A stretch of 23,155 nucleotides of DNA from a virus, in UHGV virus genome UHGV-0138245; one strand, given 5' to 3'. The translations under genes and the position numbers were made by a program. This document shows, one piece after another, positions 1 through 23,155 of the stretch. Numbering within the stretch: position 1 is the first letter of the stretch; each line of letters starts with the position of its first letter. The notes under the pieces were generated by a model. It searched no databases. It was not told the origin of the DNA and was given only the letters and a program-made list of their open reading frames with translations.

Positions 1-1055
1 AAACCAAGGTATGCGAGAAGGCCAGCTACATCCTTTCCACTCAAATTAGTCAGCGTATTGTCCAGCGGTTGTTTACCTGCCAGCGCATTAAGCATTGTCG
101 TGGCAAAGTTCGGATCATTCCCCAGTGCCGCCGCCAGTTCGTTCAGCGTATCCAGTGCCGCAGGTGCAGAACCCACCATTGCTGCAATTGCCGATTTCAC
201 AAAAGCGGTAGTGGCAATCTGTGTATTGTTGACCGACTGCGCCGCCGTGGGAGCTGTTGGCGTTCCGGTGAGTGCCGGACTCGATAGCGGCGCTTTCAGT
301 GCCAGCGCATTGTTAATGGTGGTACTGAATTTCGGATCATTGTTAATGGCTACGGCTATTTCTTTCAGCGTGTCCAGCGTGGCTGGCGCACCATTAATAA
401 GAGCCGTCAGTGCCGCCTGAACAAATGCGGTGGTCGCAACCTGCGTGGTATTATTCCCCGCCGCTGGCGTTGGCGCTTTGGGGGTTCCGGTAAACGTTGG
501 ACTTTCTTTGGGTGCATACTGTGAATGTGGGTCCGCTGCGGCAAGGTGTTTTGCCATTTGGTCATCCACATACACCTTCAGCTCCAGTGTCTTATCATCC
601 ACATACTTGCGAGTTGCCAGTACTACAGCAGGGTCGATTTTCAGGGTGATATTGTCCGTACTGCTGGTAATCAGCACCATGCGCACGGTCTGGGTGCGCC
701 CGCTGCCTTCAGCCAGTTGCGGCTTATAGCTTTCCGGGCAGTTGCCCACGGCAATCAATGCCCCGGACTCATCAAACAGGCCCACTTCACGTATCCACCA
801 ACCGCCCTCGTTTTCAGGGATCACCTGTTCAGCAATAATCTGGCTGCTGTTCTGCGGGTCGATGTACAGCATATTCAGCGCAGCCCGGCGTTTCTCATTT
901 ACTAATGCTGTCTGCTTTGCGTCCGGCGTTGGCAATGTTCCGCCGCCATCGCCTACCGCCATATGGATAATTTTTAAAGGCATACCGAGCGCGGCGGCGC
1001 TGGCAAGTTTCGCCGCGCCAATATCCGTCAGCAGGGTATAAAATTTTGTGCTCAT
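1..1055 (-). CDS. Tail fibre protein (P2 gpH-like), N-terminal part only; C-terminus beyond window start
   Basis: Reverse-strand translation from the ATG at 1055 reads MSTKFYTLLTDIGAAKLASAAALGMPLKIIHMAVGDGGG..., resembling the P2 gpH N-terminus. Start overlaps the gpI stop (ATGA). Not in the ORF track because no stop falls within the window. Confidence 0.8.
   Translation of the reverse strand, partial: MSTKFYTLLTDIGAAKLASAAALGMPLKIIHMAVGDGGGTLPTPDAKQTALVNEKRRAALNMLYIDPQNSSQIIAEQVIPENEGGWWIREVGLFDESGALIAVGNCPESYKPQLAEGSGRTQTVRMVLITSSTDNITLKIDPAVVLATRKYVDDKTLELKVYVDDQMAKHLAAADPHSQYAPKESPTFTGTPKAPTPAAGNNTTQVATTAFVQAALTALINGAPATLDTLKEIAVAINNDPKFSTTINNALALKAPLSSPALTGTPTAPTAAQSVNNTQIATTAFVKSAIAAMVGSAPAALDTLNELAAALGNDPNFATTMLNALAGKQPLDNTLTNLSGKDVAGLLAYLG
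60..510 (-). repeat. Tandem ~225-nt (~75-aa) repeats inside the tail fibre gene
   Basis: - strand translation repeats the block TTAFVxxA...AP(A)xLDTLxExAxAxxNDPxFxTTxxNALAxK twice; the same repeat is visible in the DNA. Coordinates approximate. Confidence 0.5.
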
Positions 1056-1657
1056 GGATTCACTCTCATTGTGTCAATAACATGGACCGCCCCGCCTTCA
1101 TGCGCGGTGCCGCCAGAAATAATTGTTTCGTTGATATACGGATAGATCGTGATTTCTTCGCCAAGATAGCTTGCAGCCCCCACCCAATATGGACCGCTGG
1201 TCTGCAGGTTGATGGACATGCCGATCATGTGGCGGCTACATGGTTTGGCATCGCTTATCAGTCGCTCAAGTTCCAGATAGGTATCTTCAGTGATGCCCTG
1301 GTCCTGCACGCCGATATCCAGACGAAACGTGCCCGGTGTTTCTCCGGTATGCCACCACTCAATAATGCGGATCAGAAAGCCGAACGGCTCCACCACCCGC
1401 CGCACGGCACTGGTGGTCCCTTTATGCTGATGAATATAAAAAGCATCCTTCACCACCTGGCGCTTGACGCTTTCTGTCCAGCTCTCGTCCCAGCGATCCA
1501 CAGAGAACGCCCAGGCGAGATAAGGCAGGAAACTGACCGGACAGGTTGCCGGATTCCACAAGTCACGCAGCGGCACCTGCAGATCAGTAATCCCGCTGCA
1601 GGTTTGCGCCAGTCGGCGCTCCAGTGAAGTTGAACCCGGTGGCAGCAGACTATTCAT
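1052..1657 (-). CDS. Baseplate protein (P2 gpI-like)
   Basis: 201-aa ORF containing LWNPATCP...LPYLAWAFSVDRWDESW, similar to P2 gpI; sits between gpJ and gpH as in P2. Confidence 0.8.
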   Translation of the reverse strand: MNSLLPPGSTSLERRLAQTCSGITDLQVPLRDLWNPATCPVSFLPYLAWAFSVDRWDESWTESVKRQVVKDAFYIHQHKGTTSAVRRVVEPFGFLIRIIEWWHTGETPGTFRLDIGVQDQGITEDTYLELERLISDAKPCSRHMIGMSINLQTSGPYWVGAASYLGEEITIYPYINETIISGGTAHEGGAVHVIDTMRVNP

Positions 1658-2558
1658 CCGTTCCTCCGTTGGTTACGCTCCACTGCGTACATGATGCCGC
1701 CTGTGTTTTGTTCAGGACCACATCCGCCAGCGGCGAAGCCAGCTCCACACGCTGCACACCCTCAACATGCAGGGCGGCAAAGATGGCGCTACGGCGAATA
1801 TCCCGGCCAAGACGCGTCTGACTGGCGATGTACTTCTGCAGACTGGCTTTTGCCGCTGCCATTACCGGCTCTGCTTCCGGTCCCGGATAGAGAAAAATGG
1901 TGGCTTCCACGCGGTACGGGATGATTTCTGCGCTGCGAACCGTCAGACGGTCAGCCACCGGGCGGACGTTCTCACTGTTCAGGGCTTTCTCCACCACATC
2001 CAGCAAGTCTTTTTCTGCTGTTCCATCGCCTTCGCGGCTAAGGACAGTCAGCACCACCTCTGCAGGTGCTGGACTGGTTGCACTGGCATCCGCCACCCGA
2101 CCGTCGGCGCTTCGGGCATGAAATTCATAAGCTGCGGTTGGCCCCGCAACTGAAAGCCCCTCAAAGGCTGCAGGCACACGCAGGCGTAACGCTTCATCGC
2201 TTTCCATCACAGCCGCAACGGGCGGTGCAGCGTCATTATCAGCAGGCGTCACCGTCAGGCGTTTCACGTTGTAGTTGGCAGCGAGCTGGTCAAGATCGCT
2301 GCCCATCGCGTAAGCCACCATCACAGCCTGCGCGGCTTCGTTAATGCGCTGGCGCAGAAGCAACTCACGGTAAGCGTTCTCCTGCAGCAATTTGGTGACG
2401 GGTTCAGATTCCAGTTCCAGCGTGCGGATCACTGCTTCCTGCTCATCTTTCGGATGAAGCGCCACAAATTCGGCCTTGCGTTCGGCAAGCAGCGTCTCAA
2501 AGTCCGGCACATCCACAATCTGCGGCGCAGGCAACTGCGAAAGGTCAATCACCGCCAT
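1650..2558 (-). CDS. Baseplate assembly protein (P2 gpJ-like)
   Basis: Track ORF 1650..2597 begins at a GTG; the first ATG (MAVIDLSQLPAP...) at 2558 gives 302 aa, the P2 gpJ size, and overlaps the gpW stop. Confidence 0.8.
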   Translation of the reverse strand: MAVIDLSQLPAPQIVDVPDFETLLAERKAEFVALHPKDEQEAVIRTLELESEPVTKLLQENAYRELLLRQRINEAAQAVMVAYAMGSDLDQLAANYNVKRLTVTPADNDAAPPVAAVMESDEALRLRVPAAFEGLSVAGPTAAYEFHARSADGRVADASATSPAPAEVVLTVLSREGDGTAEKDLLDVVEKALNSENVRPVADRLTVRSAEIIPYRVEATIFLYPGPEAEPVMAAAKASLQKYIASQTRLGRDIRRSAIFAALHVEGVQRVELASPLADVVLNKTQAASCTQWSVTNGGTDE

Positions 2559-2904
2559 TCTCTGCTCCTGTTGATACGGAAAGGGAAACAGGCACACCGT
2601 TATTACGCCGCCCGCTCAGCGCCACCACCATTGAACCGTCAAAATTGCTGTTGATGGTGATGGAATCCAGCGTCATCCGTGGCTCCCAGCGACTCAGCGC
2701 CACATACACTGCCGACATGACCTGCAGGCGTAATGCCGGATTTTGTGGCTGGTCTATTAGCGACGACAGCAGGGAACCATATTCACGACGAGCAATGCGG
2801 CTACCCTGCGGCGTCAGCAGAATGTCCCGCACCGACTGACGCAGATGGTCAATATCAGTAATGACTTTGCCGCTGGTATTGTTCATCCCGCTATAAAGCG
2901 TCAT
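2545..2904 (-). CDS. Baseplate wedge protein (P2 gpW / T4 gp25-like)
   Basis: 119-aa ORF, MTLYSG...DIDHLRQSVRDILLTPQGSRIARREYGSL..., gpW/gp25 family pattern; sits between V and J. Confidence 0.8.
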   Translation of the reverse strand: MTLYSGMNNTSGKVITDIDHLRQSVRDILLTPQGSRIARREYGSLLSSLIDQPQNPALRLQVMSAVYVALSRWEPRMTLDSITINSNFDGSMVVALSGRRNNGVPVSLSVSTGAENGGD

Positions 2905-3479
2905 ACCGGGCCTCCGGTTGTATCGCCGCCTTTCAGGACGCCAGTATGCTGATGCGCATCAACCACGATCCCGTTAGAACTCATCGCTCCGCCGCCCTGG
3001 GTAACGCCACCATTGATCACCACTTCGCTGTTAATGCGCGTGCGGTCAGCCTCCAGTACAAACTCACTGGTTTTCATGGTGATGTTGTCAGCGGCCTCAA
3101 TGACCATTGATTTGATGCCCCTGACATACCAGCGCCCGGTGGCGGGTTCGTATTCAAACCAGCCACCGTCAGGATGTTCTGTCACGCAGGCGTCTGCCGA
3201 CGTCGACGGTGGTGCGAACTGATTCGAATAGATGGCGGGTAACGCAAAGGCGGTTTCCAGATTGCCGCCCAGACTCAGCAGCACCACCTGCTCACCTTCC
3301 GATGGTCGCCACCATGTGCGGGCATTCCCGGCACGCAGCGTCAGCCAGCTGATCCAGTTGGTTTCAAGCTCGCCCGTTTTCACCCGGCAAAGCCAGTTTT
3401 CCCTGTCCACTTCGGTGACTACCCCTGTGCGGATCAGGTTGGTGATAAGGCGCATGATTTCGGTTAATTGTGCGTTCAT
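2901..3479 (-). CDS. Baseplate spike/assembly protein (P2 gpV-like)
   Basis: 192-aa ORF with the gpV-like N-terminus MNAQLTEIMRLITNLIRTGVVTEVD...; late-promoter dyad 46 bp upstream. Confidence 0.8.
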   Translation of the reverse strand: MNAQLTEIMRLITNLIRTGVVTEVDRENWLCRVKTGELETNWISWLTLRAGNARTWWRPSEGEQVVLLSLGGNLETAFALPAIYSNQFAPPSTSADACVTEHPDGGWFEYEPATGRWYVRGIKSMVIEAADNITMKTSEFVLEADRTRINSEVVINGGVTQGGGAMSSNGIVVDAHQHTGVLKGGDTTGGPV

Positions 3480-3525
3480 AGGGAAAGGTTGCCATCAGGG
3501 GAAGAAAGGCGGCAGTGCTGCAACT

Positions 3526-3543
3526 TGTATCAGTGCTGATACA
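3526..3543 (-). promoter_or_regulatory. Late-promoter activator site (TGT-N12-ACA dyad) upstream of V
   Basis: TGTATCAGTGCTGATACA lies inside the 9-bp inverted repeat TTGTATCAG/CTGATACAA, 46 bp before the V start codon; this is the geometry of Ogr/B-dependent P2-family late promoters. Confidence 0.55.
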
Positions 3544-3547
3544 AAGA

Positions 3548-3994
3548 TCACCCCGCCAGCCATTGCAGAATCATGTCGCGGGTCATTGCCTCAACATCAT
3601 CATTTACACCCAGCAGGCGGCGCTCTGCGTAACGGACCTCCGGTCCTTTGCGACTGACGCGATCACGCAGGCCGTAATGGTGAACACGGGCAATACGCTG
3701 CACCTTGCCTTCAAACTGTACGCTGGCAGAGTCGGCGCTGGCGGCAGTTTTCAGGTATTTTGTGGTGCGCAGCTTTGCAAACATCTGACGTTTGATGCGC
3801 CCCTTTTTACTGCGTGCTGTTACCCGTCGAGGTTCATAACTGCTGCCATCTGGATTGCGCTGCATTCTGATATTCTGCTGCTGTGTCCGGCGCAGTTCCT
3901 GCGCCAGCTGGCGCATCATGCGGCTTCTTGCGGCTGGTTCCAGATTCGCCAGCAAAGCACTCAGCCAGTCGTCCACCTTCTGCAGTTCAGCCAC
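3548..3994 (-). CDS. Tail completion protein (P2 gpS-like)
   Basis: 148-aa ORF MAELQKVDDWLSALLANLEPAARSRMMRQLAQELRR..., virion morphogenesis/gpS family; R-S order as in P2. Confidence 0.75.
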   Translation of the reverse strand: MAELQKVDDWLSALLANLEPAARSRMMRQLAQELRRTQQQNIRMQRNPDGSSYEPRRVTARSKKGRIKRQMFAKLRTTKYLKTAASADSASVQFEGKVQRIARVHHYGLRDRVSRKGPEVRYAERRLLGVNDDVEAMTRDMILQWLAG

Positions 3995-4439
3995 GTTTCA
4001 CCGTCCACATTTCTTCAGGTTCATCGGGTTCCGCTACAGCTTCAACACTCGACACACTGCCGTCAGTGCTGACCAGCACACGCTCCGTCAGTTGCAGGTT
4101 AAGGCTGATATCACAGACATCGTTGCGCAAAATATCCACCTCAAAGGTGAATAGTTTTTCCCGTAACGCCGGGTTATTGATGGCATCGGGCTGGTTATCA
4201 CGCAGCCACAGCAAAACCGGGGCCATCAGCAGATTCTGGTCGCCGCTGAAATCCTCAATCACCACGTTCAGGGTGTAACGGTACTCCCATGACATAGAGC
4301 TGGCCCCCGTAGCAACCAGCGAACCGTTATCCACAAACAGATGCAGTTTGTCCGGGTTATTGCGGACATAAGGCACCGCTTTATTGAGGGCGTGGCGCAG
4401 GGATTGTGGTTTGTTCACTGTTTCGCTCCTGACACGCAA
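3987..4439 (-). CDS. Tail completion protein (P2 gpR-like)
   Basis: 150-aa ORF directly upstream of S, overlapping its start; position and size match P2 gpR. Confidence 0.7.
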   Translation of the reverse strand: MRVRSETVNKPQSLRHALNKAVPYVRNNPDKLHLFVDNGSLVATGASSMSWEYRYTLNVVIEDFSGDQNLLMAPVLLWLRDNQPDAINNPALREKLFTFEVDILRNDVCDISLNLQLTERVLVSTDGSVSSVEAVAEPDEPEEMWTVKRG

Positions 4440-4671
4440 TAATCATGTCCACTTTGTCTGCACAGACCGCCCAGGCGGCCTCCGTTTCATCCAGCAACGC
4501 GTTCAGGTCACCGTTAGTGCGCGGCGCTGCCTGCCCCAGCCGACACGGCGTCACTCGCGGACAACCACTGACGGTAAGCTGCACCTCCGGTGAGTGTGGG
4601 GCGTTCCCGCAGCCGGATAATATCAGCAGGCAAAGGAGTATCAGCCCAGCGGCGTAAATCCTCGTTCTCAC
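4381..4671 (-). CDS. Outer-membrane spanin lipoprotein (LysC/Rz1-like), nested in LysB in another frame
   Basis: 96-aa ORF with signal peptide and lipobox (LLILSGC), embedded out of frame in the LysB gene and running into R, as for P2 lysC. Confidence 0.6.
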   Translation of the reverse strand: MRTRIYAAGLILLCLLILSGCGNAPHSPEVQLTVSGCPRVTPCRLGQAAPRTNGDLNALLDETEAAWAVCADKVDMIIACQERNSEQTTIPAPRPQ

Positions 4672-4942
4672 GTTTCAGTTCCTCAATCCGGTGTTGTCGT
4701 TGTCTCAGTAGTGCGCTGGTCTGTTCTGCGTCGGCATAGAGTCGCGCCTGCTCCCGGTTGTTGGTTTCTGTCAGAATGGACAGGCTGATAAGCTGGCTGT
4801 TGCTCTTTGCCAGTGCCTGGCTTTTGCTCCGAAGCTCATCTGCCTGCGTGCTGATGGTCTGGCTGGCATCAGCCAGCCGCCACGTCTGCCAGCCCAGCGC
4901 CGCCAGTAATAACGCCAGCACAACCAGCAGCAACCGGTTCAT
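4514..4942 (-). CDS. Inner-membrane spanin (LysB/Rz-like)
   Basis: 142-aa ORF with N-terminal transmembrane helix (LLLVVLALLLAALGW) then a charged, coiled-coil-like region; start overlaps the LysA stop. Confidence 0.7.
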   Translation of the reverse strand: MNRLLLVVLALLLAALGWQTWRLADASQTISTQADELRSKSQALAKSNSQLISLSILTETNNREQARLYADAEQTSALLRQRQHRIEELKRENEDLRRWADTPLPADIIRLRERPTLTGGAAYRQWLSASDAVSAGAGSAAH

Positions 4943-5316
4943 GCTGCTACCTGTTGTGCCATCTGATTACGGGTGATCCAGAAGGCAATAACGGTCAGTA
5001 GATAAAAGACCAGGGTAATAGCCCATCCCGTCCAGGCGAGACTGACGACAATCAGCAATCGCATCATCCAGCTGATAAATACGTTTTCTTTTCGGGTAAT
5101 TGTCTTCAGCAAAGATGCCCTCAACTCCTGCCAGAGCGGGCCGTTCTTAATTAACGCAGCCAGTGATACCGGAATTACTGCCCATGTCAGCAGACAGGCT
5201 ACCCAGACACCAGATGCGGCCAGTACCGGAAAAATCCCCTGCGGATACACCATTGCGGCGATTAACAGCGCTATCCATAACATCAGAAACAGCCCGCTGA
5301 TTACTTTCTTTTTCAT
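4939..5316 (-). CDS. LysA-like lysis-timing membrane protein
   Basis: Track ORF 4939..5388; the internal ATG at 5316 (MKKKVISGLFLMLWIALLIAAMVY...) has a GGGAG Shine-Dalgarno and overlaps the endolysin stop; several transmembrane helices. Confidence 0.55.
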   Translation of the reverse strand: MKKKVISGLFLMLWIALLIAAMVYPQGIFPVLAASGVWVACLLTWAVIPVSLAALIKNGPLWQELRASLLKTITRKENVFISWMMRLLIVVSLAWTGWAITLVFYLLTVIAFWITRNQMAQQVAA

Positions 5317-5317
5317 T

Positions 5318-5830
5318 TCAGTTTGCTCCCTGTAAGCACCAGGCCATCTCCCGCGCACGGCGGTTATCCAGCCCCTGATTAAACACACCTTTTACATACA
5401 CCCAGCGCGGCAACTGTCGGCACGCATCCGCCCAGCGCCGCTGATTGAGCAATTTCACCAGCGTGGAACTGCAGGCATTGCCCGTACCCACGTTGAAGGC
5501 AAACGACACCACAGCGTCATACACCTTCTGCGGCGGCTGTTGCTTCACACACCTTTCCAGGGCCCGCTCCACACGCAGCACGTTGGAGATCAGCCCTTCT
5601 GCTGCCTGTCGCTCCGTAATGGTTTTGCCTGGAATGACGCCAGATGTATTACCAATGCCGTCGGTCCAGACACCCGCGCTGCACTGATACGGCTGCAGAC
5701 GACAGCCTTCGTAATCGGCAATCAGTTTCAGCCCCTCCACGGAGGTGTGAAGCTGCTGAAATCCCGGCAGCGTGGCAGCAATAGCCAGCACGGCCCCGAC
5801 AAGACAGCGTTTAACGATTGATGGATTCAT
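5318..5830 (-). CDS. SAR (signal-anchor-release) endolysin, T4-lysozyme-like
   Basis: 170-aa ORF; N-terminal weakly hydrophobic Gly/Ala-rich helix (KRCLVGAVLAIAATLPGF) followed by EGCRLQPYQCSAGVWT, i.e. the E-x8-(D/C)-x5-T catalytic pattern. Confidence 0.8.
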   Translation of the reverse strand: MNPSIVKRCLVGAVLAIAATLPGFQQLHTSVEGLKLIADYEGCRLQPYQCSAGVWTDGIGNTSGVIPGKTITERQAAEGLISNVLRVERALERCVKQQPPQKVYDAVVSFAFNVGTGNACSSTLVKLLNQRRWADACRQLPRWVYVKGVFNQGLDNRRAREMAWCLQGAN

Positions 5831-6026
5831 AGTCCTCCCGCGAGATCTGCCCGTCGCGTAGAAGCTGGTAGGCTTTGTGTTTGTAGTACCAGTTGATAGC
5901 CAGCATCAGCACACCAATCATCAGGCCGCCCAGCGTTGAGGCATCCTTGATGGACAAATCGCCCAGCCAGGCCAGCACAACGGCGATGCAGTACGTGATA
6001 AAGGCGCTGATTCGCTCAAGCGTCAT
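5811..6026 (-). CDS. Holin (small two-helix type, probable pinholin)
   Basis: 71-aa protein with two hydrophobic helices and a charged C-terminus, immediately upstream of and overlapping the SAR endolysin. Confidence 0.65.
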   Translation of the reverse strand: MTLERISAFITYCIAVVLAWLGDLSIKDASTLGGLMIGVLMLAINWYYKHKAYQLLRDGQISREDYESINR

Positions 6027-6029
6027 AAT

Positions 6030-6233
6030 TCAGTCCCATAGCTGGACGGTTTGCACGGTGGTGGTGGTCGGAATGTCCGGCAGCTCCACCTGCAGCCCGT
6101 GAGGTAAAAAGGGGCCATATTCGGCAAGCCCCGGATTTGCCTTCAGTACCTGCTCCGTGACACCCTGCGTGCGCCCGTAATGACGCCAGCAAAGCGCGTC
6201 CACCGTGTCATACTGATGCGCACGCACTTTCAT
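6030..6233 (-). CDS. Tail protein X (P2 gpX-like)
   Basis: 67-aa ORF between L and the holin, same size and position as P2 gpX. Confidence 0.7.
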   Translation of the reverse strand: MKVRAHQYDTVDALCWRHYGRTQGVTEQVLKANPGLAEYGPFLPHGLQVELPDIPTTTTVQTVQLWD

Positions 6234-6697
6234 CAGATAAGCTCCACTGTGCAGTGCGGCGCATCCTGCACCCGGCTGATGGCCCAGCGGGCGTCACGCC
6301 ACAAATCACCGCTGGATTCCGCCAGTTCCTCGCCTCGCTTCACACCGGATGCCGTGGCGTCATAGTCCTGGTATCGTTCGTTGAGCATGGCGCGTGCCCA
6401 GCAGTAAACCGCGTTGAAATAGTGCTGAATGCGCTCACTTTTGCCGTCCAGCTGTTCCGCCGGAACCTCAGCCAGCGACACATACCCCAGCATCTGCTGG
6501 CGTCTGCGAAACTCATACAGCTCTGCGTTGACCTCCGAAATTGCCGACAGCGCAACCTGCTTTAAGCGCGGCTGCGTCACCGTGCCGTCAGTGCGCATGA
6601 CACTGCGAAACTCCGACAGGTCCACATCAGGCCAGAACGGCGTATTTCTGATGATTTCCGCCTGTTCCGGTGCCTGTTCTGGCGCAACAAACTTCAT
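6233..6697 (-). CDS. Head completion/stabilisation protein (P2 gpL-like)
   Basis: Track ORF starts at a GTG (6760); the ATG at 6697 (MKFVAPEQ...) has an AGGAG Shine-Dalgarno. Contains gpL-like NTPFWPDVD and ELYEFRRRQ motifs. Confidence 0.75.
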   Translation of the reverse strand: MKFVAPEQAPEQAEIIRNTPFWPDVDLSEFRSVMRTDGTVTQPRLKQVALSAISEVNAELYEFRRRQQMLGYVSLAEVPAEQLDGKSERIQHYFNAVYCWARAMLNERYQDYDATASGVKRGEELAESSGDLWRDARWAISRVQDAPHCTVELI

Positions 6698-6792
6698 GCT
6701 GCTTTCTCCTGAAATAGAGGGCGGTGGACGGGGTTTTGATGTGGCAGCGCCTTTCGCCACCCCGTGCCGCCCGTGCGCGGGGGCACGTTCTG

Positions 6793-7443
6793 TCAGCGGC
6801 TGTCATTGCGCAGTCTGCGCTCCAGCTGCTGTTTGTCTTTTTTCACGCCACAGCGGGGATCGAGCTGTAACGCATGGTTGAGATGATTAAGGGCGGAAGC
6901 CGGATTAGTTTCACTCAGGACAACGCCAATCGCTTTATGCAGACGCGCCCGTGACTGGTCCGGCATATCCAGACCGTCTGTCAGCTCCAGCGTCTGCAGC
7001 AACAGATCGACATCAAAGCCGGTGGCGGCAAGCATTGCGCTCTGCGCAGCGTCTGCCATTTCCTCTGCCAGCACGGTCTGCACATTGCGATTACCCAGCG
7101 GCATCACCCAGCCATGACGCAGGGCATGACGCCCGATCTGCAGCGCCCCGGCATAATCTCCGGCATCAATGCGCCACAGCATCACGTACATCAGCACGTC
7201 ATCCTGTTGAGCGCCTCCGGCAGCCAGGACACCCTCCGCCCAGGCGGCGTATTTCGGCAGCAGTTCCACCTTGATTTCCGCTTTTTTGACCGTGGACTGA
7301 ACGCCCTTGAGACGGCGGCGGTCTTCCGCCAGTTGCAGCAGCATCAGGTCATAGCCCGACGCGTGGCGAACGCTGCCGCCCTCACGGGCGGCCTGTTCAG
7401 CCTGAACGCGCAGGCGATGCTGCCGTGCGGGACTCAGGCTCAT
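6793..7443 (-). CDS. Terminase small/endonuclease subunit (P2 gpM-like)
   Basis: 216-aa ORF between N and L, the gpM position in the O-N-M-L order. Confidence 0.75.
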   Translation of the reverse strand: MSLSPARQHRLRVQAEQAAREGGSVRHASGYDLMLLQLAEDRRRLKGVQSTVKKAEIKVELLPKYAAWAEGVLAAGGAQQDDVLMYVMLWRIDAGDYAGALQIGRHALRHGWVMPLGNRNVQTVLAEEMADAAQSAMLAATGFDVDLLLQTLELTDGLDMPDQSRARLHKAIGVVLSETNPASALNHLNHALQLDPRCGVKKDKQQLERRLRNDSR

Positions 7444-7446
7444 GGG

Positions 7447-8505
7447 TTACGCTCCGGCTTCTGCTGCGGCGGCGCTGAAATCGCCAATCTGGATGTTTTC
7501 CACCAGCGCAGCGCAGCGGTAGTCCTCAACCACATAGGCTTCGTTAACAGATTCAAAGTTTTCAATCCGGTCACGTTTCGGGTTGTCGATAACTGAACGG
7601 CGGCGGGTGTCTTCCTGCCAGTAGATGGACAGGTTATCCAGACGGGTGATCAGCAGCGCATTCGGCGGGAAGAACGGCGCACGCACGGCCTGCAGACCGC
7701 CCATGCGTTTCTGACTGATAATCATATCGGCTGCCAGTTTTTCACTGTTTTCCTGCTCTTTGTTGACCAGCGGGAAATACTTGTCAGACAGCAGTTCACG
7801 ACCGCAAATCACCACCAGATCGTCATCATCCTGGTAGACCACGTCGATAAGCTCATTGACCGCATCCATCACTACAGCGTCCAGGTTGGCATATTCGCCA
7901 CCTTTCCCGACTTTCACCGCACCCGGTGTGGTTTCGCCGCCCGTGGTGGTGCTGCCCATGACGTGATCCGGTGCATCCTCACGGATTTTCTGCAGCCAGC
8001 CTTTGTTCACATCCTGCAGCAGCGGGTTTTCACTACGGTTGGAGGTTTTCGCACGCTTCACGCCGTTAAAGCCGATCATGATGCGGTCCAGTGCCTGACG
8101 TTTCACGATGGCGTCACGGATACGCACCTGGAAATCCTGAAACTTCGCCCACAGGTCCAGCTTCGCGTAGGTCAGCACCGTGTCAAAGTTGGTCTGCTCG
8201 CATTTATATTCCACATCGACCATCAGCGTCGGATCGACAGGTTCACGCTCTTTCGCGGTGGTGTCAGTGGTTCCGGCAATGGTGCTGCCAACACCCAGCC
8301 CCAGCAACTGACCGGACTGCTCAGTCACTGGCGTGACGTTAATCAGCGTCAGGAAGGCGGCGGACTGCTGGATCTGGTCTTCCAGCGTCTGCTGCACAGA
8401 CGGCTCCACAGTGAATTTGCTGGACAGTTCTTCAACTGCCACACCGTTCAGACGCGCCAGCTGCTGCAGGTAAGCGTTAAAAGCAAAGCGGGTATTCTTC
8501 TTCAT
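7447..8505 (-). CDS. Major capsid protein (P2 gpN-like)
   Basis: 352-aa ORF MKKNTRFAFNAYLQQLARLNGVAVEELSSKFTVEPSVQQTLEDQIQQS..., a pattern close to P2 gpN. Confidence 0.9.
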   Translation of the reverse strand: MKKNTRFAFNAYLQQLARLNGVAVEELSSKFTVEPSVQQTLEDQIQQSAAFLTLINVTPVTEQSGQLLGLGVGSTIAGTTDTTAKEREPVDPTLMVDVEYKCEQTNFDTVLTYAKLDLWAKFQDFQVRIRDAIVKRQALDRIMIGFNGVKRAKTSNRSENPLLQDVNKGWLQKIREDAPDHVMGSTTTGGETTPGAVKVGKGGEYANLDAVVMDAVNELIDVVYQDDDDLVVICGRELLSDKYFPLVNKEQENSEKLAADMIISQKRMGGLQAVRAPFFPPNALLITRLDNLSIYWQEDTRRRSVIDNPKRDRIENFESVNEAYVVEDYRCAALVENIQIGDFSAAAAEAGA

Positions 8506-8521
8506 CGGGTTTTGTGCTCCA

Positions 8522-9355
8522 TCAGCAATTGGTCAGAGTGTCAGCGGGGGCGTTACCGCCTGTTGCACGCTGGCGGTAGTCCTGGCGGCTGTCTTCATGA
8601 CTCAGCTTGTCCACCAGTTCGTTAAAGGCGGTCTGCTGTGCCTGCAGGGCAGTCTCCAGCTCAGACAGGCGTTCTTCCTGCTCAGACAGGGATTTTTCGG
8701 TGCGTGCGCTCAGGTTCTGCTGCTCAGTGGCGACCAGCTCCACGGCCTTATGCACATCAGAGAACCGGGCGTCATCGGACTGCTCTTTTTTGGTAAACAG
8801 CGCCGTGACGCGGGCAAACAGGGACGGTTTGTCGTCCTGGACTTCTTCCAGTTCGATCACCGTTTCCTCTGCAGCGGTAAAAAGATTGGCGGGATTCTGC
8901 TTGCGGTTTGCCAGCGGGTTATGGGCTGCACTGGCGCTGAATGTCAGCATTTCCGTACCCAGACTGGCGGGATCATCAGTGGCAGCCAGGCCGACCAGAT
9001 AGGCTTTGCCCGTATCAGCGAACTTCGGGCTGACTTCCATAGAGGTGAATAATTTCTGGCCTTTTTTCACCAGTTCCACCAGGGACTCCGTTGGCTCAAC
9101 GTCGGCATACAGCGCCATCTTGCCTGCCAGCGGACCTTCCGTGATTTCTTCAGCAAACAGCGCCGTCACCTTGCCGTAGCGGTTAAAGGTGCTGTCCGGC
9201 AGATAAGACTTGATGTGCTCAAGGTTAATCAGCGCGGTATACACCGCCGGGTTGTAGCTGGCTGCCATCTGTTCCAGCCATTCACGCTGGATTTCGCGTC
9301 CGTCGGTGGTGGCACCTTCCACCCCGATGCGAAAACGCTTTGCTTTCACTGTCAT
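8522..9355 (-). CDS. Capsid scaffold protein (P2 gpO-like)
   Basis: 277-aa ORF, first gene of the leftward late operon, divergent from the terminase; Shine-Dalgarno GGAGCA upstream. Confidence 0.85.
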   Translation of the reverse strand: MTVKAKRFRIGVEGATTDGREIQREWLEQMAASYNPAVYTALINLEHIKSYLPDSTFNRYGKVTALFAEEITEGPLAGKMALYADVEPTESLVELVKKGQKLFTSMEVSPKFADTGKAYLVGLAATDDPASLGTEMLTFSASAAHNPLANRKQNPANLFTAAEETVIELEEVQDDKPSLFARVTALFTKKEQSDDARFSDVHKAVELVATEQQNLSARTEKSLSEQEERLSELETALQAQQTAFNELVDKLSHEDSRQDYRQRATGGNAPADTLTNC

Positions 9356-9433
9356 GAGCCGTGCTCCGTTAGAAAAAACTTACTGGAGCCTTATGGTTGC
9401 GGTGATAGGGGCAGTGAAACAATGCGCGGTATT

Positions 9434-9451
9434 TGTACCGACAACCACACA
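9434..9451 (+). promoter_or_regulatory. Late-promoter activator site (TGT-N12-ACA) upstream of terminase P
   Basis: TGTACCGACAACCACACA lies 46 bp before the P start codon, the same spacing as the V site; it is in the divergent O/P intergenic region. Confidence 0.5.
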
Positions 9452-9497
9452 AACCGCAGGCGGGGAAAGCATTCATTCAAGGCTGTAGGTTTGTGCC

Positions 9498-11264
9498 ATG
9501 AACACCACACTGACACCCGCAGATCTCGATCCCCGTCGGCAGGCCATGCTGCTGTACTTTCAGGGATACCGCGTCGCCCGCATTGCTGAAATGCTGGGCG
9601 AGAAAGTTGCAACCGTTCACAGCTGGAAAAAACGCGACAAGTGGGGTGACTATGGGCCGCTGGATCAGATGCAGCTCACCACCGCCGCACGCTACTGCCA
9701 GCTCATTATGAAGGAGCACAAAGAAGGGAAAGATTTCAAAGAGATTGACCTGCTGGCGCGCCAGTCGGAGCGCCACGCGCGGATCGGCAAGTTTAACAAT
9801 GGCGGCAACGAAGCCGACTTAAACCCTAACGTCGCCAACCGCAACAAAGGCCCACGCCGTCAGCCGGAAAAGAATGTTTTCACCGATGAGCAGATTGAGA
9901 AGCTGGAAGAAATCTTCCATTCCTCCATGTTCAACTACCAGCGCCACTGGTGGGAAGCCGGAAAAACCAACCGCATCCGCAACCTGCTGAAGTCACGCCA
10001 GATCGGCGCGACCTTTTACTTTGCCCGTGAAGCCCTGATTGACGCTCTGCTTACCGGACGTAACCAGATTTTCCTTTCTGCCAGTAAGGCACAGGCCCAC
10101 GTCTTCAAACAGTACATCATCGACTTTGCCAAAGAAGTGGAGGTGGAGCTGAAAGGCGATCCGATGGTGCTTCCCAACGGGGCCACACTGTATTTCCTCG
10201 GAACCAATGCCCGCACGGCCCAGAGTTACCACGGCAACCTGTATCTGGATGAATATTTCTGGATACCGAAATTCCAGGAGCTGCGCAAAGTGGCTTCCGG
10301 TATGGCTATTCACAAAAAATGGCGACAAACCTATTTTTCCACGCCATCCAGCCTGACCCACAGTGCTTATCCGTTCTGGTCCGGTGCGCTGTTCAACCGT
10401 GGACGCAACAAAGCTGACAAGGTGGACATCGACCTGTCCCACAGCAATCTGGCCCCCGGCCTGCTGTGCGCAGACGGGCAATACCGCCAGATAGTCACCG
10501 TGGAAGATGCGGTGCGCGGCGGCTGTAACCTGTTCGACCTCGACCAGCTACGCATGGAGTACAGCCCGGACGAATACCAGAACCTGCTGATGTGCGAGTT
10601 CGTGGACGATCTCGCGTCCGTGTTCCCGCTCAGCGAACTGCAGGCGTGCATGGTGGACAGTTGGGAAGTCTGGACCGACTTTCATGCACTGGCCCTGCGC
10701 CCGTTTGGCTGGCGCGAGGTGTGGATCGGTTATGACCCGGCAAAAGGTACGCAGAACGGCGACAGCGCCGGATGCGTGGTGGTGGCACCGCCAGCCGTGC
10801 CAGGCGGTAAGTTTCGCATTCTTGAGCGTCACCAGTGGCGCGGGATGGACTTCCGCGCCCAGGCGGACGCCATCAAAAAACTGACCGAACAGTACAACGT
10901 GACCTATATCGGCATCGACTCGACAGGTGTCGGTCACGGGGTTTACGAGAACGTGAAAGCGTTTTTTCCAGCCGTCCGGGAGTTTGTCTACAACCCCAAC
11001 GTTAAAAACGCCCTGGTACTCAAGGCCTACGACATTATCAGCCACCGCCGTCTGGAGTTTGACGCCGGACACACCGACATAGCGCAGTCATTTATGGCAA
11101 TCCGTCGCGCCACCACCGCCAGCGGCAACCGCCCGACCTATGAAGCCAGCCGCAGCGAAGAAGCCAGCCACGCCGATCTGGCCTGGGCAACGATGCACGC
11201 TCTGTTTAACGAACCGCTGCAGGGCGAGTCCGCCAATACAAGCAATATTGTGGAGATTTTTTGA
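9498..11264 (+). CDS. Terminase large (ATPase/nuclease) subunit (P2 gpP-like)
   Basis: 588-aa ORF with the P2-type terminase ATPase core (KSRQIGATFYFAREALIDALLTGRNQIFL, LYLDEYFWIP, YFSTPS) and a C-terminal nuclease region. Confidence 0.9.
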   Translation: MNTTLTPADLDPRRQAMLLYFQGYRVARIAEMLGEKVATVHSWKKRDKWGDYGPLDQMQLTTAARYCQLIMKEHKEGKDFKEIDLLARQSERHARIGKFNNGGNEADLNPNVANRNKGPRRQPEKNVFTDEQIEKLEEIFHSSMFNYQRHWWEAGKTNRIRNLLKSRQIGATFYFAREALIDALLTGRNQIFLSASKAQAHVFKQYIIDFAKEVEVELKGDPMVLPNGATLYFLGTNARTAQSYHGNLYLDEYFWIPKFQELRKVASGMAIHKKWRQTYFSTPSSLTHSAYPFWSGALFNRGRNKADKVDIDLSHSNLAPGLLCADGQYRQIVTVEDAVRGGCNLFDLDQLRMEYSPDEYQNLLMCEFVDDLASVFPLSELQACMVDSWEVWTDFHALALRPFGWREVWIGYDPAKGTQNGDSAGCVVVAPPAVPGGKFRILERHQWRGMDFRAQADAIKKLTEQYNVTYIGIDSTGVGHGVYENVKAFFPAVREFVYNPNVKNALVLKAYDIISHRRLEFDAGHTDIAQSFMAIRRATTASGNRPTYEASRSEEASHADLAWATMHALFNEPLQGESANTSNIVEIF

Positions 11265-11971
11265 TGCCCCCAATCCCAACTAACCTCATGACTATCGCGG
11301 GACTTCCGGTGGATAGCTCTTTCTTTGCTTACCAGTATGAGTGGAACACTGGCCCAAAGAGTAGAAACCGTGTACTCACAAAAATGCGCCAGGCAGGCGC
11401 GGATTTCTTTTTTTCCTATGAAGCCCTGAACGATGCACTGCATACCGGGCGTAACCAGATTTTCCTCTGCTGCAGCACAGCATCTGCGCAGGCAATCAAA
11501 GCCTATGTGTCAGCATTCTTAAGCCAGGCCGCAGCTTATACGCACACTGGAAAAATAAAATCAGGCAAAAGTCATCTGGAGCTTCCGAATGGTGCGGTCA
11601 TTTATTTTTTCGACCTCAAGTGCCACGCCACCGCACTCAGTGGAAATGTCTACGTGTCAGAGTATGCCTGGTCTGAATCACCGAGAAATATGATTGCCCT
11701 GGCTAAAGGGATTTCTATGCACGCACGCCACCACGCCACCTACTACACCACTCCCAGCCCTAACCCGGAGGCATGGCAGGAATTTAAAAAGTTAAGCAAA
11801 AACAACAGTGTAACCAGCATGGTGTTTACCGCTGATGACGCAGCAGCATCAGGAGCAATGTTGTTTACTGATAACTGGCTGAACGATATGAAAAAAGAAT
11901 TATCAGCAGAGGACTGGAAAATGCTGTTTATGTGCGAATGGCCTCTCGCAAACGAGGAGCTGGCAGAATGA
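11264..11971 (+). CDS. Terminase-ATPase-domain paralog (truncated terminase-like protein, function unknown)
   Basis: 235-aa ORF whose ATG overlaps the P stop (TGATG) and whose stop overlaps the Q start (ATGA). It aligns to the central ATPase core of the adjacent terminase (HTGRNQIFLCCS, ELPNGAVIYF, VYVSEYAW, YYTTPS, MLFMCEW) but lacks the N-terminal ~130 aa and the nuclease domain. Confidence 0.75.
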   Translation: MPPIPTNLMTIAGLPVDSSFFAYQYEWNTGPKSRNRVLTKMRQAGADFFFSYEALNDALHTGRNQIFLCCSTASAQAIKAYVSAFLSQAAAYTHTGKIKSGKSHLELPNGAVIYFFDLKCHATALSGNVYVSEYAWSESPRNMIALAKGISMHARHHATYYTTPSPNPEAWQEFKKLSKNNSVTSMVFTADDAAASGAMLFTDNWLNDMKKELSAEDWKMLFMCEWPLANEELAE

Positions 11972-13017
11972 GCAAACGTAAAAACACCAAGCAGGTAACA
12001 GTTGATCACAACACAAAACCAGGCAACAGCCCAACGGCTGAGGCTTTCAGCTTTGGTGATCCCATTCCTGTACTGGACCGCCGCGAGCTGCTGGACTATG
12101 TGGAATGCGTACAAATGGATCGCTGGTATGAGCCGCCCGTCAGCTTTGACGGACTGGCGCGTACCTTCCGCGCCGCCGTGCACCACAGCTCCCCGATCAG
12201 TGTTAAGCGTGACATTATCAGCAGTACCTATATTCCACATCGCCTTCTCAGCCAGCAGGCATTTACCCGTTTTGTGCAGGACTATCTGGTTTTTGGTAAC
12301 GCCTACCTGGAGAAGCGCACGAACCGTTTCGGTGAAGTTATTTCGCTGGAGCCTGCACTGGCAAAATACACCCGGCGCGGGCTTGACCTTGAAACATACT
12401 GGTTTGTGCAATACAGCCTGACAACACAGCCGTATCAGTTCACAAAAGGTAACGTCTTCCACCTGATGGAGCCGGATATCAACCAGGAGATTTATGGTCT
12501 GCCGGGTTACCTTTCTGCCATTCCGTCAGCTCTGCTCAACGAGTCCGCCACGTTGTTCCGTCGTAAGTATTACATTAACGGCAGCCATGCAGGCTTCATC
12601 ATGTACATGACCGACGCCGCGCAGAACCAGGAGGATGTGAACAACATCCGCAAGGCAATGAAAAGTGCTAAAGGACCCGGCAACTTTCGCAACCTGTTTA
12701 TGTACTCGCCTAACGGCAAAAAAGATGGCATTCAGATTATCCCGTTGTCGGAAGTTGCGGCGAAGGATGAATTTCTGAACATCAAGAACGTCAGCCGCGA
12801 TGACATGATGGCGGCTCATCGCGTACCACCACAAATGATGGGCATCATTCCCAACAACACTGGCGGCTTTGGTGATGTGGAAAAAGCGAGCCGTGTCTTC
12901 GTTCGCAATGAACTGATGCCACTGCAAAAGCGACTGCAGGAGCTGAACGACTGGCTGGGTGAAGAAGTGATCCGTTTCGAAGCCTATGACTTAGGACTTA
13001 AGGGCAAACGAGGCTGA
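11968..13017 (+). CDS. Portal protein (P2 gpQ-like)
   Basis: Track ORF 11932..13017; the ATG at 11968 (MSKRKNTKQ...) gives 349 aa, close to P2 gpQ, and lies downstream of the terminase as in the P2 P-Q operon. Confidence 0.9.
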   Translation: MSKRKNTKQVTVDHNTKPGNSPTAEAFSFGDPIPVLDRRELLDYVECVQMDRWYEPPVSFDGLARTFRAAVHHSSPISVKRDIISSTYIPHRLLSQQAFTRFVQDYLVFGNAYLEKRTNRFGEVISLEPALAKYTRRGLDLETYWFVQYSLTTQPYQFTKGNVFHLMEPDINQEIYGLPGYLSAIPSALLNESATLFRRKYYINGSHAGFIMYMTDAAQNQEDVNNIRKAMKSAKGPGNFRNLFMYSPNGKKDGIQIIPLSEVAAKDEFLNIKNVSRDDMMAAHRVPPQMMGIIPNNTGGFGDVEKASRVFVRNELMPLQKRLQELNDWLGEEVIRFEAYDLGLKGKRG

Positions 13018-13054
13018 CATACTCATAACATCAATAACTGACCAACTCTCACAA

Positions 13055-13088
13055 CGCCTCAGCAGCATTCTGCGGGGCGTTTCTTTTT
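13055..13088 (+). terminator. Intrinsic terminator after the portal gene
   Basis: GC-rich hairpin CGCCTCAGCAG/CTGCGGGGCG (one bulge) followed by TTTCTTTTT. Confidence 0.55.
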
Positions 13089-13177
13089 GCCCTTACATCT
13101 CTCCCCCAACACCAAATGAGGCCGCCAGCGGGCCAAAGGCTGCGCCGGATTTTAGCCATTTCCCCCCGTTGCGCGCG

Positions 13178-13196
13178 CTCGTATCCCCGCCACGCC
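13178..13196 (-). other. Candidate cos (cohesive-end) site
   Basis: Reverse strand reads GGCGTGGCGGGGA..., matching the first 13 nt of the P2/186 19-nt cos as I remember it, about 160 bp past the portal stop (P2 cos is about 140 bp past Q). The cos sequence is recalled, not looked up. Confidence 0.4.
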
Positions 13197-13239
13197 TGCA
13201 CGCTTTATGTAGTGGTTTTCATGCACCTGCATGATCTAC

Positions 13240-13265
13240 GCAAAAGCCCGCCAGTTCTGGCGGGC
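13240..13265 (-). terminator. Intrinsic terminator downstream of the SOS operon
   Basis: Perfect 9-bp stem GCCCGCCAG/CTGGCGGGC followed on the - strand by a short T-run (TTTTG). Confidence 0.5.
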
Positions 13266-13400
13266 CTTAGCAAAAACGATCCTCAAACGATCATGCGATC
13301 TCATGCGGCATAGACATGCACTACAGAGCTAACGCCTCGCAAGGGCTCGTTGTTCAACCTTGCTGACGCCAGAAACAAGTTCAGACGCCAGCAACGTTTC

Positions 13401-13634
13401 TTAATGCAGCCAGCTGTCGTCTTCCCACACCTTCTGCATAATTTTCATCACTTGTTTTCTTTCTTCGTCCAGTTGCAGTCCGGTCAGTTCCACACCGTTA
13501 GAGCTACCTTTGCGGATACGAATTACCGTTTTGGGATACAGGGGGCGCAGATTGCGGTAAAGCTCGGATTCAAGGGCGTCCAGTGTAGACTGGCTAATCT
13601 TCTGCTCTTTATCGATCATTATTTCAATGCGCAT
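13401..13634 (-). CDS. dinI: DinI-family protein
   Basis: Internal ATG with AGGTGA Shine-Dalgarno; MRIEIMIDKEQKIS...LDALESELYRNLRPLYP...KQVMKIMQKVWEDDSW parallels E. coli DinI (MRIEVTIAK...WESADDW). Confidence 0.75.
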   Translation of the reverse strand: MRIEIMIDKEQKISQSTLDALESELYRNLRPLYPKTVIRIRKGSSNGVELTGLQLDEERKQVMKIMQKVWEDDSWLH

Positions 13635-13644
13635 AAAAGTCACC

Positions 13645-13833
13645 TCAGCTGATGACATCCATTGAGCGGTTGTATTCGTGGGTTCTGATTTTTGCCATGA
13701 GTTCATCTGTCAGTTCAGAAACCCACTGCAGGGCCAGCCCCTTCTCTTCATCACTACACTCACTAGCCGCTACAAGCTTAAGAAAAAAATCAATGCGCTG
13801 GAGCTTCAAAGACTCCAAAAAATAGTCCTGCAT
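13645..13833 (-). CDS. Small SOS-operon protein (possible Tum-like antirepressor N-terminal module)
   Basis: 62-aa ORF with GGAGGAAAG Shine-Dalgarno, directly downstream of a LexA box and overlapping the extended DinI frame. Function inferred from position only. Confidence 0.45.
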   Translation of the reverse strand: MQDYFLESLKLQRIDFFLKLVAASECSDEEKGLALQWVSELTDELMAKIRTHEYNRSMDVIS

Positions 13834-13873
13834 CTTTCCTCCTATGACACCAAAGCAATACTGTATACATAAC

Positions 13874-13893
13874 CACTGTTTATATTTACAGTA
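13874..13893 (-). promoter_or_regulatory. LexA (SOS) box and promoter for the small-ORF/DinI operon
   Basis: CACTGTTTATATTTACAGTA fits CTGT-N8-ACAG; a second half-site (TACTGTATACAT) lies at 13859..13870, just upstream of the operon RBS. Confidence 0.7.
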
Positions 13894-13985
13894 TATAATA
13901 ATCTTACTGATGTAAAACGTTTTTTTACGCTCATCAGCCTGATATGCCTGGTATTATTAAGAGCACGAATTGTTAACCCGCGTAA

Positions 13986-16400
13986 TTAATACAGGTTTCG
14001 CCACTTATCATCTTCCTGCAAACGCTGGTTCCGATAGAAGATACGCAGGCCTGCTCCTGACGGAATACTGCCACCGCGAAGGAGTAAATCTACCTCTTTC
14101 TCGCTGCCATCAAATCCTCTGGACTTCAGTTCATAGACGAGCTGCTGTCGTTGATGGTCTGTAATTCGCTGTTTGTAGTTTCTACGCCGTTTCGGTTTCA
14201 CCAGGCGTAACCTTGCAGCCAGTTCCCGGCGCTCTTTTTTGTTCATACTGTGCAGAAAATCGTGCAACTCCTTGTCATCCATGCGGGTAACATCCGTTCT
14301 GGTGTCCCCATCAGCTGATTTATCTTTCTCCTGTTGGTTCAAATTTTCAGCAAGGGGACAGTTATTGCCACGAGTCCAAGGGGCGCAAGCGCCCTGGTCG
14401 GCTGCCGCCTCCTGAACGTCAACGGCCTTACGAACCATTTTCCACTTCACTGCATGAGTACAGATCTTGCCCTCTGCAATGGGTGACCAGATGCCATAAA
14501 TACGAATGCCGTGATCGCCATAGGCGGTCGGCTCTTCGTTGATTTCATAAGCGGTTCTGATCAGGTGATATTTGCGGGGAACCAGTACGCCGCCCTGCTT
14601 CATGATGTAGGTGGCAAAACAACCAGCATCAGCAGCAGCCAGGATTGCATCAAGGCGCGGGTTATCCAGTACCGGCGCACCTGCTTTTTTGTCCCCCTGT
14701 TGCCTTGCCGCCTGACCAGCCAGCAATCGCAGTTCACGGTAAGCCTGACGCCCCGGAATGCCAAAGAAGCGGAATTGCTGAACACGATGCAGAGACGCCC
14801 AGGCATTAACGTATTCAGCATTATCACGCAGGGATTTCCCCGTTTCCTTGCTGATCTCGCCAGCCAGACCACGCCCGTCAATGTTCTTACTGATGTATTT
14901 CGCGATGTAGCTTGTTGGCGTACCTTTGCGCGGGTTAATCAACTCAGACTTAAAGCGCGGCCCAGTGTTATTGCCCAGCTCCTCGCGGTCTTCACGGATG
15001 GCAAACTTACGCAGTAATGCAGTGATGGCGCGGCGGTCTTTTTTGCGCATAAAACACAACAGGTGCCAGTGAACTGTACCGTCATGATGCGGCTCAGCCA
15101 CCCGCACGCCATACCAGCGCAATCCGGCTTTGTGCATCGCCTTACGAAATGCAGCAAACATGCCGACCAGGTAATCACTACTTTGTCTTACCGTCGCATT
15201 TGTCCAGGTTGGGTTGGGCCTGCCGTTATTTAGCGTGGAATGGAAACGTGACGGACAGGTGATGGTGTAGAAAACGGCGCAGTCACCGCGCATTTCCGCG
15301 ATAAGCTCCAGACCTTTAACACAGGCCATCATCTCATTGCGGCGATGCGCAGGGTTGCTGCTGCTGGCGTTTACCACATCCTCCATGTCCAGCGTGTCGC
15401 CGTCTTCGTTCACCAGTTCATGAGAACGGAAAAACTCCAGCGACTTACGGCGCTGCTCACGTTTATGCATCACGGCTTCATAGCTGACATAAGGAGATGC
15501 TTTTTTGCTGACCAGGCAGACAGCGCGCAACTGCTCTTCCCGCCATTCGCAACGCATCTTCCATAATTTCCGGTACCACCAGTCGGCGCACAACATACGC
15601 GCCAGCGAACCCGGAATGAGTTCATAGGGCACGGGTTTACGGCGGTTTCTTTTCCGACGGAGTTGCTCAAACGCAGGCGGGATAACATCCAGACGCAGGG
15701 TTTCCGCTGCCACCTTTTCCCATGTCTTGCGGATTTCTTCTGGCTTAACGTCATCGGTGGCATACAAATCACCACAAGCTGCATCAAGGCACATGCTCAT
15801 ATGCGCAGCGACAAGGGTAGACAGGCGCTTCACCTGATCCTGACTCATTTCAGGCAGGATAAGCAGGCCATCCAGCCCTTCATGGCTTGCCATAAAGCGA
15901 AAAGAAGCGGATAGCTGACTGTCGCGTACATGCTCCAGTCGTTCCAGACATGGCTTAATCGTCTCACGCAAATAGCGGGAATAAGCCTTTGGCCTGCCCA
16001 GGCTGCTGAAGTATTCAATACGTTGCATCAGCGGCTTGCTGATATGGGAAGGCTGGGCATTGACGTCCGCCAGAATGACCATATCTGGATTAAAACGCTG
16101 CTGCTCATGCGCCAGCTTTGCCCGACTAATGAGCTTATCCTGCTCCATTTCGCGCTGGACAGGATCACGGGATTCATTAAAGAAATAACGCTCCCAGACC
16201 TGATCACTCAGTACCTCGCGGCGCAGGTGTTCCTGCTCGTTATCGGCAGCGTACAGAGCGATCAGGTTTGAAAGCGTAGAAACCGGCGCAACTTCCGCCG
16301 GGTCCAGATAAGGGTTAATGGCCTTTTTCGGGCTGTTCCATGAGAACGATGCGGCAGCTTCGTTAAAGCCGCAGCAGTTGTTCATATCGGCATGACTCAT
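13986..16400 (-). CDS. A: Replication initiation protein (P2/186 gpA-like rolling-circle endonuclease)
   Basis: 804-aa ORF with HUH-type motif ([10 protein letters not shown]) and a paired-tyrosine motif (YIAKYISKN); start overlaps the dam stop (ATGA). Confidence 0.85.
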
Positions 16401-17254
16401 GCACGTACTCCGTACACGGCAGAACTATCCACGCCACGCGAATAATCAAATCCCACCCAGCAGCGCGGCCCGGAAACAGCAATGATTTCTGTTGCTGATT
16501 TACCCTCGCCAGCTGCCACACCGATGCTGCGTTTTGCCTTGATGTAGTGGTGAGTAAAATTGCGATACAGCGAACGGATCAGGGATGTGTCACTGTTAGA
16601 AACAATGACCGGATGTCCTTCTGATGACCGATGTTCAAGAACGGATGCCAGGTGATACTGGTCATCTTCAGTGAAGCCGTCAGTGTGATAACCGGAAAAC
16701 GTGCCGTCATACGGCGGATCGCAATACACCACATCCCCCGCCTTCAACATCGCCAGCGTTTCATCAAAGCTGGCGCAGATAAACGTTGCCCGCTGGGCTT
16801 TTTCTGCAAATGCGCGAATTTCTTTTTCTGGGAAATACGGATTTTTATAATTACCGTAGGGAATGTTGAAATGCCCGCTCTTGTTATAGCGACATAAACC
16901 ACGGCAACCGTGACGATTGAGATACAGGAAATATACCGCTTTCATGAAATCAGTAATTTCATTTGAGTAATTAAACTCCTGCCTTATGTTGTAATAAGCC
17001 ACCTCCCTGTTTGCTTCCTTAAATAAAACTCTGGCGCGAGATATAAACGATTCACAATCAGCGGCAACCTTTTTATAGAGGTTGATTAAATCAGGATTAA
17101 TATCCGCAACCAGATAGCTTGGATAATCCGTCTCCATCATCACAGCACAGGAACCCGCGAAAGGTTCAACCAGTCGCGGGCCAGCAGGAAGGTGTTTTTT
17201 CAGTTCAGACATAATTGCGGTTTTATTCCCCGCCCATTTCAGGATGGTGCTCAT
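16397..17254 (-). CDS. dam: DNA adenine (N6) methyltransferase, Dam family
   Basis: First ATG ([11 protein letters not shown]...) has a GGAGGTG Shine-Dalgarno; contains FAGS-type SAM-binding motif (EPFAGSCAV) and the catalytic DPPY motif (YCDPPYDG). Confidence 0.85.
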
Positions 17255-17478
17255 ACAGCACCTCCGTTGTAATGTTTGCCTTTCAGTTCTGCGATTTCCT
17301 GACAGGTAATGCAAAGCTGCACACCCGGAATGGCACGGCGGCGTGCTGGCGGAATTGGCGCTTCACACTCAACGCAAAGCACGCGGGACACGCCCGGCGT
17401 TTTGGCACGGGCAGCACGGATATGACGTTGGCGTTCTTCTTCAACTCGCTGCTGTACGAGATCCATTGCATCAGCCAT
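17251..17478 (-). CDS. TraR/DksA-family C4 zinc-finger protein
   Basis: 75 aa with CVEC-x18-CITC; a similar small zinc-finger ORF sits upstream of A in P2. Confidence 0.7.
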   Translation of the reverse strand: MADAMDLVQQRVEEERQRHIRAARAKTPGVSRVLCVECEAPIPPARRRAIPGVQLCITCQEIAELKGKHYNGGAV

Positions 17479-17711
17479 CAGTGGATCTCCTGCGCTTCGT
17501 TCTGGATTGCTTCAGCAGTCACACGCAGCAGTTCTGCCGCTTCGACGTGGTTTAGCTGGCGGGATGTGATATGACACGCCAGGCTATCAAGGCGAACTGC
17601 CATTGCTTCAGCCCTTGCCCGGCGTTCTTCCAGACGAGCCTCTGTCAGTAAAATATTAAGCCCTGCATCATCCGGTCCGGTTTTAGTCGTGAGGGTTTCA
17701 ATATTACGCAT
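17478..17711 (-). CDS. Hypothetical early-operon protein
   Basis: ATG at 17711 with AGGAG Shine-Dalgarno; 77 aa; stop overlaps the next gene start. Confidence 0.5.
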   Translation of the reverse strand: MRNIETLTTKTGPDDAGLNILLTEARLEERRARAEAMAVRLDSLACHITSRQLNHVEAAELLRVTAEAIQNEAQEIH

Positions 17712-17778
17712 AATCAATTCTCCTGAATTTAGATAAAGGGATGCCCGGCGGGTTTACGCCATTAATTTCATTAGTTGG

Positions 17779-18120
17779 TTAATTCGGCATGGTTAGCCGT
17801 CTGGGAAATAAGCTCACCACTGCACGAAAATGATTCATTGCTTTAATCAGCTCCCGCTTTTCGTCAGTGGTCAGCTCATTAATGCTGATGCTATGACGTT
17901 CAGCTGGAATTTTTGCCATAAAGAATATGGCAGCCAGTGCCCGTTTATTTTGTTCATTATTGATATCCCGTGGATCACGCATATCTTTAATAAACCGCTC
18001 AAGCTCTGACTCAATATTCAGGCCAAATACTTTCGCCCTTAACTCCGCAATGTGATTAAGTCCATTCAGGCGTTCACCGGGGCTTAATGGAACAGTCGCC
18101 GCAGCGCCTTCAATAGCCAT
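17779..18120 (-). CDS. Hypothetical early-operon protein
   Basis: 113-aa ORF with a G-rich Shine-Dalgarno, co-directional with cII. Confidence 0.5.
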   Translation of the reverse strand: MAIEGAAATVPLSPGERLNGLNHIAELRAKVFGLNIESELERFIKDMRDPRDINNEQNKRALAAIFFMAKIPAERHSISINELTTDEKRELIKAMNHFRAVVSLFPRRLTMPN

Positions 18121-18284
18121 TTGTTCCCCCGTTTTTTCGTTGATAGTTCTGCCAGCAATTCATCTTGTGAACGGCACGGATGCCAGCGTTTACCATCCTT
18201 ACCCATTATCCAGCCGTGACCGTAGTGCATTGCCGGGCTTTGTTTTACCAGCAGCGATGCAAATGATGGTTCTTTCGTCAGCAT
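18084..18284 (-). CDS. Hypothetical small early protein
   Basis: ATG at 18284 with GAGGTG Shine-Dalgarno, just after the cII stop; 66 aa; overlaps the next ORF. Confidence 0.4.
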   Translation of the reverse strand: MLTKEPSFASLLVKQSPAMHYGHGWIMGKDGKRWHPCRSQDELLAELSTKKRGNKWLLKALRRLFH

Positions 18285-18291
18285 AAGCACC

Positions 18292-18801
18292 TCACAGCAA
18301 ACCGAATGAAGCACCGAGGCCAGTCACGGTATCAACTGCACTCGCCATCGCAGGGTTAGCCTGTAAACGGGCCTGCAATGAAACAGCAGCCAGCGCCATC
18401 AGTCGTGTTACAGAGTTAATGCTGCTGATAGCATCACGACGACCTGCACTGGTTTTTACATCGCCAGATACCGCACCTGCAGCAACACGCCCGATCTCTG
18501 CGGTTGCACTCATGACGTAATGCGGCAGTTTCTCTTTTGCTACCTCATTAATAGGTACACATGGCAGGCAGTGAATCTGTGCCAGAAAACCATCTATCAG
18601 CGTTGAATCTTCAGTCAGATCGGTAAGCAGCCAGATTTCTGGCGCATTGAGCTGATGCGGTTGATCTGGGTTGAGTTTGTTTCGCAGAGTCTGGACATTC
18701 ATTCCTGCACGTTCTGCCAGCTTCGCCATATTGTGACGAAGTGCAAAAGCTCTACAGGCTTCATCAAAATGCGGGTGTTTGGAAATCTTATAATCAAACA
18801 T
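18292..18801 (-). CDS. cII: CII-like lysogeny-establishment regulator (phage 186 CII-like)
   Basis: 169-aa ORF with a helix-turn-helix (MAKLAERAGMNVQTLRNKL); second gene of the rightward early operon; resembles 186 CII as I recall it. Confidence 0.7.
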   Translation of the reverse strand: MFDYKISKHPHFDEACRAFALRHNMAKLAERAGMNVQTLRNKLNPDQPHQLNAPEIWLLTDLTEDSTLIDGFLAQIHCLPCVPINEVAKEKLPHYVMSATAEIGRVAAGAVSGDVKTSAGRRDAISSINSVTRLMALAAVSLQARLQANPAMASAVDTVTGLGASFGLL

Positions 18802-18833
18802 GCTACCCCCTTAGAAAGTTCTCATAATTGAAC

Positions 18834-19076
18834 TTACTTACCAACAATGACGCGGAAGTTGGAATGACCGAGGGATTCACGGACCTGATCGGTTTTGTAC
18901 ATCAGATAACGCAGGCTTACGCGGCCTTTGTTTTTTTCTTTCTTGACCATGTATTTAGCAAGCTGACCATGGTGAATTTTTTGATACACGGAGCCGCGGG
19001 AGATACCTTCCCATTCCGCGAACTCTGCAGGCGTAGCCATCTCTTTTGGTACACGAATTGAAATATCAGTACTCAT
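18834..19076 (-). CDS. apl: Apl/Cox-like excisionase and early-promoter regulator
   Basis: 80-aa helix-turn-helix protein, first gene downstream of the pR-like promoter and divergent from the repressor gene. Confidence 0.6.
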   Translation of the reverse strand: MSTDISIRVPKEMATPAEFAEWEGISRGSVYQKIHHGQLAKYMVKKEKNKGRVSLRYLMYKTDQVRESLGHSNFRVIVGK

Positions 19077-19114
19077 AGTGCAGTATCTCTTAGTTTGGTT
19101 TCGTTTTATCTTGT

Positions 19115-19149
19115 TTTATGTGGTTTGGTTTTGCTTTTCAAACCATAAA
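19115..19149. promoter_or_regulatory. Candidate repressor operator (imperfect inverted repeat) in the switch region
   Basis: TTTATG(T)GGTTTG ...N11... CAAACCATAAA, just downstream of the pR -10; flanked by GGTTTGGTTT-like direct repeats. Coordinates could be off by a few nt. Confidence 0.4.
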
Positions 19150-19152
19150 TGG

Positions 19153-19181
19153 ATATTAGGATCACTTTTTATATGCGTCAA
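19153..19181 (-). promoter_or_regulatory. Early lytic promoter (pR-like)
   Basis: On the - strand, TTGACG -35 and TAATAT -10 with 17-bp spacing, about 70 nt upstream of the apl start. Confidence 0.5.
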
Positions 19182-19192
19182 GGGGTTTGATT

Positions 19193-19825
19193 ATGAGTTT
19201 GATCAAGGCGGGAAATGATAGTGGTGGGCGCGATGCAATTAACAGGCTTATTAAGGCTTACAACTTCAGCTCACGACAGCAGCTCTGCGAACATCTGGAG
19301 GTATCCAAAAGCACTATGGCTAACAGATACTTAAGGGATAGCTTTCCTGCCGAATGGGTAATTCAATGTGCCCTTGAAACAGGAGTTTCCCTTCTATGGC
19401 TGGCTACTGGTCAAGGAGATATGTATGCGTGTGAGAACGAAGAAACAAATCTCAAAAATGAACCTCCCGTCACTGTAAGACCACTTTCTAAGATCGTTGC
19501 TCCTAGCATCAAACGTGTTGAACTGAAGAACGGCGAACTGCAGGCAAGTGATGAAATTCTTCTTGATAGCAGCCTGCTCGATGGTGACTCATCCAACGCT
19601 TTATTTGTTAAAACAGCTAATAATAGCTTTGTAGTGGATACGTCCGTTAAACAAGTCAGTAATGGCTTCTGGTTAGTCGATATGGACGGAGTTAAAAGCA
19701 TCGTCAAAATTGCGCGCATACCCGGAAACAAAATAGTAGTTAACCAAGATGACACTTCATTTGAATGTTCTGTAGATGATGTGGAAGTCGTAGGACGTGC
19801 AGTCAAAGTAATCAAGAACCTCTAA
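19193..19825 (+). CDS. cI: CI immunity repressor
   Basis: ATG at 19193 with AAGGGG Shine-Dalgarno (track ORF starts at a TTG six nt upstream); helix-turn-helix near the N-terminus; directly upstream of int and divergent from apl/cII, as in 186. Confidence 0.75.
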   Translation: MSLIKAGNDSGGRDAINRLIKAYNFSSRQQLCEHLEVSKSTMANRYLRDSFPAEWVIQCALETGVSLLWLATGQGDMYACENEETNLKNEPPVTVRPLSKIVAPSIKRVELKNGELQASDEILLDSSLLDGDSSNALFVKTANNSFVVDTSVKQVSNGFWLVDMDGVKSIVKIARIPGNKIVVNQDDTSFECSVDDVEVVGRAVKVIKNL

Positions 19826-19828
19826 CTT

Positions 19829-20845
19829 ATGACCATCAGAAAACAGCCGAACGGAAAATGGTTGTGTGAGTGCTATCCCAATGGACGCAATGGTAAGCGC
19901 GTGCGTAAGCAATTTGCTACCAAAGGCGAAGCCATTGCATTTGAAAGCTTCACCATGGACGAAGTAAACAAAAAGCCATGGCTTGGTGAGAAGGAAGATC
20001 GGCGGCGATTATCAGAAGTGATTGAGCAGTGGTATTCCCTATATGGTCAAACACTCGCAGACCCCAAACGCCTGATGGCGAAACTTAGAATTATCTGTAA
20101 TGGTCTAGGCGATCCCATCGCCTCTGAGCTGACAGCAGGTGATTTCACAAAATATCGGGAAGCCAGATTAAAGGGGGAGGTCCAAAATGAAGACGGCTCG
20201 TTCATGTCACCCGTTAAACCTCGCACAGTTAATCTTGAGCAGCGTAACCTGTCATCGGTGTTCGGTACATTGAAAAAACTAGGGCACTGGTCCGCACCAA
20301 ACCCGCTGGCAGGGCTTCCAACCTTCAAAATTGCTGAAGGTGAATTGGCTTTTCTTTCCACGGACGAAATCAAACGCCTGCTTAATGCCTGCGCCGAATC
20401 TCAAAACACCAGCCTACTAATGATTGCAAAAATATGCCTGGCTACTGGTGCGCGATGGAGTGAAGCAGAAAACTTGCAGGGCCATCAGTTATCAAAATAC
20501 CGGATCACCTATACCAAGACAAAAGGTAAGAAAAATCGTACCGTGCCGATATCTCAAAATCTGTATGATGAACTCCCCAAGAACAGAGGGAAACTATTCA
20601 CACCGTGCAGAAAAGCCTTTGAACGAGCAGTAAAGCGAGCAGGCATCGAGCTACCAGAGGGCCAATGCACCCACGTGCTGCGTCATACATTCGCCAGTCA
20701 TTTTATGATGAATGGCGGGAATATTCTTGTCCTTAAAGAAATATTGGGCCATGCCGATATAAAAATGACGATGGTTTACGCACACTTTTCTCCAGACCAT
20801 CTAGAAGATGCTGTTACAAAAAATCCTTTACATAATTTGGTTTAA
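19829..20845 (+). CDS. int: Tyrosine integrase (P2/186 Int family)
   Basis: 338-aa ORF with the catalytic signature (ATGARWSE; HVLRHTFAS H-x-x-R; MVYAHF catalytic Tyr). Confidence 0.9.
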   Translation: MTIRKQPNGKWLCECYPNGRNGKRVRKQFATKGEAIAFESFTMDEVNKKPWLGEKEDRRRLSEVIEQWYSLYGQTLADPKRLMAKLRIICNGLGDPIASELTAGDFTKYREARLKGEVQNEDGSFMSPVKPRTVNLEQRNLSSVFGTLKKLGHWSAPNPLAGLPTFKIAEGELAFLSTDEIKRLLNACAESQNTSLLMIAKICLATGARWSEAENLQGHQLSKYRITYTKTKGKKNRTVPISQNLYDELPKNRGKLFTPCRKAFERAVKRAGIELPEGQCTHVLRHTFASHFMMNGGNILVLKEILGHADIKMTMVYAHFSPDHLEDAVTKNPLHNLV

Positions 20846-20849
20846 TAGA

Positions 20850-21908
20850 ATGAAAAAAAAGCTCACATTAATCATTACCTACGCAATCATTACTATCTTA
20901 ATTGCCTTAGCATTGATATACACTAATCGTCCAAGAGTTTTTATCTTCTTTAGTGTAGCTTATATACTTGGATTGATACTTATGTTCTATTGCTTCAATT
21001 GGCTTAAACTAAATGAGAAAAATCTATTAAAACAACCATTATTCATAGCATCTATTATCGTACCGTTAAAAATGTTTGTTTTGTATGGCCTCTGGGCTTG
21101 GAAAGGCCACAATTTAAATTTCACATCAGACGGTTTTAATCACTTTCTTGACATCTCTAAATTGCCATTATTTATTTTAGCTTCTTCGGTACCTCTTGCA
21201 GCAATCGTCAACAATATACATAGAACCACACAAACAGAGAACCAAATAGAAAAAACACAAAAGCAAATCAATCTTGTTATTGAAAAAAACACCACTGATT
21301 CATATTACTCACATCTGAAAAGCTTCGCTGATATATTCCAAACACTACCAACATTTAAATTATCAAGATTAAATAAAGAAACTAGTGATATAGACAGTAT
21401 TGAACTATCTGTAGTTCATCCGTACACTCTTTATAAAAATATTTTCAAATCATCTTCCATTGATAATGGCTATAGCACCGCTGTCGAAGAAGATTTTATT
21501 CGAAAAACAACAAATCATTATAACAACATAAACAAATCGCTTAAGTCCAACAACAAAAATCATGACAACCAATTAGTTAGCCTACAACTCATAGAATCAA
21601 ACATAATTCAACTTTGCAGACTACTTGGAATTGATTATAAATACCAAGAACATCTTTTCTCAATAATTCCTGAACATCCAAAACCAGATACGGAAGCCAT
21701 AAGCATCTCATTCAATGATGAAAAACAACTAAAGCAAATGCTTTGGGGACTAAGAAATATTCTCATTGAGTTATATGTTTTAATCGACAAGGACCCCTCT
21801 ATCTTCCAAACAGGTAAAAGCAATGGTGATTACATACCTGAGTACGCACTATATGACGAAAAACTCTTTACAAGCATTTTACCTATATCAAATGACCAGC
21901 GCATTTAA
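20850..21908 (+). CDS. AT-rich membrane protein of unknown function (cargo gene between int and att)
   Basis: Real start MKKKLTLIITY... 5 nt after the int stop; four predicted N-terminal transmembrane helices then a ~230-aa Lys/Asn-rich soluble domain; ~28% GC against ~45-55% for its neighbours. Confidence 0.7.
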   Translation: MKKKLTLIITYAIITILIALALIYTNRPRVFIFFSVAYILGLILMFYCFNWLKLNEKNLLKQPLFIASIIVPLKMFVLYGLWAWKGHNLNFTSDGFNHFLDISKLPLFILASSVPLAAIVNNIHRTTQTENQIEKTQKQINLVIEKNTTDSYYSHLKSFADIFQTLPTFKLSRLNKETSDIDSIELSVVHPYTLYKNIFKSSSIDNGYSTAVEEDFIRKTTNHYNNINKSLKSNNKNHDNQLVSLQLIESNIIQLCRLLGIDYKYQEHLFSIIPEHPKPDTEAISISFNDEKQLKQMLWGLRNILIELYVLIDKDPSIFQTGKSNGDYIPEYALYDEKLFTSILPISNDQRI

Positions 21909-22021
21909 TGGCGACAAAGTGGCGGCAGAGCATTAAAAACGCATAAAACATATAAACAGTAAATAACACTAAAGGACTGTTTTTAAACGTAATTCACTGT
22001 TTTTATTACAGTAAAAATAGT

Positions 22022-22066
22022 ATGTAGGAATTTCGGACGCGGGTTCAACTCCCGCCAGCTCCACCA
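22022..22066 (+). other. ssrA: att core: 3'-terminal 45 nt of ssrA (tmRNA), fragment only
   Basis: ATGTAGGAATTTCGGACGCGGGTTCAACTCCCGCCAGCTCCACCA matches the E. coli tmRNA 3' end (T-arm, acceptor, CCA) as I remember it; no 5' acceptor strand or tmRNA body upstream. Confidence 0.8.
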
Positions 22067-22112
22067 AAATTCTCCATCGGTGATTACCAGAGTCATCCGA
22101 TGAAGTCCTAAG

Positions 22113-22146
22113 AGCCCGCACGGCGCAAGCCCTGCGGGCTTTTTTG
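22113..22146 (+). terminator. Intrinsic terminator downstream of the ssrA 3' end
   Basis: 8-bp stem AGCCCGCA/TGCGGGCT followed by TTTTTT. Confidence 0.6.
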
Positions 22147-22269
22147 TGCCCTCAATTTGTCCCGCGAAGTCCGAAGAGAACTGATTAAATCCGAACCTTT
22201 TAGGCCCATTGATAGGCCCAACGAAAAGCTCTATTGTTTTCGTTGGGCCTAAACGCATGGAGACTCCCC

Positions 22270-23103
22270 ATGGCAAGAAAAACCAAGCCGTTAACCGATA
22301 CGGAAATCAAAGCCGCCAAACCTAAAGATGCCGATTACCAGCTGTATGATGGTGACGGGCTTACTCTGTTAATCAAGTCCAGCGGTAGTAAGCTCTGGCA
22401 GTTCCGTTACTATCGACCTCTGACCAAGCAGCGAACCAAGCAGAGCTTCGGAGCCTACCCAGCCGTCTCCCTTTCTGATGCGCGTAAACTCAGAGCTGAA
22501 TCTCGAGTTTTGTTGGCAAAAGATATTGATCCTCAGGAACACCAGAAAGAACAGGTGAGGAATTCTCAAGAGGCCAAAACCAACACCTTCTTGTTAGTTG
22601 CCGAGCGTTGGTGGAATGTGAAGAAAGCCAGCGTAACAGAGGACTATGCCGACGATATCTGGCGCTCGCTTGAGAGAGATGTTTTCCCAGCAATCGGTGA
22701 TATCAGCGTCACTGAGATTAAGGCTCATACTCTAGTTAAAGCTGTTCAGCCGGTACAGGCCAGAGGTGCATTAGAGACTGTTCGCCGCCTTTGTCAGCGT
22801 ATTAACGAAGTCATGATTTATGCGCAGAACACAGGCCTGATTGATGCAGTTCCCAGTGTAAATATCGGAAAAGCGTTCGAGAAACCGCAAAAGAAAAACA
22901 TGCCGAGTATCCGTCCGGATCAGCTTCCACAGTTAATGCAAACAATGCGTACAGCAAGTATCAGTATGTCAACGCGGTGCTTGTTCATGTGGCAGCTTCT
23001 CACCATTACCCGCCCTGCCGAAGCCGCTGAGGCACGATGGGATGAAATCGATTTCAGTGCTAAAGAATGGAAAATTCCAGCAGCTCGTATGAAGATGAAC
23101 TGA
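22270..23103 (+). CDS. intA: P4/CP4-57-type tyrosine integrase (IntA-like), C-terminally truncated; probable pseudogene
   Basis: MARKTKPLTDTEIKAAKPKDADYQLYDGDGLTLLIKSSGSKLWQFRYY... N-terminus about 200 bp after the ssrA end. The ORF stops after ...IPAARMKMN (278 aa), before the H-x-x-R and catalytic Tyr motifs. Confidence 0.75.
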   Translation: MARKTKPLTDTEIKAAKPKDADYQLYDGDGLTLLIKSSGSKLWQFRYYRPLTKQRTKQSFGAYPAVSLSDARKLRAESRVLLAKDIDPQEHQKEQVRNSQEAKTNTFLLVAERWWNVKKASVTEDYADDIWRSLERDVFPAIGDISVTEIKAHTLVKAVQPVQARGALETVRRLCQRINEVMIYAQNTGLIDAVPSVNIGKAFEKPQKKNMPSIRPDQLPQLMQTMRTASISMSTRCLFMWQLLTITRPAEAAEARWDEIDFSAKEWKIPAARMKMN

Positions 23104-23155
23104 ATCGCCACGGGTTTAACAGACACCTCAGAGTCATTTAAGATGGCTTAAAGAG

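Follow-up and report, generated by a model that had tools for sequence, protein, structure and literature searches.

Coliphage 186 (U32222/NC_001317) carries, between its large terminase (TerL) and portal genes, a coding sequence for a 248-aa protein (ORF 1215-1961; AAC34147/NP_052250) that is annotated as "W protein; similar to Orf12," and gp2 of phage PSP3 is annotated as "similar to 186 W." These two proteins are the first annotated members of a family that is already known and that is contained in both NCBI and PHROG 3746 (lengths of 218 to 257 aa). Genes of the 186 type are also present in EtG, Midge, SW9, SI22, and BIS20, and the named hosts of the family are all Enterobacterales. In 186, W is known from classical genetics as one of the complementation groups of the head genes. 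The label itself is ambiguous, since the /gene=W qualifier of 186 also spans the portal coding sequence and the "W gene" of other authors is the portal; amber mutations in the W ORF could act through polarity on the portal. The literature on Yersinia phages, Eganvirus, P2 hotspots, and P2 diversity yielded no description of the gene. Across P2-family genomes, a gene is annotated at this position only in a minority, and no known function is attached to it.

We analyzed a 23,155-nucleotide stretch of the viral genome UHGV-0138245, a P2/186-like prophage (hereafter, the window), in which a gene of this family occupies the same place. The window's large terminase gene P (P2 gpP/186 Orf12 homolog; positions 9498 to 11264, plus strand; 588 aa) encodes a protein that is 63% identical to the TerL of 186, contains the Terminase_5 helix-turn-helix (HTH), Terminase_6N ATPase, and Terminase_6C nuclease domains (Pfam), and has canonical motifs (i.e., KSRQIGAT and LYLDEY). 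The portal gene Q (P2 gpQ/186 Orf2 homolog) extends from 11968 to 13017 on the plus strand (349 aa). Between them lies an ORF of 235 aa (11264 to 11971, plus strand), which belongs to a "swapped" subfamily of the 186 W/PSP3 gp2 family. An initial annotation had described this ORF as overlapping the P stop at its start and the Q start at its stop, and had stated that no such gene is known from P2 or 186. The overlaps are as described and the absence from P2 is supported, while the statement about 186 is not supported by the 186 record.

At the first junction (11252 to 11266, plus strand), a GGAG Shine-Dalgarno sequence (11252 to 11255) lies 8 nt 5' of the ATG of the inserted gene (11264 to 11266), the A of which doubles as the third base of the P stop codon (TGA, 11262 to 11264; T-G-A-T-G, 11262 to 11266). 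The sequence of this junction is also found 5' of the Q start in insert-free phages. At the second junction (11954 to 11971, plus strand), the Shine-Dalgarno sequence of Q (GAGGAG, 11954 to 11959) sits within the 3' end of the inserted gene, and the Q ATG (11968 to 11970) overlaps its TGA (11969 to 11971) in the tetranucleotide A-T-G-A (11968 to 11971). The first ~20 codons of the portal gene differ between the window and phage Cartapus, the single comparison made. The order of TerL, inserted gene, and portal, with overlapping stops and starts, was observed in all 35 of the loci examined and, besides these, in those of 186, PSP3, and YenM_201.16. Since the gene is placed between TerL and the portal and translationally coupled to both, its product is expected to be made late, within the P-Q operon. 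A promoter of its own, from which it could be expressed in the lysogen, was considered and rejected, as no sigma-70-like site is present upstream of the ORF. The G+C content of the gene (48.6%; GC3, 53%) is below that of P (56.9%; GC3, 70.8%) and Q (51.8%), as had been remarked initially, although the figure then given (i.e., ~45%) was too low.

The ORF at 11264 to 11971 is functional and codes for a free-standing copy of the ATPase domain (Terminase_6N) found in large terminases of the P2 family. Its product aligns to that of the adjoining P gene with 76 identities in 237 positions (32%; BLASTP E = 5e-32; paralog residues 18 to 226, P residues 142 to 368), and all of the motif pairs on which the initial annotation had based its proposal of a diverged copy of the ATPase core lie within this alignment. 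The paralog also matches Terminase_6N (PF03237) over profile positions 6 to 200 of 215 (E = 9.5e-17; 61.8 bits, with the cutoff at 22). It matches neither Terminase_5 nor Terminase_6C in Pfam, while P matches both; its C terminus coincides with the hinge (corresponding to gpP residue ~370), and no nuclease domain follows. It matches the profile phrog_3746 as well (E = 1.4e-86), and near relatives (≤92% amino acid identity) are labeled "terminase large subunit domain-containing protein" in RefSeq. An AlphaFold2 model of the paralog (pLDDT, 80.8) resembled the solved TerL ATPase domains of P74-26, D6E, T4 gp17, HK97, and Sf6 (TMq = 0.58 to 0.68), which were the top Foldseek matches (E = 1e-6 to 1e-4). 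A sequence search of the PDB with the family profile gave nothing significant, and these structural matches came from the fold search alone.

The 186 W ORF and the window paralog share their position between P and Q, their overlapping stops and starts, and their content, since both comprise only the ATPase core from around TerL residue 125 to the hinge at ~375. They are nevertheless only 32% identical (BLASTP E = 1e-35). The 186 type keeps the canonical KSRQIGAT and VYLDEF motifs and a hairpin of ~23 aa ("CxDGxWRQ"), whereas KMRQAGAD and VYVSEY mark the window type, in which the hairpin has been lost. An intermediate form is found in the Yersinia phages vB_YenM_201.16 and 56.17, whose second "terminase large subunit" (254 aa) has the same locus and architecture, is 36 to 38% identical to the window protein, combines KSRQIGAD with VYLGEY, and retains the hairpin. 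A gap of ~8 residues relative to TerL, near "VDIDLSHS," is common to all four of the paralogs aligned. The paralogs were separated from true TerLs in a neighbor-joining tree with a bootstrap value of only 48/100. From the shared domain boundaries and the shared deletion, a single origin of the 186 and window types appears plausible, if weakly supported.

The nucleotide site of the paralog can be followed motif by motif on the plus strand. Gln24 of the adenine-recognition (Q) motif (11333 to 11335) does not vary, either within the family or among TerLs. In the deviant Walker A motif, K40-M-R-Q-A-G-A-D47 (11381 to 11404), the Lys, Arg, and Gly residues are invariant and Asp replaces the Thr of TerL. 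In the Walker B region, G127-N-V-Y-V-S132-E133-Y-A-W136 (11642 to 11671), Ser replaces the TerL Asp and the catalytic Glu133 is invariant. The C (coupling) motif, T162-T-P-S165 (11747 to 11758), has STPS as its TerL counterpart. The family alignment contains 29 invariant columns clustered at the ATPase motifs, and the invariant residues of the nucleotide site are Q24, K40, R42, G45, E133, T159, and S165. Residues that are invariant in TerLs and lost in the paralog are SAS..Q after strand 2, T/N/Q before Walker B, His288, and Asp326/Arg330. Charge gave no clue to a loss of DNA binding, as the pI values of the paralogs range from 5.9 to 9.0 with no pattern.

The window paralog thus departs from the canonical combination of a Walker A Ser/Thr and a Walker B Asp at both positions (KMRQAGAD, Thr to Asp; VYVSEY, Asp to Ser). 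The initial annotation had correctly noted the second change (VYVSEY against LYLDEY); the matching change in Walker A, from KSRQIGAT to KMRQAGAD, had escaped it. Most lineages of the family swap both Mg-ligand positions, with Asp or Glu at the Walker A Thr position and Ser, Gly, Pro, Ala, or Thr at the Walker B Asp position. In a tally of the motif table, ~21 paralog lineages have Asp or Glu at the Walker A position, all of these lack the Walker B Asp, and none has both acids together. Among full-length TerLs with both motifs readable, nearly all have Thr or Ser with Asp, and the Walker B Asp is missing in none. This paired change indicates an active constraint on the paralog. The earlier suggestion that the protein may be impaired in hydrolysis is right as to the loss of the Asp, but it was drawn too quickly, given that the catalytic Glu, the Q motif, the P-loop Lys and Arg, and the C motif are invariant and that an acid has been gained in Walker A.

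In the same genome pairs, dN/dS values were 0.16 to 0.48 (about 0.2) for the paralog, 0.00 to 0.08 for TerL, and 0.045 to 0.093 for the portal, and the paralog protein evolves ~3 to 10 times faster than its neighbors. Its length is conserved down to 34 to 40% identity. Judged from these sequence comparisons, the gene is under purifying selection where it is present. It is also optional in nature, since identical or 99%-identical TerLs occur without it. A TerL 100% identical to that of the window is followed directly by the portal in seven IMG/VR contigs, and the paralog is found in only 21 E. coli genomes, against 1,220 of 5,426 for the window TerL type. In MDG94-186, a plaque-forming phage that lacks the paralog, TerL agrees with its 186 counterpart at 582 of 589 positions; the paralog is also absent from the plaque-forming Cartapus. 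Alleles have been exchanged (i.e., 99% identity between TerLs and 75% between the adjoining paralogs in one comparison), and some copies are decaying, as seen from a frameshift in 500465-1, a 90-aa remnant in L024, and the truncated clusters P0016, P0035, and P0038. A specific coevolution with the portal was also considered, for which a partial correlation was suggestive; when the neighbors were split into quarters, however, the correlation of paralog distances with those of TerL and the portal decayed with physical distance on both sides, which points to linkage rather than to specific coadaptation, and the idea was rejected.

The initial annotation had offered three hypothetical roles for the gene, namely, a packaging modulator, a dominant-negative protein, and an immune decoy. 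These features lead us to favor, tentatively, a reading in which the paralog would be a late, ATP-binding accessory subunit acting on the phage's own packaging machine. It probably still binds ATP-Mg, since the pocket residues are all kept (Q-motif Gln; P-loop Lys, Arg, and Gly; catalytic Glu; C motif) and the Mg ligands are exchanged as a pair. Without the HTH/small-subunit end, it is unable to locate cos; without the nuclease domain, it can neither cleave DNA nor draw on a second domain for translocation. Given the truncated domain content and the loss of TerL-invariant residues, it is not a motor. The remaining route would be protein contact within the packaging machinery of the phage itself, whether the paralog joins gpP in mixed complexes held by ATPase-ATPase interfaces or docks at the portal. 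The paralog may in this way tune the assembly or firing of the terminase or motor and so be advantageous under some conditions without being essential. Other considerations weigh against such a packaging subunit. An ATPase-only member in a translocating ring might poison it rather than help, and dispensability, fast evolution, low G+C content, and allele exchange are equally expected of a gene in an arms race. We consider rather unlikely a more specific proposal, in which the W-like proteins would be active or ATP-gated ATPases, their metal site rewired by relocating the acid of Walker B to Walker A, and would operate in mixed large-terminase assemblies, or in which the same scaffold would imitate the terminase and so disable immune systems that sense it.

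Known ATPases offer partial parallels to such a subunit. Relative to gpP, the paralog shares a homologous ATPase domain with its Q motif, deviant lambda-like P-loop (K.RQ.G..), catalytic Glu, and C motif; it differs in lacking both the HTH/small-subunit end and the nuclease domain, in its exchanged Mg-ligand positions, and in not being essential. ATPase-only packaging enzymes such as phi29 gp16 likewise have the ASCE packaging-ATPase fold without a nuclease, a resemblance by function class only. Such enzymes are the sole, essential motor in phages that need no DNA cutting, whereas the paralog is optional and stands alongside a complete terminase. This resemblance draws in part on two fold matches to the paralog model, 5hd9 and 7jq7. 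Inactive or regulatory paralogous subunits are known in ring ATPases, for example, the clamp-loader delta' subunit. By analogy, an altered-site paralog of a working ATPase could act by joining the assembly; unlike such subunits, the window paralog keeps its catalytic Glu.

Another explanation, which we regard as unlikely, is that the protein is a counterdefense decoy or sponge, i.e., that its terminase-ATPase-shaped surface titrates or misengages TerL sensors of the host or of prophages (Avs1-3-type STAND NTPases) and blunts abortive infection. The TerL ATPase fold is consistent with this idea, and the structural matches of the model include the Avs3-bound terminase of PhiV-1 (8dgc_E). An accessory, patchily distributed gene that evolves faster than its neighbors, is exchanged like a cassette, has a lower G+C content, and is expressed late together with the target would also fit, and sensors of this kind abound in P2-like prophages and in the hosts of these (PMC9122126, PMC13581612). 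Against this stand the buried catalytic residues, which are invariant across 30 to 40% identity and exceed what a surface mimic would be expected to need, and the possibility that an ATPase-only fragment would trigger Avs instead of inhibiting it. Searches of defense and antidefense models gave no match to the paralog in PADLOC (E ≤ 0.01) or NCBIfam, and no description of such a decoy was found in the literature.

It is improbable, in our estimation, that the paralog serves as a weapon of competition, a dominant-negative subunit that would poison the rings of coinfecting or coinduced P2-like phages, or the packaging of P4-like satellites, while the cognate terminase tolerates it. An ATP-trap subunit is classically made by removing the Walker B Asp from an otherwise retained site, as is the case here, and the fast evolution and exchanged alleles are in keeping with such a role. 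P4-like satellites borrow the terminase of a helper and range over the Enterobacterales, the order of all the named hosts. However, members of the 186 type keep fully canonical Walker A and B motifs, so ATP trapping cannot be the mechanism of the whole family. TerLs that are nearly identical adjoin very different alleles, and fully identical ones may or may not be accompanied by the gene, so that nothing suggests an adaptation of TerL to a poison; a product made only late in the cycle of its own phage would also have limited contact with rivals.

That the gene is a nonfunctional leftover of a partial tandem terminase duplication, tolerated because portal coupling is preserved, is very improbable. 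The decaying copies and the dispensability of the gene in nature would suit a relic of this kind, but dN/dS is about 0.2 in every comparison, the frame is intact at 218 to 257 aa across lineages that are just 34 to 40% identical, and the 29 invariant columns, which are concentrated in the ATPase motifs, are accompanied by the paired Walker A/B change; the pseudogene reading is largely refuted by dN/dS and length conservation. Finally, a C-terminal extension of the terminase by a second ATPase domain, through a -1 frameshift in the T6 tract at the stop codon of P (ATT TTT TGA to ..TTT TTG ATG), was rejected as scarcely credible and without specific support: the -1 frame at the run is indeed that of the ORF, which opens at TTG 11261, but the T run and TGATG junction also precede Q in insert-free phages, P ends differently in 186 and P2, and the paralog has its own Shine-Dalgarno sequence and ATG.

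One practical consequence concerns annotation, as the label routinely given to these genes, a second "terminase large subunit," is wrong. Terminase motors serve as models for ring ATPases, and a coexpressed, ATPase-only paralog that is present or absent beside identical terminases constitutes a ready-made natural experiment; the family-wide paired exchange of both P-loop Mg-ligand positions has likewise been supplied by nature. The role of the paralog, once found, could reveal an unrecognized regulatory layer in P2/186-type packaging, or the use of terminase look-alikes against terminase-sensing immunity or against competitors and satellites. If the paralog does act in mixed assemblies with the large terminase, it would be the first case in which a viral DNA-packaging motor has its own dedicated regulatory subunit, one that is both optional and paralogous.

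The P2/186-like (Peduoviridae) prophage in the window is reversed in orientation relative to the standard map. Between the large terminase gene P (9498 to 11264, + strand) and the portal gene Q (11968 to 13017, +) lies an ORF at 11264 to 11971 (+) that opens with ATG at 11264, closes with TGA at 11969 to 11971, and specifies a 235-aa protein. Its start overlaps the P stop by a single base (TGATG), its end overlaps the beginning of Q by four (ATGA), and Shine-Dalgarno sequences lie upstream of both its own start and that of Q. BLASTP aligned the product to P residues 142 to 368 (32% identity over 237 columns; E = 5e-32). Pfam detected Terminase_6N alone in the ORF product (E = 9.5e-17) and Terminase_5, Terminase_6N, and Terminase_6C in P. 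An AlphaFold2 model built from 45 family members (pLDDT, 80.8) matched solved terminase ATPase domains (i.e., P74-26, D6E, T4, HK97, and Sf6) as well as viral terminases in BFVD. Sequence, domain, and model searches thus agree with the initial annotation that a paralog of the terminase ATPase core alone separates P from Q. Its G+C content is lower than that of P, as had been claimed, although the value is 48.6% (GC3, 53%; P, 56.9% and 70.8%) and not ~45%.

The belief that phage 186 has no such gene was mistaken. Coliphage 186 carries a 248-aa CDS at exactly the same position, labeled "W protein; similar to Orf12" in GenBank (U32222) and "terminase large subunit" in RefSeq; its product is 37% identical to the 186 terminase and 32% identical to the window paralog. 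For PSP3 gp2, the annotation reads "similar to 186 W; similar to orf3," copies with 91 to 96% identity occur in EtG, Midge, SW9, SI22, and BIS20, and further versions occur in Yersinia phages YenM_201.16 and 56.17 (254 aa) and in MLG42 (241 aa; the window's type). Close relatives of the window paralog are named "terminase large subunit domain-containing protein" at NCBI and, in one UniRef entry, "Putative W protein (Enterobacteria phage 186)"; PHROG 3746 also matches (E = 1.4e-86). No published discussion of the gene was found in the literature searched, outside which the two likeliest papers lie. The gene in the window belongs, as a divergent member, to a family that is annotated but functionally uncharacterized.

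Among 1.84 billion representatives, a profile search found dozens of 50%-identity clusters of proteins of 218 to 257 aa that match from their first residues and stand beside the ~590-aa terminases. All named members come from Enterobacterales (Escherichia, Salmonella, Citrobacter, Klebsiella, Leclercia, Pantoea, Phytobacter, Atlantibacter, Buttiauxella, Yersinia, and Serratia, with a second clade in Xenorhabdus, Proteus, and Providencia). The order terminase (~588 aa), paralog, portal (~345 aa) was found at 35 of 35 additional loci, the genes overlapping or abutting at each. A neighbor-joining tree placed the paralogs apart from full-length terminases, but with a bootstrap of only 48/100; the shared domain boundaries, together with a gap of ~8 residues found in all four paralogs aligned, make a single origin plausible.

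Compared with most relatives, the window carries the paralog as an insert. Q comes immediately after P in Cartapus, Fels-2, many Klebsiella phages, and P2 itself; in insert-free relatives, the flanks match the window at ~90% identity and the sequence is the same up to TGATG, such that the ATG opening the paralog in the window is the one that opens Q in those genomes. In seven IMG/VR contigs, the terminase matches that of the window at 100% identity and the insert is missing, and among 5,426 complete Escherichia coli genomes, 1,220 carry a window-type terminase but only 21 the insert. The paralog is optional in the 186 lineage too, as the plaque-forming Yersinia phage MDG94-186 (terminase identical to that of 186 at 582 of 589 residues) passes straight from P to the portal gene. 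In the 186 GenBank record, where /gene=W spans both, the ATPase-only ORF is named "W protein" and the portal "Orf2," while the MDG94-186 authors and recent Eganvirus records call the portal the W gene; usage of the name is inconsistent (L101, 3900 to 4946, versus L099, 196 to 1961). Since MDG94-186 lacks the paralog and "W" also names the portal, essentiality cannot be inferred from this label.

In twelve genome pairs, dN/dS was 0.16 to 0.48 for the paralog (about 0.2 at informative divergence), compared with 0.00 to 0.08 for the terminase and 0.045 to 0.093 for the portal; the paralog is constrained, yet its protein evolves several-fold faster. Alleles are also exchanged: between the window and contig L013, the terminases are 99% identical (dS, 0.25) and the paralogs 75% (dS, 0.80). 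In the sole comparison made, with Cartapus (L005, 2765 to 2830), portal codons 1 to ~20 (window 11968 to 12030) are wholly different, and the cassette that was exchanged therefore seems to extend into the 5' end of the portal gene; in P2 gpQ, this N-terminal segment is cleaved off by the gpO protease. Decayed copies include a frameshifted one in phage 500465-1 (L001, 4001 to 4531), whose portal is also annotated in two CDS (906 and 132 nt), a 90-aa remnant with an internal deletion (L024, 4001 to 4273), and truncated proteins in three clusters (P0016, P0035, and P0038).

In the 45-member alignment, the invariant residues are Gln24 (Q-motif), Lys40/Arg42/Gly45/Ala46/Asp47 (P-loop), Gly62/Arg63/Gln65, Glu133 (catalytic), Thr159, Ser165 (C-motif), and Trp226; Ser132 is nearly so. 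Among full-length terminases with both motifs readable, the P-loop ends in Thr/Ser in nearly all and Asp precedes the catalytic Glu in all, and none has the coupled exchange seen in the window at 11402 to 11404 (P-loop Thr) and 11657 to 11659 (Walker B Asp). By the motif-table tally, the P-loop position is acidic in about 21 paralog lineages (Asp, or Glu in L038), and every one of them has the Walker B Asp replaced by Ser, Gly, Pro, Ala, or Thr (T/D to D/S, D/G, D/P, D/A, or E/T); no lineage in the tables has both acids. A few paralogs combine a P-loop Ser/Thr with a non-Asp Walker B, and both motifs are fully canonical in the 186 type and a few others. The Walker A hydroxyl contacts Mg directly, the Walker B Asp via water and that hydroxyl. 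On this basis, the paired exchange resembles relocation of the acid with the metal site kept, which argues against simple inactivation. Residues invariant in true terminases (Ser194/Ala195/Ser196/Gln199, Gly220, Thr236/Asn237/Gln242, His288, and Asp326/Arg330) vary in the paralogs, and a ~23-aa "CxDGxWRQ" hairpin kept by the 186 and Yersinia types is deleted in the window's subfamily. In this pattern of conservation, the nucleotide pocket is retained and the terminase-specific work surfaces are released.

Upstream of P lie the capsid (N; 7447 to 8505, -) and scaffold (O; 8522 to 9355, -) genes; past the portal come a cos-like site, a DinI/Tum-like gene, replication gene A (13986 to 16400, -), a Dam methylase gene, and then the CII and CI regulators and the integrase gene. 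The regulatory genes belong to the 186 type, and the terminase shares 63% identity with its 186 counterpart. The cos-like GGCGTGGCGGGGATACGA (13179 to 13196, -), ~160 nt beyond the portal stop, has 3 mismatches to the P2/186 cos core. The Q-A "defense hotspot" (13017 to 13986) is nearly empty, holding only the DinI/Tum-like gene (13401 to 13706, -) and a 62-aa ORF (13645 to 13833, -). Other paralog-carrying prophages have varied defense-type cargo right after the portal (i.e., AAA ATPase, TIR-domain proteins, and DarT plus macro domain; L088, 4786 to 6708; L089, 4773 to 6115; L090, 5490 to 6708; L001, 6797 to 7225), and no common partner gene was found among the cargo of these four. A 366-aa ORF of very low G+C content (20808 to 21908, +; 31 to 33%), with no Pfam or PADLOC match, overlaps the end of the prophage integrase gene (19829 to 20845) and is followed by a second, P4-type integrase gene (Arm-DNA-bind_3; 22234 to 23103) that continues beyond the window edge; this region could be integrase-att hotspot cargo or the start of an adjoining island or satellite.

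The data establish a coupled late-operon position, an ATPase-only architecture, selection, optional status, and a retained nucleotide site. We tentatively propose that the paralog is an ATP-Mg-binding modulator of the packaging machine: it would be incapable of cos recognition, DNA cutting, or translocation, and may contact gpP or the portal and so modulate assembly or firing. Its accessory, fast-evolving, and exchangeable character would suit a terminase-shaped decoy for Avs-type sensors (terminase-sensing STAND NTPases), which we consider unlikely, or a dominant-negative weapon against rival phages or satellites, which seems distinctly unlikely, about as well as it suits a packaging modulator; both sit less easily with buried catalytic residues being deeply conserved, with the canonical members of the 186 type, and with the terminase showing no co-adaptation. 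The selection data contradict a dead duplicate, which is very improbable. Expression as a frameshift fusion to P is scarcely credible and lacks specific support: a -1 slip on the T6 run at the P stop (11256 to 11266; ATTTTTTGATG) would lead into the paralog frame, but insert-free Cartapus has the identical run at its P-Q junction, and the run is therefore probably just a coupling site. Any probability beyond these five readings belongs to something else. As an annotated object, the family was already known from 186, PSP3, NCBI, UniRef, and PHROG 3746; what is new is that it keeps strictly to one locus, that it is optional yet under selection, and that its Walker A and B changes are coupled.

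What the first reader, a model, noticed from the sequence alone, without database searches (positions are those of the whole stretch)
13401..13893. LexA-box-controlled small-ORF plus DinI-like module beside cos
A near-consensus LexA box (CACTGTTTATATTTACAGTA) plus an extra half-site sits just upstream of a 62-aa ORF followed by a DinI-family ORF, in the slot between replication gene A and cos where 186 carries its SOS-inducible tum operon. This is the likely UV/SOS induction circuit of this prophage. The two ORFs overlap in different frames, so they could be two coupled genes or a single Tum-like gene split by a frameshift.
Basis: partly seen in the sequence, partly recalled or inferred. Interest (0 to 1): 0.5.

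Follow-up and report, generated by a model that had tools for sequence, protein, structure and literature searches.

The report
Prophage SOS switch: tumA-tumB operon
This is the DNA-damage-triggered wake-up switch of a Fels-2-like (P2/186 family) prophage, a LexA-repressed promoter driving a small antirepressor gene (tumA) and a DinI-like gene (tumB); it is real, but the same arrangement is already described for phages Fels-2 and PSP3.

Summary
On the minus strand, between replication gene A (13986..16400) and cos (13178..13196), lie a -35 TTTACA, a LexA box (13874..13893; 17/20 to consensus, unique in the window), a 62-aa ORF (13645..13833) and a DinI-family ORF. The reported overlap comes from taking the longest ORF. 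The DinI gene starts at ATG 13634 (77 aa, own Shine-Dalgarno), 10 nt after the 62-aa stop.

The 77-aa protein is 78% identical to PSP3 TumB and 41% to residues 71-145 of 186 Tum. The 62-aa protein is a profile-level homologue of the 186 Tum N-terminal (antirepressor) half. The region is about 97% identical to Fels-2 and occurs in 1143 of 5426 complete E. coli genomes. The literature already says that Fels-2 and PSP3 carry tum split in two by a stop codon, and the DinI-like gene of the Fels-2 operon (STM2727) is mutagen-induced. The frameshift reading is rejected: the stop/SD/ATG junction persists in the divergent relative examined (Klebsiella phage ST13-OXA48phi12.1), substitutions fall mainly at third codon positions in both genes, and about a third of related loci have tumA with no dinI-like gene after it.

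Minor new points: a second conserved LexA-like element after the box, and identical TumA paired with very different CI repressors. Verdict: correct reading, already known.

The parts
13986..16400 (-). Context: gpA-like rolling-circle replication endonuclease, the last gene of the early operon upstream of the module
   Evidence: 804-aa ORF. Annotated 'replication endonuclease' or 'P2 gpA-like' in records that are about 97-99% identical.
13911..13916 (-). -35 hexamer TTTACA of the p95-like promoter, preceded by an A-tract
   Evidence: Read from the sequence. TTTAC is invariant or nearly so, and the A-tract conserved, in 22 loci from more than 10 genera. It occupies the position of the -35 annotated for 186 p95. 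The generic promoter scan did not call it because the -10 is weak.
13874..13893 (-). LexA box 1 (minus strand TACTGTAAATATAAACAGTG). Its first hexamer TACTGT (13888..13893, 17-nt spacer) is the -10 by analogy with 186 p95; the alternative -10 is TATACT (13890..13895, 15-nt spacer).
   Evidence: Unique match in the window, 0/100 shuffles. TACTGT..ACAGT is invariant across 186, PSP3, Fels-2, ESSI2_ev040, ST13-OXA48phi12.1 and YenM_06.16-2. The core is present upstream of tumA in 32 of 32 informative genomic loci. In 186 the LexA site and the -10 are annotated at the same relative position.
13859..13878 (-). Second, degenerate LexA-like element (minus strand CAGTGGTTATGTATACAGTA): perfect right half ATACAGTA, poor left half (GTGG instead of CTGT), overlapping box 1 by 5 nt.
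   Evidence: ATACAGT is nearly invariant in the alignment of Fels-2-type loci and is present in 20 of 33 loci. It is absent from 186, PSP3, ESSI2_ev040 and YenM phages. Function not established.
13838..13843 (-). Shine-Dalgarno AGGAGG of tumA, 4 nt before the ATG
   Evidence: Sequence; (A/G)GGAGG is conserved in 21 of the 22 aligned loci.
13645..13833 (-). tumA: 62-aa two-helix protein, homologue of the N-terminal (antirepressor) half of 186 Tum
   Evidence: phrog_698 E 3.6e-38, phrog_8554 2.4e-8, phrog_1993 2.2e-3. 186 Tum residues 1-70 hit the same three families, phrog_698 at E 5.9e-6 over residues 6-44. hhalign E 6e-4 over residues 3-42. 98% identical to Fels-2 STM2728. Substitutions against ST13-OXA48phi12.1 by codon position: 7/4/22. 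AF2 helical hairpin, pLDDT 90.
13640..13646 (-). Shine-Dalgarno GAGGTGA of tumB, overlapping the tumA stop codon TGA (13645..13647); 5-nt spacer to the ATG
   Evidence: Sequence. A weak hairpin over it is not significant (z -1.15). The junction sequence differs in ST13-OXA48phi12.1 but keeps stop, SD and ATG.
13401..13634 (-). tumB: 77-aa DinI-like protein
   Evidence: Pfam DinI E 6.6e-23. 78% identical to PSP3 TumB. 41% identical to 186 Tum residues 71-145. E. coli DinI structure 1GHH E 2.7e-6, aligned from residue 1. Below the NCBIfam equivalog cut-off for host DinI (42.7 against 111 bits). Substitutions by codon position 13/4/32.
13356..13398 (-). Strong stem-loop directly after the tumB stop; it sits where 186 has the partial terminator t95a, and has no U-tract
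   Evidence: RNA fold of 13225..13405(-), z -3.76; the 186 annotation of t95a directly after tum.
13240..13268 (-). Intrinsic terminator GGCCCGCCAG-AACU-GGCGGGC followed by UUUU, the end of the SOS transcript before cos
   Evidence: RNA fold. The consensus scan missed it because the T-run has only 4 T.
13178..13196 (-). cos cohesive-end sequence (minus strand GGCGTGGCGGGGATACGAG)
   Evidence: 15/19 identical to the annotated 186 cos; the flanks align to the 186 right and left ends.
19193..19825 (+). Inferred target: 186-type CI immunity repressor, with no LexA-like self-cleavage domain detected by Pfam
   Evidence: Pfam Phage_CI_repr 3.9e-33 plus Phage_CI_C 5.1e-40 and no other family listed. 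29% identical to 186 CI and 92% to Fels-2 CI.

Best explanation
The region is the SOS (tum) operon of a Fels-2-like member of the P2/186 phage family, in its two-gene form tumA-tumB.

In the lysogen, host LexA sits on a box that overlaps the -10 of a sigma-70 promoter just downstream of replication gene A and keeps the operon off. DNA damage activates RecA, LexA cleaves itself and the promoter fires.

TumA is a 62-aa helical hairpin homologous to the N-terminal half of 186 Tum. It is inferred to bind the prophage's 186-type CI repressor, for which Pfam detects no self-cleavage domain, and to stop it binding its operators. The early lytic promoter would then be derepressed and the prophage induced.

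TumB is a 77-aa DinI-like protein, translated from its own ribosome-binding site 10 nt after the tumA stop. It is inferred to bind RecA filaments and tune the strength or duration of the SOS signal, as annotated for the separately translated DinI-like part of 186 Tum. Transcription ends at a stem-loop and an intrinsic terminator just before cos.

Shown here: the sequence elements, their conservation, and the homologies. Taken from the literature on near-identical or related phages: SOS-inducible expression (Fels-2), antirepressor activity (186 Tum; PSP3 TumA by personal communication cited there). Inferred: that TumA inactivates this prophage's CI, and the role of TumB.
For: LexA box: unique and non-random in the window. 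It sits in the same position over the -10 as the annotated LexA site of 186 p95. It is invariant across seven phages with otherwise unalignable flanks and present upstream of tumA in 32 of 32 informative loci from many enterobacterial genera. The phylogenetic footprint covers the -35, TATACTGT and the box.

Synteny: gene A, then the operon, then the terminators, then cos, as in 186.

TumB: DinI Pfam hit; 78% identical to PSP3 TumB; 41% to 186 Tum 71-145.

TumA: it shares PHROG families with 186 Tum 1-70, PSP3 TumA and the Yersinia phage 'tum protein'. hhalign against 186 Tum E 6e-4 over residues 3-42. The bridging Yersinia protein matches both in the same segment.

Both genes are under purifying selection.

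CI is of the 186 type, and Pfam lists no S24 peptidase domain for it, so an antirepressor route is expected.

[quoted passage not shown] Fels-2 STM2727 is induced 5.5- to 14.8-fold by the mutagen MX, and STM2726-STM2727-STM2728 is listed among the differentially expressed operons (PMC2225428). 186 induction works through LexA-controlled p95-tum (PMC7708051).
Against: The TumA to 186 Tum N-half relationship is only detectable with profiles. BLASTP finds nothing against 186 Tum or PSP3 TumA, and the hhalign probability is only 28%.

The -10 is weak and the generic promoter scan called nothing.

No LexA binding, transcription or antirepressor assay exists for this exact sequence. The PSP3 TumA activity is a personal communication cited second-hand.

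Identical TumA proteins sit in phages whose CI repressors are only 35-58% identical. This is unexpected for a highly specific antirepressor-repressor pair.

The fold search gave no informative match.
Confidence: 0.85

Rival explanations
1. The two ORFs are the remains of a single 186-type tum gene broken by a frameshift or sequencing error, that is, a pseudogene or an assembly artefact.
For: 186 carries one fused 146-aa tum whose halves correspond to the two ORFs. The two window ORFs are in different frames, and the maximal ORFs overlap.
Against: The same two-gene layout, with a 62-aa product in most loci (61 aa in L045, 72 aa in L044), is present in 1143 of 5426 E. coli genomes, in 50 or more phage records and in 33 species-level loci from many genera. 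Against ST13-OXA48phi12.1 both genes have a third-position excess of substitutions, and the junction sequence differs but still has stop, SD and ATG. Phage Cartapus has a tumA identical at the DNA level next to a tumB with 43 substitutions, so the genes recombine as separate units. About 12 of 33 loci, and the YenM phages, have tumA with no dinI-like gene after it. PSP3 annotates tumA and tumB. The fused 186 form is the rarer one in E. coli, 42 genomes.
Confidence: 0.02
2. The operon is LexA-controlled, but the 62-aa protein is not the antirepressor of this prophage. It would be some other SOS-induced accessory function, such as a host-directed, anti-defence or cross-acting factor, with induction going through another route.
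For: No experiment addresses this protein family directly. Its similarity to the 186 Tum N-half is weak. Identical TumA is found with CI repressors of 35-97% identity and even different architecture, single or double HTH. Databases label it only 'hypothetical', 'Levan regulatory protein' or unknown.
Against: For the CI, Pfam lists only the two 186-CI domains and no autocleavage domain, so an antirepressor is expected. No other LexA box of comparable quality exists in the window. Position, promoter and partner gene are those of tum. PSP3 TumA, in the same PHROG neighbourhood, is reported to carry the antirepressor activity. The title of Bunny et al. 2002, cited in PMC3121763, attributes a lethal lexA-null phenotype in Salmonella to Fels-2, and the window's TumA is 98% identical to that of Fels-2. 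CI N-terminal-domain identity tracks TumA identity.
Confidence: 0.1
3. The LexA-like sequence is a chance AT-rich palindrome and the genes are transcribed constitutively or by read-through from gene A.
For: The intergenic region is AT-rich. The consensus promoter scan found nothing. A hairpin after gene A lacks a clear U-tract, so read-through is possible.
Against: 0 of 100 shuffles give a match this good. The box is the most conserved intergenic feature across seven phages and 32 genomic loci, while the surrounding spacer varies freely. The Fels-2 homologue is induced by a mutagen together with known SOS genes.
Confidence: 0.03

Closest known systems
Fels-2 (Salmonella LT2) STM2728 / STM2726.1 (older tag STM2727) operon
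   Same: Same module. The DNA is about 97% identical over the promoter, both genes and the gene A end. TumA differs in 1 of 62 residues and TumB in none. The LexA box is identical and the second element nearly so. CI is 92% identical. PMC3121763 describes it as tum split by a stop codon, and it is SOS/mutagen-induced.
   Different: Fels-2 carries a 732-nt orf97-like gene (STM2726) and more cargo between tumB and cos. In this window tumB is followed only by terminators and cos.
PSP3 tumA / tumB
   Same: Two-gene arrangement behind gene A with a LexA box over the promoter. TumB is 78% identical. The GenBank notes read 'similar to 5' end 186 tum; UV induction of prophage' and 'similar to dinI and 3' end of 186 tum'.
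   Different: PSP3 TumA (60 aa, phrog_1993) has no BLASTP similarity to the window's TumA (phrog_698); the link is only at profile level, E 2.2e-3. PSP3 has a 3-nt gap between the genes and lacks the second LexA-like element. Its CI has a duplicated HTH domain.
Coliphage 186 tum (p95 SOS operon)
   Same: Same slot (A, then tum, then cos). Same promoter logic, with the LexA box starting at the -10 hexamer TACTGT. The DinI-like part is 41% identical. 186 also makes the DinI-like part as a separate product from an internal GTG that aligns with the TumB start. The CI repressor is of the same family. The mechanism is established experimentally (PMC7708051 and references therein).
   Different: 186 Tum is one fused 146-aa protein. 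The N-half similarity is only remote. 186 has one LexA box and carries orf97 downstream. The fused type is rare in E. coli, 42 against 1143 genomes.
Gifsy-prophage dinI-antirepressor operons (GfoA/GftA) and N15 AntC
   Same: A LexA-repressed small antirepressor that inactivates a non-cleavable repressor by binding it, encoded next to a dinI homologue (PMC3121763).
   Different: The gene order is reversed (dinI first) and the phages are lambdoid. The source paper sets these repressors (gfoR/gtgR) apart as their own family. Sequence relationship of these antirepressors to TumA was not tested here.

Membership tests
186-type Tum SOS operon (LexA-controlled antirepressor of P2/186-like phages) | Located between replication gene A and cos and transcribed towards cos | tested here: met
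   gpA 13986..16400(-), operon 13401..13916(-), cos 13178..13196.
186-type Tum SOS operon (LexA-controlled antirepressor of P2/186-like phages) | LexA operator overlapping the -10 of the operon promoter | tested here: met
   Sequence level only: box 13874..13893, 17/20 to consensus, in the same register as the annotated 186 p95 LexA site, and conserved in 32 of 32 loci. Physical binding is not testable with these tools.
186-type Tum SOS operon (LexA-controlled antirepressor of P2/186-like phages) | Protein homologous to the N-terminal (antirepressor) half of Tum | tested here: met
   Profile level: 186 Tum 1-70 against phrog_698 E 5.9e-6, and the window's TumA against phrog_8554 and phrog_1993; hhalign E 6e-4. 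BLASTP is negative.
186-type Tum SOS operon (LexA-controlled antirepressor of P2/186-like phages) | DinI-like moiety expressed with it | tested here: met
   PF06183 E 6.6e-23; 41% identity to Tum 71-145.
186-type Tum SOS operon (LexA-controlled antirepressor of P2/186-like phages) | Cognate 186-type CI repressor that is not RecA-cleavable | tested here: met
   Phage_CI_repr plus Phage_CI_C, with no S24 peptidase family listed by Pfam; 29% identical to 186 CI. Absence of cleavage is itself inferred from the domain content.
186-type Tum SOS operon (LexA-controlled antirepressor of P2/186-like phages) | SOS-inducible transcription and antirepressor activity on CI | not testable with these tools
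   Only indirect evidence: Fels-2 STM2727 is induced by MX (PMC2225428), and PSP3 TumA and 186 Tum activity is reported in the literature.
Split tumA/tumB arrangement (PSP3 / Fels-2 type) | Two separate cistrons: tumA stop, then its own SD and ATG for the DinI-like gene | tested here: met
   TGA 13645..13647, GAGGTGA, ATG 13634. Same layout in Fels-2, PSP3, Cartapus, KP12 and ST13-OXA48phi12.1.
DinI family (Pfam PF06183) | Full-length match above the Pfam gathering threshold | tested here: met
   81.3 bits against a cut-off of 24.2, profile positions 1-63 of 63; aligns to the DinI structure 1GHH from residue 1.
DinI family (Pfam PF06183) | Being the host DinI orthologue (NCBIfam equivalog NF007893) | tested here: not met
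   42.7 bits against a cut-off of 111. It is a phage DinI-like paralogue, not host dinI.
DinI family (Pfam PF06183) | Binds RecA filaments and modulates co-protease activity | not testable with these tools
   Inferred from family membership and from the 186 annotation 'modulates SOS induction'.

The most novel reading that the evidence does not exclude
Two details are not covered by the papers read here (the primary paper, Bunny et al. 2002, could not be opened) and are not excluded by the evidence.

(1) The Fels-2-type promoter may carry a composite LexA operator: a full box plus a conserved, overlapping second element with a perfect right half and a degenerate left half. This could give tighter or later derepression than the single box of 186 or PSP3.

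(2) TumA may be a broad-specificity antirepressor that recognises the conserved N-terminal DNA-binding domain of 186-type CI proteins. The same 62-aa protein is paired with CI repressors of 35-97% identity. One SOS-induced TumA could then cross-induce several co-resident P2-like prophages of different immunity.
Probability: 0.25. Interest if true: 0.4.

Novelty: already known. Interest (0 to 1): 0.15.

Why it matters
The module decides when a very common family of enterobacterial prophages leaves the chromosome after DNA damage, including damage from antibiotics that induce the SOS response. It is present in about a fifth of complete E. coli genomes and in Salmonella Fels-2/SopEPhi relatives and Klebsiella prophages. 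Recognising tumA, which databases still label 'hypothetical protein' (or 'Levan regulatory protein' in one UniRef entry), would improve annotation. For discovery purposes the arrangement and its logic are already in the literature. Only the conserved second LexA-like element and the lack of co-variation between TumA and CI are small open questions.

Tried and rejected
- **BLASTP**: TumA against 186 Tum and against PSP3 TumA gave no alignment; profile methods were needed.
- **Pfam, NCBIfam, PADLOC on TumA**: no family.
- **PDB sequence search with the TumA profile**: only noise.
- **Structure**: the AlphaFold model of TumA is a confident two-helix hairpin, but Foldseek against viral structures gave no match with E <= 0.001. 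The fold is too simple to be diagnostic, so the other libraries were not searched.
- **Generic promoter/terminator scan**: it missed both the promoter and the main terminator. They were placed by comparison with the 186 annotation, by conservation and by RNA folding.
- **Rfam on 13000..14100**: only a chance miRNA hit below threshold.
- **Hairpin over the tumB SD**, considered as a translational-coupling device: not significant (z -1.15) and not conserved in ST13-OXA48phi12.1. Dropped.
- **My first LexA core pattern** had the wrong spacing and is void; it was redone.
- **Literature**: the search for 'TumA/TumB' returned only unrelated papers. Bunny et al. 2002 (PMC151935) is not in the library, so it is cited only through PMC3121763.
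- **Extra CTGT-N8-[AC]CAG matches in related loci**: these proved to be one conserved coding sequence inside tumB counted on both strands, one inside gene A, and three singletons, not further operators.
Full report
**1. What is in the sequence**

Everything in the finding lies on the minus strand. The elements, in transcription order:
- The 804-aa gpA-like replication endonuclease ends at 13986.
- A 152-bp intergenic region follows.
- The 62-aa ORF runs 13833 to 13645.
- The DinI-family ORF ends at 13401.
- Downstream come a strong stem-loop (13398..13356) and a GC-rich hairpin followed by UUUU (about 13268..13240). The region folds better than all 200 shuffles (z -3.76).
- The 19-nt sequence GGCGTGGCGGGGATACGAG (13196..13178) is 15/19 identical to the annotated cohesive end of phage 186. 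Its flanks align to the right and left ends of the 186 genome.
- The portal gene ends at 13017 on the other strand.

**2. The LexA box**

CACTGTTTATATTTACAGTA (13874..13893) is the only sequence in the window within three mismatches of the 20-nt LexA consensus. No shuffle out of 100 produced one. The core CTGT-N8-ACAG occurs twice in the window; the other copy (4768) has a GC-rich spacer.

Read on the coding strand, the region is TTTACA, then 17 nt, then TACTGTAAATATAAACAGTG. In the 186 record the p95 promoter is annotated as -35 TTCACA, 18 nt, -10 TACTGT, and the putative LexA site starts at that same hexamer. The architecture is therefore the same.

A generic sigma-70 scan called nothing here, because TACTGT matches only 3 of 6 positions of TATAAT. 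TATACT with a 15-nt spacer is an alternative -10.

**3. Conservation of the box**

- In an alignment of the window with Fels-2, Klebsiella phage ST13-OXA48phi12.1, ESSI2_ev040, 186, PSP3 and Yersinia phage YenM_06.16-2, TACTGT and CAGT of the box are invariant while the flanks are barely alignable.
- A scan of one genome per species returned 33 loci encoding a TumA relative. The genera are Escherichia, Buttiauxella, Serratia, Citrobacter, Kluyvera, Raoultella, Enterobacter, Lelliottia, Leclercia, Klebsiella, Pseudescherichia, Pantoea, Tatumella and Erwinia, plus unnamed Enterobacteriaceae and Erwiniaceae.
- In 32 of them CTGT-N8-[AC]CAG lies 38-95 nt upstream of the ATG. The 33rd is a contig with only 53 nt of upstream sequence.
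- The alignment of 22 such promoters is a clean footprint: an A-tract, TTTAC(A), a free spacer, TATACTGT, the box, and AGGAGG before the ATG.

**4. The 'extra half-site'**

TACTGTATAC at 13859..13868 is real. On the coding strand it reads CAGTGGTTATGTATACAGTA. That is a 20-mer with a perfect right half and a poor left half (GTGG for CTGT), overlapping box 1 by 5 nt.

ATACAGT at this position is nearly invariant in the alignment of Fels-2-type promoters and is present in 20 of 33 loci. It is missing in 186, PSP3, ESSI2_ev040 and YenM, and in the Pantoea/Erwinia-type loci with a short leader.

It is therefore a conserved, lineage-specific element that the papers read here do not mention. Whether it is a weak second LexA site, part of a composite operator, or a 5'-UTR element cannot be decided here. 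Two LexA dimers with centres 15 bp apart would probably clash; that is my inference.

**5. The two ORFs do not really overlap**

The 101-aa ORF starting at 13706 is only the longest possible reading. The DinI homology starts at ATG 13634 (MRIEIMIDKEQK...). That start aligns with:
- residue 1 of E. coli DinI (PDB 1GHH);
- residue 1 of PSP3 TumB (78% identity over all 77 residues);
- the GTG from which 186 makes its 'truncated Tum' (residue 71 of Tum; 41% identity).

GAGGTGA precedes it by 5 nt and overlaps the tumA stop codon. GenBank and RefSeq records of near-identical sequences use this start. The genes are separated by 10 nt.

**6. The small ORF is a Tum N-half homologue**

BLASTP finds nothing between the 62-aa protein and 186 Tum or PSP3 TumA. 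Profiles connect them:
- The 62-aa protein belongs to phrog_698 (E 3.6e-38). It also hits phrog_8554 (2.4e-8) and phrog_1993 (2.2e-3).
- Residues 1-70 of 186 Tum hit phrog_1993 (1.5e-23), phrog_8554 (3.4e-12) and phrog_698 (5.9e-6, residues 6-44 against profile positions 6-44).
- PSP3 TumA is phrog_1993 and the Yersinia phage 'tum protein' is phrog_8554; the Yersinia protein also hits phrog_698 at 1.2e-9.
- A profile of 25 TumA sequences aligned to 186 Tum gives hhalign E 6e-4 over residues 3-42 of both, though the probability is only 28% because the profile is shallow.
- The Yersinia protein matches both proteins by tblastn in the same segment.

The shared core is h-x-R-I/V-D/E-h-h-A/L-x-L ... 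C ... D/E ... h-A-L-x-h-h-A/S-E-L/I. AlphaFold predicts a confident two-helix hairpin (pLDDT 90). The fold is too simple for a fold search to say anything.

**7. Two genes, not a broken one**

- The region is about 97% identical to Fels-2 and to many Klebsiella and Escherichia phages. It occurs in 1143 of 5426 complete E. coli genomes. The fused 186-type tum is found in 42.
- Against ST13-OXA48phi12.1, substitutions by codon position are 7/4/22 in tumA and 13/4/32 in tumB. The junction there has a different sequence but still has stop, SD and ATG.
- Phage Cartapus has a tumA identical at every nucleotide next to a tumB with 43 substitutions, so a recombination breakpoint lies between the genes.
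- In about 12 of 33 genomic loci, and in the YenM phages, tumA has no dinI-like gene behind it.

TumA with its LexA box is the constant core and TumB is a frequent companion.

**8. The target**

The window encodes a repressor with the two Pfam domains defined on 186 CI (Phage_CI_repr, Phage_CI_C). Pfam lists no LexA-like S24 peptidase domain for it. It is 29% identical to 186 CI and 92% identical to Fels-2 CI. Next to it lie a CII (CP76) homologue, an apl-sized ORF and a P2-type integrase. A repressor with no detectable autocleavage domain is expected to need an antirepressor for SOS induction, as in 186 (PMC7708051).

**9. What the literature already says**

- Lemire et al. 2011 (PMC3121763) state that Tum looks like a fusion of an antirepressor and DinI.
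[quoted passage not shown] - The title of Bunny et al. attributes a lethal lexA-null phenotype in Salmonella to the Fels-2 prophage. I could not open that paper.
- The PSP3 GenBank record names the genes tumA and tumB.
- In MX-treated Salmonella TA100 (Fels-2+), STM2727 was induced 5.5- to 14.8-fold alongside sulA, umuD, recN and dinI. STM2726-STM2727-STM2728 appears in that paper's list of differentially expressed operons (PMC2225428).

The window's module is the same as that of Fels-2: TumA differs in 1 of 62 residues and TumB in none.

**10. Mechanism**

My commitment is as follows.
1. LexA on box 1 blocks the -10.
2. DNA damage leads to LexA self-cleavage.
3. tumA-tumB is transcribed.
4. 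TumA binds CI and keeps it off its operators.
5. The early lytic promoter opens, and excision and replication follow.
6. TumB binds RecA filaments and shapes the SOS signal.
7. The transcript stops before cos.

The basis for each part:
- Sequence elements, conservation and homologies are shown here.
- SOS induction and antirepressor activity come from the literature on Fels-2, PSP3 and 186.
- The TumA-CI contact in this prophage and the role of TumB are inferred.

Confidence that this is the tumA-tumB SOS operon is about 0.85 to 0.9. Confidence that TumA is this prophage's antirepressor is about 0.75.

**11. Side observation bearing on the mechanism**

TumA is 100% identical in phages whose CI is 97% (Kp4865-2), 58% (Cartapus), 41% (KP12) and 35% (Kp4872-2, whose CI has a duplicated HTH) identical to the window's CI.

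Split by domain across ten phages, the pattern is:

| TumA relatedness to the window | CI N-terminal (HTH) domain identity |
|---|---|
| 40-44 of 44 core residues identical | 58-100% |
| 23 of 44 identical | 54% |
| Related only at profile level | 40-45% |

The CI C-terminal domain is flat at 24-34% outside the two closest relatives, Fels-2 (88%) and Cartapus (55%). This hints that TumA addresses the DNA-binding domain and may act on several immunity types. The sample is small and confounded by phylogeny.

**12. Verdict**

The frameshift alternative is wrong. The module is a textbook-type prophage SOS switch already described for Fels-2 and PSP3. Interest is low. The residual open points are the conserved second LexA-like element and the breadth of TumA specificity.

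Noticed in passing
window 13017..13400: The slot between tumB and cos/portal is empty here (terminators and cos only). Relatives carry cargo there: an orf97-like gene in Fels-2 and 186, an AIPR-family gene in E. coli 98193, a Hypoth_Ymh gene in phage vB_EcoM-813R9. Only 23 E. coli genomes have a match covering at least 80% of the contiguous tumB-cos-portal junction, out of 1253 genomes with a partial match to that stretch. From my own knowledge, this is the P2 old/tin-type variable cargo or defence hotspot.
   Followed up: partly
window 13645..13833 and 19193..19825; loci L009, L010, L012: Identical TumA proteins are paired with 186-type CI repressors of 35-97% identity, including CIs with a duplicated HTH domain (Kp4872-2; also PSP3 and E. 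coli 98193). CI N-terminal-domain identity tracks TumA identity; C-terminal-domain identity does not. This suggests either a broad-specificity antirepressor or free shuffling of the two modules.
   Followed up: partly
L010 (phage Cartapus) 6815..7247 against window 13401..13833: tumA is identical at all 189 nucleotides, while the adjacent tumB has 43 substitutions. A recombination breakpoint therefore lies in or near the 10-nt gap between the genes.
   Followed up: no
loci L022, L026, L032, L036, L040, L041, L043-L048; L005: About a third of species-level loci, and the Yersinia YenM phages, have a LexA box and tumA with no dinI-like gene within 400 nt downstream.
   Followed up: partly
window 13903..13943 (-): A hairpin CUGAUGAGCGUAAAAAAACGUUUUACAUCAG lies after gene A and overlaps the -35 of the tum promoter (z -2.26, 4 of 200 shuffles as good). 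It may be a weak terminator or insulator between the early operon and the SOS operon.
   Followed up: no
window 13842..13934 (-): Gene callers in public data often extend tumA upstream through the LexA box, giving 87-109-aa products that begin MNVKKRFTSVRLLYTVNINSGY.... In this window that reading is a separate 30-aa ORF closed by a stop. The extension is an annotation artefact.
   Followed up: partly
window 19829..23155: After the P2-type integrase (19829..20845) come a 366-aa ORF with no Pfam or PADLOC hit (20808..21908) and the start of a second integrase with an Arm-DNA-bind_3 N-terminal domain (22234..23103, running to the window end). No tRNA gene is found anywhere in the window. This may be a second integrated element next to the prophage.
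   Followed up: no
Fels-2 STM2728 (the homologue of window tumA): A Salmonella sRNA paper remarks that the sponge RNA SroC might regulate 'the phage-derived STM2728 mRNA' independently of GcvB (PMC4474525). That would be a possible post-transcriptional layer on tumA.
   Followed up: no

Follow-up and report, generated by a model that had tools for sequence, protein, structure and literature searches.

What does the AT-rich gene between the integrase gene and the attachment core of a Fels-2-like prophage encode, and what might it do in the lysogen? The DNA analyzed here, a stretch of 23,155 nucleotides that we call the window, comprises the right part of a P2-family prophage (Fels-2-like, 186-type) integrated at ssrA. 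Its minus-strand prophage genes encode tail and head proteins, terminase, portal, GpA (13986–16400), a Dam methylase, TraR, DUF2732 and DUF5347 proteins, and include fil, cII, and apl. On the plus strand, cI (19187–19825) encodes a 186-type CI immunity repressor (PF07022, E = 3.9e-33; PF16452, E = 5.1e-40) and is the first gene of the lysogenic-side operon; it is followed by int (19829–20845), encoding a tyrosine integrase of the P2/186 type (PF24624 and PF00589). The 186-type CI, the P2-type Int, the opposite-strand apl–cII–fil genes, GpA, and integration at the 3' end of ssrA place the prophage in the Fels-2/186-type group of the P2 family, and Fels-2 itself is the closest named phage, with 85.5% nucleotide identity over the cI–int segment (19187–20845). 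The interval between the portal gene (GpQ) and GpA, the canonical P2 defense hotspot, is almost empty in this prophage: its approximately 970 bp (13017–13986) hold two small minus-strand open reading frames only (13401–13706, 101 aa, and 13645–13833, 62 aa), with no PADLOC match.

The gene of interest is an open reading frame of 352 codons plus stop on the plus strand (20850–21908), and its product falls in PHROG 17460, a membrane-protein family without a name or an assigned function. The original prediction described a 352-residue frame starting 5 nt past the int stop, on the cI–int strand and between int and the att core, and all of this is borne out: the int stop codon TAA occupies 20843–20845 and the ATG lies at 20850, a measured gap of 4 nt that is equivalent, and Rfam places the 3' end of ssrA downstream. 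A longer alternative frame beginning at ATG 20808 would overlap int; RefSeq entry WP_001748162.1 adopts the 352-residue start. The GC content had been put at about 28% by eye, a figure that proved slightly low, while the contrast with the surroundings holds: the frame has 31.7% GC (GC3 29.7%) versus 46.0% in int, 42.9% in cI, and 51.8% across the whole window. The frame is not a product of chance, since the probability of 352 stop-free codons at its base composition is about 5e-12 and its dN/dS against homologs of 73–76% identity is 0.12–0.13; by the latter measure the gene is under purifying selection.

Comparison with Fels-2 delimits the insert. By blastn, positions 20600–20823 and 21903–22045 of the window align with the end of Fels-2, and the intervening stretch is unaligned, defining a plus-strand cassette (20824–21902) that lacks a Fels-2 counterpart; int and the P-arm are shared with Fels-2, where int and attP are separated by 118 bp that hold no gene. 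The last seven or so int codons fall within the swapped cassette, as int homology to Fels-2 stops at about 20823. Given that the match runs to about 20823 and resumes at about 21903, the insert is essentially the open reading frame alone, and by this alignment the gene is a precise, exchangeable cassette. The earlier suggestion that it is acquired cargo is thus supported by an ORF-sized stretch absent from an otherwise matching Fels-2 end.

Immediately 3' of the stop codon, where the conserved att arm begins, a direct repeat TGGCGACA/TGGCGGCA with a spacing of 11 bp (TGGCGACA-N3-TGGCGGCA; 21909–21927, plus strand) can be read from the sequence. In all related loci that were inspected (L001, L009, and L013), the sequence past the cargo stop resumes with this repeat, whatever the cargo, and Fels-2 has it too. 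It probably comprises sites for recombination proteins (Int-arm or Apl) and probably marks the right recombination boundary of the cassette. The att core, which is the 3' end of ssrA (tmRNA) and forms the right end of the prophage, attR, lies at 22026–22066 on the plus strand (Rfam RF00023, E = 1.5e-16, 5'-truncated), and this fragment matches the annotated attP half-site of Fels-2. ARAGORN detected no tmRNA in the window, only the 3' fragment of the tmRNA gene being present. The scan for terminator-like sites places the intrinsic terminator of ssrA at 22127–22150 on the plus strand, and beyond it lies a P4-type integrase gene, intA (22270 onward). The intA-like frame stops at 23103, the point at which intA homology across E. 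coli genomes also ends, and the final 52 bases of the window match a multicopy sequence of chromosomes and plasmids, with as many as 16 sites in one genome. An insertion element therefore seems to interrupt intA.

Turning to the encoded protein, hydropathy analysis gives four segments, at approximately residues 5–24, 29–50, 62–84, and 102–122. An AlphaFold2 model built from a 31-sequence alignment (pLDDT 80) places helices at residues 2–24, 28–48, and 63–84, followed by one continuous helix at residues 95–163, in which TM4 extends into a stalk of about 40 residues, and then by an alpha/beta and helical domain. Modeled alone, the C-terminal domain reached a pLDDT of 87.8 and a pTM of 0.86. On this basis the protein can be divided into four parts, all encoded on the plus strand: an accessory hairpin of TM1 and TM2 (residues ~5–24 and ~29–48/50; 20862–20993), delimited by the hydropathy segments and the AlphaFold2 helices; a core hairpin of TM3, loop, and TM4 (residues ~63–122; 21036–21215), conserved in the family alignments; a juxtamembrane stalk helix (residues 123–163; 21216–21338), defined by the model and by conservation, which carries the family signature; and a variable, predicted cytoplasmic C-terminal domain (21339–21905), an alpha/beta fold with a helical bundle and without a fold match. 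The soluble domain spans about 190–230 aa. Regional dN/dS values follow this division, at 0.04–0.05 for residues 51–160 and 0.13–0.19 for the C-terminal domain.

The orientation of the protein was assessed from charge. Averaged over 122 family members, the region before TM3 carries 2.66 K+R and 1.84 D+E, the TM3–TM4 loop 1.46 K+R and 2.39 D+E, and the region after TM4 1.99 K+R and 1.41 D+E. With a net acidic loop between basic flanks, the positive-inside rule would place the loop in the periplasm and the stalk and C-terminal domain in the cytoplasm; the cytoplasmic location is predicted by that rule only.

The protein belongs to a large family. A word-indexed search found 52 clusters, all annotated as hypothetical and all from Enterobacterales, and an HMM search of 1.84 billion representatives (clusters at 50% identity) returned 930 representatives with E ≤ 1e-3, 453 with E ≤ 1e-10, and 171 with E ≤ 1e-30, so that the family comprises at least 930 clusters. 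Four hydrophobic segments are not the rule, since two or three are present in most members; of the 122 aligned sequences, 14 cover TM1 and 99 cover TM2, and the TM1–TM2 hairpin is, by these counts, absent wholly or partly from most of the family. Conserved residues of the core are L59, Q62, F65, P72, W84, G95, F99, K104, P106, L110, and P115. Within the stalk, H124 and Q128 are invariant, and R125, T126, T129, Q132, I133, K146, N147, D150, H155, and K157 are conserved in at least 90% of members, giving the signature NIHRTxQTxxQI…KNxxD…H.K, for which we use the provisional name 'HRTxQT stalk' membrane proteins. The conservation is biased toward one face of the stalk helix, as only 1.7% of permutations reach the observed moment. 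The protein under study has the full set of family features: the P106/P115 hairpin, H124, Q128, K146-N147-x-x-D150, H155-x-K157, and a variable C-terminal domain. Its subfamily carries a seven-residue insertion in the stalk relative to most of the family (residues ~136–142; 21255–21275), which corresponds to about two helical turns and so roughly keeps the helical register. Past residue ~165 the only conserved positions are L194 and Y195, identity between subfamilies falls to 15–20% in the C-terminal domain, and the 122-member alignment revealed no catalytic-looking conserved residues there.

Searches with the protein against Pfam, NCBIfam, and PADLOC yielded nothing useful, and a match to the NCBIfam model RoaM is noise (16.7 bits against a cut-off of 400). 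The PHROG scan returned 17460 (unknown function, E = 6e-49) and one noise match, and the annotated superinfection-exclusion PHROGs (Sie, Imm, Ltp, and similar) gave no match. Across the 122 diverse members no Pfam or PADLOC model matched consistently, the hits being scattered among TM-biased models. Weak matches to the 2TM, PycTM, and KwaA models look compositional: each involves one or two of the 122 members, falls on hydrophobic segments, and is not reproducible across the family. Neither a sequence-profile search of the PDB nor a Foldseek search of BFVD found anything, and neither a known transferase fold nor enzyme-like conserved residues were found. Hydropathy, the structural model, and the Pfam, NCBIfam, PADLOC, and PHROG searches therefore agree with the original prediction of four N-terminal transmembrane helices followed by a soluble domain without a recognizable motif, and the profile and structure searches likewise leave this description standing. 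By tblastn, one partial match was obtained in the plasmid collection and four partial matches in the phage collection, and a literature search on WP_001748162 and phrog_17460 retrieved no papers.

One family member, UniRef100_A0AB35PWB9 from Klebsiella michiganensis (P0217), bears the UniRef name 'Phage abortive infection protein', although Pfam gives no hit for it and NCBI lists it as hypothetical. Because of this label, homology to AbiC was examined, using the AbiC-like gene of plasmid p275A (putAbiC match at 1.6e-7, as positive control) together with 22 relatives. A single-sequence hhalign comparison had suggested a relationship in the TM2/stalk region, which was rejected on the basis of a profile–profile probability of 1.2%; the putAbiC HMM (PF16872) matched none of the 122 members, nor the entry labeled 'abortive infection'. 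Altogether, the Pfam, NCBIfam, PADLOC, and PHROG searches found no homology to any known defense protein.

The genomic context of relatives provides the strongest evidence on function. We sampled 77 related loci from IMG/VR and GTDB genomes and found the family gene directly 3' of a Fels-2/186-type int in 68 of them; a search of the genome collection with one family alignment had returned 5 loci only. In those 68 loci int is mostly 90–95% identical to that of the window, while the cargo is usually only 30–49% identical, a combination that amounts to the exchange of alleles at a fixed site. That site is also occupied by the most distant of the members tested, from Klebsiella (25% identity in the alignment). 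Among complete E. coli genomes, the same allele fills the int–att slot in six records from four strains, and other occupants are an allele of 82% nucleotide identity, a 309-aa family member with two transmembrane helices, an unrelated protein with three, and GapS1, a published anti-phage protein (bioRxiv 10.1101/2023.03.28.534373). The slot thus behaves as a P2-family hotspot, being empty in Fels-2 and filled by other genes, GapS1 included, in sister prophages. The occupant in E. coli LR14 (L097, 3257–3925) is an unrelated protein of 222 aa, a further membrane protein encoded as cargo, which has three hydrophobic segments and lacks a meaningful PADLOC hit. The decayed prophage of E. coli BE2-5 (L098) has pseudogenes for D, lysozyme, and cII, and retains apl, cI, int, and the 352-aa frame intact; four further strains (H9–H12) have the same megablast coverage and identity as BE2-5, a comparison made at the level of the match only.

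The description of the int–att interval as a typical moron slot stands only in part. A 2026 survey lists int–att as a minor defense hotspot of P2-like phages, with 3% of systems (int–GpA has 8%), but cargo between int and att is called atypical in general; in the P4 hotspot, six of eight unknown genes proved protective (PMC13586616).

Relatives also occur at other sites. In two IMG/VR prophages (L088 and L089), the family gene lies between portal/ogr and GpA, that is, in the GpQ–GpA tin/old hotspot, and one of these (L089, 5851–7991) carries two tandem paralogs there. The GpQ–GpA locus houses tin, old, and the PD systems, and many validated defense systems (PMC9519451; PMC9122126). In the other prophage (L088, 3759–7047), the family gene stands beside opposite-strand genes for TM/coiled-coil proteins of 313 and 248 aa. 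In prophages of Serratia marcescens (L103, 8001–8978) and Dickeya zeae (L104, 8001–9095), the insertion site of the family gene is not 3' of int but the cI–int interval, and further members lie in ICE-like or other variable regions (Dickeya and Pseudomonas). In Klebsiella aerogenes prophages (L002–L005, 7184–8377), a 33%-identical family gene is followed within the slot by a 397-aa gene without transmembrane segments or a Pfam or PADLOC match, which might encode a partner or be additional cargo. On a Klebsiella metagenome contig (L010, 7419–13065), a P4-like satellite adjoins the prophage att and encodes a Hachiman-type pair (a HamA/Cap4-nuclease protein and a helicase) between its integrase and ogr/delta.

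Would the gene be expressed in a lysogen? No terminator-like site was found from cI to the ssrA terminator, and no promoter-like site between int and the cargo frame. The start codon of the cargo gene and the stop codon of int overlap in homologous loci. Leftward (lysogenic-side) transcription of phage 186 has been measured with an int::lacZ fusion (PMC7708051). The Serratia and Dickeya genes that lie between cI and int must be transcribed there if the cI promoter reads int. Taken together, these features make co-transcription of the cargo gene with cI and int likely. H-NS can silence immunity genes that are AT-rich (bioRxiv 10.64898/2026.09.05.749240), so expression of the cargo in the lysogen is not assured.

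We propose that the gene is lysogen-expressed, single-protein anti-phage cargo, the likeliest of the readings considered here and one that we regard as evenly balanced between right and wrong. The product is an inner-membrane protein in which an extra hairpin, a conserved transmembrane hairpin, and a polar stalk precede a C-terminal domain that diverges fast and is predicted to be cytoplasmic; the lysogen would make it from the cI–int transcript. The variable cytoplasmic domain would recognize a phage component or an infection cue, upon which the hairpin and stalk would depolarize or permeabilize the membrane, aborting the infection and protecting the lysogen from other phages. An invariant hairpin and stalk coupled to a fast-diverging C-terminal domain without catalytic residues fits a recognition domain joined to a membrane effector, in the manner of RexAB and within one chain; the sensor/effector division is drawn by analogy. 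Transcription from pL, a role against phages, and the division into sensor and effector are inferences. The comparative context makes the superinfection-exclusion or abortive-infection role given in the original prediction more likely, and that role is still something we infer. Residence in a hotspot amounts to guilt by association; non-defense morons are carried there as well.

Three rival readings were weighed, the main one being superinfection exclusion. P22 SieA, T4 Imm, HK97 gp15, and lactococcal Sie2009 block the entry of incoming phage genomes, and a membrane protein encoded in the lysogeny module could likewise act by superinfection exclusion at the inner membrane, blocking genome entry without killing, for example by occupying or altering a host DNA-translocation component. 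The repressor–int interval, which the gene occupies in some prophages, is the classic place of sie2009 and ltp in Gram-positive prophages, and the conserved transmembrane hairpin with its short periplasmic loop (G95 and F99) could contact a conserved host factor. However, very few residues (about 4 and 19) are predicted to be exposed in the periplasm, and these are conserved, the large variable domain is predicted to lie in the cytoplasm, out of reach of an incoming tail or tape measure, and the PHROG scan found only 17460 and no annotated exclusion family. With almost nothing variable exposed to the periplasm, exclusion is disfavored, and we consider it unlikely. The gene might instead confer a fitness advantage unrelated to defense, as a lysogenic-conversion factor for envelope stress, transport, or toxin or bacteriocin immunity; in other phage groups, low-GC membrane genes next to int–att frequently serve conversion, O-antigen modification being one example, defense homology is absent by PADLOC, and the unrelated protein with three transmembrane helices fills the slot in another strain. 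Such a role sits poorly with the lack of enzyme-like conserved residues or known transferase folds, with the 2–4 transmembrane helices, unlike Gtr or Oac proteins, and with recurrence of the family in the tin/old hotspot and alongside known defense cargo; an arms race accounts better than housekeeping conversion for alleles so extremely diverse next to an int that is nearly identical. We therefore think conversion rather improbable.

A role in the cycle of the prophage itself—in integration or excision, maintenance of lysogeny, timing of lysis, or as an addiction-type toxin—would explain the tight linkage and probable translational coupling to int and the direct abutment of the gene on the att arm repeats. 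It would not explain why Fels-2 and many relatives lack the gene or carry an unrelated replacement, nor why members lie far from int, in the GpQ–GpA locus and in ICE-like islands, and no conserved antitoxin-like partner was seen; we hold such a role to be very improbable.

Returning to the anti-phage reading, a more ambitious version of it would make this gene the founding example of a widespread single-protein immune family: a novel-fold, hypervariable sensor that signals through a stalk to a hairpin collapsing membrane integrity, a one-chain equivalent of RexAB, and the most common int–att occupant in the sampled Fels-2-like loci of Enterobacterales, with members in the tin/old hotspot as well. 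We offer this version tentatively and regard it as doubtful. On the comparative evidence from sequence, the cargo gene is a good candidate, though an unproven one, for a new family of single-protein phage defenses. If the family is defensive, at least 930 clusters (50% identity) unseen by PADLOC, Pfam, and NCBIfam would be added to the anti-phage catalog, and the commonest occupant of a little-studied slot in E. coli, Klebsiella, Salmonella, Citrobacter, and Enterobacter would gain a function. It would also provide a compact model for a membrane effector coupled to a fast-evolving cytoplasmic recognition domain. Prophage cargo of this kind shapes the phage susceptibility of clinical Enterobacterales.

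How does the protein compare with known systems? The slot and the logic are already known; the protein family is unnamed and without a fold match. A transmembrane hairpin with a helical extension is shared with the two-TM (SLATT-like) effectors of CBASS and Pycsar and with KwaA of Kiwa, and a few family members gave weak PADLOC matches to 2-TM or KwaA models (best 4.4e-5 to 8e-5; a slot variant matched PDLC00691 at 8e-5). Membership in CBASS or Pycsar was not found, with one or two of the 122 members matching any one model at E up to 1, no Pfam SLATT match, and no cyclase nearby; the same holds for Kiwa, for which three KwaA models each matched one of the 122 members at E ≥ 0.0037 and no KwaB (DUF4868) is adjacent. 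The protein resembles Sie2009, Ltp, and P22 SieA as a membrane protein of a small-operon lysogeny module, in the repressor–int position in some relatives, and differs from them in its large variable domain, predicted to be cytoplasmic, and in having no similarity to an annotated PHROG.

Other parallels are found among abortive-infection and hotspot proteins. The lactococcal AbiC/AbiP group (putAbiC, PF16872) likewise comprises single genes of about 340 aa with very low GC and an N-terminal transmembrane anchor, which in AbiC and AbiP has two helices or one and precedes an extramembrane domain without a fold assignment (PMC13064643); the present family shows no homology to it by HMM (0 of 122) or by profile comparison (1.2%). 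The P2-family hotspot cargo, comprising tin, old, fun, the PD systems, and GapS1, has in common with it the int–att, int–GpA, and GpQ–GpA loci, sharp boundaries, low GC, and many alleles. Those systems are experimentally validated, whereas this family is a candidate and has no domains in common with them. Finally, lambda RexA/RexB, which bring about abortive infection from the immunity operon, are not matched by the protein in Pfam at E up to 1, and there is no second gene between int and att; the cargo protein is one polypeptide rather than two, with a core two-TM hairpin and stalk in place of a four-TM channel protein. What the two have in common is the position on the repressor transcript, probable for the cargo gene, the pairing of a four-helix inner-membrane module with a cytoplasmic one, and the proposed passage of a signal from a cytoplasmic sensor to a membrane effector.

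Follow-up and report, generated by a model that had tools for sequence, protein, structure and literature searches.

A leftover 3' end of ssrA at the junction between a Fels-2-like prophage and a CP4-57-type island in Escherichia coli

In the stretch of 23,155 nt that was analysed here (the window), positions 22022..22066 on the plus strand repeat the 45 nt at the 3' end of ssrA, the gene for tmRNA. Comparison with annotated genomes confirmed that, as far as sequence can tell, this segment is a leftover ssrA 3' end marking the junction between a prophage and the E. coli chromosome, immediately ahead of a CP4-57-type island. We consider it highly probable (roughly 0.92) that the junction represents the fragment-bearing side ("attR" in the convention used for tRNA genes) of a Fels-2-like, P2-family prophage integrated at the ssrA 3' end, with the island following behind. 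The sequence identities, the homology of the two arms and the map of the same locus in complete genomes were all observed directly. The upstream flank of the segment is a phage attP arm, and the downstream flank is the chromosome as it is found past ssrA.

The ssrA-derived segment, the att core and the phage arms

The segment at 22022..22066 (+) reads ATGTAGGAATTTCGGACGCGGGTTCAACTCCCGCCAGCTCCACCA and occurs only once within the window (0 copies expected, from 100 shuffles). An earlier sequence-only reading had recognized in it the 3' end of tmRNA, comprising the T-arm, the 3' strand of the acceptor and the CCA, and had proposed its alignment to the host gene. The alignment bore this out: the ssrA 3' ends of E. 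coli KE58, CUWW06 and K-12 are identical to 22022..22066 at 45 of 45 positions, and in alignment with the Rfam tmRNA model the segment takes up the 3' side of a helix, the T-arm, the 3' half of the acceptor stem and the terminal ACCA. The left limit is exact, position 22021 being t where ssrA has g.

The same reading had interpreted the 45 nt as an att core left by integration into ssrA. Integration into ssrA is well supported by a 45-nt copy that lacks the gene body and is flanked upstream by phage attP arm DNA, and the core is indeed derived from ssrA, but the block of identity shared by phage attP and ssrA spans 47 bp (22022..22068, +) and not 45, as arm comparison and the Fels-2 annotation both indicate. 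Two A's are gained beyond the 45 nt, where the phage far arm reads CCACCA-AAtaaatc and the host arm reads CCACCA-AAattctc. The Fels-2 record annotates attP as 24 + 23 = 47 bp, which is the same size as 22022..22068. The core of about 18 nt that is used by the CP4-57-type island falls within the 45-nt copy as well as the 47-bp block, because the right end of CP4-57 in K-12 (its distal repeat) is CTCCGCCAGC-CCACCA. Since this island core lies in it, the 45-nt copy is a junction for both the phage and the island.

The phage-derived arm on the integrase side, 21909..22021 (+), was delimited by alignment with the attP of phage Cartapus, the left half of the Fels-2 attP and the junctions of KE58 and CUWW06. 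It contains conserved AT-rich blocks and ends in ...AAAAATAGT ahead of the core. Two TGGCG motifs (21908..21916 and 21919..21927) were invariant in all five aligned sequences, were seen again in the phage far arm (GTGGCGGCAAAATGGCGACAG), and resemble the reverse complement of the arm-type consensus of the 186 integrase, YAYCGCCAYTY, which is annotated in NC_001317. It is plausible from these sequence features that they are candidate Int arm-type sites.

On the far side of the core, the attP of Cartapus continues from the identical 45 nt into AATAAATCAAGGGGTTACGTGAAAGCGTAGCCCCTTTTTC, a phage-borne terminator, and the same AATAAATCAAGGGGTTACGTGAAAGCGTAGCCCCTTTTTC lies directly 3' of the complete ssrA in KE58 and CUWW06. 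The rebuilt ssrA of lysogens therefore ends in a phage terminator, because the phage attP carries its own terminator after the ssrA copy. The ogr-side arm of the phage includes ...CCACCAAATAAATCAAGGGGTTACG.... That the window might hold a free phage attP was ruled out; its downstream arm is the chromosomal ssrA-intA sequence and not a far arm of the Cartapus type. As a separate observation, the far-arm terminator GGGGTTACG...CGTAGCCCC TTTTT was located directly 3' of the attP copy of ssrA (L001 1989..2030; L004 4078..4120), and the first 62 nt or more of the far arm were present in about 800 complete E. coli genomes.

The island side of the junction

Downstream of the copy, 22067..22269 (+) is an arm of chromosome and island origin, made up of the ssrA trailer, the terminator and the intA leader, and it matches the K-12 sequence downstream of ssrA apart from a few substitutions. 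This arm was 100% identical in the E. coli genomes MS 124-1, 537-20 and ECamp52. Over the longer interval 22022..23100, the identity to the ssrA-intA region of these prophage-free genomes was 99.9-100%, and that to K-12 was about 98%. A hairpin at 22110..22143 with the T-run after it corresponds to the native ssrA terminator (22110..22146). The ATG of intA lies at 22270, 203 nt past the CCA, and the gap has the same length in K-12 (203 nt, between the ssrA end at 2755955 and the intA start at 2756159).

Positions 22270..23100 (+) hold the 5' 277 codons of intA, the P4-type integrase gene of a CP4-57-type island, in truncated form, as judged from IntA identity and Pfam. When compared with K-12 IntA (413 aa), 270 of the 277 residues were identical (97%), and Pfam recognized the Arm-DNA-bind_3 and Phage_int_M domains, the catalytic domain being represented by its first third only. 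An IntA orthologue thus lies directly past the ssrA 3' end and its terminator, as expected for a CP4-57-type island; the cargo genes and the distal repeat of the island would lie beyond the end of the window. It had been claimed from the sequence alone that a terminator and then an IntA-like integrase follow at about 200 bp, as in K-12, and that a CP4-57-type island stands in tandem with the prophage; the spacer of 203 nt in both genomes and the 97% identity over 277 residues substantiate both statements.

The intA leader has an additional repeat structure. At 22199..22253, just ahead of the ATG, lie two direct repeats of TAGGCCCA and an inverted repeat whose 15-nt arms match perfectly (TAGGCCCAACGAAAA / TTTTCGTTGGGCCTA); in K-12, the same inverted repeat has one mismatch. 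By their sequence and position, these repeats may be arm-type sites for IntA or regulatory sites of the island.

The reading frame of intA is interrupted by an insertion sequence. Intact intA reads ...ATGAAGATGAAC|CGGGACC, whereas the window reads |TGAATCGCC after the break at 23100/23101. The interrupting DNA, 23101..23155 (+), is the left end of an IS3-family element with the terminal repeat TGAATCGCCACGG..., and the IS end contained in the window is TGAATCGCCACGGGTTTAAC. In strain G4/9, this IS end flanks a gene annotated as an IS3-family transposase, and the inverse repeat CCGTGGCGATTCA is present at the other end. This insertion after codon 277 removes most of the intA catalytic domain, and to judge from the sequence the island integrase has been inactivated by it. 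The exact join of intA and IS was present in none of the 5426 complete E. coli genomes; it was present in two gut-metagenome contigs.

Related loci, integration and order of insertion

The locus can be followed from end to end in complete genomes. In KE58, the order is smpB, complete ssrA, far phage arm, ogr, D ... cI, int, cargo, near arm and the 45-nt copy, followed by atcatgattgg.... This right flank equals the sequence past the right end of CP4-57 in K-12, and therefore KE58 represents an island-free site. In CUWW06, smpB and full ssrA are followed by the prophage, the 45-nt copy, the terminator and intA, the same tandem order as in the window. A full ssrA is found at the ogr/D end in complete genomes that carry a prophage of this family. 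The tandem junction was present in at least 8 of the 5426 complete genomes (392-nt probe, at least 80% coverage), and this is a lower bound, as prophages with diverged arms, for example that of APEC-O117H42, fall below the threshold. The first 212 nt of the far (left) phage arm were found at 80% coverage or more in 173 genomes, in 169 of which the arm was joined to 209 nt of the ssrA body. The window itself begins in the tail-fibre region, and the left end of its prophage, judged from KE58, lies about 10.5 kb beyond position 1; the full ssrA of the present genome is presumably located there, as the sequence-only reading had expected.

A look-up with the exact cargo protein also led to closely matching contigs. 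Window positions 10998..23155 were 100% identical to the gut-metagenome contig ERZ959087 k127_7335 (L010), and 14288..23148 were 100% identical to ERZ963820 k127_17036 (L011). Both contigs come from project PRJNA217052, and their right ends stop at the IS. The same strain thus recurs within this project. Moreover, an isolate assembly (L009) has the same junction next to an intact intA, and another record (L008) has the same phage lineage at an island-free ssrA locus, with 99.3% identity over the final 4.8 kb.

Based on these maps, the following course of integration can be proposed. The phage attP would bring a phage-borne copy of the 45-nt ssrA end together with a terminator, and the phage tyrosine integrase would exchange strands somewhere inside the 47-bp identity block, as we infer from the P2/186/Fels-2 family. 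At the ogr/D end, ssrA would be rebuilt from the host body, the phage 3' end and the phage terminator. The host's own ssrA 3' end and its native terminator would in turn be pushed about 33 kb downstream, beside the cI-int-cargo end of the phage, and this displaced host 3' end would be the 45-nt element at 22022..22066. The DNA past ssrA in the host would already have been a CP4-57-type island; because the island lay downstream of the host ssrA, the displaced copy would be followed by a terminator of the K-12 type and by intA. The 45-nt copy would now double as the phage junction and the left junction of the island.

That the phage inserted after the island is the simpler reading of the locus. 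It is favoured because the same intA allele follows the full ssrA in phage-free genomes, because the phage is intact and recurs at the island-free locus L008 with 99.3% identity over its last 4.8 kb, because the island integrase is apparently dead, and because the full 47-bp block is offered only by ssrA proper. The order is drawn from these circumstances, since none of the examined copies of the 47-bp block differs from the others and the map would be the same either way. The reverse order, with the phage entering an island-free ssrA first and the CP4-57-type island later entering the displaced 45-nt copy, appears improbable. The island core (the last ~18 nt of ssrA) lies wholly within the 45-nt copy, so that in formal terms the copy would suffice as a target; there are lysogens of this phage lineage without the island (L008 and KE58), and an identical final map would result. 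However, the same intA allele (99.9-100%) directly follows the full ssrA in several phage-free genomes, so that the state with the island at ssrA exists without the phage, and intA is IS-disrupted here. The phage is intact and has near-identical copies in different chromosomal contexts, as would be expected of the more recent mobile partner. In addition, nothing intervenes between ssrA and the left phage arm in 169 of the 173 genomes, and if the arrival of islands after phages were frequent, the full ssrA should have been hit as well.

We also weighed an assembly artefact, in which contigs would have been mis-joined at the repeated ssrA 3' sequence. Each lysogen has two or more copies of the repeat, and the records that match best are contigs from short-read metagenomes, but such a chimera is very hard to credit: the repeat is only 47 bp long and the matching contigs bear the label k127, which we take to denote assembly with 127-mers. 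The identical junction was also recovered at 100% from two independent samples (L010 and L011) as well as in the isolate assembly L009, and CUWW06 and 7 further closed, complete genomes have the equivalent junction.

It is equally implausible that the 45 nt form a functional small RNA (a shortened, two-piece or permuted tmRNA, or an IsrM-like sRNA) in place of an inert att scar. Permissive Rfam scanning did return tmRNA, tmRNA_permuted and IsrM at 38.6, 19.6 and 32.1 bits, and the 45-nt segment folds stably together with the terminator (z = -4.8), but all three scores are under the gathering scores of 47, 47 and 376, and the stable fold consists of the T-arm and the native terminator. The tmRNA score comes from the 3' end; pairing with the putative 5' side of the acceptor is partly non-standard, and about 270 positions of the model, the tag reading frame among them, are deleted. 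ARAGORN reported nothing at the 45-nt segment and 0 tRNA and 0 tmRNA in the whole window, in which no Rfam family reached its gathering score either. A functional tmRNA gene, with both acceptor strands, the pseudoknots and the tag reading frame, is accordingly not what the segment represents, and the sequence-only reading was right that the tmRNA body is absent upstream. A gene for IsrM at 22057..22145 was considered separately and ruled out, the match being the ssrA terminator hairpin, which resembles the IsrM terminator of Salmonella.

The displaced ssrA end has its main consequences in annotation. With it, the prophage can end no further right than 22068, and the ssrA-like fragment, which gene finders pass over, is accounted for. 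The integrase that starts at 22270 belongs to a second element, probably the older of the two in view of the order proposed above, which carries the IS insertion in its integrase gene.

In K-12, excision of CP4-57 proceeds by recombination of the working ssrA with a degenerate distal repeat, whereby T357 is deleted and ribosome rescue is switched to ArfA (PMC10107115); the degenerate distal repeat was also seen by us in the K-12 sequence. Tentatively, and with less than even odds, a prophage lying between ssrA and a CP4-57-type island may uncouple excision of the island from inactivation of tmRNA. Excision of the island would scar only the 45-nt copy and leave ssrA intact, because the left junction of the island is the non-functional copy. 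If this is true, recombination with the full ssrA would remove the phage and the island together. Such an uncoupling from the "rescue switch" of CP4-57 is only a mildly new angle, which follows from the map, and it is moot in the present strain because the IS in intA locks the island.

Prophage genes and known systems

P2-family prophages that match the region 1..21900 of the window are present in 1636 complete E. coli genomes, and in 626 of these the match extends over 80% or more of the region. The region contains the P2-family gene set (capsid, terminase, portal, baseplate and the gpA replication endonuclease) at 94-97% identity. The best phage matches were Escherichia phage Cartapus (Elveevirus) and its relatives at about 94-95%, Cartapus itself having 94.7% identity over 85% of the prophage part. 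Towards the junction, the regulatory genes begin with an apl/cox-type excisionase-repressor gene (18834..19076, -; 80 aa), which was assigned by its size and position, as in the "Cox-like excisionase and repressor" of Cartapus and the Apl of Fels-2, and which is also called in the identical contigs. It is followed by a gene for an immunity repressor of the 186 CI type (19193..19825, +; 210 aa), with Pfam domains Phage_CI_repr and Phage_CI_C, which is called in the 100% identical contig L010. The intact tyrosine integrase gene of the prophage (19829..20845, +; 338 aa; Pfam Int_N and Phage_integrase) is transcribed toward the junction. Its product is identical to the Fels-2 integrase at 314 of 337 residues (93%) and to the 186 integrase at 183 of 335 (55%).

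From the sequence, a Fels-2-like, P2-family temperate phage would be the accurate label for this prophage, as it combines an integrase at 93% identity, a 47-bp ssrA-derived core and the P2-family gene set, all of which are features of the ssrA-integrating Peduoviridae of the Fels-2 type. The earlier designation as a 186-like prophage can be kept in a broad sense, for the regulatory module. It does not extend to integration specificity, which is Fels-2-like: phage 186 in the strict sense has a tRNA-Ile target and would call for a near-identical integrase, whereas the target here is ssrA and the integrase identity is 55%.

The arrangement is already known, ordinary and well-documented biology. 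Integration of Fels-2 and SopEPhi into ssrA is listed in Table 1 of PMC10107115 and stated in a passage of PMC3448106 that cites Pelludat 2003. Phage 186 integrates into the tRNA-Ile genes ileY/ileX (PMC3448106; also the record of 186 itself). According to PMC3448106 and Table 1 of PMC10107115 (citing Williams 2003 and Pelludat 2003), elements with P2-type integrases leave perfect displaced copies, and P4-type islands leave degenerate ones; the 47-bp core of Fels-2 and the presence of more than one element at a single ssrA are likewise documented in these sources. For the ssrA of Salmonella LT2, the table gives Fels-2 together with the P4-integrase island Stm27X, which would amount to a tandem array like the present one. 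As ssrA is already known as a much-used integration site with tandem arrays, the present junction is one more example.

The closest parallels are Fels-2 and SopEPhi of Salmonella (Peduoviridae). The likeness covers the integrase (93% for Fels-2), the 47-bp ssrA-derived attP core, the order cI-int-att, the CI/Apl/CII switch of the 186 type and the perfect displaced copy (CGCCAGCTCCACCA), as given for P2-integrase elements in Table 1 of PMC10107115. In contrast to those phages, the host here is E. coli, another cargo gene lies between int and att, and there is an extra ORF resembling the terminase ATPase. With CP4-57 of K-12, the locus shares the terminator, the 203-nt spacer and IntA (97% over 277 aa) past the ssrA 3' end, but the island here adjoins the 45-nt copy and not the working gene, and its integrase is cut by the IS at codon 277. 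Coliphage 186 (Eganvirus) is alike in its P2-family virion genes, its CI/Apl/CII/Fil module, the TGGCG/CGCCA arm-type motifs, a small ORF between int and attP and a truncated tRNA-like segment in attP; it differs in its target (ileY/ileX, not ssrA) and in the integrase (55%). The two also differ in orientation. In 186, the tRNA segment of attP is convergent with int, and int comes to lie next to the restored gene. In the present family, the ssrA segment is co-directional with int, and for this reason int and the cargo lie beside the displaced copy.

The cargo ORF of the present prophage (20850..21908, +; 352 aa), located between int and att, is AT-rich and encodes a protein with a hydrophobic N-terminus. 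Pfam and PADLOC gave no match for it, and its only PHROG match was phrog_17460, of unknown function. This slot is variable: it is occupied by a RES-domain protein in Cartapus, by another hypothetical protein in CUWW06 and by Orf69 in 186. An identical cargo protein was encountered in 34 blocks of the contig collection (24 contigs examined).

An extra ORF of 236 aa (11261..11971, +) separates the portal gene from that of the full-length large terminase (9498..11264) and contains the terminase ATPase domain only (Pfam Terminase_6N, 61.8 bits). It is absent from KE58 and CUWW06; Yersinia phage vB_YpM_MLG42 and Escherichia phage 500465-1 have copies with 69-74% identity, and its identity to P2-family terminases is about 35%. 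The slot between the portal and dinI-like genes (13018..13400, about 380 nt) is essentially empty here. Related prophages fill it with varied large genes, and many of these have domain types that occur in anti-phage defence, including AIPR, TIR, SEFIR, DUF262, AAA ATPase, KAP NTPase and Cap4 nuclease.

Follow-up and report, generated by a model that had tools for sequence, protein, structure and literature searches.

An IS3-family insertion sequence very probably interrupts the ssrA-linked island integrase gene intA after codon 277

The right end of the window analysed here (the whole 23,155-bp stretch of the virus genome UHGV-0138245) joins the 5' part of an island integrase gene, intA, to the tip of an insertion sequence (IS). 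We consider it very probable that an IS3-family IS has interrupted this ssrA-linked gene after codon 277 (intA::IS) and removed its catalytic half. The window would then end in a tandem array of mobile elements at ssrA, the tmRNA gene of E. coli, with a P2/186-like prophage (positions 1-22021), a 47-nt copy of the ssrA 3' end, and intA of an older CP4-57-like island. A 1,229-bp IS3-family element would have inserted into this gene directly behind codon 277 (AAC, last base 23100) and ahead of codon 278. The intA reading frame would then close at a TGA formed by the IS tip, giving a 277-aa product with both DNA-binding domains, and excision and integration of the island to the right by its own integrase would presumably be abolished. 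An excision defect is to be expected because excision is known for CP4-57, the relative in E. coli K-12, where it follows AlpA overexpression and changes ssrA (PMC10107115). The preliminary description of the region had suggested that a deletion or insertion with its breakpoint near 23100 disrupted the integrase of the neighbouring island, and the left end of the IS lies precisely there, at 23100/23101.

The truncated ORF (22270-23103, + strand) starts with ATG at 22270, ends with TGA at 23101-23103 and comprises 277 codons; a TTG-started version of 289 aa is merely the mechanical longest ORF. Codon 278 is indeed the stop, as had been described, while the last residue is N277 and not residue 278. 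The intA fragment proper (22270-23100, + strand) covers codons 1-277 of a P4/CP4-57-type tyrosine integrase of 391-413 aa. The three bases of the stop codon (23101-23103, + strand) are the first three bases of the IS, and intact intA has CGA (Arg278) at this place.

The ORF has the P4-family N-terminus and the box-I motif that had been described, and profile searches against Pfam delimit its domains. The arm-type DNA-binding domain Arm-DNA-bind_3 (PF13356, formerly DUF4102) spans residues 8-95 (E = 1.8e-24, profile positions 1-83 of 83), and the solved N-domains of CP4-like integrases 3ju0 and 3jtz were matched via the identical full-length intA allele. The core-binding domain Phage_int_M (PF22022) follows at residues 108-198 (E = 5.5e-24, profile positions 2-92 of 96). 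The catalytic domain Phage_integrase (PF00589) is represented by profile positions 3-64 of 172 only (residues 214-277), compared with positions 3-170 of 172 (residues 214-378) in a full-length homolog. We take the R-K-H-x-x-R-H-Y residues of intA to be those given by the standard tyrosine-recombinase signature. On this assignment the 277-aa product retains R248 (in TITRPAE) and K275 (in ARMKMN), with the first third of the catalytic domain. H337 and R340 (HGLR), H363 and the nucleophile Y373 (RRAY; positions in the full-length protein) lie beyond the break and are missing, in agreement with the earlier statement that H-x-x-R and the catalytic Tyr, here placed within residues 337-373, are lost. 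The ORF thus has the arm-binding and core-binding domains and the location at a t(m)RNA gene that characterise the IntA family, and lacks a complete R-K-H-x-x-R-H-Y catalytic domain. Judged by its sequence, the gene would be a fragment (pseudogene) of an IntA family member and not a functional member. As HxxR, the second His and the Tyr are absent, strand cleavage and exchange should be impossible for the 277-aa product, which is predicted to be unable to cleave and rejoin DNA.

The point at which homology to intA ends is sharply defined. A megablast search of window 21950-23155 against 5,426 complete E. coli genomes returned intA next to ssrA, with identities of up to 99.9%, in hundreds of these genomes, and every good intA alignment ended at query positions 1151-1154, corresponding to window 23100-23103. 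The reference intA of E. coli MS 124-1 (L001; 1,176 nt, 391 aa) adjoins ssrA and has no mismatch to window 22270-23100 over all 831 bases; the first mismatch is at 23101, after which 37 of the 55 remaining bases differ. The alignment to full-length intA that had been suggested as a check therefore gives 831/831 identity and an abrupt loss at 23101. At 90% identity, the 277-aa product falls into a protein cluster of 2,168 members; most of the full-length proteins listed there have 413 aa, the usual length in the intA family.

From the next base on, the window is IS sequence. Its last 55 nt (23101-23155, + strand) are the left inverted-repeat end of the 1,229-bp element, identical in 55/55 nt to the left end of a complete copy (L002, 2506-3734). 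The tip starts with TGAATCGCC and its TGA is the stop codon of the shortened intA. The transposase genes of the IS are co-oriented with intA, and the window ends inside the IS, before orfA. It had been noted that nothing integrase-like follows 23103, and the bases in question are the IS end. Nor can the catalytic domain sit in frame just past the window, because a complete copy of the IS is 1,229 bp long.

Could the junction be an artefact, i.e., an intact intA garbled by a sequencing error or frameshift, or an assembly that fused intA to an unrelated IS? The window does terminate in a repeat, where assemblies are least reliable, and one related contig (L004) turns chimeric after 141 nt of IS. 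However, the absence of any indel excludes a frameshift or sequencing error: 831 bases equal the intact allele, intA homology stops abruptly at 23100 and perfect homology to the IS tip begins at the next base, so that no correction of the reading frame would restore the gene. A chimera is opposed by the recurrence of the junction. Nine contigs that differ in sample and assembler (MEGAHIT k119, k127 and k141; SPAdes; Logan) show the identical intA::IS junction, each with 0-1 mismatches over the join, and its independent assembly with k-mers of up to 141 requires reads that span the junction. Furthermore, 31 contigs, all of them from ENA metagenome assemblies or Logan, encode exactly this 277-aa product. 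We regard an artefact as extremely improbable, and this alternative is close to refuted. The left junction of intA with the IS was not found in the 5,426 complete E. coli genomes and was also missing from the JGI metagenome contigs and the GTDB representative genomes.

The nine junction contigs reach 27-141 nt into the IS and, like the window, all break inside it. That the window stops after 55 nt of IS sequence is best read as a short-read assembly break at a multicopy repeat and not as the end of a gene or genome. The contig L004 (10976-11339), assembled by MEGAHIT at k141, tracks the IS for 141 nt, which equals its k-mer length, and continues into unrelated sequence with a minus-strand ORF; this join is probably a repeat-induced chimera in that metagenome assembly. 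At the other end, window 1-300 lies within the P2-like tail-fibre gene region; its alignment to L013 starts at about 12001, beside a tail-fibre segment associated with an invertase. Both window ends lie in or near repeat-prone sequence, and the 23,155 bp may thus be one whole short-read contig.

The assignment of the element to the IS3 family rests on its ends in the window and on complete copies elsewhere. The complete 1,229-bp IS is bounded by the terminal inverted repeats TGAATCGCCACGG...CCGTGGCGATTCA, and the window from 23101 reads TGAATCGCCACGG. These repeats are imperfect (38-nt arms, 74% complementary), start with 5'-TG and end with CA-3'. In complete copies orfA matches HTH_Tnp_1 (4e-20) and orfB matches rve (2e-33) and HTH_21. 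The RefSeq label for the IS genes is "IS3 family transposase, programmed frameshift", and the window match sits just upstream of the gene so labelled. Terminal repeats and an orfA/orfB pair with a programmed -1 frameshift, as expected for the IS3 family, are therefore both present, with orfA/orfB judged on complete copies outside the window. With IS3, IS911, IS2 and ISEc52 the element shares the TG...CA ends, the frameshifted orfA (HTH) and orfB (DDE, "rve"), the 3-bp duplication, a length of about 1.2 kb and its multicopy presence on chromosomes and plasmids. In contrast to these it has a generic NCBI name only, and just its first 55 nt lie in the window. Our literature search gave no ISfinder name for the 1,229-bp element, and in RefSeq and PLSDB it appears only as "IS3 family transposase".

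The IS is abundant. Matches to the final 61 bases of the window occur at 2,678 places in 2,083 of the 5,426 complete E. coli genomes (up to 16 per genome), and about one third of these places are on plasmids. In PLSDB the IS is present in 2,740 plasmids from a broad set of Enterobacterales. The exact left tip is shared by ten copies that lie at different loci and have differing flanks. Simple insertions with a 3-bp target duplication were found twice, with GAA in L020 and with ACC in L025, where the IS splits ehaB. A target duplication is absent in four of the six complete copies inspected (L002, L003, L021 and L022), hence later rearrangement is common for this IS. Several copies abut truncated genes. 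A preference for AAC or GAAC targets, or a correspondingly longer left end of the IS, was considered and dropped: the flank in L025 reads ...CACC and the flanks vary among the ten copies. The copies considered first, all preceded by AAC or GAAC, came from a ranking by BLAST coverage in which the query included the flank, and such a ranking selects similar flanks. In L018, L019 and L023, copies of the IS are themselves broken by IS30 about 320 nt from the left end; judging by the similar matches listed, one IS30-interrupted site among these, next to shiA, seems to be common to many E. coli genomes.

Upstream of intA the window preserves the boundary between ssrA and the island. A 47-nt copy of the ssrA 3' end, ATGTAGGAATTTCGGACGCGGGTTCAACTCCCGCCAGCTCCACCAAA (22022-22068, + strand), is identical to the ssrA 3' end in L001 and lies 201 nt upstream of the intA start codon. 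The leader between this copy and intA, which is the left end of the island (22069-22269, + strand), equals the ssrA-intA spacer of L001 base for base; a consensus scan places in it a putative terminator-like hairpin with a T-run (22127-22150) and a putative promoter-like site (22209-22237). ARAGORN and Rfam found no complete tmRNA gene in the window. To the left, the P2/186-like prophage (1-22021) encodes an apparently intact integrase of 338 aa (19829-20845), and window 1-22067 matches E. coli P2-family prophages with 94-97% identity. In E. coli APEC-O117H42 the order smpB - ssrA - P2/186-like prophage - intA - island is intact, and the prophage is flanked on both sides by the 47-nt direct repeat of the ssrA 3' end; many other E. 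coli genomes have intA beside the full ssrA. The 47-nt copy is thus the right attachment site of the left prophage and marks the original ssrA/island boundary before intA. The disrupted integrase belongs to the island that extends rightward, outside the window, and the left prophage has its own integrase.

The intA::IS junction is found behind three upstream neighbours: the prophage of the window, another P2-like prophage (L004) and a P4-like satellite (L007). In L005, L006 and L008-L012 the sequence upstream of the junction is nearly identical to the prophage of the window, and the prophage in L004 diverges upstream of 22010. We infer that the IS entered intA before some of the traffic at ssrA took place, and that loss of the resident island's integrase left the attachment site usable. 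The satellite in L007 (with Psu, Delta, AlpA, Ash and primase) lies directly upstream of the same truncated intA, and its attachment site (7490-7520) is a shorter, diverged ssrA-like sequence, TTCAAACTCCGCCAGCCCACCA, compared with TTCAACTCCCGCCAGCTCCACCA in the window.

Persistence of the identical allele behind three different upstream elements might also be taken to mean that the 277-aa protein is maintained as a functional short form, e.g., as a protein that binds arm and core sites and regulates or blocks recombination at the shared ssrA attachment sites. Both DNA-binding domains are intact and the native promoter region is unchanged, which would suit such a role. However, the end of the ORF is set by the IS tip and not by a conserved stop, and the allele is rare (31 contigs, 0 of 5,426 complete E. 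coli genomes). Moreover, related intA genes in public data carry frameshifts, indels, other insertions and, beside ISEc52, a changed 3' end, and decay of this kind is the usual pattern of pseudogenisation. A functional short form is in our view highly improbable. We give just as little credence to the idea that shortened IntA, expressed from the unchanged promoter, acts as a DNA-binding decoy on the shared ssrA attachment sites; if it did, it would stabilise the tandem array or modulate integration and excision of the upstream P2-like and P4-like elements.

Accepting an IS-disrupted integrase, we turn to the fate of the 3' half of the gene. Intact intA reads CGAGACCATACGG from nt 832 onward. 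The 3-bp duplications seen elsewhere predict a duplicated AAC here, and the right junction of a simple insertion would be expected to read ...CCGTGGCGATTCA-AAC-CGAGACCATACGGTTCC. A junction between the right IS end and intA starting at nt 832, with 0-8 nt in between, had no exact match in the JGI metagenome contigs and the GTDB representative genomes. The displaced 3' half was also sought with the C-terminal 109 aa. The fragment proteins followed up (P0048, P0052, P0140 and P0141) lead to contigs that do not carry this IS; these C-terminal pieces of intA in public assemblies arose by other lesions or lie at contig starts. Of the two things that the earlier description proposed to look for past the window, an IS already begins inside it, and the 3' half was not found in these searches.

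We lean slightly towards a simple insertion in which the 3' half still follows the IS. A subsequent deletion beside the inserted IS, or recombination of IS copies with one another, with loss of the intA 3' half and possibly of part of the island, appears possible and rather less likely; it is a variant of the IS-insertion explanation and does not contradict it. Such a course would be in line with the missing target duplications in four of the six complete copies, with the truncated genes that several copies abut, and with a right-junction contig that was found neither in the JGI metagenomes and GTDB representatives nor among contigs with C-terminal intA fragments. However, the absence of the right junction is uninformative on insertion versus deletion because the left junction is missing from the searched collections too, and the copies in L020 and L025 are simple insertions of this very IS with duplications.

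Among the closest known counterparts is IntA (SlpA) of CP4-57 at ssrA of E. coli K-12, together with its 413-aa homologs in Enterobacteriaceae, which occupy the same site about 200 bp downstream of the ssrA 3' end. The three-domain architecture is alike up to residue 277. In contrast to CP4-57, the gene in the window is cut by the IS after codon 277, without HxxR, the second His and the catalytic Tyr, and is parted from a functional ssrA by a P2-like prophage. A comparable lesion is on record in the paper on the E. coli W genome, where a footnote to a table gives the P4-type integrase of KpLE2, located at leuX in E. coli Crooks, as interrupted by IS3 (PMC3032704). There, too, an IS3-family element has split a P4-family island integrase that lies beside a t(m)RNA gene, while the locus (leuX vs. 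ssrA), the integrase and the IS (IS3 itself vs. an unnamed 1,229-bp relative) are different. IS-disrupted island integrases are already well known, and intA::IS is a textbook kind of event.

Hence, the finding matters chiefly for annotation and makes no open question testable. The intA gene should be labelled an IS-disrupted integrase pseudogene and the contig end a repeat-induced assembly break, and the island to the right of ssrA is to be treated as probably immobile on its own. The locus illustrates a known pattern in which islands at t(m)RNA genes decay by integrase loss and newly arriving prophages and satellites can still use the attachment site.

Other alleles of intA carry lesions of their own. 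The homologs in L015 and L017 are divided by a frameshift into ORFs of 293 aa and 120 aa, the one in L027 has an indel around nt 816-842, and the one in L028 is preceded by unrelated sequence upstream of nt 855. Integrase decay at the ssrA/intA locus thus looks frequent. The reference intA of E. coli MS 124-1 (L001, 3249-4424) is itself 391 aa long rather than 413 aa, and its likeness to other alleles ends at nt 1160; an ISEc52 transposase gene begins 57 nt past its stop. Its C-terminal tail seems to have been swapped by another IS-associated event, with the catalytic Tyr kept.

Between the prophage integrase and the right attachment site, the window contains an AT-rich ORF of 366 aa (20808-21908, + strand) with predicted hydrophobic N-terminal segments and with no match in Pfam or PADLOC. 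Just upstream of the attachment-site copy, the sequence leftward from about 22010 differs in L004, and related prophages have AIPR, SEFIR and TIR proteins annotated at some place within them. The region of the 366-aa ORF may be a variable slot for cargo or defence genes.
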